From NCBI GenBank assembly GCA_010093605.1, contig MU004196.1, forward strand, positions 1,262,606 through 1,326,605: a stretch of 64,000 nt of DNA, in the 5' to 3' direction. The notes under the pieces are model-generated. The model had not been told where the DNA came from, did not search any database, and saw only the letters and a program-made list of their open reading frames with translations. Below are positions 1 to 64,000 of the stretch, piece after piece. Position numbers and translations under genes: made by a program. Position 1 is the stretch's first letter; each line of letters opens with the position of its first letter. This stretch comes from Lophium mytilinum. Its lineage: Eukaryota.

Positions 1-8
1 CTAGCAGA

Positions 9-1380
9 ATGGCCGACCAGGGCTTTGGAAATCGGATGCGACAACTCGTCGGGTTAGGCGGTAACAAGAAGGGCAGGGTAAGGCATTTCAACCCCATACT
101 TCCTTCGACCGTTACCTAACATATGCTCACAGCCCTCAAAGATTCCCACCACCGTCGGACCGGCCTCTAACTTACGACAGCGCGTTACCAAACCCAACGT
201 CCGAGCTCAGGGTCCGTCCAAGGATCTGCTCAAGCAAGCACTCCTTAACCATACCCAGAACGGAACAATCGCCGCCCTCGCAATTCTGAACAAGCCGGCC
301 ATGCGTCCGCAGGGTAACGCATCTACCTCGAAAGGCGTCGATGATGCCGATTCTTCCGACGACGAAGATGTCGAGGAAATGGAGCTTGTACAGCATACCG
401 CCAACCGAACCGCCGCCCGAGTTTCCACCCCTGGGACCTTCACCCGAACGTCCCTCGACTACCACCCGCACCTCCACCTCGGTAGCTTCGAGATCGGCAG
501 GGCCCTCGGCCGCGGCAAATTCGGTCGCGTCTATCTCGCGCGGCACCGCGACTCTTCCTTCATCTGCGCCCTGAAAGTCCTCACAAAGGCCCAGATCGCC
601 AGCGAAGGAGACGAGAATCTCGTCCGCCGCGAAATCGAGATTCACTCAAAACTCTCCCATCCGGGTATATTGAAGTTCTACACCTGGTTCTACGACGCCA
701 CTCGCGTGTTCCTAGTCCTTGAATATGCGCCGGGTGGGGAGCTATTTCGGAAGCTGCAGAAAAAGGGGAAGTTCGGCGAGCACGAGGCTGCGGTGTATGT
801 GGCACAGGTTGCGGATGCGTTGGCGTATATGCACAAGAAAAACATTATGCATCGCGATATCAAGCCTGAGAATATCCTACTAGGATTTCATGGGGAGATC
901 AAGCTTGCGGATTTTGGGTATAGCGTCCATTCGGCTTCGAATCTGAGGAGCTCGCTTTGTGGGACTATCGACTACATCCCACCGGAGATCGCGAGGCAGT
1001 TGCGGAAAGTTAGGCCGGGGAAAGAGGAGTTTTACAATCGGAATGTGGATCTCTGGTCGCTGGGTGTATTGGCGTATGAGTTGATGACGGGGAAGCCGCC
1101 GTTTGAGATGCCGACGAGGGAGCAGACGGAGAAAAAGATCCTGACGGGCAAGGTGCAGAGGACTGGTGTTGAGATGTCGAAGGAGGCGAAGTCTTTTATT
1201 CGAGCAGTAAGTTTCTTCTAATCTACGCACATTCGTCTTTGTCAATATATGCTAACGTTCTCCTAGCTTCTAGTCTTGAATCCAGATGAACGGTTGCCGC
1301 TAGATCAAGTCCTCGAGCATCCTTGGATCGTGATGCACTGCGGTCGGATTAGGAGCTCTAGAGGCATTTTCGGGTATTGA
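9..1380 (+). CDS. Aurora-family Ser/Thr kinase, divergent (exons 9-77, 133-1206, 1267-1380)
   Basis: GRGKFGRVYLAR, ALK, RREIEI, HRDIKPEN, DFGYSVH and CGTIDYIPPE motifs. GT-AG introns 78-132 and 1207-1266 with CTAAC branch sites extend the ORF to an ATG at 9 and to the kinase C-terminus LLVLNPDERLPLDQVLEHPWI. Confidence 0.9.
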
Positions 1381-2942
1381 GATGGTGTGTCGGCTTGGCT
1401 TGATGCCTTGCAAGCTATTGTTATCAGCGACAAACTTTACCATAGCGTCGGGTGTCTGTGTGGTGAGCATGGGAATGCTCTTTACGGACTCTCAGAGGAG
1501 GGATGTAAGGTTCCGCCAAAAGGCCGTAAGCCATAAGGTATGGTGTATGTGAACTGTGGCGATGCCTACATCGCTACGTCTCCAGACCTGGGCTCCATTC
1601 TTAGTTCCGAATTGACGATAATGCTACAAAACACGATCACTGAACACAGGTATATATGTAACGTCTGTCGCTGATTCTTAGCCCTAACTTGCATGGTACG
1701 AAAAAGTAATCACTACACCTATAATCCATATTCCTCGAAACCCTATCAACCTATTCTCACGTACTCACAACTCAGCAGTGCAAAGCCAACACACGATAAT
1801 AAGTATACGATTCGGACTCCCTCTGCAGTACGTATGGCGCGTAATTTAAGTTTGTGGAGATCGCTTTCCTGACTCCTAACATAACGCTACGGCCACAAGA
1901 AATGGCTCCGAAATAGGCACAAAGACTATAGCAACCGCTATACTCGCAAAGGAGCCACCCGCCTAGTTAATGAAATCGCGTCGGCTGCACAAAACTTCGT
2001 ACAATCCCACTCGCTCCCACCTTACTAGAGGGGTAATTTGATGCCCGTACCCGGAGCTCGTGATTCCACACGTGACCGCTGGCTCCTCTTTGTTACGGTC
2101 AGGGTATAAGAAGGTCTCCACCCCTTACTCTCCTACTTTCTTCCAGGGAGCAAGAGACAGCGTATGCGGCACCCAGATCGGTCCTGTTCCTCAGCTATGG
2201 AGGAAAGGACACCAGTGGATCAACAGTCGCTAGTCACCCTTCTTATGACACTGCGGCACTCTGGGTGATCGTATCGAAGAAGGGTTTCAGAATTATTATG
2301 GTGGAGCAAAAACTAACATCCATCGCCCTGATGTGGATGGCAAACTCTGGAGCCTGGGTCCTCATAGCATTGTGGTCGGCATCTTTGGTGATCGCATCGA
2401 GGAAGCTGGTGAACATCATCGTGGTGCTCCGGGAATGAGGTTTAATGTAACCGTACAAGGCTCGTGTCTGCGTTTGGAGGTCTTGATGTGTAGTTTCTAT
2501 GGAAATGACAGAGAGTATCATCATCTGCTTCAGTTGAGGATAAGCACTAACCCCCTAGGGGAAGTAACTCCAAGCCCGAAACTCAAGAGGGCCATGCGAC
2601 CACTATCCAAGCGTTTTTTCACAGGCCAACCCCAGTCATTGGGAATACCTGGTGGTAGGTTGACTAGACCCCCCATTACGTTGCCTTGCGGAGGATTGCA
2701 CTCCATGCACCGTCGTAACAAGGCATGGGCAGTTTTCTCAGCGAAAGACTCCGATAAAGCCTTTGTTAGTCCCGTAGCGCTGCACATTCTCTCTTTAATA
2801 TTAAAACTTGTTGGAATATGAGTATCGCCACAGCTAGCAATCAGGGTAGCAACCTTGGGTACATTCCTCGATATTAGCTCGTTTTCCACCTGGTATCAGA
2901 CGATACGGCCTGCATTTAACAAAACTTGGTACATTGATATAC

Positions 2943-4832
2943 CTATCCAGCAATCCGAAATGTTTGCCCCTGATCTATTTGGAACCATTCTCTATCTACA
3001 ATAAACCCAGCTCCTATGCGTTCGTAGCGCTCTGGGGCTGTGCTGGAGATACAAACTAGTAAAGCGAAGTACACTGGTTCCGCGCCTGCCGTGGACGAGG
3101 AATGATCTTCCCGCATAAAGAACAAACTAGTACACTGATATTCGCCATCACTAAACATATCTACATCATCCAGTATCGCTATACCGACAATGGCTCCTGT
3201 ATCGGGGTCCAACATCTGATGTACGGTTGATTGGTAGAAATATATCGGCAGATCGTGGATACTTGAAACCTCGTGTCCTGAAAATGGGGACATTTTGATG
3301 GTATCACGAACAACAGCGGTCCACCTTTTGACCAAACATTCCTTTCCCTTGCCTGTCACCACCAAGGTAGATTCATCCTCAATTTCGCATTTAGAGTGTA
3401 TGATTCGCTCCCAATGAGCTCTTTTCGGTGTCCAGGTTCCACAAGCACCAAGTGTCGAAGCCCAAGACCAAGTTGGGAAGATCTTCAACCCAGGTGGCCG
3501 TTTTGTTTGACGCCCGACCCAGAAGAGATGTTGATGCAACTCACCTGTCCAGACACCACTGACATACTCGTCATATCTTGAACTTCGCATCTCGCTAGCA
3601 ATTCCCTCCACAGCGGCTAGCTTATCCGTCAAGAACGTGAGATTCCGTATCGAGAACGCACCGATGATATCATCCCAGCTCTTCACCTTGCTACCGGCTA
3701 TAACGACGCTTTGTACATGGTGGAACATGGCCGCCATCCCGGTCGCCTTCCCGTTTGTATGGTATCTCAATAGAACTGCTGGGGGCAACTCGTTCCAAGA
3801 AACAACCTTCACTCGAATCGCGTGCTCCGGACGCTGCAATAACAAGATGAGCCCTGCTATATAAAGAGCCCATACGTGGTGCTTCCGTGGGCCAGTCATC
3901 TTTGTTGTCTTGAACGATGCACAGGCTGTCAACCCAAAGATAACAGAGTTCCATTGATCGCGTTATGGCAACGGCATCGCGGAATGTCTTCGGTAGGCTT
4001 GATACGGAGACTCCTGCCAGATGTTGCTGGAGGGTGGCCTTTGTGGTGCGCAGTGGCCCCTTGGCTGGAGGCCCCCAGGAGAGCTATGTAATGCTCTCGC
4101 GCTCCCTTTGTCTCTACGAGACGTATCCTCGTTTCATCGTCTTCGAACCCCACGTCAATTACCCGCGTTGGTAGTACTGGCTTCGTAACCTCTTTCTCAT
4201 CCCCGGAAGTCTTGGGCCACCTACACTCGGGATGGCCCGAAACACACTCGTGCAGCCACCCTCCGAGCACAGAAAGCGCGTCCGGGGAGGCGGAGTCTAC
4301 GAAAGAGCTGATTCCCAATACGTCACCTGAGATGGCTGCGGGACTTCCTAATGCTAAGGGTTGCTAGCGTAAACCGAAGCGTGAAACTGTAAGAAGACAT
4401 GCCTTTTGCGGCAATTATCGAGAATCGTGACCACAGGCCGGAGAAATCTGCCCATAGGCCAAAATCCAAGGATGTTGCTACTATGATCTCAAAAAGCTGC
4501 AAGCCAGGGTCTCTTGACGCGGGACGGGACTGATTTCCCCCTCTCGCCACCAACTGCAATTCGTACGGTTCCGGAGCACCTCCTATATTTGGCAGTATAG
4601 GGCTCCCCGTTTCATCTTTGCGTATGGTGCGAATAATTTCTTGCTTGATGAAGGCGCATAGTTTGCAGAATTCGGAGATGGAGATTATGTGACGATCGTT
4701 GTCTAGGAAGAAAAAACGCTGCTCGAGGATATTTGGGAGGTGCGTGTTATTGCGGCTTTGTGCTGGCTGGTAATGGGGCCGGCTGAAGAGCTTGTGCACG
4801 ATGTTTTGGCAGTTCTCGCAGAATGCGGACAT
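2943..4832 (-). pseudogene. HET-domain (heterokaryon incompatibility, TOL-like) gene, frameshifted and internally deleted
   Basis: WLHEC..H..C, LPTRVIDV, LPKTFRDAV, YLWVDSLCIVQD and PTWSWAS fall in three different frames. The LSHCWG motif is broken near 4080 and the PL..RxWxLQE block is missing near 3720. Putative intron 4402-4348 has a GC donor. Confidence 0.85.
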
Positions 4833-5598
4833 GGTATTATTGACTTCAAAGAATTCAAAAGGTCTTAGCGGAAGAGAAACTAGATTTGATTCAGCTCATA
4901 TCTAGGTGTATGGTAGCTGCCACGTAATGAGAAGGTGAAGATAGAAAGAAGAGCTCGACCTCGATTGCCATCCATAGAGTGGCATGCGCCTCAGCCTTGT
5001 GGGGGCCATTATTTTAACCAGTAGGTGCGTCCTCTAAATGAATCACGATAGCTAGGAACGGGGACCAAAGATCTTTACTAAATCCAATGCGCAGAATGTT
5101 CTGAATAACGGGATTTTTTCTCGCATAGATATAGCAGCTGTGCGAACAGAACGAAAGACATTACAAAGGTAAATTTCCTACCTAGATCTAGAGTTCTGCG
5201 TGCCATCTCCCACACGTGACTCATCTCGAGAACTTCATTCTATGCTTTATGCTCATGCGCTTCAAGAGGTTGAAATGTTTTCTATACATCTCCAGCAGTT
5301 CGTAAATAACTTAGTCCTTACATCCACCCGAGAGGACAAAAACCACGAATGCCCGGGAAGTTTTCACTGCCCCCACCACCCCTGCCCATCTCGGCATCTC
5401 AGAACCTCACTCCATCCCATCATCAAAAACTCCATCCACCCCGATATCCACACCACAACCTCGAGCGCACCGGCTCCAGCCGTCGCAGCCCCCTCCTAGC
5501 TCGGCGACCTACCCAACAAACCATTGGCACAGCGCCTCAGCGCTCAACGCCCCGCCACCACCAACACCCAACCCATCAACACCACACCACGACCCGCG

Positions 5599-6023
5599 AT
5601 GGGGTTCACAACCGGCTTCGTACGCCCCCTTCCCCAGTCCCCCTCCTATTTTCCTAACCCTGCTGACTTCCACCCCAGCTCGCCGGCACAACCCTCACCT
5701 CCCTAACCCTCTACCTCACCCTCTCGCTACACACGCGCAACCGCCTCACGCAATCCGCCCTCCTGCGACAGCAAACCTCCGTGCTCTCGAATATCCTAGA
5801 CCCCCAGCCGCCCGCCCCGGAACCGACGACTCGGATAGCGCGCGCGGGGCTGATTGAGACGGCGAAAGATCGGTGGAATGGGGAATTGGAGCGGGAGGTG
5901 CGGTTGGTGTATAACACGGATTGGCGGAAAGTGCGGGAGGGGGTGGAGGATCGGCTGGCTGGGTTGATAGGGAAGCTGAGGGCGAAGGGGGAGGAGGTTA
6001 AGGAGGGGGTGAAGGAGGCGTGA
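5599..6023 (+). CDS. MIC12: MICOS complex subunit Mic12/Aim5-like (exons 5599-5619, 5679-6023)
   Basis: Spliced product MGFTTGFLAGTTLTSLTLYLTLSLHTRNR...ETAKDRWNGELE...DWRKVREGVE matches the fungal Mic12 pattern as I recall it. Intron GTACGC...GCTGAC...CAG at 5620-5678. Confidence 0.75.
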
Positions 6024-6181
6024 TGAGAAGGGAGGGGAGAAGGTTGGAGGGAGGGCTGATGGGGTCGTGTATAATCGTGTATTGTACGAGTTCGGAATCA
6101 CAGAAAACTTCCTTTGTCAAATGCTCATTGAAAGAAAGTCGTACTTGAGGTATGTTGTCGAAACAAATATATGCTTAGTTG

Positions 6182-6416
6182 CCACGCGGGGCATGAAAAA
6201 GGTGGCACACTCAATCCGCAATTGCCTCTTATACACTTGTCTGCCGCTGTTTGGGGTCCTTCAACACATCTTCTGAAATGTAAAAGAGATAGAACGTTTT
6301 AGCTTTGGACTATTTGGAAACCTGTTGAAGCACTCCAAGCAGTGGCAGACAGGGGTACACACGACCGCAAAAGATAGATCTTGGTGAGTGTGCCACTTTT
6401 TTCATGCCCAGCGTGG
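6182..6416. mobile_element. MITE-like element, 235 bp with 32-bp terminal inverted repeats
   Basis: 6182-6213 CCACGCGGGGCATGAAAAAGGTGGCACACTCA matches the reverse complement of 6385-6416 at 30/32. No convincing coding sequence inside and no clear TSD. Confidence 0.6.
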
Positions 6417-6642
6417 TTGCGTGGTGATTGTGCGACATGCACAGGGTTTCACTAGCTATTTGTACAAAATGGTATATGCAGTGGCTCACATGCTAAATGT
6501 ACATATAAAGGGGCAGCTCAAAAGAGGAATTGTACTGTACAGTGCGAGATACAAGGAGGGGGTATGATGATGTACACCAGCCTATTCCAAAAGCTTATCA
6601 AGAAGGGGCGTTCTTACCAGCCTATATCCCAAACGATGCCTT

Positions 6643-9372
6643 CTATGTCTTGACCCAACCAGATACAGCATCATGTATCTCGCGATAACGCCCACTATAT
6701 TCGGGTCCAGGAACGTCGCCGGCCGCAGCATCTCTCCCACCCCTCTCCCCACGCCTGGTCGGAGGGAACATGAGCGACGCAGAGCTCCACTCATCCTCTA
6801 GACCTTCCTCATGACCAGCCTTCTCCATATCGTCTCTCAACGCCCTAATCAGCTCCGCTCTATTCGTAATTTTGCCCAACGCTCTCATCGTATACCCAGC
6901 CTCGAGCTCCGGCGCCTTCGCCCGCAACTCCGCCGGCATCCGCTTCATCTTCCCATACACCTCCGCCACCTTCCCCACATTCTGCGCCGCCGCATACCCG
7001 TTCAACAGCGTCCCCCAGGTAATCTCGGTCGGTTGGATGTTTCGCTTGCGCATGAGCTCAACGACCTTTTCGGCTGCGGCCATCTGGCCTGCTTTCACGA
7101 AGCCGTGACTGAAAATGTTCCAGGTGATGGCATTCGGCGCGGCTTGTTTGAGCGGGCGCTGCTCGGCGGCATGCACGGCCGACTTGGGGAGTTCGGCGGC
7201 CATGTCGCGGATGATCATGGGCGCGTGCTTGATGAGGGTCGGGCGCTCGCAAAAGGCGAGAAGGAAGGCGTTGTGGGTGTGTGTTGTTTCGGCGAGGGGG
7301 GCGATGATGGGGTGGCCGGCGCAGACGAAGGTTCGGAAAAGAGTGTATAGATTGTGGATGCTGACGTCGTTGAGCTGCTGAGAGGATTGAAGATAAGACG
7401 TGATGATGACGAAAAGAGCCGGTAGAGATGGCGGCATACAGTTGGACCGAGGGGAAAGGCCTCGTGGGTATATTTTCAGGTCGACGAGCGGTTGAAGGTC
7501 GAAGAAGTAGCTGTATTTCAATCGTAGAAGGCGGATGATGTCTTGAGTGTCGTCTCCTTGGGAGCAGACGTATATGTAGTGCAGGTATTCGGTAGCGAGC
7601 CAACTATCTCTCCACTCATATGCACGTTCTGCGCAGAAATCTGCAAAGTCTCGATGCTTGGACGGATTCTCGTCGTGTTTAAGTCCCCAGAGAAGAATGC
7701 CGAGTGTGTAACCGTCGGGCTTCAGACCAGCTTCACCCGATTCGAGGAGGTCGTAGATGCGCCAGGCAGTCTGGTAGTCTCGGGCTTCCACGGCGTTGTG
7801 GATGATGATGTTGTAGAGTTGAGTGTCGAGACACACACCAAGTTCTAAGAGTCGGGCGACTATCCCGGCGGTTGCATGGTATGACTTGCCATCCGAGGCA
7901 CTACAGCGTAGGACAGCGGAGGAGAGTTGTATGAATCCGTGCTCCAGAGGATTGTGACCAAGCTGTACAGCTTTCCCGAGCGTCTCCAGTCCAAGCTCGT
8001 GCGCGTTCAAGTCTACAAACCTTGCAGTAAAAGCTAGAACTGTTTTAGGATTAAGTTTGACACCGTGAGATACTAGATCCTTATATAAGTTCGGCAGCTC
8101 CTCGTCTGAGCACGACTTCATGACTAGTGATACAAGTCGCTGAGAGATGGTTTCTATAAATGGAGGCCGATCTTGTCTCAGATAAGCTAAGAAAGTCGAA
8201 AGAACATCGACATTATATTCCTCGATCTTTTGCTGATAACTGCCGCGGTTCATTTGCCGACTCTTATTTGTTCGATTTCGTAGGAAGGACGCGATATACT
8301 CCAGAGCATCGACTGCAATGAATGATGGAGGAAAGGGAGGCGTGTAGGAGATCTTAAGGAAGTCAAAAGCCTTGTAGACATTGTGTTGCAATAGCCAAAG
8401 TAGGATAGCAGGCCATATTTCAAATTGCCGTCTGCGACGAAGCCTCAACCATACCATTTTTTGGATATGGGGAGATCTACCTCCTTGGCAGAACCACTTA
8501 GCCCAACGGGCACATTGAGGGTCGAGTTCCAAAGTACGGCGGCTCTCGTGGCGAGCGAAGCCTATCTGATAAGAGTTCAGAACCGCGAATCCTTTCGTCC
8601 AGGACTCTAAAGGATAAGTTCCGTCTGTGAAAGATACTTTGGTTATTCCTGCAGGAAGAGAGCGAAGAAATTGACGGCGACTTTTCAGCCGAACCCCGGC
8701 ATCGTTGGTTATATCCTTGAGGTCTGATGGGGGAAGATTCGTGTAGGAAGGAGATCGCGGTACATCTGGGTGTATAGGCGCTTTTCGTCGTCGGCGGGGT
8801 GGACGAGTATTAGAGTCCTTCGAGCGTGGTATCCAACTATTCAGAATCTTCTGAAAAAACCTCCCAGTATCATACTGCTCCCGATCTTCATTTGATTCTT
8901 CCAACCGCCTTTTCGTTGCAGATTTAGATGGTATATAGCTTTTCCTGCTTGCCGATAGAGCTGCGTGCTTGCGAGTCCGGAGCTGACTCCTGAAGAAAGT
9001 AGATATCTCCGAATAAAGCGGCGCATTGGGAAATGAGCTCCGGGCTTTCTTTTGCGAATTGGATAGCTGTCGCGGCCCTCGTAGCCTCCCTTGGCGGGCA
9101 TTGGTGTTCAGTTCTCGATCGACCTTTGCCCGTCTTTTTCCAAGTCCCTTCACCATTGCCTTGCCCTCCTCACGCGTGACCTTCTCTTTCATCCCAGCCT
9201 TTCTTCCCTTTTCTCCCCTCTCCGTCGATCCAGAACCACCCGTATTCCATCTCTTCCCACATTCATATCTCCAGGGCGCGCTCGGCACGAACAATCTCGG
9301 GGCGAGGAAGGGCAGAACGGGCAAGTCAGCGCTGGCGAAACACCTGGCATTTGCGAGGAGACAGCGGGGCAT
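6643..9372 (-). CDS. Pentatricopeptide-repeat (PPR) protein, likely mitochondrial
   Basis: 909-aa uninterrupted ORF with PPR repeats (LYNIIIHNAVEARDYQTAWRIYDLL; PNAITWNIFSHGFVKAGQMAAAEKVVELMRKRNIQPTEITWGTLLNGY) and a basic N-terminus. Confidence 0.85.
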   Translation of the reverse strand: MPRCLLANARCFASADLPVLPFLAPRLFVPSAPWRYECGKRWNTGGSGSTERGEKGRKAGMKEKVTREEGKAMVKGLGKRRAKVDRELNTNARQGRLRGPRQLSNSQKKARSSFPNAPLYSEISTFFRSQLRTRKHAALSASRKSYIPSKSATKRRLEESNEDREQYDTGRFFQKILNSWIPRSKDSNTRPPRRRRKAPIHPDVPRSPSYTNLPPSDLKDITNDAGVRLKSRRQFLRSLPAGITKVSFTDGTYPLESWTKGFAVLNSYQIGFARHESRRTLELDPQCARWAKWFCQGGRSPHIQKMVWLRLRRRRQFEIWPAILLWLLQHNVYKAFDFLKISYTPPFPPSFIAVDALEYIASFLRNRTNKSRQMNRGSYQQKIEEYNVDVLSTFLAYLRQDRPPFIETISQRLVSLVMKSCSDEELPNLYKDLVSHGVKLNPKTVLAFTARFVDLNAHELGLETLGKAVQLGHNPLEHGFIQLSSAVLRCSASDGKSYHATAGIVARLLELGVCLDTQLYNIIIHNAVEARDYQTAWRIYDLLESGEAGLKPDGYTLGILLWGLKHDENPSKHRDFADFCAERAYEWRDSWLATEYLHYIYVCSQGDDTQDIIRLLRLKYSYFFDLQPLVDLKIYPRGLSPRSNCMPPSLPALFVIITSYLQSSQQLNDVSIHNLYTLFRTFVCAGHPIIAPLAETTHTHNAFLLAFCERPTLIKHAPMIIRDMAAELPKSAVHAAEQRPLKQAAPNAITWNIFSHGFVKAGQMAAAEKVVELMRKRNIQPTEITWGTLLNGYAAAQNVGKVAEVYGKMKRMPAELRAKAPELEAGYTMRALGKITNRAELIRALRDDMEKAGHEEGLEDEWSSASLMFPPTRRGERGGRDAAAGDVPGPEYSGRYREIHDAVSGWVKT

Positions 9373-9907
9373 GAGATGCGGGGCGTCGCAACGGTCATCG
9401 GTCCATGGATGGCGAGCGGTGGGAATAGGAGCAAGCTTGGGATGCCAGACGGGATGGACCGCGGTGGTGTTGCGGCTCGGCCAAAAGTTTTTGGGTGTGG
9501 CTGGAGCTTCCTAGTGTGGCTGAGGGCAATTCGACTTCACCTCGACTTTTGCGACAAGAACAGAGCATCCACGCGCTGTCTTTACCATAACACCACGAGA
9601 TTGCGCTTCTCCAGCTCCAGACACTGTTTTTGTGTAAAGAATACCCCAGTTTATGCTGCGACACCAAACAATCGACCCTGCCGCAAACGGAGAGCCTTTT
9701 TCACGACTCGCGATATAACCTCGAAATCCTCTCTCCACGAACTGTTCCTTCAATATCGTAACGGCGCCTGGGCCGCTTCACCTCTGTATACCCCACCGCA
9801 ATAGTCACCATCTTCGCCCACCTTCCGACACCCCAACCCTCGACCTCGAACCCACCATCCCAGCTTTCTCAAGCTTGCGACACCACACCCTCACCACCAC
9901 CGCAACC

Positions 9908-10543
9908 ATGTCCTCCCAAACCAAACTCAACAAACTAAACGCCGCAACCGACGCCCGCAAAGCCCGCCTCGCGGCACTCAAATCCCTAAAACGGAAAGCC
10001 CCCTCCTCCACCTCCGACCCCTCGGACTCCCCCTCCTCCACCGCCCTCACAACCCCCCAAGCCACCGAAACCCCACCCCCCCAAGAAACCTCAACCGACC
10101 AGTACCTCTCCGGCCGCAACTACGACCCCACCACGCGCGCCCCAAAACTCGGCTTCGACACGCTCCCCGACCACCTCTCCGCGCCCACGACCTCGACGCT
10201 CGAAAAGCGCGCCGCGGACCTGCATATCGCGGTGAAGAGTGAGCAGGCGAAGGAGGTGGCGGATGAGCCGCTGGATCTGTTTAAGCTGCAGCCGAAGCGG
10301 CCGAATTGGGATTTGAAGCGGGATTTGAGGGAGAAGTATCAGGGGTTGGAGGGGGAGACGGAGAGGGCGATTGCGCGGTTGGTGAGGGAGAGGGTGGAGG
10401 GGGTGAAGGCTGTGAAAGGGGTGGAGGGGGGGAGTAGAGGCGGGGAGAAGGAGGAGGTGGGGATGGAGGGGGTGGCGTTGGTGGAGGCGATGCATCAGAG
10501 GGAGAGGGAGGGGGAGGGGAGTGGGGGCGAGGAAGAGATTTGA
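9908..10543 (+). CDS. cwf18: Pre-mRNA splicing factor Cwf18/CCDC12 family
   Basis: ARKARLAALKSLKRK, LSGRNYDP and DLFKLQPKRPNWDLKRDL motifs; ATG at 9908. Confidence 0.85.
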   Translation: MSSQTKLNKLNAATDARKARLAALKSLKRKAPSSTSDPSDSPSSTALTTPQATETPPPQETSTDQYLSGRNYDPTTRAPKLGFDTLPDHLSAPTTSTLEKRAADLHIAVKSEQAKEVADEPLDLFKLQPKRPNWDLKRDLREKYQGLEGETERAIARLVRERVEGVKAVKGVEGGSRGGEKEEVGMEGVALVEAMHQREREGEGSGGEEEI

Positions 10544-11253
10544 GGATCCGTGGTTTAGTAGGGTAGTAAGGCGTCTAGGGTATATTTGGAATGGGGTTGG
10601 GGGAAAGGCTTTTCGGGGATTTCTTGTTGTATTAACATCCGGAGCGTAAAGCTGGCATTTGGAATGCTTCAGCAAAGTTCCACATAGCCCAAAGCTACAG
10701 AGTTTTCATCTTATTCATATTTTTGAAAATACATTGAGGCACCTCAGACAACGTCCGCAGAGTGTACGCAAATTAGAGCTGTGTCCGCTTTCCGCATTTT
10801 ACATTAGTACGTTGGGGCACCACAGATAGTGGCAAGAAAGTGTACAAATATCTATCCCTTGACCCGTCGCATTTGGCTCTACGATATTGATAAGAATACA
10901 ACCAATAGGAAGCTTCAAGTGATAAGATCTGTGGCGATATACTTGATCAACACATACCTCCTAGGCTTTTCGTACACTAGCGTAGCACCCGCCTGGGGCC
11001 CTGTGGTACATTATGAGAGATCGGAAAAGGACAGTTCTAACAAAACTAAACGCCTTGCAGGCTACCTCAAACGGTGTCAGACTGTCCCATTACAAAGCAG
11101 TCACCACGTGAAGAATTAGTAATTCAGATATAGAGATGAGACTTTTGTGATCGATTCAAAGTATTGGGTATCCGTGCTAAGCTACGCCCCTGTCCCAATA
11201 ACGTGCACCAGATGTAGCATACCGTGAATAAGGAATTCGAACAATCTGTGCAT

Positions 11254-12464
11254 TCAGCGCCCCATGGCCTGTGTGAGAGCAAGACGCTTGCTGTAAGGAC
11301 TCAGACTCCTCTCCTTGCGGACTGGCGGTGGCGGAAGAGCTGCATGTCCGTTGCCCATAGTATGCGGGGGAGGCGGTCGTCGGCCATCAGTAGGGGGACC
11401 ACGACGATCCTCGCGAGCACCATTGCGATTCCCAGCATACGGCGCATCCCTAGCGCGAAACGGGCTCCGAGACCGTGAGCGGACTCGACGGGGACCGGGA
11501 CTATTGAAGTCTCCTAATCCATCTGGGCTGCGGGGTCCTCCCTTTGGTGCCATTGGGCGGCGGGGAGGCGACGATCGTCTCCTGGCACGCCTGCTCCTGG
11601 ATCGACTGCGGCTCCTGGACAACGACATGCGTCTTCCGACAGGTGAGAGCCTTCGCCTCCCAAGACTTCGACTACGCGACTTCATCTTCGTGTCCGGAGA
11701 GGCGCGTTGCGGTCTGCCACGTCTGACGGGGCTCCGGCTCTTCGACATGTCCATGCGACTGGAGTATGACCTGCTCCTACGCCTGCCTCGCTGCGCCGGG
11801 CTGAACGAGCTCATCCTCCTCCTCGTATTGCGATCCCCTCTTCCCCTGAATCCATCCTCGTCCGACGAGCTGTGCACTTCCGACAAGGACTCGGACCTCC
11901 GCCGCCTCTTTCGGGCCTCGTTCGGCTTGCGTGGTGATCCCATAGACGTGTCGCGGTCGGCGCGCCTGTCCTTTCGCGGTGGTGGCGAGGGAGAGCGGTT
12001 CGTAGAGATAGTCGACACAGATGAGGAGTATGAGGAAACCGAGCGCGAGCGTTTGCGCGGTGAATGGGGGCCGTCGTCGTCGTCTCGATCGTGCTTGCGG
12101 CCGCGCTCAGCTGCAATCTTGGCAAGTTGCTCGTCGGCGACGCCTTTTCTGTAGCGAAGAGATTAGTTCTGGGGAAAGCTTCGAGGGTGTCTGGGGAGCT
12201 TACTTTCGGAGAAGGTCGTTCGGGACGTCGCTCATCAGCTTTGGGGCTAGCTTTGGGTTGTGAAGCTGCTGGGTTCGGGAGGGCCGGGAGGTATACGGGC
12301 GTTCTTGGGTGGTTGCTTTGCATTCATAGCTGTAGTGCCGTGCGTAGAAGTTAGTTATGGAAGGAGTAATGAGTGAAGGGACTCATATCTTTCTTCAGGC
12401 ACTTCTGACACAGCGTGGTAGCTGTCGCCTTGGAGCGACCACCGTGAGAAGGGCCTCGAAACAT
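11254..12464 (-). CDS. CCHC zinc-knuckle plus RS-rich protein, ZCCHC10/SREK1IP1-like (exons 12464-12389, 12339-12204, 12148-11254)
   Basis: Spliced MFRGPSHGGRSKATATTLCQKCLKK-GHYSYECK...RPYTSRPSRTQQL, long RS tail ending ERSLSPYSKRLALTQAM. Intron 1 is AT-AC; intron 2 (12203-12149) is GT-AG. Confidence 0.85.
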
Positions 12465-13717
12465 GGTCGAGCGTGGTGGAGCCCTTTGTTAGGTATGAAC
12501 GGGAGCCCGGGGCGGTTCGAGCAGAAGTTGAAGGCAGTCTCAGCGAGAGTGGTAGGTGTGGACTCTCGGAGAGGTGAGGTGCAGGTGGAGATGCCTGGCG
12601 GTGATGCGGCGAGCTGAGGCCCAAGGCCGCGTACGAAAATGCTGCCAAGGCCTCGCTCTTTACGAAGTCATGTGCCCTGTGAGTCGAAATGTGAAACAGG
12701 TCGAGGATGATCTCATTGGCTCATATAGCTTGAAATTAATGTGTTCAGTTCGTGTTTCGCTGCAAATGTGAATTTTGGGCGCCGTCTTGTTGCGGCCGCC
12801 TATTGGCCAGCTTCCTTGGACGAAAAGTGGCAGTAGGAACTGTACATCTGTCGATCTGTTCAAAACCTCATGTTCTAGGACACAGTCTATTTACTGGTGT
12901 GTACAATTGGCTGCCGCTCTTTGAGGTCCCCTAGTGAACTATCAATGAGCATGAACCAACAGTTCTGACACGTCGAATTGCTCACCAGGCCACCTCAGAC
13001 GATTTTAACGCCACTTTATGTTTGACGGGGCTTGGTTAGGGTGTGAGGTCAAAACGTCACGTGTAAATGGTCTGCGTTCATACGACGGAGCTTCATTCTG
13101 TTGCTGAGGAATGGAACCAAATGGTCTTACTAACGTACTACATATTATGCATTGGAAGACTCAGAGTTGCGCATGGAATTGTGCGTGCCAAGAGACGACA
13201 GCTTATGCAGACCCGCTGCAAACTGCCCAAGTATGCCAAGGCCGCACGGGCCGCCTCCAACCCAAATTCCTGAGATAGAATCCCACCACGGCCTGCTCTC
13301 CACCTCCCTCCCATCTCGCACCTCCACCGCTGCCCCCATTGCTGCGGTGTCCTCACCTCCTCACCTCGCCCTCGCCCGTACTCAGTACAGGACACGCAAA
13401 CTCCCAGCGCCAGCCCGCTCGATCACCGCGGTGCCACACGACGGCGCAGCAGCTCTCCGCTGGGCTTTCCGCACCCGCCTGGAGCTCCTCCACCCTCGCC
13501 TACTACCTCTTCACCTTCACCTTGCTATGTTGAATACCCATCATGTCCAGTACTCTGGTCTTGGCTACTTTGACTTTCCTTGAGAACCCCGTTTCCTGAG
13601 ATTTGCTTCCGGTCTTCTACCTCTTACTTCCTTACTTGGACGACATCAGTTATCGCTCCGAGCGCCCCAGCACCGCAGCTCCAACTTTCACTATCATTGG
13701 CGTCCCTGGAGCACAAC

Positions 13718-16700
13718 ATGGCCTCCGCAGCGGCTGTCCCCGTCGAGAACATATCGGTGAAACCTTCATTTGCAAAGGCGGGTGGAATCAAGCTTCGACC
13801 CCAGATCGCCGCTCAATCTCGCTAATCTTCACCAGGTCGCAGCATCTGCATACAAACCAACCCCGAATATGAAAGATTCTACCTCTAATGCTCGCCTCTC
13901 CTCGCCGAGCCCGAAGCTCCATATACAACCCACCCCGATGACGGGCTCTAGTGCCGACGCCGTACACCACTTGCATCATAACGATTCCGCGCGGGGACTT
14001 CAAGAGACATCTTGTAGTACAGACTCCCGTACTGGACATTGGGCCAACATGGCCGGCAAACAAGCCACCTCCGAGCCTGGGTCGAAAGACCAGGATGTCG
14101 AGAAACTACCTCCCTCCATTACCCTCGTCAAGTCGCTCGAGACGGAGGACAGCACCACGCAGCTATCGTCGTCGGACGGTTCCGTGAAACCTCCCAGCTT
14201 GGATGGAAAAAGCGTGGCCTCTGCGACGACCTTTGCCCTGGATGAGAAGGAGTCAATCCGGCCCGATGACAGTGCCAGTTTGCGCGCCGTCGAAGAGGAG
14301 GATGTCGTTTCGCCTCCCGACTCCGTTGCAACAGGGTCGCGCGTCGGCTCGGACAGTGGCGTTGCGCGGGCATTTCGCGACCAGCTTCAGGAGATTTCTG
14401 CTATTGGCCCAATACCTCCGCGGGGAGCCCCACCTGGACGGTTTCAAGCACCCAATGTCGGTGGCACTCATGTGCTATTCGATCCAGCCGCTCTCACGGA
14501 TGTCGCTCGACCAGTGTCCCAACCGCTTGTAAATGGCGCTATGAATGCTGCCCAGCCACCAGCGATTCCCGACGAAAAGCTTATCGAAGCTTTGGAGTCC
14601 CCACGAGACCGCCTGTTTGTCTTGAAGCTCGAGCAAGATTTCATCGACTTTGTCAAGGACTCCAAGTACGTCGCATCGGAAGCTCATACGTTGAAGTCCG
14701 AGCTGATAGTGATTAGCGAGAGTGAGCTGTCACTACCCAACTGTAACACGTTCTACAGGATGCTCACGCATCGACTCGCCGATTATTATTTGCTCGGTCA
14801 TGTCGTCGATGACTCGATGACTGCTGTCAAGATATCGAAGACGTCCTATTGCAGAATGTAAGTTTATACCCTTTCATTGAATTTGTTTCTGGCGACGACA
14901 ACGGCAACGGCAACGGCAACGGTGACGGCAACGACGACGGCATCGACGAAGACGAAGCGAGGGCGAAGGCGATAGGAGTGGTGGTCAGAGTTTGCAAAGG
15001 ATGGGAATCGGTAATTGGGGTGGGAGCCAGGAGTCAAGGTAGAAGTCGAGATGGGAATCGGAATGACGATGGTGATGGCGATGGTGATGGGGACAAGAAC
15101 CACGACTGCTCTCATTCCCTGACAACTTGGACCACCCTTACAGCACCCCAAGCCTCCCATCGCGGAACGCCACTGGCCCCCAAAGTTTTTCCTTGCTCTA
15201 TCAAGAGCCCCAATCCCCCCGAAGACTATCAAGCTGACACTTATATTACAGTCCACCGCCGCTTTCAGCCCTGCCAGTTCACTCGAAAATCGCGGCTACG
15301 CCGCCTTCCGATCTACCCGCTCGGAAGATCATGCGCCGTGGCGGTGAGAAGTCTGGTACTAACACAAATGCTAACTCTGAAAATCCTTCCAAGACTACTT
15401 CTGAAGCAGGCGGTGGTAGTAGCGACGGCGGAGACGAGGGCAAAGACAAGTCGGCCTTGACAAGAGAAGAGAGGGAGGCTAGATATAAGGAGGCCAGACA
15501 GCGTATTTTCGGTGCTGTGGAAGCCGAAGAGAACGAGGCCACAGCAGCTGCCGCCGGTTTGAATGAGGAGACGGATATGTCGAGATCGAGTTCTGCGTCG
15601 GGCAAGAAGAAGGGGAAGAAGCAACGCAACTACGACGATGATGGTTTCGAAGCACGTTCACGGTTTAACGTCTTCTATCCTCAGCCCTTCAGTCCGCCTG
15701 CTTATACTGGAGATCCGGCCACCGCCTACTACGGACAGTACCCTCCTGTCACTATGCAGACTCCACAACAATTCCCTGCCATGGGTCCTACCGCATCGCC
15801 TGCGGCATATAATGGAGCTTACCCTGCCATGCATCAGGACAGTCAGCCACAGTATGGGTGGCCCAATCAGGGTTTTCAGCCTAGTAACGTCCCCGCTAGC
15901 TACAATAACTATACTGGTGCAATCCCAACTGGATACGATCTGCCCGCCGACTTCCAGAGAAGCATGTCATTCCAGCCGCCGCCGATGCCCTCCCAGGTCA
16001 CACCCAAGATGTCGGTCCCAACAATGGCTCATTACCAGGAATCATACCGACAACAGACTATGCCGACCCAACAGTGGCCGCAGGCACCCCAGCAGCATGG
16101 ATTTCAAATGAACGCTCAGTTCAGCCAGAACAATCTCGGTGATCGCCCAATGTCAGCTTCCGGGCATGGACCTGTTCCAGGGCCATATCCTTATGGTCAG
16201 TTTCCCAGTGCTGGTTTCAATGGTGCGAAGAACAGGAGCCAACATCCTCTCCCAGGCAGTTTCAACCGCCAGCAGTTCAATCCCCAAAGCCAGGCGTTCG
16301 TTCCGACTCATCGTAACAGCTCGTTCCCCATTCAGCAGCAGAGTATGCAGTCCAATATGCAGTCCAATGTGCAGCATCAGAACATGAATGGTTATAGCAG
16401 CTACCCAGTCCCTGTGCCGATGGGAAACCAGATGCAGATGGCCAGCCAGGTGCCGATGATAAACCAGATGCAGCGGCCCAGTCCTCCTTCCACCCAGCCG
16501 TCATCCTTCAACGGTCCTCGCGCCCCGCAGAGCTCTAACTCTACTCCCTCAAAACCCAGTGGGCAGGTCATCTCGCATCCGCTTCCTCAGCCCATTCCCA
16601 TGTCGGCATCGTCCCAAGCCACGTCAACGCAGTCGACCAACTCGTCGATCCCGCCTCAGAGCAGCATCGCGAAGTGGGGTGTGCCATCCCATCTCCCCCC

Positions 16701-16878
16701 GAAGCCGCCTCCACCAGCCCAACCTCAGCCTCCGAAGTTCGCCCTACCAGTCCACAACTTCGCTGCTGTCCCCCGGCCTGTGAACATGCCGCAGGGCTTC
16801 CCGGTCAACAACGGCGTCTCTCTTCGGGGTGGAAATGGTAGCGCGCCTGGCGACGGGGCGAACGGCCGCCCGGCTTAG
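13718..16878 (+). CDS. R3H/SUZ-domain RNA-binding protein (exons 13718-13777, 13836-14665, 14717-14857, 15252-16878)
   Basis: R3H motif CNTFYRMLTHRLADYYLLGH, SUZ motif TREEREARYKEARQRIF, PAM2-like FNPQSQAFVP and a P/Q-rich tail. Introns: GC-AG 13778-13835, GT-AG 14666-14716 and 14858-15251. Confidence 0.85.
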
Positions 16879-18400
16879 TGACACAGAACGACTTTGACGA
16901 CTCTCCTCAGTTTCTGGATGCATAAATTCGGGATATGGTGCATTGCGATGGTGTTGCGATAATTCGAGGCTGTTCCCATGGTATGTCTTTTCTTTTCTTT
17001 TTCTTCACTGGGTATGCACCATTGTGGCGAGCTCTCTGGGTGGATCGATGGGATGGTCGGCTGGAAGGTTGGAGGGCTGTTAGTGGATGGCCTCTGGATG
17101 GCTCGATGGTCAGACTGCTCGACGGTCTGGTATCTGGAGGGTTTGACCGCTGGATTGCTCAATCACTAGACTGCTCACAGTCTGGAGTGTGAAGCAGGCA
17201 GAGATGGTGGGTGTGCCTGGTATACGGTGGAAAAGCTTTTTTTTTTCTTCCTTTAGTCTGCTGGTGGATGGAGGGTTAGTAGAGACAGTAGTGTGGTCTA
17301 GTATGAAAACCCTTTTAGAGTATGGTGGGTGCTGTGTGGTCGTGATACATGTGCAATGACTGCATGCTGAGGTTTGCGTCGCTGGTGAGACTTCCTCTAT
17401 TCAGTTCGGGAATTTCGTTTTCTTTTCTCAAGTTCTCGCACCACCGGTACAGTGACAAGCCACGAGTCTAGGCACATTGGTTCGCCACTGCTCAGCGTAC
17501 CCCTACAGGGTTTCAAGACACAAGGGCGATGTCAAGCTTCAAGCAGTGCGTTTCAGACTGCCTCTTGACTGATTACTTGCTCAGCAGCCAAGCTACCCCT
17601 AACAGTGGTGTTGGGTGAGCAGGTTGGAGCCGAGCTGTAATAGGTCCGTATGCCCAGATTCATGGCCTAGGACTGTAAAATCCCCTTGGCTGTTCGGTAG
17701 ATTAGTGAGTTTAAGAGGTTATATTCACATTTCTTTGTCATTTGCTTTTTGCTTCTTGCTTCTTGGTTAGAGATGTTTGGGGAGAAGAAGGTGAGGTATC
17801 ACGTGCTCGCCAGCGAGAGTTTTCATGTGGTAGACAGCGATTTAGCCTTGTGGCTAGAGGGAGGCTGTGCTTAGAACAGAGGAATGAATGGTCGGGGCTA
17901 CGAGGGTAAAGACCTGTTGGAGTTTCGCCGTTCAAAGGGACTTACACAGGGCCACCTCATTCCCTGTAGGCGAAAGCAGGATCCTAGGCTACTGGGATGC
18001 GTCAGCATTTCTTCGTCTTCGACGAAGTCGACGAAGGAGCTGCTTGAGAGGTTGTAGCGGAGCGTGGTGCGGGCGAGGACGCAGGCGTGCGCAGGATCAT
18101 TAATGTTAAGCCCGTATTTGGGGTGAGTGAAGCGCTCATAGCGAGTTGGCAGGGCGCCTAGTGTGCGCTATTATCGCTAGTGAGTAGGGCTATGAAGGGG
18201 TCGTCGGGTGGGAGGGCTAGCCGGCGTATGGTCTGACGGCTGGTGTTGAGGATGATTCTGGTGGGAACAGGATCTTTTGCGTATCGAAGGTCCGCATTGC
18301 TGGCTGCCCCCATCTGTCCATCACGATTGCCAGTGCGTTAGTGGATTCTTTGGCTTGCATGCTCATGTCAGTCCAGGAATCGTTGACAGGGCCTTCTACA

Positions 18401-18606
18401 TGCTGCCGTCGATATAACCGGTCGACGGCTTCTGGGGCGTTTCTCAATAGTCATTCGAGAGGGGAGCGCACAGAGGGATAGAAAGATGTCCAATTAACTT
18501 AGGTGCTGCCGTCGTTATATCCGGTCGTCGGTTTCCGGGGCGTTTCTCAACGGTCATTCGAGGGGAAAGCGCACAGAGTGATAGAAAGACGTCCAATCAA
18601 CTTAGG
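18401..18606. repeat. Imperfect tandem duplication, 2 x ~103 bp
   Basis: TGCTGCCGTCG...GGGGCGTTTCTCAA..GTCATTCGAG...GCGCACAGAG.GATAGAAAGA.GTCCAAT.AACTTAGG begins at 18401 and again at 18504. Confidence 0.85.
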
Positions 18607-19615
18607 CCCGTATTCGGAGTGGGTGTAGCGCTCGCAGCGAGGTTGATATGGGGCCCAAGTGCATTTTTGTCGCAGGCCAGAAGGCATACTCGGACGCTGG
18701 TGACCTTCGCAAATCCTCATGGCGGCGAATGGCCACTCAGGACTATTCCGCGATCCGCCGGGCACTCACCTGGAAGTTGGGCCAGCGAACCAGTGTTAAC
18801 GCTTAATTGCGACGCTCCAGACAGGGTTCAGCTCCGCCACGTACGAACGTGGCTCTTCAGCCTTATAATTACCGCAGTCAGTGCATTTATGTTGTGGGGT
18901 TATGGCATCATGTAATTCTTATTGCTGCTCTTGACCGCAGCAGGTAAGATTATTCTTTACCTCCTCCTCCTCCTCCCCCGCCCGTTCCCTATCCACATCT
19001 GAGGCAATTCGCATTAGATATAGTGGCACGACCCTGCCGTTGCTTTATTGTAGTCACCTTGAAAACATTAAACTATTCTAGCATCTCTTACCTATTCTGG
19101 ATACTCGAATATGACGCTTCGCAGGGGCTGCGTTGAATACACTCCCCGAGTCGCCTCGCTCTCACGCCTAATCCACTTCGCCTCCCATAGTTTTCTTCGT
19201 CTCTTCGCAGAGGTCTTCAGTAAAGACACTATCGCACCACGCCAATCGACGTACAGATCGTGGCCAGGCAACTTGCTACCAGGTAAGTAGCTCAAAAAAT
19301 TCTCAATGACCGCAGGGCATCCTTATAATCGGCCGCTAACTCGTTTAAGCTTTAGCTTATTCGTTTCACAGAATCGTCTTTAAGGTTTAGGGAACGTTCG
19401 TACATCAATCTACCGTTTCAACCATCAACACACGTACATAGCACTCGTCTTATTCTTCCAGGGACATCCCAGTTCGGGTACGTACCGGCTCAGCTTCATC
19501 CTATTTCCCAACGCGCTGTAGCTAATTTCATTGCAGTTTTATTCAGCAGTTTTGCAATCATCTAAGACCAAAAATATCTATCTCGTACAGCTGTCGTCAC
19601 ACACCAACACCCAGC

Positions 19616-20056
19616 ATGTCCACGCAAATTCCGCAAACGACACACCTGCAATTCTCGATAGAAGCAATACTTGGTATCATCTTTGGCATTCTCACGCTCA
19701 CCGCCACCGTTGCGAGCATCCGGTACAAAGATTCCATCTGCATTCTTGTGTTTCGCTTGTGTCGAAGACATCGCCGGCGGAGAGGTAGGTAGTTCAGACT
19801 CACATACAACAGCCGAAAGAAGCGCTCACCCATATTAGACATCGAAACCACCACTACGTCCGGGACAGAGAACTCACGAACTCTGCCTATCCGTGGGCTC
19901 TTCCTGGACTGGCCGTCGCCATACGACGCGAGCCAGATGGAGATGTGGGAGTGGGAGCGAGTGAGGAGGAGCGGGGTGGGGAGGAGGACCCTGGGGTGGG
20001 GAGAGGGTGAGGGCGGGGCTGCTGCATCATGTATGGAAAATGGATCGACGATATGA
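19616..20056 (+). CDS. TM microprotein family copy A, 128 aa (exons 19616-19784, 19839-20056)
   Basis: MSTQIPQTTHLQFSIEAILGIIFGILTLTATVASIRYKDSICILVFRLCRRHRRRR|DIE...FLDWPSPYDASQMEMWEWERVRR; phase-1 intron GTAGGT...TAG. Confidence 0.75.
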
Positions 20057-21297
20057 TCTTTACGGACCGATGACCGCTGCCTGCGATGCAGGTGTTACGA
20101 AGCACAGGTCCCCGCGAGTTGCAGCCTCGTGGCTTGAGCCGAGTCGGACCAGGCTGTAAAGGGTGGAGAGTGTCTGGGGTTGCGAGGCTGAAGGCTAACG
20201 GGGTTGACTAGCGGCTGGAATCTTGACAGCACTCGACTACTAACCTCTGGTGTGGCCAGTCGCTGTGGATCAGTCTTTATGCAGCTGCGGTATTGCGCTG
20301 CGAGTACTAGGGTGTGTGTGCATAGTGGCCGTGCGTGGTGGCGTGGGAAGCCTGAAATCTGGGGTTCATCGTCGAATCGGTTTTGGATGGGAAAACTACT
20401 GTGACAGGTCTCAGAGTTCATTGAGAGTGCCTATATCACCAGAAGTTGTGGGAGGCGATGGACGGAGAAAGCTCGGCCGATAGCTTGTGTTTGAACTAGG
20501 TGAAGCCGAGAGCTTATGGATACTTCAGATTTTAAGGTTAAGTGCTACTCGGCCATTATGTTATGCAAGAAGGAATGCCCAAAGAATGCGCGAAGAACTC
20601 GCGGGGACTTTGAGGGCGAATAAGCTCGGCTGAATCGGAATCAGGCTGAGCCAAGGTCGGTAGCAGGCTGAAGAATAAACGCGACCACTCGCTTACCAGC
20701 TCTCCAAACAGCACGCAGCTGACGTATCACTAATCAGTGGAGGTGTAGTCAGAGGGCTGATAAATGACATATCCAGGTTTGGCCGCTTTAATGCTTCATA
20801 ATGTCTATTCTTCATAAGCTTCTATCTTCACAGCCACTCTTGGAAGGGTTCCATTAAATATATGGATATAAGAACCTTGATAGACATCCGGTAGACGTAT
20901 CTCGGTGTCTATGTATACTCCAGTCACCTTTCGTTTGAGACAAAGGATCGCCATTTGCACTTGCGGATCATTTGGCGCCTGATAGCTTCCGAGGCCAATA
21001 AGATAGTTGCCAGGTACGTACTTCATCTTCGCTCATATTCTTTCTGGATAGTCATACCGTCACTCTCGCCGGAGAAAGGGCCCTAGTCCTTGCGATACAC
21101 TCACATTGGTTTCGAGACTCTTCTGATTTCCCCCTTTCCTTATTTTTCACAACTTTGCCGATGTTTACCTTTCTAACCATGTGCTTACAAGCTTAGGTAT
21201 AAAACTTATACCATTCTCGATACCAGCTAGCAGCACCTGTACCCTACTTCGAACCCATAAGCATTCAGGCCGATCCGACGTACCTCACTCGTTCATA

Positions 21298-21731
21298 ATG
21301 TCAGAGCCAAACTCGCAGCCACTCCATCCCCGCCTCTCCACCGAAGCAATCCTCGGCATCATATTCGGGATACTCACGATCGTGGCCCCCGTCGCCAGTA
21401 TCCGATGCAAAGATTCCATATGCGCTCGTCTCGGTCGCTTTTGTTGCCGGTCGCGTGGGCGGACGGGTACCAGTCACCTTTTTGCCAAGTCTTGGAGTCA
21501 ACCGCTTACCGAGAAACGATAGCTGGTGCGTGTGATCTGGGGACTGCGACTACTTCAGCACAGCGAGTGGCTTGTGGCGTGCCCGGTCGTAATACGCTGG
21601 AGTTGGGGTTTTGGCCTTGCCCGTTTGAAGCTTGTCAGATAGAGATGAGAGAGTGGGATCGAGCGAGGGAAAGTGGCAGTGTGGATGAGGTTAGAGGGCC
21701 GGCAAGGAGACGAAGCCAGACGATTCTTTGA
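21298..21731 (+). CDS. TM microprotein family copy B, 125 aa (exons 21298-21466, 21523-21731)
   Basis: MSEPNSQPLHPRLSTEAILGIIFGILTIVAPVASIRCKDSICARLGRFCCRSRGRT|AGACDLG...ELGFWPCPFEACQIEMREWDRAR; phase-1 intron with a weak donor (GTACCA). Confidence 0.65.
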
Positions 21732-23359
21732 GATGATTGCAATGGTTTAGAAGAAAGCGCTTGATTGGAATTTCTTTATACTCACCTACTACATGTACTG
21801 TACCCTAGATGATTAGATACCCATTTTTTACTCCCCTTTCGACTTCTAAGAGGTGTCTTCACGTTCAACAAAATGTTGCCCGTCCAAACATGCACCTAGC
21901 TATGTGCAACTCGGGAAGCGGTATGTAGCTAGGTGATGAGGCGGGATGAAGTCAGGATTAGCATCGGTCAGGGTCCCCTTTAGTCCCACTTCCCGGGGTT
22001 CCGAGATCGGCCGCCCGGCTTGGCAGAAGTCAAAGTCCACATCGCTCCTTGTTTCAACAGTCTTCATCTCTCGAATAACTAGTTCATCGTCTTCATCACA
22101 TCCTGCAATTTCTCCTTGCTCCACTCGAAGCCAGACAAGAATGGATATGCGAAAGCTCGAAATTTTCTTTGTTTGTTCATCAGTAATTCTATTCTACCCT
22201 GGATTGAAAATTCAGCCGCCCTCCCTCAAATCTAGATTTCCGCATCTATTCTCTTTAACCCGCCTCTTCGCCCAAAGTATACCCCCGCGAGGCTGAGATG
22301 GCACGTGCCTTTACCAGCGGATCGAAGCCGGATTGATGTTCAGCCTTGTGGTTCCAGCCTGGTGGCCCCAGCGTCTGCGGCATCACCGGCATCACCGTCA
22401 TCCGCATCTTCTCCGAAATTTCATCGCCAATCATGAGCTCAAGGTCACGTTTTTGGTCCAGAGTCACATCTATACCTCGAGCTTGCCACTCTAGAAACAG
22501 TCCAGGCGACGCGCTGTCTCTTCCCGGGTTTTGTGCTGTGGCTGCTGGCATGGAAGCTACCGCCTCAGCTACCGCGTCATCTTTCATCGCCGGCCCGCCG
22601 AGGGGTATCCCTGTACCTGTGAGTGGAACTACTACGCCACCTCTTCAACGGCCTTGCGGCACCATCCTCCACTAGCTGTCCGCTGGGAACGAGCTGGGTC
22701 TTACCGGTTGAAGCATTGACTAGGTAGTTCACGTGTTGCCCACTCTTTCCATGAGGCCGATCTGGATCCTCCAGATCACTTGTTAACATGGTTTGATGCA
22801 ATGCTCCGGTACGTACAGCTCCTCGCTTACGTGCAGCTGAAGGTGTAATACCAGCTTACGCATGCTTTGCTCCTGAACGGAGATGACGATCCCAAATACG
22901 TGGTGTTAATCACGGAGGAGCTCGGTGGCCGTTCTGTAGGCTGTTGATTGATACTGGATCGGCGATGCTATATCTTCTTGCACCCAGCGTCTTCGGCTGC
23001 TACATTTTAGCAGAAGCAGCTATTGCCCGGTGGAGCGAGCTGAAGCCACCGAACCCGCCTGGTAGAGCGCGATTTTCCAGCGGCACCCATGCAGCGGGGT
23101 GCTGCTCGTCGGGGAGTCCGCAGCCACCGGGGGTGCACGACCTAACAAAACGCTCGGGAGGAGGCCGGCACCCTCTCCTTGAATTGTGCATGGCTGGGAC
23201 TAGGAAGCGAATCCTACAGGCACCGACCCACTGACCAGTCGCACTCCCGGGAGAAATGCTGCTAATTAAGGTGCTAGAGCTCAGTCTAATCGCCAGCATG
23301 ATGCTCAGATGGTATACTTGTATGGTCCTATTCTCCCCGCACTTTACACTCTGCGTGAG

Positions 23360-23640
23360 CGTGATCTCTGGCTTGTTATCAGCAATCACGACTCCATACC
23401 TAGGAGCTCTGTCCGATCGATACGGCCGCAAGAAACTCCTCATAGTAACGACGTTAGGCATGCTCGTTGGAGAGGTCATTACCATATTCACGGCCAGCTT
23501 CCCGTATACTATCAACGTGAATCGGATTCTCCTAGGACAGGCCTTTGATGGCCTGTGTGGCTCCTTCATTATCGGCATGGCGGTGGCACGCTCTTAGGCC
23601 ACTGACTGCACTCCTCCTCGATCAAGGAACGTTGCATCGG
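23360..23640 (+). pseudogene. MFS transporter fragment (DHA/tetracycline-efflux-like, N-terminal helices)
   Basis: MFS motif A, GALSDRYGRK, and DGLCGSF. An in-frame TAG (23595-23597) precedes ATDCTPPRSRNVA. The rest of the gene is absent. Confidence 0.75.
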
Positions 23641-23976
23641 TGAGGCGCAAGCTCTTCTCCTGTCACTATCGTACTACTCTAGTATTTGTGTCGCCTGTAC
23701 GGTATTCTCTATTGTCTTATCGTTTGTATCATTCATCTATACTATACCTCACAACTCGTCAGGGAACAGTCCGTTCACACATCATTCTCACCAGCCTTGA
23801 GATGCAGATGCAAATTTGCGAAGCCATCTCATCAACTTGCCCTTGGTTAGTGCTCCCGAATCTCACATCTTCTAGTTGTGGGACAACGCTGCATACTATC
23901 AACCTAACCCTGCCCGATATTCACGTCTCATCCATTCTCTTCCAAATTGCCTAGAGAACCACCGTGCGCTATAGGC

Positions 23977-24060
23977 TTCGAGCCAGTGGCGGACATTATC
24001 TTCAAAATGCTGACGCTCGCGGCGACGGTTGCAAGCATTCGATTGCAAGACTCGGTGAAC
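23977..24060 (+). pseudogene. TM microprotein family copy C, decayed exon-1 remnant
   Basis: FEPVADIIFKMLTLAATVASIRLQDSV aligns to EAILGIIFGILTLTATVASIRYKDSI. No ATG, no poly-Arg/intron junction and no exon 2 found. Confidence 0.65.
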
Positions 24061-25154
24061 CACCAACGAACTATTGGACATGGAGTTTTCAACCAGAATA
24101 TGGGGTACGGGCTCACATGTGTGGCGCCTATACAAGTTAGCACGAAGGTGAGAATAAGTAAATGTGTATTTAGCCAAGCAACACCCCGCCATACATACAA
24201 TAAGCGAAAGTGATCCCACTTCATACTTTTCAACGACTGGCAAGATGGGAAGCTTCACCATCAGAAATATCGGCTGCTTGCTTGAGCCCCTCCTGCAAAC
24301 GATGCTAGATGCATCCTCTTACAGACGCTGCTGGGTGCATCATCCTGCAGACACCGCTAGGCGCATGAGGTAGGGCTTCCCAAGCGTTGGGCCACAGCCC
24401 ATTGCGAGAGCTACGTAAGGAAAATGTTTCGGCTCAGGGGTTGTGCAATCTTCGAGGGCAAAACTTGTACCGGCGAGGAACAACCCAAAGCGTCGGATCG
24501 CAGCCGACCGCGAGAGCTGCACAAGGGAAGGGAATCGGCTCAGGGCTTGTGCACAGCCCTCCTGCAGGCGTCGCTAGGTGCATGAGGGAGGGCTCCCAGA
24601 AGAGCCGTTAATTGGCTATTGCGCGACCCCTGCTGTCATGATGCCGCCCCGACTTCCTACATAATGTGAATTGACGCTTTCTTCCAAAGTATATATTCGC
24701 TGGTCCATCACTACAAGTCTCCCTCCCCGAAAGCTACGCACCAATCCACCCCGCCCCCAAACATTTGACTGGTATGTACTTTAGTTCAGCAACCGTTATG
24801 TGCGTACAGCATCAAACGATCTATTGATCGTACTGACGGTTGAACGCTTCTGTCACTCTCTTACTAGCCTTAAGCTTTCACTGGAAACATAGATTCCAGC
24901 CTCGAAATTTAGTCTTTCATATACACTTGAACTAGGTTACTAAAAGTCGCAGGTCAAACGCTCATTATCAGCCTTCTCTTACGCCACGCCACTGAGAACA
25001 CATCCCAATCTTGGTACTCGTCATTACTCCCGCGCAACTCCGCCCGTAGGTACTAGGAGCTGCTCTCAATCGATAGCTGACGTTGGTTCGTGAAGCCTAA
25101 CTTACGCCAGCCAAGTACCCCTTTCTCTCAGTCAGGGTTACCACATGCCTCGCG

Positions 25155-25613
25155 ATGCTGGAACATAGTCGACCTCATCTCCATATCTCGGCCGAAGCAA
25201 TCATAGGAGTCGTTTTCGGGATTCTTACCCTAACCGCTACGCTTGCCAGTATCCAGTTTAAAGACTCGATAGTCCGTCTTTGCTGCACTCCCCGTCGGTT
25301 AAGAGGTATTCTCCCTTACATATGCCCCTTTTGAGCAGTAATTGAAAACTTTCAAGCTTCCAACGATGTCGAGGCAAATGCTGGTACTACCTTGGCAGCA
25401 TGGCCCACAAGATCTATTCCGCTTCCGCATTCACTCGAGCTGTATACATTACCGTCGATACGTTTGCATTGGCCGTCGCCATACGAAATCTCTGGGGCGC
25501 AAATTGGAGAGTGGGATCGTGTATGGAGAGGTGGGAGCGTGGAGGAGATTACTCAGCGGATTGGCCCGTTTTCGGGAGTGATGCGGTTGCTTGGGGTCGC
25601 CCATGAGCAGTGA
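25155..25613 (+). CDS. TM microprotein family copy D, ~135 aa (exons 25155-25305, 25357-25613)
   Basis: MLEHSRPHLHISAEAIIGVVFGILTLTATLASIQFKDSIVRLCCTPRRLR|ASNDVEANA...LELYTLPSIRLHWPSPYEISGAQIGEWDRVWR. The acceptor (AAG) is uncertain. Confidence 0.65.
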
Positions 25614-26739
25614 AAGTGTGCAGAGCACGTCAGGGGGAAAATTATGGTATCTAAGAAAACGACGTTTGGTATGAAGGTGTTGTCGATTCTCTTTTCTTGA
25701 TCCTGCTGCTTAGATCTTGAGGAGTGGCTGGACAAGGCTGAGAGTTCGATAACCTTTGTAAAAAGAGGCTCGGTTCGTGGAATGAAACTTCGAATCCGCA
25801 ATACATGAGAACAGAACGAAATTGTGTGCGATTTTAGACTAGATGAACGGTTCCTGGCCTAGATTTAAAAGGTTTTCCGATATGGAAGTCTAGAAGGCCT
25901 GATAAGATCCCACCATGTTGACGAGGGGGTACCCTGCGACGATCAACTAGCCTCCTCCAATGGCGGCCCTTACACGTACCGTAAGCTCGTCAGCTTCACT
26001 TTTTGAAAGGATGATTGGCGGATATTGCACCGTCCGCCTCACCCTTCCTCAGCTCCCCCTCTCCCTAGCCTAGATGCCCCGTGTATACGCGGGGGCCTGA
26101 GCCAGGAGCCTTGGACAGTTCCGCTTTAGCGATCCCCACCTACATGATAGTTCGTAGGGAATGATACCATGTCATAGACTCCTTGGTCTCGTCCCTCTGG
26201 ACTATGACTGCGAAGATTTTGTAGCTATCGCTGAATCTACTGCCTGTCTATAAGGTTCAGCGTAGCCATGGCCGCGAATGCGCCGTAACGAGAGGCCGAC
26301 TTTAAAGAGAGTACGAACTCGGACGCGGCGGTTCCTCAGGCAAGCATTTTGCAAGACTGCCTTATGAGGAGGCAGAGCACCACTTGTCACTAAAGAGATT
26401 CAATCTTTGCTACGTGATATTAGGAAAGAGCTCAGCATTTCGTAGCTCATAAGACTGTGCCGTCATTGAGGACACTGTTCCAAAGCTCAGGAGACGATGC
26501 CGCTTTTTCAAGTCAACCAGCACTGCAAGCTACGTCTTCGGAAGGTGCGCGAAGCCGCAAGGCTCCAAACAGTCCTCCCAGTCACCGGGAACTGCATCCT
26601 GCATCGCCCCCGAAAACACCGGCATAACGCACTCTAAGCTACGTGTCTTCGAGCACTAGCCTAATTCTCGAGGGAACGCCCATACATCGGGGGGCCTGTC
26701 AGGCCCCAAAGCTGCGGGATCTTTTGCAGGGTGGGCGGC

Positions 26740-26892
26740 TCTAGGGGATCACAGGATGGTCTGGGCAGAGGTGAGGCCATGCAAGCGGGCAGGTCTACGG
26801 AATCGTAGGATGGTCCGGGCAGACGTAGGGCCATGCAAGCGGATAGCTCTACGAGATCGCAGGATGGTCTGGGCAGAGGTGAGGCCATGCAA
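26740..26892. repeat. 54-bp minisatellite, ~2.7 copies
   Basis: AGGATGGTC(T/C)GGGCAGA...GCCATGCAA recurs at 26753, 26807 and 26861. Confidence 0.85.
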
Positions 26893-27728
26893 TGATCCCT
26901 AACGGTGATCTTACAGTTGCGTTTTGTCTCTCAAGTCAGTGCTTTTAAGAGCGCTCTGGTTGTCTTCGTCTTGCAGTGTTAATCCGGTGAATCCACGGTC
27001 TCCAAAACTTTGATGCAGCGCATTTAATATTGCACAAAGAGGCAGATCCTTCGACTTCAACTCCTTCCGAAGCAGCACGAAGCCTTTTAAAAGCCCCACT
27101 GGTACGTCACCCGCTCGTTCCTTTGATCTCTCGCCAGTATTTACGACCGCTGGTGTTCTTCTCCATCCAATCCGTTGGCGCGGTCGCAAATGTTGATGAG
27201 GGTAGCGCACAGCTACTTCGACATAAGTGATTCCATTCGACTTGCTAATCTTGAACTGTAGCAACCTTCATCTTCAAGTTGCCCATCGGCACGCCTGATC
27301 GCAGTACCACACCGCAGGCCACGCGACCAGCTACCCGTACGTCGCCAACTCCGAGAATTCGCCTTCAGCGTCGTCAAACCCAAAGATTGACTCAGCCTTC
27401 GGCGCTGACGAATCGAGTCGGATCTCGAACCATCTCCTTACTCCTTCGCACACTCCAACACAAGACAGCTTCCTTAACACCAACTTTAGCACCTATTCGC
27501 AAGGCCCAAGCATGGACTCCATTTTGACCAATCATACCTACTAATTCAGATCTGGGTACGTACCTCGGCACTGTCCAGCCTATGATGTCCAACCACAAAC
27601 CATTCTACTCTCTCGTGCACCGACTGATATATGCAATTCGACAGAACCTACCGTTTCGTCCACTTGATCGTAAAACTAACTTTTTATCTACCCAGAAGCT
27701 CCGATATCAGTACCACACGCCTCCCGCA

Positions 27729-28147
27729 ATGCCTGAGCACGAGAGATCCCATTATCACATCTCCACCGAAGCAATCGTGGGCATTGTCTTCGGCATCCTC
27801 ACTATTGGCGTTACTCTCGCTAGTATCCGATATCAAGACACCAACCTTTTTGCACTTCTGTTTCGCATCTGTCGAGGCTCTCGTCGGCGAAGAGGTGTGC
27901 AGCTACCATGTCACCTACCTTATATCAATATAGTGCGCTAATATGAGACGGTTTAGCCTTATTCAGAGACTCGATTGAGCTTCAAACTCTATCCACCTTT
28001 CTGGATTGGCCCATCGTACCATCACCATACGATGTCGGAGATTTAGAGCGGAATGAATGGGAAGATGAGCGAAGGGGTACGAGAGAGGAAGAACATACCT
28101 GGCGGGACACACTAGTGAGGAACGGGATACGTTTGACCGAGCGATGA
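27729..28147 (+). CDS. TM microprotein family copy E, 118 aa (exons 27729-27894, 27957-28147)
   Basis: MPEHERSHYHISTEAIVGIVFGILTIGVTLASIRYQDTNLFALLFRICRGSRRRR|ALFRDSIELQTLSTFLDWPIVPSPYDVGDLERNEWEDERRG; intron GTGTGC...GCTAAT...TAG. Confidence 0.75.
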
Positions 28148-29221
28148 AAACCGTGTTTATGAGACAGATCTACAGGTGTGGATAGGAATCACAGAGGACG
28201 CAGTTACGAAACTTTAGTGTGAGAAATTAGCTATCGTCCTCGGATTTGGATACCAAGAGAGCTTAGGGTTCGAGGCGGCGAGATTTGGTCTGGCTGGAAA
28301 TGGGTACCGACTCTTAACCGACCTGCTACCCAAAGACGATACCCTTCAAATATATATTCATCGTTCATGACCTGCCTGATCATCGTCAATTTCACATGGA
28401 TGTGATGCACGAAATCCTCGTTGCTGCGTCATCTCTGGTCTTGTACCACATGCCTATTCCGGACGCAATCCCCTCTCAGCCTTCAAAACTACGACGTTAC
28501 AGAAACGGTTGCGGCGCCGCCGCGGCACACATCGTTCAGGTCAGGGGCACAGATTTTGGGGTAAGAAGAAGAGGAAACGTGTTGTTTTAGGGTCCCTAGC
28601 CTTGTGGGTGGGGTACGGCGGGGAGTCCTATCCCGAAGCAGCTAAGCAGCCCCAGCAAGGCTGGAAAGCTCCGGCCCGTACCGCACCAATCCGCACTCGC
28701 TAACGCCCGGGCGGGTAGAGCGAAGTGGGGTCTTATCGTGGTCCACATCCCTTCCAGAAGTCGTTTCCTTGCCGCTTACCATGGGGTCGGGAGAGTGACC
28801 CGAAACTCGGGGGTCATTTCAATGCCGGCTGATTTATGAGAACGGCAAATCAGGTCTAGCACCCGAGCGACGCGATTGAAAACAGCCCGAGGTCGTGGGA
28901 TTTCAAGAGCTGAGTACTATCGCCACTCTAGTTTCATCCCTTTGGATTGTCAATGTAATCTCTGCCTGATATGACTTTGTATAAAACGATTTTGTTGCCT
29001 AACTTTCAGTGTCGGGCATGGCTTTTTGTATTCACTGTTTTGAATCATCATATCTCTGAATCTCTAGTGCTATCAACCTTTAGAATTTCTTGTGTCGGGC
29101 CGTTTATCTAATCCTCCAACCTGTGAGACGACTTTGTAACTTCGAAGATTCGTGACATTGAACCCCTAGAGTTTGCCACTTGGACAGTTCTTCCGCAAAA
29201 GCGCTTCTTTCTGTTTCAGCC

Positions 29222-29560
29222 ATGGCAACAAACACAACTCACCTCTCCACTGAAGCCACACTGGGCCTCGTTCTTGGTGTCCTAACTATCATGGCCACGC
29301 TTGCGAGTATCCGGTACAAAGCTTCTATCTGTAACGTCGTAGTCCGCATTTGCTGTAATGATTGGTGTCGCGGAGGTGCGTACATATATTCTGCGGCTCT
29401 ACTATTTCAGAAACATCGGACATAGAGGCTACAAATGTTATTAGAGGATGTCTCGCCCCCGTGCTAGAGCTTCAAAGGAGTCATTCCACGTTGCTGGATT
29501 AGCGTACCGTCGCCGAATATTGTCGGTGAGACTGAACGGATGGCCTGGGCGGATGAAGGG
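29222..29560 (+). pseudogene. TM microprotein family copy F, premature stop plus frameshift in the conserved motif
   Basis: MATNTTHLSTEATLGLVLGVLTIMATLASIRYKASIC...|ETSDIEA...ELQRSHSTLLD* (TAG 29500-29502 where paralogs have TGG). VPSPNIVGETERMAW follows in another frame. The intron is only 35 nt (29376-29410). Confidence 0.75.
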
Positions 29561-30700
29561 AGTAGTTTGAACGTGGAACAAGGGGTCGATACCATACCAA
29601 CACTGCATATGTAGCCGAGAGTAGGCGTTGACTGAAAGTGATTGGAGGAGTGCTAATAGGTGGTATTAAACTATGTCTGGTTGAAGGATTGAATCGGTAA
29701 TTCTATAGGGAGTTTGCGCGCATTTGGTGGGGAGCAATAACAACAAGTGCAACCTCCTACGGTGTTCGATGTAGATTTCTTTCCAGAGTGCAGTGCGTGA
29801 TAGCCCATCTACACTACCAAGGGATGTATTAGCGTTCATTTCCACGTGCACCCCTAGCACCTCCATCCTTATACTGTACGGCGTGCTTCACGGAATGGCT
29901 CGTCGTATATCTGCATACATGTAGCTGGTGAACTGTCGCAGTACAGTTCAATATTGATGGGGCTGTGAATGTTTTATATACGCTCGTGCTCTGGAATACG
30001 CCGGAGTGATAACCTCTCGTTGTAGGGCTCGTGCGCAACAACACCCAGCACTCCGAACCACCTCCAAACCTTGATAAATAAGCTCACAAAGTATCTTGGG
30101 ATATAGCTCTAACTTCGCGCTTTAGGACCGTTTTGAAATAATTTCGAATATCGAGGCTGGGGGTGTTGTATTCAAGTCTTAACGTTGGCGTGGGAGCTGC
30201 CTTAAAAGCGGAGGTTATGTTATTACTCCGACGTAGAGTCTTGCCGTGAAAATGTTCCGAACCCTGAGTTGCCAGGTGCTAGCCCAGCCCTAAGTGGTGA
30301 ATAACGAATCACGTAGCTCCATTTCGTGTCGAGTTCGCTTAGAAAAACCGAGCACGTGACAGCCAGGCCGATCTTCCGCATCCCATGTCGTCAAGATCAC
30401 TCAGTCTAAGCCTCACTGGCCAATAACGAATCAAGTAGCTCCATTCATATGGTGCATACCTAGCGCGGACAGAAAACGCCTCTCTTTGTTTCATTGCAAA
30501 GTATGTACACCTCCACGCTTCAAGTCTACGTTCGCCTACAGCGGATCTTCAATTCCTCTTTGCGATTGTGGATTTCTATCGCTATTGCTAGCTTGATTCT
30601 CTGAACCCGATTGGATTTCGTCTGCTTTAATTCGCACGTCTTCATAACCTTAACAGCCAGCTTAGCCTCAAAACCAGAAAGAGAGAACGAGACTTCAACC

Positions 30701-31254
30701 ATGAAGGCCGATACCATTCTCGCAGCAGCATTTGGCGCTTTGACTTTACTAGCAACAATAGCTGGCGTTCGTTACAAAAGCTCTATTTGCGGTTTAGTGC
30801 TTAAGTTCTTCAGATGTGGCCGCCGTCGTCGAGGTTAGTGGACGTCTTCTGATGTGAGCGCCAGCGCGGGGGTGCCATCGCGGTGCGACTTTGTGTGAGC
30901 AACATATGAATCTACGACCTCTCGCATTTCTCTTGCTAGCTCGTCTGTTGTGGGCGACAAGAGTCCGTTGGGAATGATGAGAGCGGGTCACGTGATACCA
31001 AAACCACACGTCCAGTCTGGAGCGAGGGACAGGTCACATGATACAGAACTGATCCATGTTTAGATCCCCGAAGCATTCAGGACGTCGAGTCTACCTCTCC
31101 CGAACTGTCATCAAACCAGAACTCGCATTCCACTGGCATCGAGTTGCTCAATCTGCCTCCTGTTCAGCATCCGATGTACCTCGACTGGCCGGTTCTTCCC
31201 TCCCCGTACGACGAGACTCGTCGCGAGCAGCATGAGTGGAGCACGTTGGCTTAA
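30701..31254 (+). CDS. TM microprotein family copy G, 107 aa (exons 30701-30833, 31064-31254)
   Basis: MKADTILAAAFGALTLLATIAGVRYKSSICGLVLKFFRCGRRRR|DPRSIQDVES...GIELLNLPPVQHPMYLDWPVLPSPYDETRREQHEWSTLA; 230-nt intron GTTAGT...CTGAT...TAG. Confidence 0.75.
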
Positions 31255-32255
31255 CCCATCACCCGAGAGATGGAGGATTAGTGGTGATGGCTGGACAGAA
31301 AGCCATTGGCGTTGCAGAGCTGAATGGGTGCTTGGATACAGTGCTTGAGCGTTCGGCGGCCAGGCGCTTTCCAGGATTCGTTAAGGAATATTGTTTCTAC
31401 TCGGGGTTCGCTTTGTTCTTCCAAAAAGCTGTCTTTCTAGATTCTCGGCGCGACCTCGAAAGGTTGCGCCTTCTGTGTCATCTGTCTCTACGCCGATTTC
31501 GAAGATATCAGTCATTGAGAACATCAAGACTCACAATACCATTTCCCCGACACTCATCCGCTATTTTGCGCAAGGGCGAGGCTTTCGCTGCTGCCAACGG
31601 CAGGGTGCTGATGAGTAGGCCTACTGCAAAGGCTGATCAAGGGGCAAGCCAATTACGGTAAAGACGGCGATGGATGAGCGTTGGGAGTAAAAACACGTTT
31701 ATTTTACATTTCACACCTGGATGCTTGTTGGGCCATTTGCATGTTGCGGTTAGCGGGTACTGTAGTTCGATCTCATACTTATCAAACAGGATAGACAAAG
31801 TCTTGAAGTGGAGATTTTATCTTGCGTTCAGCCGCACCGGCTAACTCCGGAATCCAGCCTCGCACGTGATCCACGTACCATTCCGCCCTATTCAGGCACT
31901 GTGGGAGTCGTCAAACCGTGGCAGTCTTGTTAGGTTAAACTTTCTTTCATAGAAATGAGGGAACTGGGTGGTGAAAGTCGGCTGGTGTTACGCATACATA
32001 TATCGTAGCCACGCCATAATGGCCTGTGCTTACACGGCAGTGCGATTACCCGGTCACGCAGTATGCAGCTAAGGCTTTTGAAGAGGCTCTTGTAACCAAT
32101 GATGGCTAACGAAGAGGCCCCACGTCTAAGTTTCATCGCAGGGATCAACAGCCCCTCATCGGTCAGCTCATTCAGCCTTGCATGAACGACCTGGCATTGC
32201 TGAGAACCTCATCGAACCCTTCCCCTCTTAAGGGAACATGCAGCTCACGGCTCTG

Positions 32256-34711
32256 ATGGCGGGCGGGTTCGGGTTCTCTATTTCCGATCTTGCCGCCATT
32301 GGCACCTTTGCGTGGAATCTCTACAAGTCTTGTAAGTCGAGTGTCGCTCTTGGATCTACATGACTTCGCGAGACATGAACTGACCGCGTCAAGGCAAAAA
32401 TGCAGGCTCCGAGTTTCAGGTAGTCACTGGTGATGGTAGAAATAGATCCTATCTTGCAACAAGAAGATACTAATTTCACGACAGTCAACACGCTGCAAAC
32501 CGCTCTCCGCGAGCTCAACGACGAAGTGGGAAACCACTCTTCAATCTTCAACCATGGACACGAAAAGTGAAAACAAGATCTAACCGTCCTAGTAAAGGAC
32601 TGCGACACCGACCTCCGGACACTGGAAAGACTTCTCACCAAGTACGGCTCTCTGAAATCAAGCAACCCGCGGACACGTGACAAAATGGGCTTCAGCCCCA
32701 CGAAGGTGCACGAAATACGCGTCAAACTCTCCAAGCATACGGAGAAGCTCAATTTCTTCCTTACGCAGATGAATACCAGCGCCCTTGGCAGGATGGAGAC
32801 AAAGCTCGACATGTTAAGAGAAGACATCCTTCGAGGATGGAAGAAAACAAGCATGTTTGGCATCGCTGAGGACTTGACAATGCTGGAGAAAGAGTTGCTA
32901 GATGATGAGATTACGGAGGTCGATGTTGAACTGAATAGAGGGCCGATTATGGAATGGCTTCGGCCAACCCGTGAGGCTGAGCACTTCTTGGATATACCTC
33001 CCGTTGATCTTCGTACTCCGGATCCGCCTATTGTGATGGAATCGCCGATCAAGATGTCCCCATGTCCCTCGGTCGTCTTCGGTACAAAGGAAACGTCGAA
33101 GAACTACCAGGCGACCGTCGATGATGGTAGCGATGACGGGGAGGCTTACGTAGCGAAAGATCTGCATCCTGCAGAAGCAGTCCACACGGAGACGTTCAAG
33201 CAGAGTGCTCACATTGTAGAGAACCCACCTACCAATGGCTTACAAGACGAAAATGAAAAACTCGATGCTGGGCGGAAAACGTCACTAGCTTCCTCCGTAA
33301 TCGACGAGAGCACTTTTGATAAGACTAGCGATCCAACCCGTGTACTGGAAGAATTCTTCAACTTACCTCGCTCGGAACCTCGACAACCGGATCCGCCAAC
33401 TCGACCGGCTGAAAAGCAGACCAATGGAACTCCTTCAGAAGGCAATAGATCTCCTCCGGCTTTAGCTACTAGAAAGACCTAGACTAGGAAGCCTAGCCTC
33501 CAAAGCATGAAAGCCGAAATAGAGAGTCTTGAGGCCGAACGACAGCCCGACACGGCAAAAGATTATCCCTCACCAGGAGACGAAACTGACTACAGTGACT
33601 ACAACCAGTTTTGCCTAATGACAGCCTTTGCAGAGATTGAAAGAAGAAGAAATATAAAGGTTACAGAAGGAAGCTTCGAGGAGAATAAACTATTTTTGGG
33701 CAGACAGATGATTCCATCCTCACGTTTCAATACTACAACCTTTTTCGTTTCTCCTTCGGGTTTGACCTACTTGAATAAACTACCGTGCGATAATCTGGAT
33801 CCTCTGCTCAAGGGCTACACAGATCCATCCCCAGATAACAGGCCTTTTCCGAGTACTATCTGGTTGCGTGGCGACAAGCCTTGGAGTGTTGGTCGGCCTT
33901 CATACCCTTTGAATCCAGCACATCCGTTCCACAAACTTACTCCTCCGCCTACGTCCTCTCTCCTCCATCAGTACAGTCAACAGAGCCAGCGTCGCCCCCG
34001 AGGCCAGTAAGCTCGACCCCGTCTCCTCCGCCACTTCAGACGCCAGAGCCAACAACGCACCCATTGCACGATGCTCCTACTCCAAACGAAGAACCCCCAT
34101 CCGAACCAACGAATGCTTCTCCATCTCCTCCACCATCAAACCCCGCTGCGCCTCTGCCACAGCAACCAATCGTTCCAGAGCCAGAGTCGGCCACAGAGCC
34201 GGCCACAGAGCCGGCCAACGCACCCCAAGTCATAGAACGGCGGCTCCGCTGCACGCTGGAGGAACTCTTCTACGGCACCACCAAGAAGGTGCGAAGCAAA
34301 CGCAAAACTTCCGGTGAATTGGGCGAGAAGATGTCAAAGGATGGTAAGACATGCGCGATACCCATAGCACGAGGACTTAAAGACGGCGATCGGATCAAAT
34401 TTACTGGCGTCTTTGAGAACGATATAACGGAACTTCATTTTGTCATAGAACAAGTGCGTACCTTTCTTCACACAACTTGATCTGCCCTAATTGCCATGTC
34501 CCTGCAGGAACCCCATCGGCTGTTTAGCCGGAGAGGAGACGATTTATATTATAAGCCTCAAATCTTTAGTACAATGGTCAAGACTATCGATGGGGTGCGA
34601 TTCCAAGGACTGTTTGGCAAGAAAAATAAGTTTTTCCCGGGCTATGGTATGCCGAAAAGCGAGAATCCGGAGCAGAGAGGGGTTTTCTACGTGAACATGA
34701 TTAGAAAGTGA
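32256..34711 (+). pseudogene. HeLo-like/STAND N-terminal domain fused to a DnaJ C-terminal (peptide-binding) domain, disrupted
   Basis: N-terminus MAGGFGFSISDLAAIGTFAWNLYKSC|KNAGSEFQ...LNFFLTQMNTSALGRMETKLD. C-terminus CTLEELFYGTTKK..GLKDGDRIKF..LHFVIEQ|EPHRLFSRRGDDLY..GYGMPKS..RG. In-frame TGA at 32568, TAG at 33480, frame change at ~33880-34010. No HPD J-domain. Confidence 0.7.
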
Positions 34712-35668
34712 GATTCTTGGAGATACAAGTATATGTCCTAATTTTTACTCTTTCATGTATAATTAGTAAACCCATAAACGCTCGAGTTTAAACGCTGAGG
34801 ATTGCCTTCAGCTGCATAATTTGCTAGCTGGTGTAGTTTGAGACAAGAAATACCCTTGCGGCAATCAGTATCACGTGATCCTCTTTGCCCAGGGCTCGCG
34901 CGTTGCGAGGCATGTCGGAGAAAACAGCGTCCGGTTTCGCGTACAACGACTTAACCTCCTCGAAATACTCTGATATTTTACCACTATCTTGAAAACGCTA
35001 TCTTTCAAGAAAAGGACGGGTAAAATGATATTACAAGATTGCTCTTCTTGATCTACTGTCATGGAACTGGAAAGTGGGATAATCCGCCAGCACAGCCACA
35101 CTCCATGCGCGCGCAACCTCCGCAGAGTGCCTCGCAACGCTGAGGCAGAGTCGCAGAAAGCATAGCCCAAAGTGACTCCTTTTAGCAAGAATTAAAATCG
35201 GTCAAAAATCGACTTTATTTTCTGGCCCACCAACGCCTTTATAAGTACTCAGATCTCGCCGACCTTCTATCCAGGTTTGCAATTCAAGCAGTGTTTACTT
35301 CTCGTGGTGTTCGCCTTCACCTCTCCTCAGTTTTGCGACCGTGCCTTCACGCCAATCCTTGCTAGTCTGTGACAGCCTGCCAGCCAATAGGACACCACCA
35401 AGGCGAGTACTCAATTTGAGGCTTCTCTTCGCAGTTTCTGTAGTCTCTTACATACTTGCTGAAGATCTTTCTTATATCAAACCTCATAGGCCAGGACTTT
35501 CGATATAACGAATGGCTTGGGAGACCGCGTTCCCCGGATGGCATCCACAGGACTAATACTTGATGTAGGGGCCACTAAACTCTTAGTACGACTCCTTCGG
35601 AGAGCTGTGAATATCGAATTCGAAAACAAAAAAGTACCTTTACGTCTTTATCCGCAGTCCACAGCTCC

Positions 35669-36059
35669 ATGTCAGACCAACACCCCTCCGCTTCCCATCT
35701 TTCAACCGAAGCCATCTTCGGCCTCATCTTCGGCATCCTCACCCTCACGGCTACAATCGCGAGCATCCGTTACAAGGACTCGATATGCATGCTTTTCTTG
35801 AGGTGTTGTCGCCGGGCTCGTTCCCGAAGGGGTCAGCGCTCTATAGAACATAGAAACTCTTTTCGATCTCAGCTAATGCAACGTAGGAGGAGCGGACCTC
35901 GAGGCTGGCAACGATAGACGAAGTCCGGCTACAGGGGGTGTATTTGAGCTCCAGAGAAGCAGATCGACGTTCCTGGACTGGCCTGTGGTGCCTTCACCGT
36001 ACGATGTTGGCCGGATGGAGAGGCTTGAGTGGGAGAGGGAGAGGCGCGGCGAGGCCTGA
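35669..36059 (+). CDS. TM microprotein family copy H, 111 aa (exons 35669-35831, 35887-36059)
   Basis: MSDQHPSASHLSTEAIFGLIFGILTLTATIASIRYKDSICMLFLRCCRRARSRR|GGADLEAG...FELQRSRSTFLDWPVVPSPYDVGRMERLEWERERRGEA; intron GTCAGC...GCTAAT...TAG. Confidence 0.8.
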
Positions 36060-37172
36060 TACAAGATGGGGGTGGAGAAATCATGCACGGAAGGCTTCTC
36101 GCGTCCTTCTGGAATAGGATAAATGTTGTTCTACGGCGGAGTCTCGGAGTAGAAAGTTGGAGTTTAAGGTGGTAAACACCTAGCATAGCGTCAGGAGCGC
36201 CAGCCCATGTACTTTAGTCGACGTCTCTTCTTATGTTCGCGAAACCCCAGTATTCACCTAGCGCATGTGTCACAGGTCTTCTGCCGGTTTGCTTGACATA
36301 GTTGGCTGCTGGGGATGTTGACCTCCGAGTCTTGTAAGGCTGAGCGTGGGATTCGCTCTGGTAGGAGGCCACGAGGCCCAAGGACACGGTGCGCAGATTT
36401 CTAGTGTACATAAGCAGACTTCCTGTGATTTCTGTCACACTGCAAGCTGTGGTGGATTGAGTGAAAGCAAGTCGCTTTGCACTGCTGGGGTGCTGCCCCA
36501 CGCCGGTCTTCCGCGTCGCCAAGTACTGAGTGTCCAATGACGATGGGCTCTGTGGCGTCTCGCACCGCCCTGGCGCTGGCTAGCCCGCAAGTAAAACGCA
36601 GAGAAATAGTGACGGCGGCGTCATTGCAGCAGGCCTCTCCGGCTGGTACTAGTATGATTGACTGCTGCAGTAGCAACATACGTGCTACCCGACTGACAGC
36701 ATGGGCTGCTCCACTGGTACATGGGCTGCTGCCCGCTCCGGCGCCCACAACATGGGGCACTGTACGCTCCCGCTCGGGGCCTGACACACCTATCAGCGCT
36801 CCAAAGCGGCGGGACTGCGGTGATAATGCGCCCACTGTCCCTTTGCTAATCGGTCCGCTTGGGCGAGGCGGCAGAGAGTGATAATGACACGCTGGAACAG
36901 CCCCCCTAGGCTGTTCCCTCCATGAAGTCGGTGCTACGCTTTTAGCATGGCGATATTCCTTATAATTCGCATTCGTCCGCCCAGTCCGAAAATTGAAAAG
37001 ATATAGGGCCATTTGTTTACGATCACTTAGGGATCGACCACTGATTTTCAATACCACCTAAATCCGGCGCTTTTTCAGGACTGCGACAAGCATTGCACGG
37101 TCGCAGAGCGGAAATCCATACTCGCGATCTCCTTACGTAGGTCTGTTACAGGCCCTCGTCGCGATTACGGAA

Positions 37173-37606
37173 ATGAAACTCGATACTATCCTTGCGATAG
37201 GGTCTGGCGCTGTCACTGTTCTTCAAGTTATGGTTGCGTTGATTAGAGCTGTGGTGGTACTGGTCCGTCGGCGGAGAAGATCTGAAGGTGTGTTTGCCCT
37301 CGGGTTACTTCTAGACTTTCTTTTGCAACGCCCTCTGGTGAACGGCAGATTCCGTCCCTAATCTTCTTCAATACTAATAGGAGATCTCTAGACCAAGAAC
37401 GCAACGGCGGATCTGAGTCGGCGTCGGGCCCCTTCTCGAATCACGCGGGCACTTTATACCAGTCGTCTGGTATAGAGCTGTATCCTTTCGTACCAGCTCA
37501 ACATCAATCACTGAGCGATTGGCCCGTTCTCCCATCTCCATTCGAAGAGAGTAGTCGCGAGCAGCGCGAGTGGGGCACGCTCTGTCGAGAGTGGTGCACA
37601 GCATAA
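37173..37606 (+). CDS. TM microprotein family copy I, 109 aa (exons 37173-37287, 37392-37606)
   Basis: MKLDTILAIGSGAVTVLQVMVALIRAVVVLVRRRRRSE|DQERNG...GIELYPFVPAQHQSLSDWPVLPSPFEESSREQREWGTL; most similar to copy G. Confidence 0.7.
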
Positions 37607-38963
37607 CGGCAACAAGGGTTGATTGAAGCTTGCTACGATTCTGATAAGCAACTTCTTGATTGAAGCTCCGGATGATAGTGTGGCACGTGGATAGCTTCAA
37701 GAAAACGGAGGACTGCAGAGAAAAGCTTTACATAGCGGGATGGTTAGATCAGGCGAGCGGTTTCTATTGGGCGATTCCACGGTCTTTGACCCTAGCATTG
37801 GATCGACTGGTTCGAGGATGAATGTCAGCTAATACCTTTTCAAGGCGAATTTAGACAATTAAGAAGACATGCTTGCCGAATACCTTCTAGGCTAAGAATA
37901 AATATTCAGACCAGTTTGTTTTTGTGCGAAACAGACAGCTGTCGTTTTCAGCATCATCATCGAAATCACAATTGTTCTACTTCTTGCGATCGTTTTTTTG
38001 AATTCGAAGAAGGACACTTTCCCACGTTCGCCCGAAGAATCTTGGGTACACCGGCTACCGTAAGGTTATGACCGCGCTCGCATACTGGCGAGCGGTTTGC
38101 TGTAGGCGGCTTGTGGGAATGGAGCTCCGCAACAACCACATTCGGCCTCTCTCTGCTGAGATAGCAGAGCAGTGCTTAGGCGGAGTCTGACCTGTTGGTC
38201 TTACCTGCGTCAAACTTATGGAACACGGCATAGTAAACCAGGCGAAATCATTAATTCTGGTAATTTAAGACGAGCAGGAGCAGGGAGCGGCGGAGCGTAG
38301 AGAAGAGCAAAATGCGGCATCTCGAAAATAACGCTTGCGAACCTTTCGGTAGATGGCACCCTGAACACTTGGGTGCGGGGCGGGTGGGATGCTACGCGAC
38401 GAACACTGAGGTGTTTGGCAGCGCACCACAAGAAAGCCACGTCATAACATCCACCCTCAAGCCTCTAGTATGGAATGTTCGGTATACGCGAATAAATCGT
38501 AGTCAGCTGCGGACAGAATACTGAAGGCTGCGGAATCTACGGCACGTAGCTTCTTCCTTAATGCGATTCTTCGATTGGAGCCAAACTGCAGCACAGATCT
38601 CGGACGCGCGCGCAGGCGAGGGATGCCTTTGCCTGGCAGTGAGCGCGAAGTTACCCGCACCGGAGCCTAGGCATGGGCGCCAGCTGGACGGGCGAGCAGA
38701 CATCACGTGCCGCGGCGGAGCGCCGGAGCGCCATGCTGAAAAAGCGGCGGGCGGGCATGACTAGACGCTAGCGACGCGCTCTCTTTTCAAGCCGTCGTGC
38801 CTGTATTGTAGGCTTGTCGCAACGACAGAGCAGCGCGCGTGCAAATAGCTGGAGTTGTGAGCGATGCGCTCTCTTTTTCCGCTGTCATACCAGCTATGCG
38901 TATCGCCGTCCTCGCGCCCAGACCGCCCTGGCGACGGGCCGGATCATGACCTGGCTGCGTCGC

Positions 38964-39029
38964 CAGGTCAAATTGACTGACACTGCTGGTCAAATTGACT
39001 GACACTGCAGGTCAAATTGACTGACACTG
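38964..39029. repeat. 22-bp tandem repeat x3 containing the palindrome GTCAA-A-TTGAC
   Basis: C(A/T)GGTCAAATTGACTGACACTG at 38964, 38986 and 39008. Confidence 0.9.
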
Positions 39030-39244
39030 ACCATGACCGCCCTCCTCATGTCAAGTGCAAAGCTCTTAAAGCGACCCCTTTCCGCATGGATTGGAATATG
39101 GTGTCATCCAAATTATTCATTCCACGAAGGTTCCCGTCAGTCAATATTTCCCTAGTGAGGCGTTTTCTATATACCTCGTGGCTCACTCCATTGTCTCAAC
39201 GATTGAAGGAGGCTGGTAGTCCGAGAAAAACGTCAAAAGACACT

Positions 39245-39626
39245 ATGGCTCGTGAAGCAGTGTTGGCGATCCTTTTTGGGGTTTTGACATTACTTGTAAC
39301 CGCAGCCGGGATCAAATGCAAACACTCGATATGCTGCTGCCTGCTCGGCATGATTCGAAGAAGACGCCGGATGCAAAGTAAGTCAGCTCCTTCTTTTCTT
39401 CTTTCTTTCCCTGGCTCTTCCACACGGCATAGCAAAAACACGGGTATGCTGCGCCACACAAGGCTGACCAATCGTAGGAGGAGATGGGGACTTTGAAGGA
39501 GCCCAGCCCCCACGCACCGAGTACGTGGAGTACTTCCATCGACCTATGGCAACGTCGCCATTCGAACTCAGTCGAACGGAGCAACTGGAGTGGCAGCGGG
39601 AGAGAGATCGGGATGAGGGAGTGTGA
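39245..39626 (+). CDS. TM microprotein family copy J, 93 aa (exons 39245-39377, 39478-39626)
   Basis: MAREAVLAILFGVLTLLVTAAGIKCKHSICCCLLGMIRRRRRMQ|RGDGDFEG...FHRPMATSPFELSRTEQLEWQRERDRDEGV; consensus intron GTAAGT...GCTGAC...TAG. Confidence 0.75.
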
Positions 39627-39983
39627 GGATACTTATGTTAGATAGAGCGTGATATGCACTGGGGAGGTTACTGCGGACTGTACTCTGGTGCCGGATGACG
39701 ATGCTGGCCCCCTAGGACGTACTTAATCATTTTGACGTGTTACGGAGGACTCAGGGATGAAAATGTAGCCTGGAGAGTGATGGGAAGAAAATGTGGACAA
39801 GGCTGAGGTTGATGTTGGCTTTTGGGGCTAGGCCGGATAGATGCTAGTGTAGTAGACTATAGTAGTTTAGTTTCCCGTCTAACTCTGCGGCCTCAGCCTT
39901 TCTGCCCTCCTGCACTCAACATCAACTGTCATACTTTGAAACATGAGATAGGACGACATCCGGGCTTCCGAGCCACCGTGGAA

Positions 39984-41678
39984 ATGTCAGAAGCGTGCGT
40001 CTCTACGCCGACAAGGCCTGGATCTCCATCACCGTCAACTGCCTACTCATACGCCCCGCTAGATGCCTCGGATGCGATTCGAATCATTACGCTCCTACCC
40101 GCGCAATCGTTCGAAGCCCCCATTCATTGCCAGATTCGTCGGACCACTTTCTTTGGTTCTTCCTATGAAGCACTTTCATATGCTTGGGGGAGCAACTATC
40201 GCGAAATCTCGATAAAATGTAACGATCAGGACTTGTTCGTGACCCCTAATCTATTACGCGCTTTGAAGAGATTACGGCCGATTGTAACAAGTAACATACC
40301 GAATCCTAAACCTGTTACACTATGGGTAGATGCTATCTGCATTGACCAAGAAAATCAGGAGGAAAGAGCTCATCAAGTCAGCATTATGAAACACGTCTAT
40401 CAACGCGCGGTGAGAGTCATCGTCTACCTCGGAGAGGATGTCAACTTCAAGGACGCTGCTCCAAGTATACAAATGTTATGGCTACTCGACTCGCCCTGGT
40501 ATAACAGGATGTGGACTCTACAAGAATCTTTACTCAATGCGAACACGATCGTGACGCATGGCGAGACTACCCTCTCGTTGGAAGCTCTCGAGTTAGGCTT
40601 CCAGTCATTACCTCCAAGCTTTCGTTATAACGCGGCGCAAAAGAACGCTATTCTCCGCGTCCAGACGACTAGGGCGATGAGACTGGAGCTTCAAGAACCG
40701 CAGCTTTTCGGCAGGCATATTGGGCGCATAAACGGAGCTGTAGCCTATCGTTTGTCCCGCATGCTATCTCTTTGCCAGTACTTCGAGTGTGGAGATCCAA
40801 GAGACAAAGTCTTTGCAATCCTCGGCCTTGTCGACGACTTAGATTCAATTACCCATACGGAGCTCAATCCAGACTATAGCACTCCTGTTGCGGAGATATA
40901 CCGACGTTTCGCGTGGTTCATTATCACTAGACAAAAAAGCCTGCGCATCCTTCACGACGTGGGTATTACCCGCCGTCTAGAGGGTCTTCCATCATGGGTA
41001 CCAGATTGGAGTGTCTCGAACCCCGAGGGCAAGCTTTCTCGCAAGCTCTATCGTCCCCGACCTGACTTCTTTGACCGTCCTTCGCTCAAATCAGTGAGGC
41101 GGGGCGATGGGTGGATACTGATTTGCAAGGGTTTTTGTTTCGACACTGTCGCCACAGTCGGTATGCCTCTTCGTGATATGAAGGAGTACATGAAGATGGC
41201 TGATGACTGGCGCAGTGCATTACCACCACACGTTGCTGACGCCAACGAAATCGAAGTCGACCTCGCGATCACAACGTTTCTTGAAATGATGACAGCCGGC
41301 AAATGGAATAATCTTCCGAAAGTTGCCCGGACTCAGTGGTACGGCCGGCTTGGATTTGGACCAGAGTTTTGGCCTGACGATGCCAGAGATTTGATCAATC
41401 TGCAAGAGCTTTCCGAGGACATTGATGGCTGTGCTGGCAGAAGCGTCATTTTTACCAAAGCTGGGAAACAAGGTCTTGCGCCACCACATGCCCGGCCGGG
41501 GGATCTGCTCGTGTGGTTTAAAGGCTCCGAGTTTCCATTCGTTCTTCGACTAGCAGAGAATCTAGAAAGTAGCGATCAGGAGTACGAAATAATTGGCGAC
41601 GTTTTTGTCTCTGACTTCGATAATTTTACTTTGATGACGGATAGCTCGGTGCGGAAGACTGGATTCACGATTCGATGA
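39984..41678 (+). CDS. HET-domain protein, HET-6-like
   Basis: YEALSYAWG, LWVDAICIDQ..ERAHQV..M..VY, WYNRMWTLQE, DPRDKVFAILGL, LPSWVPDW and GLAP..ARPGD motifs; uninterrupted ORF with ATG at 39984. Confidence 0.9.
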   Translation: MSEACVSTPTRPGSPSPSTAYSYAPLDASDAIRIITLLPAQSFEAPIHCQIRRTTFFGSSYEALSYAWGSNYREISIKCNDQDLFVTPNLLRALKRLRPIVTSNIPNPKPVTLWVDAICIDQENQEERAHQVSIMKHVYQRAVRVIVYLGEDVNFKDAAPSIQMLWLLDSPWYNRMWTLQESLLNANTIVTHGETTLSLEALELGFQSLPPSFRYNAAQKNAILRVQTTRAMRLELQEPQLFGRHIGRINGAVAYRLSRMLSLCQYFECGDPRDKVFAILGLVDDLDSITHTELNPDYSTPVAEIYRRFAWFIITRQKSLRILHDVGITRRLEGLPSWVPDWSVSNPEGKLSRKLYRPRPDFFDRPSLKSVRRGDGWILICKGFCFDTVATVGMPLRDMKEYMKMADDWRSALPPHVADANEIEVDLAITTFLEMMTAGKWNNLPKVARTQWYGRLGFGPEFWPDDARDLINLQELSEDIDGCAGRSVIFTKAGKQGLAPPHARPGDLLVWFKGSEFPFVLRLAENLESSDQEYEIIGDVFVSDFDNFTLMTDSSVRKTGFTIR

Positions 41679-42017
41679 GGCGGAGGCCCGTTGGAAGGAT
41701 GGCTCGTGCCTCGCATCTACAGACAGACCGTAAGGCGTGCAGCTACATACAAAGTAGTGAAGATGGCGCAATAAATTCTTCGCCTCAATCAGAAATGGAA
41801 CGAAGCGCTGGGTTGCGCAGGCTTCAGTGCGTGTCCAAAAGGGACCTTCACTTATGAGTGCGGGCCTAATCCTATTTTAGCTCTATTTCAAATCAATCGG
41901 GTCTAGCCACACTATAGTTAAGCGAAAAACGCTCGCCATTTGCCTTAACGCAGCAACCACCTTTTCTATACTGTACAATCATTTCACGTTTAGGGCTTTT
42001 CTCTCCAGTTCATAGCC

Positions 42018-43247
42018 ATGCCTCCAACAGCTTCCACGACTAGTGGCCCAATCCTACTGCCCGCCGAATCTATCCACAATCACACGGTCCTCTTGCGCGT
42101 GTACAGCGAAAACGAAGAAGATCTTGTCGCTGCTAGAATCCTGGAGGATGACAATTTTCCCAAGCCTAGCCTAACTAACAAGATCCACCCTCTGTTTGCA
42201 AAGTCTCGCTGGGTCACTAGTCCTGGCCACGAAATAGACGAGATATACAAACAGATAACTCCAGCGCTCCAGATGGCTAGTTTAAGTATTATAAAGAGAG
42301 TTGCATTACTGCCATTTTGGACCCACATTTCTCTGGGGAAGCGCATCCATGTCCCGAAACATAAAGAGGCGCTCGACTACATCAATAATGCCGACGACGA
42401 AACGTCCTAACAAGCCCTCGACCACGTCGAACGGTCGCTCTTGGAGCTGTCGAAGAACACCTCCCTGCTCTTTATGCGGCACGCGCGCGACAGCGACAGA
42501 ACACCCGACTGCACAATGATGGGCGCAACATTCGACCGCCGCGAAAGGAGCCCTCGAGCCACAGACATCCCCTACCCGTCTCCAGGGTTTGCCTGGCCAA
42601 ATGTACAGCCGGACAAAGTGCACCCCGCCATCGTAATGAACGTACACTTCCGCGAATTCTTCACCACAGGGTACGCCAATGCGAGCGCTGGCGAGACGCA
42701 CCGCTGGCTTTTCTACTTCGCGGCCACCCTCATCCACGAAACGGCCCACGCGCTATACTTCTTCGAACACCGAGTATCAGAATCAGTGTAGAAGAGGGAG
42801 CCGTGGTATGCAAAGGAGCACATATCCGCATCAAATCAGCGTCAAGAGTTGGGCCGGACGTGGGAAAAGGACATGTTCGGAGAGATCATCAACCCTGTGT
42901 CCACCCCGCTTTGGGACATGAAAGCGCTGATATACAATTACAGGCACATCTTAAGGCCCGAAGATAGAGGTAGTGTGTGGCATCGCGGCAAGGAAGCCAG
43001 ATTCTTAAAGGCGTATCTCACAGCCCGAGAAGAAGGATACAGAAGGGTCATCGAGTTGGTCACAGCAGACTGGATCGGACGGTGGTTTACGGACGAGGCG
43101 TGGGAGAGATGGGAGCAGACTGGAGAGCGCTGGAAGATGGGGAAGCATGTGGTGATTATCCTGGATGAGCTCGAGAACGAGACAAAAGCGTATCTTGTAG
43201 AGGCGGATTCGGATGCGACGGATAGAGGTTCCGCTCCTCACACTTGA
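42018..43247 (+). pseudogene. Uncharacterised HExxH-motif (putative zincin) gene with two in-frame stops
   Basis: ORFs 42018-42410, 42441-42791 and 42849-43247 share one frame and are separated only by TAA (42408) and TAG (42789). Motifs AATLIHETAHA...EPW...ELGRTWE..MFG. Confidence 0.7.
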
Positions 43248-43868
43248 AATTGAGTACAGGGTTAGACATGCAGAAATTGGGTTGATCGGGCTTGTCTGTT
43301 GGCTGGACAGTGCCACTTTGAGGAGTCCTGTAGCTAGTAGATGCCCGGGTGGCCAAGGGATAGTCTCATTCCTAAGGCGCCAACCTTTTCTTTACACTAA
43401 GAGTTAATGCAACCTATAAGCCATAGATCAGTATACTTAGGCTCCTCTATTGCGCACGTAGTGTTAATGTGCGGAGGACTGTAGCTAGCACATACCCGAG
43501 TGGTCAAATTGTAGTCCAAATCCCAATGCACTAACTTCTCTATCATACTTAGACGTCATAAACCTATCAGCGCTAGATTAATACCGTCAGGTTTCTCTTT
43601 TGCAGTCGAGATAGCAGTGTAAGGAAGACCTCAGCCAGCGCATTTACCATTAGTCACACAGTAGCCTCATTCGTAAGGAGTAGGCAGTCGTATTGTCTTC
43701 AATATACTGTTGGAAGGTATTTACTTGTCACGTGACTTCTTGGCGTCAGGCAGCAATCTCCAGCCGCCCGATTGACATGACCGCACAACGCACCGACGAA
43801 CACCTTTCTATGGCTCCCCTTCCCCTATCCACTCGCCCTATTTTTCGCTAAGCATTTACTCTAACAAA

Positions 43869-46101
43869 ATGACTGTATCGACTTTTGACTTGTCGAAGAT
43901 CTCCCCGTTCTGCAGCAGTAGTGAAACCCGAGTAGAAAACCTCTTTACTATCTTTGGCACTAATGGATGTTTGCTAAGCTGCAACATACTTAGAGAGCTC
44001 CAGTCTGCGTTATCAGTTCAGCCGGCGCTTGGCAATTCAGGCGATTACAAGAAAAAAAAAGCGATCAGGCGGTCTTACAAAGAACCACTTCAGCGATATT
44101 TTTCCCTGGCTGAACTTGCGGACTCGATCAAGAGTGGTTGTCGCTCTTGCAATTTGATACGGCATATACTCGAGCACGTGTCATTTATTGGTCTTGACGA
44201 TAAGCAGAATGTGGATATTTCGCTCTACCACTTGTCTCCCGTGTTCGTTTTGAGCAAACGGATGGCAAACAATGATGCCGCCGGCATACAGCACATACAA
44301 CTGTTCTCCCCTCGAAGTAGGTGTCTAGATTCAAAAGTCTGTTTATTTTCATTGATCGACAGTAGACTTTAGGCTACAGATCGAGCATATGCGCATTTCG
44401 GAATTCTTGTCTGGAAGCACGAACTCGAATGTGTCAATGGGTCGATTACGAAAGTGGATAGATGGGTGCGACGCGACCCACAAGACCTGCAAAATGAATA
44501 CTGCAAGCCGCCTTCCTTCTCGTCTCATAGATGTGACAGAGATTCTGAGAGGGGGAATTTCAGGAGTCAAGCTCGTTCACACCACCACCAGACAGTCCGG
44601 AAAGTATGTTTGCCTGAGTCACTGCTGGGGAAAAACACCCATAATGTGCTGTACAACGAACAACAGTCTTGGGAAAGCCATGGACTTCATTGAATACAGC
44701 TTGTTCCCAAGGAATTTTCAAGACGCTATCGCTATAACAAGGAGACTGGGATTAAGATACATCTGGATTGATTCCGTCTGTATCATTCAGGACGACATCC
44801 ACGATTGGGAAGTTGAATCAGCGGACATGGCGAATGTGTACCGATACGCCTATCTGACCATTGCTGCAACCTCCTCCGCGGACTCCACTGGCGGATGTTT
44901 CTCGACTACAAACGCGGACATTTGCATGTCTCTTGATGATGGCACTGGACGATTACTGTTGGTTGGTGCTCGCATGTGCGACACTAAGGGCACTCTCAGT
45001 GACACAGCAGAGGTCCAGAAAAGGTTCCCGTTGTTTCAAAGAGGCTGGGTGTTGCAGGAGCGTCTCATGTCTAGACGGATCCTCCACTGCAACTACGGGG
45101 AGCTGGCTTTCGAATGCCTGGAGTCTAAGACATGTGAGTGTGGAAACTCGTCTCTCTCTCCACACGTGATAAACAATATGGGAAAACGAGAAGCTATACT
45201 GAGACACCGGCTTCTAATGGCAAAAGTCTCTATTCCTAGGGGCGATCTATCTTCAGAGTGGCGTTCCATGGTTTCAAGTTATACGTTTTTGCACCTCACT
45301 AAGGCGAACGACATGCTACCGGCCATTTCAGGATGTGCTAGAGTCATATCCGAATTAACTGGAGACCAGTATCTGGCGGGTATGTGGAAGAAATCCCTGT
45401 CCACAGAACTCCTCTGGTACATCGAGTCCAAGCGCAAGTTCTCGCGGGCTGAATGGACGGCGCCATCCTGGTCGTGGGCATCAATATCCCCAGGCCAGGA
45501 GATTTTCTTTCTCAAACCAAACCTCAGCAGTCCATGGCGGACTATGCTCAGCGACTCCATTAGGACGGTCAACTGCAAAACAAAGCCCGGTAACGAACTC
45601 GGGCAACTCTTACCTGGAACTGGCCATCTCACACTCGAAGCGCCATTGCTCCCCTGTTTTGTTCGTCAGTTTTGCAACAAAAGTGCGATGGCAGCCAAAC
45701 CAACCCATGACAGGCGCAGATTCGGCCTACATCATCGACTCAACGGCCCGAATCCCGCCGCTGTTTGCAAAGTTACAGTGCCAGCACTTGATTCGCAAGA
45801 CGGGCTGTTTGTGTTCTACCCTGACGTACGGCTCGGAGACGAGCTACTGTTCGATCGGTTTTCTGCTTGCCCGATCTGCTCACTTGCTCAGATTTGGCTC
45901 CTACATATAGCTCGCAAGGTGGATGGTGGGGAGTGCCGGGATGTCTATATGATGCTTAAAGAAATTGAGGCGAGTCCGAATACATATGGAAGATTCGGTG
46001 TGACGAAGTTTGAAGGGCATACCGTTGGTCAACGAGAAAGATGGGTTGAGGAGGTTTGGGAGAGGCAGGCGATGCCGAAAAGGGATATTACGATCATTTA
46101 G
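43869..46101 (+). CDS. HET-domain protein, TOL-like (exons 43869-44316, ~44363/44366-46101)
   Basis: SGCRSC, WIDGC..H..C, LPSRLIDV, YVCLSHCWG, YIWIDSVCIIQDD, PLFQRGWVLQERLMSRRILH and APSWSWAS motifs. A phase-1 intron from 44317 joins the two ORFs. Confidence 0.9.
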
Positions 46102-47269
46102 ATCAGGACATCTACCTTAGTATTTTAGAAGGAAGGCTCAGACGTTACGGATGCATGTAGTCTTCTATATACAGTTTCATCTTCCCCCTAACTTAATCTT
46201 CTCCCTGGTGTCCTCATCATCTTCATCACATATAGCACGTCAAACGCTTCTGTTTTGTTGCTAAATGACATTTCCTTCAACTAAATACCAAATCATGCTA
46301 ATGAGGGCTGTGATGTCTTTTGGCGATGATTATGTGGAGGAGTTTAACTCGCCGCGACAACGTTCAGAATCCATTGATTCGGAGTGCGCGTGGAGGATAT
46401 GCGCAATGCCATCACGATATTCTTATCTCGAATATCTGGATCTAAAATCTGGCCACTCGCACGGAAAAGAGTGAGCAAATGAACACAGATGCCCGAGACG
46501 CTGACGTGAATTAGAAGCCGGCACTCTGCTATCGAATGTCGTCGGTATAATCATGCCTCGCAATATATCTCCCTTCTCCAGCTTTGCAGGCACTCCAAAC
46601 CAGTTAGAAGCCTATCGTTGCCGTTATACGAGCGCGATCAGTATGGGCTAATCTTCCCCGCAGCCAGCTACTCTATGTAACAAGCCGCTTGTTGAACGCC
46701 TCGATACCAAACATAGGCGGGTTTTGTGATTTACTCGCCGGTTCGCGAAGAATTCGGGAGCTATTCCGGAACTACGAGGTTACAGCGAATGTCACGGAAT
46801 AAGGAGCTGTAGGCCGTGTACGTAATGTATTAGATGATGATGAAGTAGGAGAGAAGAGGTCTAGAAGAATGCGAGGCTATATACAAGGTTGCATTGCACG
46901 TGCTTGCTGTAGCCCTCCCTGATAACGAACATCTGAACTCTGCATACAACCCGAAGGACATCATACCGGGAATCAAACTCTTCTTTGATGGAACGAAGGA
47001 ATGGTCTCTGGGGCACTCCTTACAGTGGTGTCGAGCGAACAAGAGTGGGGCTGGGATAGTCGGATGGCTATTTGTGGTGGTTTAGGATGTCGGAGAGTAC
47101 ATTAGCTGACGGGTGAGTATGATATGGGGAGGAGAATCAGAACAGGGACGAGCACGCGGTGTCGGTGGAGAAGACCTGGGAGAGTGAGAGTGATGGGGTG
47201 GCGGCAGTGATGGAACTGGACTGGAGCGATTTGGATTGGAGCCGGATGAAGGCCCCGAAATAAAGCATT

Positions 47270-48681
47270 AGACTAGACTAAAGTTCTATTTAGATTGCGT
47301 GGATTTAAAGCTATAGATAATTCTAGAGCTCTAATAGTTTTATATATATATATATATATAGTATTAAGGTTAATATTTATAAGGCTTACTATACCTTAGA
47401 GGTCTATAATTCTTAGCTTCTAATTAGTTTACTAACTAACTAGCCTATAACTATATACTTACTATACTTATACTTACTATTTTATACTTACTATTTTATA
47501 CTTACTATTATATACTTACTATAATCTATATACTTTCTATACTCTATATACTTTCTATTTTACTTAGCTAATAGATAGCTAAGAGGTCGCCTACTATAGA
47601 TTTTAATATTCTCTATTAACCTTATTACTACTAATAACCTTATTACCGTCTATTATTACTACTAATAACCTTATTACTATTATTACCGCTACTACTACTA
47701 CTACCGCCGCCACTACTACTATAGCTAAGGATCGCCCTTAATATAATATTACTATTATATTTAGTGCTTACTCTACCGTCCCTATTACTAATAATATAAT
47801 CCTTACCCCTATATTAATTAATTTAGCTTATAATATTACTATAAACCCCCTTTATATTTAAATTAATAGAGAAATATATACTTAGTATATATAACTAGCT
47901 AAGTCTATATAGGCTATAAAGTAATATACCTTATATATTTAGAACTAGAGGGAGGATATCTATCTAAAGAATAGGCTAATTAATAAGCTTAACCTCTACT
48001 ATTACTATCTTTATAAGAGGGAGAAGTAAAAGTAAAAGCTTTTTATTATTTCTAAAGGTAGAATAACTACTATAGACTATCTTATTAAGGTATATAAGCT
48101 AGATAAAGGAATAAATATATTTTAGATATTCTAGTAGGGGCTGCTTCTAGAGTATAGTATAGCTAAGGCACTTAATATTACATTTAATCTTAAATAACTT
48201 AAGCGGCTAATTATTTAATAGGTTATCTATTATTATATTATATTCTTCTAGTTTAAGAATATATATTTCTAATAGGTACTTAACTTTCTAGTTCTAGATA
48301 TTAATAGATACCTTTTAAAGGCTAGCAAGACTATATAGAAGTAGGTAATAAATATATAGTAAGAGAGGAAGGCTATACTATAGTAGAAACTTAAAAATAT
48401 ATATAGTATAATATCTATCTTCTTTAACCTCTAGATATTACTAAATAGACTTACTATATTTAGCGTATACTTCTATTTTATTAATTAGGCTAGAAGATAA
48501 TAGATAGCTATTATAGTACTTTAAGAGGTTCTTAGTAACTATAGTAGAGAGAATATTATCTATAGCTTACTAGTAGTACTATAAAACTATAGTATATATA
48601 AGAATATAGGTTTCTTTATAGATAATAATATAATAAGTAATAATAATACTATAGATCTAGTACTATAGGTGCTATACCTAT
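47270..48681. mobile_element. RIP-degraded repeat fragment (possibly Ty1/copia-like), host of the Gypsy insertion
   Basis: RIP composition and short tandem TATACTTACTAT units near 47450-47560. De-RIPped 48121 could read FGHPG (pre-integrase-like), but the family call is weak. Confidence 0.35.
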
Positions 48682-51600
48682 TATTATAGTATAAATCTAG
48701 AATTATAATAATTATATACTAAGGTTATATGCCGCCCCTTATATAACCTAAGTAAGACGCTAGCCCGGCGCTAGGCCGCGGCCTATATACCGGCGTTAAA
48801 CTATAACCTCTTAAGAGCTTCTAGCTCTCTCTCTTTTTCTTAGCTTAGATTTTTATAATAGTTAATACACCTTATTATTTATATTATATTAGCCCCCTAT
48901 ATAATCTAAGCTTATTTTTCTATACTTAAAATCTTATTAATTTTTTCTAGAACTCTATTATAAGATCTAGGTATTTTTACTAAAACTAGTTAAATACCTG
49001 CCAGCCTAGCTATAGCTATATACGGTATCTAAACCTAATTTAGTAGACTATAATCTAGTACTACCTTCTTTAAATAAGCTAGTTAATATAGCTAAGCTTT
49101 AAGAAGATCTAAAGACTCTAGGTACTATAACTAGTACTAATCTAAATACTTTAGATTATACTTCTATAACTCTATTAACTACTAGTAATAAGAAAGCCTA
49201 CTATACTGCACGCCTTACGCACTTTTAAGGCGTAGCTAAAGGCGCTTCTACTCTAGCTATTATTTCTAGCTCCCGCTATAGAACTAGAGGACTAATTTTA
49301 AATACCTAGAAATAGATCTAAGACTCTATAACTCTTTTAGCTACCTTATAGGTAATAGATAATACCTAGCGCGCTAATACTTAGCGCCCTAATATCTAGC
49401 GCGCTAATATCTAGCGCCCTAAACGCCTAGTAAATAATTAAGTTAATACTACTAGATTCTATAACTAGAACTAGAATATTACTAATAAACTTAATCTAGA
49501 TTATAACTCTAATAATAAAGGCGGCTTTATTACCCCTAGTGTAAATATTCTAGGTAAGCGCGCTATATAGTTTATTACTAAGAATAATATAAATAAGATA
49601 TAAGCTAGAGGTAGTAAGCTATACTCTACTTATTACTGCGTCTCTATAGTAGATTAATAAGCGTCTATTCTAGTTATATACTATAAAACTAAATAGGCTA
49701 TAGATACTAAATCTAAGTATATAGATATTCTAGAGAACCTATAAAAAAGTAACCTCTAGAGCTATATTTAGCTACTAATCTAGCTTCTTAACTATTATAC
49801 TAATAGTACTATAACTATTAACCTTATAGTTACTAATAAGACTAAGTTTACTACTATAGTAAATAAGAATAAGCTTATATAGTAGAAGTCCTTCTAAAAG
49901 CTCTATATAGAATATAAAGTTAGCTTTAAAAAAGCTAATAATAAAGATAAGTATTATAATAATCTCTAGAATAAGTACTAGAAGTATAAATAGAATATAG
50001 CTAATAATACTACTATAGTAGAATAAGAGTTAGAGGCCTATTACACTAAATAACTATAGTAAGTAGTAAGTAGTTACTAGGCTAACCTTAAACTTAACTA
50101 GATGCACCTACGCTGTAATTACTAGCGTAGTAAGTACTAGAACCTTAAGAAGATATATAAGAAGCTTACTACTTATATTAAGAAACTTAAATAATAGCTT
50201 TATTAATAGACTTACCTATAGCTCTTAGACCCTAACTATAATTTAGATAATAATAATAATAATAGTATTTATTCTCCTACGCCTATAGTTTTACTTTACT
50301 ATTATTCTATTAGCTAGCCTCTATAGTTTAAACCTATTAAAAGTAAGTTTACTACTCTATTTATACCTATTTAGGACCCCGGCGCGTACGCAGCAATATA
50401 TTGCCACCCTAATCTAGATAAGTTTAGTAGTAGTAATAAGAATAAGCTATTCTACTAATAGTAGTATATATAGGTACTTAGTAAGCTAGATATCTATATA
50501 CTATTATATACTACTATATATTATTATATAGTATATATTTATAACTAGCTTAAGAGTAAAGTATTTAATATAATCTTCTACTACGCTAAATCTAATAGTA
50601 ATAAACTATACCTCTCTATAGAGAAGTTAATTAATAATCTAGATAAGGTTTATAGACCCTTTAATAAAGTAGCTAATATACGCACTAACCTATATAATAG
50701 TAAATTTATATAGAAGAAGAATAAGTATATTATAACTTAGGTAGACCGCTTTAATACTAGTATAGCCTCCCTCTACTTTAAAGACCCTAAGAAGATCTAC
50801 TATATATAATATAATCTTACTAATAGCCTTAAATATAAGGCTACTAATAGATAGAATACTAATATAATAACTTTTATTATATTTCTATAGACCCTAGAAT
50901 TATAGCTTAATATTATTAAGCTAAATAAGAGTAAAGAAAAGAAGACTTCTAAGTCTACGCGTAATACCTATAAAGCTACTAGCGCTAGATCCGCCTCTAA
51001 TATACCTCGCCGCCCGCCGCTTACTAACGCTAAGTATATATCTAAGAATAATACTAGTAATACTACTCTAAGTACCGCTACTACTATAAATAACTCTCTA
51101 GGCCCCTTTAGTTGCAATTATTATACTATTATATAACTTAAGTAGCTAGGTTACTACTAGAACTATCTTAAGTATAGATATATAGCTAATAGTAACACTC
51201 TATATATTAGCTAATAGCTAGTTCTAATCTATAAGGTTAGCGGCCTTATAGATAAAATTAATCTTACTAGCGTTAATATTAATATTAGCGCTATAAATAC
51301 TAGCTCTACCTATAATAAAATAATAGGAAATACTTAGTTTTTAGTAATAGTTACTACTAAGGACCTCTAATAGCCTTTAATAATAGAAAATTAAGAGCGG
51401 TTATAGATAGAATTACTATTTTAGAATAGAAGATTAAGCTAGTTATTATATATATATCTACTCTTATGCTATAGCTAGTTAATAGTAAATAGTTTAGCTT
51501 CTTAAGTAGAATTCTTTAATCTAATTCTATTTCTAACTCTTTTACTACTAAGATTCTTTCTAATATAGAATTAGGCTCTTAGTTTCTTTATTTAAAGACT

Positions 51601-53656
51601 GTACGCCTTTATAAAATACCTACCCGCCCCCTTTTATAACCTATTATTCTTAAGCTTATAGATAGTAAGCCCTCTATTATATTAGACCGCGCTATAGATA
51701 TTACCTTCTATATAGGCAACTACTATAATATAGCTACTTACTATATTACTAATACTAGATAATATAATATAATCTTAGATATACTCTAGCTATAGCTTTA
51801 TAACCCTACTATTAGCTTTAGAAAGACGCAACTTATCTTCTAATCTAACTACTATATAACTAACTATCTATATTATAGTAGGCTAGTTATTATAAAAAGC
51901 CTTATCTATTTAAAATATATTAAAATTAAACTATACTAGAACCTAGGTAATTTTTACAGCTCTTAATATAACCCTAACTCTAACCCTAACTTTAACTCTA
52001 ACCTTAGCCCTATTATTAAAGGGCCTAATAATACTAAAGACTCCTCTTAGCTTAACTATAATAGAAAACCTCTTCCTTTTAAACTAGTTCTACTAGATAA
52101 ACTATCTAAATATAATATCTAGTTTATCTCTATATACGCCTATTCTACTATAGTAAAATAAGATAAGAACGCGGTAATAACTATTACTTTACAAGACTTT
52201 AAGTAATTAGACTAGCCTAATAAAATAGATAAGTAATATACCTACAGGCGCTAGATAGTAAACCTTATAGGCGTTACTATAGAAGATTACTATTAATTTA
52301 AGGAGAAAATAACTAAATTACCTTATACTAAAAATTAACTATAGTAGAAAGTTCTACCTTTCTTCTATTAGATTCTAGATACTTTTAATCTATAAGTAGC
52401 TAATAAACTACTACTATATAGGCCTAGCGTAGACTATACTATTAACTTTAAGAATCTAAATATAAAACCCCCCGTCCCGCGCTAATATAGCCTCTCTTAT
52501 AATAAGCTACATGCCGTTAAAGCCTATATTAATAAGATACTTAGAAAGAGCTTTATTTACCCTAGTATATTACTATTTATAGCGCCTATTATTATTATCT
52601 ATAAGCTAGGCGGAGGACTCTATATCTATATTAATTACTACTTACTAAATAAAATTATAATTAAGAATAGAAATACACCTTCTCTTTTATATAATATAAT
52701 TACGCAGCTTTATAAAGCTAAGATATACTCTATCTTTAATATTATTACCGCATTTAATAATATTCGCGTTAAGAATAGTAACTAGTATAAGATAGCCTTC
52801 TATACTTAATATAGCGTCTTTAAATTTAATATTATACCCTTTAGTCTATATAACGCTTCTAGTATATTTTAATTATTTATTAATTCTATACTATATCTAT
52901 ATCTAGATATCTACTATATAGTATATATAGATAATATCCTTATCTATAGTAATAATAAAGAGAATTATAAGAAGAACTATATAAATATTCTTATAGTACT
53001 ATATAATATAGGACTCTTTCTTAATATTAATAAGTATAATTCCCTAGTTAAACGCGTAAAGTATCTTAGACTTATTATTACGCCTAATAGCATAGAGATA
53101 GACCTAACTAAAGTTAGTACTATCTAGAACTAATAGCTATCCTATAATATTAAAAATATATAATTATTTCTTAGCTTTTATAATTTCTATTAGTAATTTA
53201 TTACTAGCTATTTATAGATTACTATACTACTAACTAAGCTTACTAAGAAGATAATAGAATAAGGTAATTTTCTCTTACTTACTAATAGTCTAGCAGCGCA
53301 AGCCTTTAAGAAGCTTAAAGCCTCTTTTCTTTTAGCGCTAGTCTTAGCCTACTTTAATCTAAACCTAGACTATATATTAGAAATAGATATATCTAACTAT
53401 ATTATTACCGCTATTCTCTCTTAATAAGGCCTAGATAGAATTCTCTACCCTATTACCTTTCTTTTTAAGAAAATAACTCTAGCTAAATATAACTATAAGA
53501 TATATAATAAGAAGTTACTTACTATTATCTACGCCTTTAAGAAATAGTGCCCTAAGCTTACTAGTATAATTAACCCTATACTAGTATAGATAGATTATAA
53601 GAACCTAGAATACTTTATATCTTCTAAATAGTTAAACTACTAATAAGTCTATTAGG

Positions 53657-56600
53657 TATTATAGTATAAATCTAGAATTATAATAATTATATACTAAGGT
53701 TATATGCCGCCCCTTATATAACCTAAGTAAGACGCTAGCCCGGCGCTAGGCCGCGGCCCGTGCGCCGGCGTTAAACTATAACCTCTTAAGAGCTTCTAGC
53801 TCTCTTTCTTCTTCTTAGCTTAGATTTTTATAATAGTTAATATACCTTATTACTTATATTATATCGGCCCCCTATATAATTTAAGCTCTTTCTTCCACGC
53901 TTAGAATCTTATTAATTTTTTCTAGAACTCTATTATAAGATCTAGGCGTTTTTACTAAAACTAATTAAATACCTACCTGCCGGCCTAGCTATATAGCTAC
54001 GCGCAGCACCTAAATTTAACCTAGCGGACTATAATCTAGCACCGCCTTCTTTAAATAAGCTAGTAGTTAATCTAATAGCTAGGCTTTAAAATAATCTAAA
54101 GACTCTAGGCGCTATAAATAGCGCCGGCCTAAATACTTTAGGCGGACTATCTATTATCTATACTTCTATAACTCTATTAACTACTAGTAATAAGAAAGCT
54201 TACTACGCCGCGTAACTTACGCGCTTTTAAGGTGTAGCTAAGGGCTCTTCTACTCTAGCTATTATTTCTAGCTTATAGTATAGAACCGGAGGCCTAATTC
54301 TAAATACTAATACCTAAGCCTCTTTATAGACTATAGATAATATCTAGCGCGCTAATACCTAGCGCCCTAAATACTTAGTAGATAATTAAGTTAATACTAC
54401 TAAATCTATAAACTAGAACCTAACTATTACTAATAAACTTAATCTAGACTAAGACTCTAATAATAAAGGCGGCTTTATTACGCCCAGCGTAAATATTCTA
54501 GGTAAGCGCGCTATCTAATTTATTATAGAAGATAATATATATAACCCTTAGGCCTAAGCTAGTAGTAGTAAGCCGCGCACTACTTATTACTAAGTATTAA
54601 TAGTAGACTAATAAGCCTTTATTCTAGTTATATACTATAAAACTAAATAGGTTCTAGACGCTAAGCCTAAGTATATAGATATTCTAAAGGGATTATAAGA
54701 AACTAACCTATAGTACTATATATAGCTACTAGTCTAGCTTCTTAACTATTATAGTAATAGTACTATAACTATTAATACTATAGTTACTAATAAGATAGAG
54801 TTTACTACTATAGTAAATAAGAATAACCTAGTATAGTAGAAATTCTTCTAGAAGCTCTATATAGAGTATAAAGTAGGCTTTAAAGAAGCTAATAAGAAAG
54901 ATAAACTCTATAATAACCTTTAGAATAAATACTAGAAGTATAAATAGAATACTTCTAATAATACTACTATAGTAGAATAAGAATTAGAGGCCTATTATAC
55001 TAAGTAGCTCTAGTATATTATAAGTAGCCGCTAGGCTAACTAAAAACTTAACTAGATGCGCCTATACTATAATTACTAGTATAGTAAATATTATATAATT
55101 AAGGATATATATAAATAGCTTACTACCTATATTAAGTAGCTTAAATAATAGCTGCGTTAAGAGGCTGTATGCCTATAGCCTCTAGACCCCGACTATAATT
55201 TAGATAATAATAGTACTTATTCTTCTATACCTATAGTTCTACTTTATTAATAACTTATTAGCTAGCCTCTATAGTTTAAACCTATTAAGAGTAAGTCTAC
55301 TACTCTATTTATGCCTATTTAGGACCCTAGCGCGTACGCGGTAATATATTACTACCCTAATCTAGATAAGTTTAGTAGCAGTAATAAGAATAAGCTATTC
55401 TACTAGTAGTAGTATATATAGGTGCTTAGTAAGCTAGATATCTATATACTACTATATACTACTACGCACTATTATATAGTATATATTTAAGATAGGCTTA
55501 AAAGTAAAGCGTTTAATATAATCTTCTACCGCGCTAAACCTAATAGTAATAAGCTATATAGTTAGTTAATAAAAGTATATTCTAACTAATATATAGGCCT
55601 AAAAATTAAATTCTATAATTAAATGTCTATATTATAAATTAATATAATAATATAAGAAAATTAAGCTAAATTTAGTATTAAGGCTCGCTTGGTCCTAGTA
55701 CTTAGTTTACTAGCTCTTAGCCTTTCTTACTACCTCTAGGCGCTTAGGCATGCTCTTAATAAGTAACCTAATAGTTAAATTAGATATCTTTATCTATGCC
55801 TTTTTTAAAGTAGCCTTTAAGGTATTCTAATTCTTTTTTAAGTTACCTATTATAGCTAGCTCTAGATAAAGCTTATAGACTATCTTCTTAAGCGCCTACT
55901 ATATATACTTAATAGGGTTTAAGTCTAGTAAATAGGGGGGCTATTTAAGCGTCTAAATTCTATAGGTTTCTAGCTAATTCTTAGTCTAATTAGTATTATA
56001 AATTGGCGCATTATCTTATATAAAGATATGCCTAGGTAGGTACTATAGTAGTAGCCCTTTCTCTAAAGTTTAGGTATAGCTCTTACCTAAATACCTATTC
56101 TTCTTAGCTATAAAGTCCCTTTCTATAATAATTAGGGGTAACCAGCTAACCCGGCTATTTAGGGTTACCTAAATAGCCCCCTATACTATCTAGAATATTC
56201 TTTTATCCTTCTCTTTTTCTATTACTATCTTAGGGTTAAATTTCTTATCTAGAAACTAAAAGCACTACTCTATCTACTTACTAGAACCCCGTTAAACTAA
56301 ACATTTATTAGTAAACTTAATAACCCGGCGTTTCTAATTAAAATTCCTATGCCTTTTAGTAAATTAGCGTTATAAAATAGCATGCTCTAGCTTTAGCTTA
56401 GGTCTCTTAGTATAATAGTAGTTTCTTAGGCTAAAACTCTAGAGAATCTATGCTATAGTTCTTATAGAAGAGGGCTTAGCCTAGGCTAAGAGGCTAGCCT
56501 TTTTTATTAGCTAGGAGTACTCTATTTTAGAGTATTTTTAAGCAAGCTAAAAGAGTATTCTCTTCTTCTAGACTATAGCTATTACTAGCCGGCCGCTTTA

Positions 56601-59600
56601 GGCTAAGAAAGTAGTAGTATTATAAAGTTTCTAGCACTTAATTATATTATAGACTATCTTAAAAGAATAGCTAAATTCTATAGCTAGATCTTAATTAGTA
56701 ATACTAGCTTTATACTTTACTAGCATAGCTAAGCAAGTATTAGATAAAAGCTCTTTTAATCCTTAAGTGTTCCCGCTAATTTTCTAGCTAAAAGAACAAG
56801 CTATAGTAGTTATAGTATTAGTATAAGAGAATATATTTAGAATGCAACGTATTTTTAGTAGGGTGCGCACGGTTTATTAGTATATACTTTTATCTTAGTA
56901 CTATACCTCTCTATAGAAGAACTTATTAATAATTTAAATAAGATCTATAGACCTTTTAATAAGGTAGCTAACGCGCGTACTAGCTTATATAATAGTAAGT
57001 TTATATAGAAGAAAGATAAGCGCGTTATAATCTAGGTAGAACGCTTTAATACTAGCGTAGCCTCTCTCTACCTAAAGAACCCTAAGAAGATCTACTATAT
57101 GCGGCGTAATCTTGCTAATAGCCTTAAATATAAGGCTGCTAATAGATAAGATAGTAATATAATAACCTTTATTACTTTTCTTTAGACTCTAGAATTATAG
57201 CTTAATATTATTAAACTAAATAAGAATACCTATAAGAATAAGGAGACCTCTAAGTCTACGCGCGATACCTATAAAACTATAGGCGCTAGCTTAACTACAT
57301 CTTACTACCCGCTACTTACTAATACTAAGTATATATCTAAAAATAATACTACTACCCTAACTACTACTACTATAAATAACTTACTAGGCCCCTTTAGGCG
57401 TAATTACCGCACTATTATATAACTTAAGTAGCTAGGTCGCTACTAGAACTATCTAGAGCGTAGATATATAGCTAATAGCAACGCCCTATATATTAGCTAA
57501 TAGCTAGTCCCTATTTATAAAGTTAGCGGCCTTACTAATAAGATTAACCTTACTAGCGTTAATATTAGCGCTATAAATACTAGCTCTACCTATAATAAGA
57601 TAATAGAAAATACTTAGTTTTTAGTAATAGTTACTACTAAGGACCTCTAATAGCCTTTAATAATAGAAAATTAAAAGCGGTTATAGATAGGATTACTATT
57701 TTAGAATAAGAAATTAAGCTAGTTATTATGCGTATGTCTGCTCTTACGCCCTAACTAGTTAATAGTAAATAATTTAGCTTCTTAGGTAGAATTCTCTAAT
57801 CTAATTCTAATTTATTTACTATTAAGATTCTTTCTAATATAGGATCCGGTTCTTAGTTTCTTTATTTAAAGACCGCGCGCCTCTATAAGATATCTATTTA
57901 ACCCCTCTTATAATCTATTATTCTTAAGCTTACTAATAGTAAGCTATCTATTATACTAGACTATATAGCGGATATTACTTTCTATATAGGTAACTACTAT
58001 AATACTATTACCTACTATATTACTAATACTAGATAATATAATATAATTTTAGGCATGCTCTAGCTTTAGCTTTATAACCCTATAGTTAGCTTTAGAAAGA
58101 CCTAGCTAGTCTTCTAATCTAACTACTATATATCTAATTACCTTTAATATAGTAGGCCTATTATTATAAAGAGCCTTATCTATTTAAAATATATTAAAAT
58201 TAAACTATACTAGAACCTAGGTAACTTCTATAGCTCTTAATATAACCCTAACTCTAACTCTAACTCTAACCCTAACTTTAATTTTAACCTTAGCCCAGTT
58301 ATTAAAGGCCCTAATAATAAGAAAGATTCCCCTTAGCTTAACTATAATAGTAAGCCTCTTCTACCTAAACTAGTTCTACTAGATAAGCCCCTAGTATATA
58401 ATATTTAGTTTATTTCCGCGTACGCCTATTTAACTATAGCTAAGTAAAATAAGAACGCGGTAATAATAGTTATATTATAGAACTTTAAATAATTAGACTA
58501 GCTCTAGGAAATAGATAAGTAATACGCCTATAGACGCTAAATAGTAAACCTTATAGATATTACTATAGAGAACTACTATTACTTTAAGGAAAAGATAACT
58601 AAATTACTATATACTAAGGATTAGCTATAAGAAAAAGTTCTACCCTTTTTTTACTAGATTTTAGACGCCTTTAATCTATAAGTAGTAAATAAACTACTAC
58701 TATATAGACCTAGCGTAGATTACGCTATTAACTTTAAGAACCCTAATACTAAACTATCTATCTCTTACTAGTATAGCCTCTTCTATAATAAGCTCCGCGC
58801 AGTTAAGGCCTATATTAATAAGATACTTAGAAAGAGCTTTATTCGCCCTAGTATATTACTATTTATAGTACCTATTATTATTATCTATAAGCTAGGTAGA
58901 GGACTCTATATCTATATTAATTACTATTTACTAAATAAAATTATAATTAAAGATAGAAACGCCCCTTCTCTTTTATGCGACACGATTATGCAGCTTTATA
59001 AAGCTAAGATATATTCTATCTTTAATATTATCGCCGCCTTTAATAATATCTATATTAAGAATAGTAATTAACCTAAAATAGCCTTTTAGACTTAATATAG
59101 TATTTTTAAATTTAATATTATACCCTTTAGCTTATATAACGCCTCTAGGATATTCTAATTATTTATTAACTCTATACTATAACTCTACCTTAATATCTAC
59201 TATATAGCCTATATAGACAACGTTCTTATATATAGTAATAATAAGAAAGATTATAAGAAGAACTATATAAATATTCTTACTACCTTATATAATATAGGTT
59301 TCTTTCTTAATATTAATAAGTGTTACTTCTTAGTTAAACGTATTAAGTATCTTGGACTAATTATTACGCCTAACAGTATAGAAATAGACTTAACTAAAGT
59401 TAGTACTATTTAAGACTAGAAGCTGCCCTAGAATATTAAAGATGTTTAATTATTTTTAGGCTTCTATAACTTCTACCGGCGATTTATTGCCGGCTATTTA
59501 TAAATTACTACTCTACTAACTAAGCTTACTAAGAAGACTATAGAATAAGGTAATTTCCTTCTACTTACTAATAGCCTAGTAGCTTAAGCCTTTAAGAAAC

Positions 59601-62600
59601 TTAAAGTCTCTTTCCTAATAGCCCTAGTACTTACCTATTTTAACCCGGACCTAGACTATATTCTTAAAACTAACACCTTAGATTATATAATAGCCGCGAT
59701 TCTTTTATAATATAGACTAGATAGAATCCTGCGTCCTATTACCTTCCTCTTAAAGAAGATAACCCCTACTAAGTATAACTATAAGATCTATAATAAAGAA
59801 CTACTCGCTATTATTTAAGCCTTTAAGAAATAGCAACCCGAGCTTACTAGTATTATTAATTCTACGCTTATATAAATAGACTATAAAAACCTAAAGTACT
59901 TTATATCTTCTAAGTAGTTAAATTACTGCTAAGCCTAATAGGCTAAATATCTATCTTAATTTAACTTTATCCTAAACTAGCAACCTAGTAAATAGTTAAC
60001 TAAGCCTAATAGCCTTACTTACAGGCTAGGCAATATTCTAGATAACCTAAATAATTCTAGGATAATATATTAGATATAGACTATTTTAAAAAAGAGAAAT
60101 CTACTAGATAGTATATACTAAGCTCTCTAGCTTACTAGCATGCTTTTAAATAAATAGGAAGTTCCTATTATTAGAATAGCCTAGCTTATATATAAAATAG
60201 CTAAATAGTACCTAACTAATATTCTATATATTATTCTAGCCGCTAATAGAACTAGAGGTAAGAAGAAGTACTTAACTATAACTATAGTAGACTATAGTAA
60301 GTTAAATAAAGATCTATATAATGCTGCGCCTAATATTATAGCACTAATTACCCCTAAACCCGCATCTATAGAACCTATCCCTAAAGAAAAAGTACTAAAA
60401 GTATCTAAACCTAGTAATAAGTTAGATAAAAACTTACTAGAAGACTATACTAATAACGCTACTATTTAGTAGATTAATTACGCATATATAGAGGATAATA
60501 TCCTCTAGCATATTATATATACTAAAGAAATAGGTAAATAATATATTCTACTAGAACTTATTTAGAAATAAGAAATTAAAATTAAGCTTAGTAACTATAA
60601 GATTTATAAGAATAGGCTCTTTATTAATAGCTGCCTATATATTCTATATAACGCGAAACTCTATATATAATTAATTAAGAAAGCCTATAACTCTCTTCTT
60701 AGAGGCTATACTAGAAGAAACTCCCTCTACTATTATCTCTTCTTCTAGTACTACTAGCTAGGCATTATAAACTTAGTTACTACATATATTAACGCCTATC
60801 TTACCTGCTAACGCATAAAAGTCTATAAAGATAGTAAGTATAGTCTACTTAAACTACTACTAATTCTAAATTATTACTAGATAGACATCTCTATTAATTT
60901 TATTACTAAGCTGCCTCCCTGCACTATTAAAGGCCGCATATACTAATATATTATAGTAGTTATTAATTAACTATTTAAAAAATATAAATTTATCCCTCTA
61001 GACTCTATAGAGCTAGAAGACATTATATAAGCCTTTATTAATTAGATTTAGCGTAAAGAAGGCTATCTAGACTATATTATATCTAACTATAGTATATAGT
61101 TTATATTCTTTTTCTAGAAGTACTTATATAAACGCATAGAAATGTATTTAAAGCTATCTACTATAGCCTATCTAGAGACTAATAGCTAGACTAAAATTAT
61201 TAATATAGGTTTAAAGTAGTACCTGCGCGTATATATTTATTATTTATAAGATAACTAGGTAAACCTAATTACCTTTACTAAATTTAAGGCTAACGCCGAT
61301 ATTAATTAGTCTACCGGCGTGTTACTATTTAAAGCTACTAAGGGCTATATACTCTATAGTAGCTTAAAGCTATTATCTTAAGATATTATTATTCTAGGCC
61401 CTAAGCGCTAAGGAGTTAACGCAGCTAAGAAACTTATTACGCGTATTTATAATCTATAGGAGTTCCTTAAAGAAGAACTCTATTAGAATTAATCTAAGAT
61501 AAAGAAGCTAGCTAATTATAATTAGCTGCCCGCTCTAGAGTTTAAAGTTAATAATATAGTTATACTAAATACTAAGAATATCTATACTATATAGCTAAGC
61601 AAGTCTCTTAACTATAAAAACCTTAGTCCCTTTTATATAACATAGATTATTAATAATATAGCCTATAAGCTAGAACTTTCTAAGTCTATAAAAGAAATAT
61701 TTCTAGTATTCTACCCCTAGTTACTTTATTAAATTAATAAGATACCTTTTCTAGAATAATATCTAGAACCCCTACCTACACTTAAAATAGAAGAAGATAG
61801 CTTTATAGGGCAGTACTATATTAATAAAGTCCTTAATTTCTAATTTAACGGCCGCTAATTAGATCTATATATAGGTAAGAAACTCTACCTTATATATAAG
61901 ATAGCCTAGACCGGGTATAATAATACCCGGCCTAAATAGAAACCTTACTAGAATGCGGACGGCTATAATAAGCTTCTTATAGAGTATTATAATAAGTATA
62001 GCCTTAAACTAGAACCTTATTTAATATTTAGTATATTAGAATAGAAGGTTATAAAAATAATAGGTAAAAGTATAAGCGCTACTACAGTAATAGTAGACCT
62101 ATAGAATATTCTTAGTACTAGCCTAAGTAAGTATAAACGGCGACCTTATTAGGTAGCTAAGTTATCTTGTAAGAAGGCTATTCTATATAAGTAATCTAAA
62201 GTAGAACTCTAATAGGTAGAAGCTAATAATAGGCCTTAGGCTAATTTATATAGCCCGCTTGCAGCGCTTAAGAATAAATATAAGGATAAAAATAATAGAA
62301 ATAATAGAAATAATAAAAATAATAAAAATAATAGAAATAATAGATATAGTAAGACTATAGATAATAGTAAGTATATAAATAGTAAGGCTATATAAGTAGC
62401 TTAATAGAAATAGAATAGAAAGAATAGAGAAGCTATAATATATTATAAGCCTTATAGAACTTTAGCTTTTAAAGGGGGGGGTAGTATTATAGTATAAATC
62501 TAGAATTATAATAATTATATACTAAGGTTACATGCCGCCCCTTATATAACCTAAGCGAGACGCTAGCCTAGCGCTAGGCCGCGGCCTATGCGCCGGCGTT

Positions 62601-62704
62601 AAACTATAACCTTTTAAGAGCTTCTAGCTCTCTTTCTCCTCCTTAGCTTAGATTTTTATAATAGTTAATATACCTTATTACTTATATTATATTAGCCCCC
62701 TATA
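53657..62704 (+). mobile_element. Ty3/Gypsy LTR retrotransposon 2 (nested, structurally complete, RIPped)
   Basis: LTRs 53657-53876 and 62485-62704 (220 bp). 5-bp TSD TTAGG at 53652-53656 and 62705-62709. Polypurine tract AAAGGGGGGGG at 62471. RT AYIDNVLIY near 59207. Confidence 0.92.
55559..56903 (-). mobile_element. Tc1/mariner DNA transposon (RIPped) inserted in the gag region of element 2
   Basis: TA duplication (55557-58, 56904-05) and imperfect ~27-bp TIRs TAGT......ATAAAAGTATAT.CTAA. The minus strand de-RIPs to FMQDNAPIH and WPPYSPDLNPIEHVW. The empty site is seen in element 1 near 50605. Confidence 0.88.
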
Positions 62705-64000
62705 TTAGGCTAAGTATCTTTTTTAATTTAACTTTATTCTAAACTAGCGACTAGGTAAGTAGTTAACTAAGCCTAATAGCCTTACTTATAGGCCTAGTAA
62801 TATTCTAGATAATCTAAATAATTCTAGAACTAAGTATTAAATATAAACTATATTAAAGAAAAGAAATCTATCTAAGAAAATATATAGAGCCTTATAGCTT
62901 ACTAGTATACTTCTAAATAAATAGAAAGTTTCTATTAAGAGGCTTACCTAGCTAATATATAATATTATAGAATAATACTCTACTAATATTCTATATATTA
63001 TTCTAGCTACTAATAAAACTAAAGAAAGAAAGAAGCACTTAACTAAGACTATAGCTAACTATAGTAAGTTAGATAAAGATCTATATAATGCTACCCCTAA
63101 TATTACTGCGCTACTTACTTCTAAATCTATAAACCCTACCGCTAAAGAAGAAGCGCTAAAGGTATCTAAGCCTAGTAATAAGTTAGATAAGGACTTACTA
63201 GGGAACTATACTAATAATACTACTATTTAGTAGATTAATTATATATATATAGAGGATAATATTCTCTAGTATATTATATACGCTAAAGAGATAGATAAAT
63301 AATAAATTTCTCTTAAACTTATTTAAAAATAAGAAATTAAAATTAAGCTTAGTAACTATAAGATTTATAAAAATAAGCTATTTATTAACGGCTGCCTATA
63401 TATTTCTTATAATATAAAGCTCCGCACGCAATTAATTAAGAAAGCCTATAACTCTCTCTCTAGAGAATATACTAGAAGAAACTCTCTCTATTATTACCTC
63501 TTTTTCTAGTACTATTAGCTAGGTATTATAAACTCTATTACTATATATATTAATACCTGCCTAATATATAGGCGCACTAAGGTCTATAAAGATAGTAAAT
63601 ATAGCTTACTTAAGCTATTACCTATTCTAAATTAGTACTAGATAGACATCTCTATTAATTTTATTACTAAGCTACCTCCCTATACTATTAAAGGCCGCAC
63701 GTACTAATATATTATAGTAGTTATTAATTAACTATCTAAGAAATATAAATTTATTCCTCTAGACTCTATAGAGCTAGAAGACGTTATATAGGCCTTTATT
63801 AATTAGATTTAGTATAAAGAGGGCTATCTAGACTATATTATATTTAACTATAGTATATAGTTTATATTCTTCTTTTAGAAGCATCTATATAAATATATAG
63901 AAATATATTTAAAGCTATCTACTATAGCCTATCTAGAGACTAATAGCTAGACTAAAATTATTAATGCAGGCCTAAAGTAGTACCTGCGCGCATATATTTA

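Follow-up and report, generated by a model that had tools for sequence, protein, structure and literature searches.

An unnamed family of single-pass membrane proteins of 80-135 amino acids has undergone an old tandem expansion in Lophium mytilinum, and throughout the family the tail is almost free of lysine, while in the array it is also rich in arginine. The expansion lies in a stretch of 64,000 nucleotides of contig MU004196.1 (the window), where ten paralogs on the plus strand occupy positions 19616-39626: eight are intact, one (c6) is frame-broken and one (c3) is a relic. Ten same-strand paralogs over 20 kb had been proposed in a first-pass annotation made from the sequence alone. When a profile built from the exon-1 peptides was searched against the 64-kb window in all six frames, it gave exactly ten segments, all on the plus strand between 19.5 and 39.5 kb, with E-values of 8e-30 to 3e-6 and a next best match at E 1.3. 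c3 was among them, though it had been left out of profile building. The corresponding exon-2 profile found eight strong segments (E <= 1e-13) and, for c6, two weak fragments that lie in separate frames. We regard it as almost certain that this is a real, expressed gene family.

The gene models agree with the proposed starts and with the claim that eight copies give a clean product of 93-135 aa: the spliced products of c1, c2, c4, c5, c7, c8, c9 and c10 are 128, 125, 135, 118, 107, 111, 109 and 93 aa long. Copy c1 (19616..20056) consists of exon 1 at 19616-19784, a 54-nt intron at 19785-19838 and exon 2 at 19839-20056. Copy c2 (21298..21731) has an intact frame with a predicted phase-1 intron of 56 nt at 21467-21522; its tail motif is degraded (FWPCPFE) and its intron donor is weak (GTACCA). 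The relic c3 (23938..24057; start first placed at ~23977; profile match E 3e-6) retains exon 1 only. Its start codon is not in place, FG has become FK and there is no exon 2, and it is still found by tblastn with c1, c2, c4, c5 and c8 as queries (E 2e-8 to 8e-6) and more weakly with c7 (E 0.002). Copy c4 (25155..25613) has exon 1 at 25155-25305, a 51-nt intron at 25306-25356 and exon 2 at 25357-25613, and c5 (27729..28147) a phase-1 intron of 62 nt at 27895-27956. The broken copy c6 (29222..29614) has a predicted phase-1 intron of 35 nt at 29376-29410 and a frame of 81 aa, closed by a TAG (29500-29502) where LDW should have its W codon. The remainder of its tail (..VPSPN..E..AW..) runs on in another frame up to 29614, and the alignment of an intact relative (P0006) spans the break. 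Copies c7 (30701..31254; phase-1 intron of 230 nt at 30834-31063) and c8 (35669..36059; predicted phase-1 intron of 55 nt at 35832-35886, branch CTAAT) are intact. So is the divergent c9 (37173..37606; predicted phase-1 intron of 104 nt at 37288-37391), which has lost the juxtamembrane RYKDSIC and has no cysteine after the helix; it is recognized by both profiles (exon 1 E 3e-10, exon 2 E 1e-22), and its exon 2 DNA is 80% identical to that of c7 over 64 nt. The last copy, c10 (39245..39626), has a predicted phase-1 intron of 100 nt at 39378-39477 that opens with GTAAGT.

A phase-1 GT..AG intron thus follows directly after the Cys/Arg stretch in all nine tail-bearing copies (the eight intact ones and c6), and both this common position and the length range of 35-230 nt had been read correctly from the sequence. 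Contigs that resemble transcripts, all from one run (X1) that we take to be RNA by guess only, skip three of these introns exactly as predicted: that of c1 (54 nt, GT..AG, exact position; shorter side 119 letters), that of c4 (51 nt, GT..AG; side 255) and that of c5 (62 nt, GT..AG, exact position; shorter side just 28 letters). Among the listed contigs no spliced joint was found for the coding introns of c2, c8, c9 and c10, and the contigs over c8 (35686-36625, the sole one there) and c10 (38431-39649) are unspliced and retain the intron. Since no X1 contig covers 28988-31655, this run does not bear on the expression of c6 and c7. For c2, a protein of Mytilinidion resinicola (P0001) is colinear across the predicted junction with 67% identity over 118 aa. 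A 49-nt phase-1 intron occupies the identical spot in L002 and L004, which are metagenome loci of the Pleosporales type; the intron is common to the array and its Pleosporales-type relatives.

The description of the copies as two-exon genes holds for the coding region and fails for the transcripts of c2 and c4, which have three exons since splicing removes a further intron from the 5' UTR of each. Upstream of c2 this intron lies at 21014..21196 on the plus strand (183 nt, GTACGT..TAG; contig joint 21011>21195, GT..AG with the cut at +2, shorter side just 25 letters). Upstream of c4 it lies at 24772..24952 on the plus strand (181 nt, GTATGT..CAG; joint 24770>24952, GT..AG with the cut at +1, side 255), and one contig of 2006 letters holds both this intron and the c4 coding intron. 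A pattern scan for such an intron across the array was inconsistent, and joints back it for c2 and c4 only.

Outside the coding cores the copies have little in common, as the first-pass annotation had noted. Blastn self-comparison of 19000-40500 gave 12 non-self matches, nine of which link coding cores and three of which are short local spacer repeats; none links the spacers or introns of one copy with those of another. Similarity among the five short introns is 56%, compared with 51 +/- 5% when shuffled, and the 500 nt upstream of nine copies contain no shared promoter words above the level of random window segments. The neighbourhood of the array contains an MFS fragment, HET genes and an AT-rich block.

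Selection has acted on the protein, as had been suggested. In the helix core (26 codons, 8 copies, 28 pairs) identity by codon position is 0.68 / 0.83 / 0.36, and pN (0.24-0.55) is lower than pS (0.64-0.90) in all 28 pairs of intact copies. Synonymous sites are saturated among the array copies; in the 11 pairs with computable dS, dN/dS is 0.12-0.33. In the tree, two proteins of Mytilinidion resinicola group with array copies, one with c2 (support 98/91) and the other with c4 (100/98). The duplications are old, and the copies evolve under purifying selection.

Searched against a protein library, the exon-1 profile gave 31 matches, and all named ones belong to Dothideomycetes, with single matches per Pleosporales species and several in the two Mytilinidiaceae genomes. 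The products of c4, c7 and c10 are present letter for letter in this public library (P0002, P0005 and P0004), where those of c4 and c7 (BU16DRAFT_566069) are named as hypothetical proteins of Lophium mytilinum. The array is therefore only partly hidden, contrary to the expectation that annotation would miss it. Because the library holds representatives clustered at 50% identity, the absence of c1, c2, c5, c8 and c9 from its matches is uninformative. The impression that the proteins belong to no named family was borne out: the proteins matched no Pfam family, RCR being absent from the matches of 14 exon peptides at E <= 10 and of 16 full-length family proteins at E <= 1, and a profile search of the PDB gave no match at E <= 1. 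The only recurring weak Pfam match, over the helix region, was to CYYR1 (PF10873), which is likewise single-pass; membership was rejected at 12-16 bits (12.3-16; E 0.017-0.22) against a gathering cut-off of 31. By features, the Protein Atlas gave only unnamed Ascomycota clusters and no usable named match. We found no paper with the motif strings or the locus-tag prefix, and the 10 papers listed, of 29 naming the two species, are, judging by title and abstract, taxonomy or genome surveys.

The proteins begin with a neutral or acidic N-tail of 4-16 residues, followed by a membrane helix (..FGxLT[LI]..T.A[SG][IV]). Conservation across two orders is highest in this helix and the residues directly following it, with F, G, A and S invariant in an alignment of 17 sequences and a G/AxxxG pattern ahead of the invariant FG in most array copies. 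The best 19-residue hydrophobic window begins at residue 5-17 in the eight array proteins. Just past the membrane helix lies a second, Arg-rich helix with cysteines; the Pleosporales-type members do not have the arginine run. The tail is predicted to be disordered and is acidic, with the motifs D[ILV]E, [IL]EL and [YF]LDWP..PSP[YF][DE] and a short C-terminal helix ..E..EW. The exon-2 motifs that had been pointed out recur in most intact copies (D[ILVFM]E in 6/8, SP[YF][DE] in 7/8, E..[EAV]W in 7/8), and the tail contains no conserved cysteines or cysteine pairs. An AlphaFold2 model places helices at residues 2-24 (pLDDT about 90), 26-42 and 92-106 and leaves 43-91 unstructured. An Atg8-type W..[LIV] motif, present in 6/8 array copies, was rejected as a family feature since it occurs in only 2/21 Pleosporales-type proteins.

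The charge pattern proposed earlier was recovered: the N-tails of the array carry -1 to +1, the 25 residues that follow the helix carry +2 to +8, and the C-flank is the more positive side in 8/8 array copies and 38/47 rows of the family alignment. On this basis the proteins probably adopt an N-out/C-in topology. Cysteines follow the helix in 7/8 array copies, as had been seen, and at least one lies within 20 residues of it in 41/47 family rows. An NxS/T sequon occurs in the N-tail of 14/47 family rows, within a few residues of the helix. Sequons so near a membrane helix are too close for the transferase, and we therefore gave them no weight.

The clearest signature of the family is in the composition of the tail. 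The array tails contain 1 lysine and 94 arginines in 616 residues, where the composition of eight further ORFs in the window (K 5.0%, R 7.0%) would predict 31 lysines. The same holds for the 19 Pleosporales-type members with a complete tail (3 lysines and 104 arginines in 1480 residues; 17/19 without any lysine) and for five other Mytilinidiaceae-type members (1 lysine in 401 residues). This near-absence of lysine suggests a putative membrane-anchored adaptor that avoids ubiquitin tagging. Lysine deserts are reported to be enriched in components of the ubiquitin-proteasome system, and the same paper also states that most of the pronounced ones occur in plasma-membrane or extracellular proteins (PMC10169902). 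Lysine avoidance alone therefore indicates neither the ubiquitin system nor a cytosolic tail. The family resembles the lysine-desert proteins in having a conserved disordered lysine-free stretch with arginine in place of lysine, and differs in that its stretches are just 70-100 residues long and lie in very short proteins, which the length-ranked screen by its own account overlooks (PMC10169902).

We tentatively favour the reading that these are putative adaptors, anchored N-out/C-in, with a ubiquitin-resistant tail and possibly acting with Rsp5-type ligases. The protein would insert as a signal anchor of type III whose Cys/Arg helix would lie on the cytosolic face and perhaps be palmitoylated. 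The conserved membrane helix would recognize a partner inside the membrane, and the lysine-free tail would recruit cytosolic machinery without itself being ubiquitinated. Our best guess for this machinery, by analogy with yeast Rcr1, is the ubiquitin and sorting system of the Rsp5/HulA type, and the ten diverged copies would then form a repertoire of such adaptors. The link to the ubiquitin system taken by itself is doubtful. The boldest form of the proposal is rather improbable: a new class of ubiquitin-proof adaptors whose helix picks clients and whose lysine-free tail brings Rsp5/HulA or sorting coats, with a tandem repertoire of about ten specificities in Mytilinidiaceae. If true, it would be the single-helix equivalent of the repertoire of arrestin-like adaptors, in a fast-changing region beside HET incompatibility genes.

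Alternatively, the proteins would work mainly through the membrane helix, as micro-subunits or regulators that serve a membrane-bound enzyme or a transporter, and the tail would tune only stability or location. Yeast Pmp1/Pmp2 on the proton pump and proteins of the phospholamban/sarcolipin type are examples. The strong conservation of the helix and the next residues across two orders, with the invariant F, G, A and S, the identity of 0.83 at codon position 2 and the G/AxxxG pattern agree with such a role. However, selection has long preserved the tail motifs as well, the 64-kb window contains no partner gene linked to the array, and the known examples are much shorter and have no such tails, which makes this role unlikely. 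Less probable still, and in our judgement very unlikely, is secretion, in which the hydrophobic segment would be a signal peptide that is cleaved (..VAS|IR..), the arginine run a Kex2-type dibasic site, and the acidic C-terminal peptide would be set free outside the cell. Small residues do close the hydrophobic stretch, RR/RRRR follows within about 20 residues, and lysine deserts are reportedly common in extracellular proteins (PMC10169902). Against this, the tail is predicted to be unstructured and has no conserved cysteine pairs, and the arginine run is missing from the Pleosporales-type members. Moreover, a neutral or acidic N-flank with a strongly basic C-flank is the opposite of a signal peptide, and the hydrophobic stretch, of 19 or more residues, is better conserved than any other part of the protein, whereas rapid evolution is usual for signal peptides.

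The basic cluster beside the helix might instead be a targeting signal for insertion into peroxisomal or other organelle membranes by Pex19. In 3/3 metagenome loci with enough upstream DNA (L001, L002 and L004) a Pex19 gene precedes the single family gene on the same strand, at a distance of 3.0-3.3 kb. The three loci come from related fungi and may therefore reflect plain synteny, other ORFs lie between Pex19 and the family gene, and the window has no Pex19 gene near the array, so that we consider this route highly improbable. The notion of a decaying, functionless cluster in a fast-changing genome region, which the c3 relic, the frame break of c6, the degraded c2 tail motif and the setting amid the MFS fragment, HET genes and AT-rich block might suggest, is largely refuted by eight frames that stay open despite saturated synonymous sites, pN < pS in 28/28 pairs, orthologs retained in another genus and three copies spliced in transcript-like contigs.

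Very small fungal membrane proteins are under-studied, and here a nameless family without a Pfam model has been kept in no fewer than two orders of Dothideomycetes, among which are many plant pathogens. The lysine-poor, Arg-rich tail, the helix as the best-conserved part and the intron common to Pleosporales-type relatives are new here. Lysine avoidance in a disordered tail gives the family a clear, testable signature, and the ten-copy array set against single Pleosporales matches offers a natural system for adaptor diversification. If the function proves mundane, what is left is a family of hypothetical proteins specific to one lineage, some of which are annotated already.

Two groups of known adaptors resemble the putative adaptors proposed here. 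In the immune-cell transmembrane adaptors LAT, PAG, NTAL and LIME, likewise, hardly any of the protein lies outside, a single helix crosses the membrane, cysteines sit beside it (palmitoylated in LAT) and the disordered tail bears motifs built around tyrosine. Unlike the array proteins, they are animal proteins that act via phosphotyrosine and SH2 domains, a type of signalling that to our knowledge is essentially lacking in fungi.

The second group consists of yeast Rcr1/Rcr2 and the Comm/PRRG4 class, the latter reportedly small single-pass PY-motif adaptors of Nedd4/Rsp5 ligases. Like them, the family has one helix near the N-terminus and a longer tail of short linear motifs; the Rcr proteins are about twice as long as the array proteins. 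The tail of Rcr1/Rcr2 is cytosolic, whereas that of the family is placed there by charge only, and unlike Rcr1/Rcr2 the family gives no sequence match to Pfam RCR. The canonical PY motif [LP]PxY occurs in 10/21 Pleosporales-type members of at least 95 aa, in 0/8 array copies and in 0/5 other Mytilinidiaceae-type proteins; since the array copies lack it, their function is something we infer. The exomer motif LxYYD of Rcr1 was found in 0/8 array copies and 0/21 Pleosporales-type proteins, and a Y-[YLF]-D element of the family (PLYYD, PLYLD, PMYLD) resembles it without matching. Rcr1 and Rcr2 are described as small single-pass Rsp5 adaptors whose sorting is decided by cytosolic lysines: K-to-R changes send Rcr2 to the plasma membrane and added lysines send Rcr1 to the vacuole (PMC7401822). 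The family parallels them in that its paralogs have diverged, as the Rcr paralogs have in sorting, where the fate of the adaptor itself is set by how much lysine its tail contains.

The window derives from a filamentous ascomycete and carries kinase, PPR, cwf18 and R3H/SUZ genes in its first 17 kb. Each translation from the ten starts proposed by the first-pass annotation contains the same N-terminal module (10/10). A profile built from nine exon-1 peptides (A1) and run over all stop-to-stop frames of the window matched exactly ten segments, all on the + strand at 19.5-39.5 kb (E 8e-30 to 3e-6), while the next best match in the whole window had E 1.3. The ten same-strand paralogs claimed earlier (c1 to c10) are thus real. 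The weakest match was c3 (23938-24057), which was absent from the profile's input peptides and retains only part of exon 1. The exon-2 profile (A2) gave eight strong segments in the window and also matched c6 (29222-29614), where it was divided between two frames. In c6 the frame crosses a predicted 35-nt intron and then runs into a TAG at the expected W of LDW, giving an 81-aa product; the rest of the tail runs on in another frame after this stop.

Nine of the 12 non-self blastn matches within 19000-40500 connect coding cores and the other three are short local spacer repeats, so DNA similarity among the copies is confined to the coding cores. Similarity among the five short introns is no higher than shuffling would give (0.56 versus 0.51 +/- 0.05, 10 pairs), in line with the reported lack of obvious similarity in spacers and introns. 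The spacer repeats are direct and lie at 26738-26892 (94% identity), 24379-24553 (75%) and 30289-30445 (86%); the first underlies overlapping ORFs that repeat the peptide PLPRPSCD. A 113-aa open frame on the + strand between c2 and c3 (23256-23597) matches only the first part of the MFS_1 profile (E 3.6e-9) and is probably a fragment of an MFS transporter gene. The array is interrupted between c7 and c8 by a + strand gene (32238-34711) that matches the DnaJ C-terminal domain weakly (E 2.7e-6 and 3.2e-4) and has three introns seen as contig joints (32331>32394, 32434>32484, 34453>34508). Directly after c10 follow two + strand genes with HET (heterokaryon incompatibility) domains (39984-41678 and 44356-46098), the first beginning about 360 nt past the c10 stop. 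From about 47 kb, GC falls from about 50% to 27-31% over the last 17 kb (47000-64000), an AT-rich block that we take to resemble a RIP-mutated repeat block.

Introns with GT..AG ends that would put the conserved tail in frame were sought, and in the eight intact copies and c6 this placed a single phase-1 intron directly after the Cys/Arg stretch, in agreement with the common position noted before. CTNAY is the branch-point consensus, and a branch-like CTNAY lies 15-25 nt before the acceptor in 7/8 intact copies; the c4 intron has no good one, yet it was seen spliced. The one public run containing this DNA (X1) is RNA only by a guess, but its contigs show 11 joints within these 20 kb, and every one has either GT..AG or CT..AC ends, as expected of spliced transcripts. 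X1 joints fall exactly on the modelled introns of c1 (54 letters skipped, shorter side 119) and c5 (62 skipped, shorter side only 28), and a joint set the c4 intron at 25306-25356 (51 skipped, side 255). The predicted junctions were only partly upheld: the contigs listed at c8 and c10 are unspliced, which counts against the introns predicted there, and no joint was seen in X1 contigs at the predicted c2 or c9 introns. X1 depth at these copies is low and even (3.7-9.9), also in spacers, which may reflect unspliced RNA or DNA carry-over. The c2 model gains independent support from its product, which is colinear across the junction with an annotated Mytilinidion resinicola protein (P0001). Further X1 joints with canonical ends define + strand introns in the 5' UTR of c2 (21014-21196) and c4 (24772-24952), so these 'two-exon' genes do have two coding exons but three exons in the transcript.

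The products of c4, c7 and c10 are letter for letter identical to public proteins (P0002, P0005 and P0004, respectively), and c4 and c7 are named in public sources as 'hypothetical proteins' of Lophium mytilinum. Since at least three array genes were already in public annotation as hypothetical proteins, calling the array hidden was an overstatement. In-frame ATGs occur 147 nt upstream of the start used for c5 (27582-27728) and 159 nt upstream of that for c10 (39086-39244); for both genes the shorter form fits better with the other copies, and for c10 also with the public model. Three CT..AC joints in X1 (27912>28097, 27937>28099, 28211>28312; shorter sides 26, 30 and 113 letters) suggest a minus-strand spliced transcript overlapping the 3' part of c5 and adjoining DNA (27912-28312). 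Contigs of very high depth (1028 and 859) match two short spacer stretches (27297-27521 and 35074-35182) with 4 and 1 differences, respectively, and extend into unlike sequence on both sides; six-frame translation of the two stretches gave no clear reading. These contigs are probably pieces of sequence that lies elsewhere in the genome and is either repeated or highly expressed.

A search of 1.84 billion representative proteins with A1 gave 31 matches at E <= 1e-3 and nine at E <= 1e-10. The family includes a further L. mytilinum copy on another scaffold (P0011), three M. resinicola proteins and, in non-exhaustive searches, single matches from at least eleven genera of Pleosporales. The Pleosporales-type proteins have the helix, a juxtamembrane HYRDSLCC and then D[VI]E, [IV]ELQP and P.Y[LYF]D, without the WP..PSPY..E..EW extension. 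A tree of 27 proteins, with c3 and c6 left out, splits them from the array (Mytilinidiaceae-type) group at 96/94. Within that tree c2 (98/91) and c4 (100/98) each form a pair with a different M. resinicola protein, so the duplications predate the split of the two genera. The contigs that encode these two M. resinicola proteins are equal in length. Genes of the Pleosporales type were also found in four metagenome loci. In two of them (L002 and L004) the gene is interrupted at the homologous position by a phase-1 intron of 49 nt, so this intron seems to be an ancestral trait of the family; in L001 the gene (4839-5198) is one uninterrupted frame and the intron was lost. All three longer loci (L001, L002 and L004) carry a Pex19 gene (863-1801, 1-867 and 2191-3126, respectively) on the same strand as the single family gene and 3.0-3.3 kb upstream of it; in L004 a ubiquitin-conjugating enzyme fragment lies upstream of Pex19.

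Selection on the protein, as proposed earlier, is evident. Over the 26 codons of the helix core, eight copies (all but c3 and c9) compared in 28 pairs have an identity of 0.68 at first, 0.83 at second and 0.36 at third codon positions. Nei-Gojobori counts on eight spliced coding sequences gave pN < pS in 28/28 pairs (pN 0.24-0.55, somewhat lowered by the protein-based alignment; pS 0.64-0.90, saturated), and dN/dS was 0.12-0.33 in the 11 pairs where dS was computable.

Each array protein has its best hydrophobic window of 19 residues starting within residues 5-17. The N-tail has a charge of -1 to +1 (amino terminus counted) versus +2 to +8 in the 25 residues past the helix, and 7/8 proteins have a Cys within 20 residues past it. 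Family-wide, the C-side is more positive in 38 of 47 rows and 41 have such a Cys, one row (P0043) being doubtful. Under the charge-difference rule a membrane helix keeps its basic flank in the cytosol; this predicts N-out/C-in signal anchors whose Cys/Arg helix lies at the inner face, a topology already proposed by the first-pass annotation. AlphaFold2 (17 sequences; mean pLDDT 69.8) predicted a confident helix at 2-24, a second at 26-42 and one at 92-106 over SPYD..E..EW, with 43-91 lacking structure.

What is new here about the family tails is their lack of lysine. Counted from eight residues past the helix to the C-terminal end, the eight array tails comprise 616 residues and include 1 K and 94 R, whereas 31 K are predicted from eight other ORFs of the window (K 5.0%, R 7.0%). 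The arginines use all six codons (AGA or AGG in 34/94), so base composition does not account for this. A single K occurs among the 401 residues of five other Mytilinidiaceae-type proteins. For 19 Pleosporales-type proteins whose tail is complete, the 1480 residues include 3 K and 104 R, and 17 of the 19 lack K altogether. Across 36 other family rows, used without curation so that mis-spliced models are included, there are 18 K versus 117 expected and 26 rows have none; two of 38 rows were skipped, their anchor not being found. The array is thus a real, old and selected tandem family with a strikingly lysine-free tail; the first-pass observation is confirmed and its interpretation partly supported.

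Across two orders no part is better conserved than the membrane helix, which for this reason would bind a specific partner within the membrane and not be a mere anchor. The disordered tail would be a docking platform that must avoid ubiquitination, as short motifs are kept and lysine is excluded over such distances. We rank first a ubiquitin-resistant membrane adaptor, a function that we infer at modest odds: no array copy and only 10 of 21 Pleosporales-type proteins have a canonical PY motif, the Rcr1 sorting motif LxYYD had no match in the family proteins scanned, and most of the pronounced lysine deserts are reported to be in plasma-membrane or extracellular proteins (PMC10169902). The same source reports enrichment of lysine deserts among ubiquitin-proteasome components. 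The proteins as helix-driven micro-subunits of a membrane enzyme or transporter remain an alternative. Synteny in the three related loci suggests that they could instead be Pex19 clients and is the sole pointer to this. A reading as secreted peptides, with signal cleavage and a Kex2 site, is disfavoured by the charge, length and conservation of the helix region. A decaying gene cluster is likewise disfavoured, since selection, orthology and splicing count against it.

No Pfam family reached threshold for exon peptides or full-length relatives and a PDB profile search gave 0 matches, which agrees with the earlier failure to recognise a named family. The literature search found the array motif strings and the locus-tag prefix in no paper; papers naming the two species, among the matches listed, deal with taxonomy or genome surveys, as judged from title and abstract. 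Without a Pfam model and with no such paper found, the family appears undescribed. The closest case worked out so far is that of the small single-pass Rsp5 adaptors Rcr1 and Rcr2 of yeast (PMC7401822). Rcr2 is reported to depend on lysines in its cytosolic part to be sorted to the vacuole by way of ubiquitin; with these changed from K to R it goes to the plasma membrane, and Rcr1 with added lysines goes to the vacuole (PMC7401822). By sequence and by the PY test the array family is not a member of the Rcr class, but in architecture its proteins are like the Rcr/Comm/PRRG4 class. LAT-type adaptors also share this architecture.
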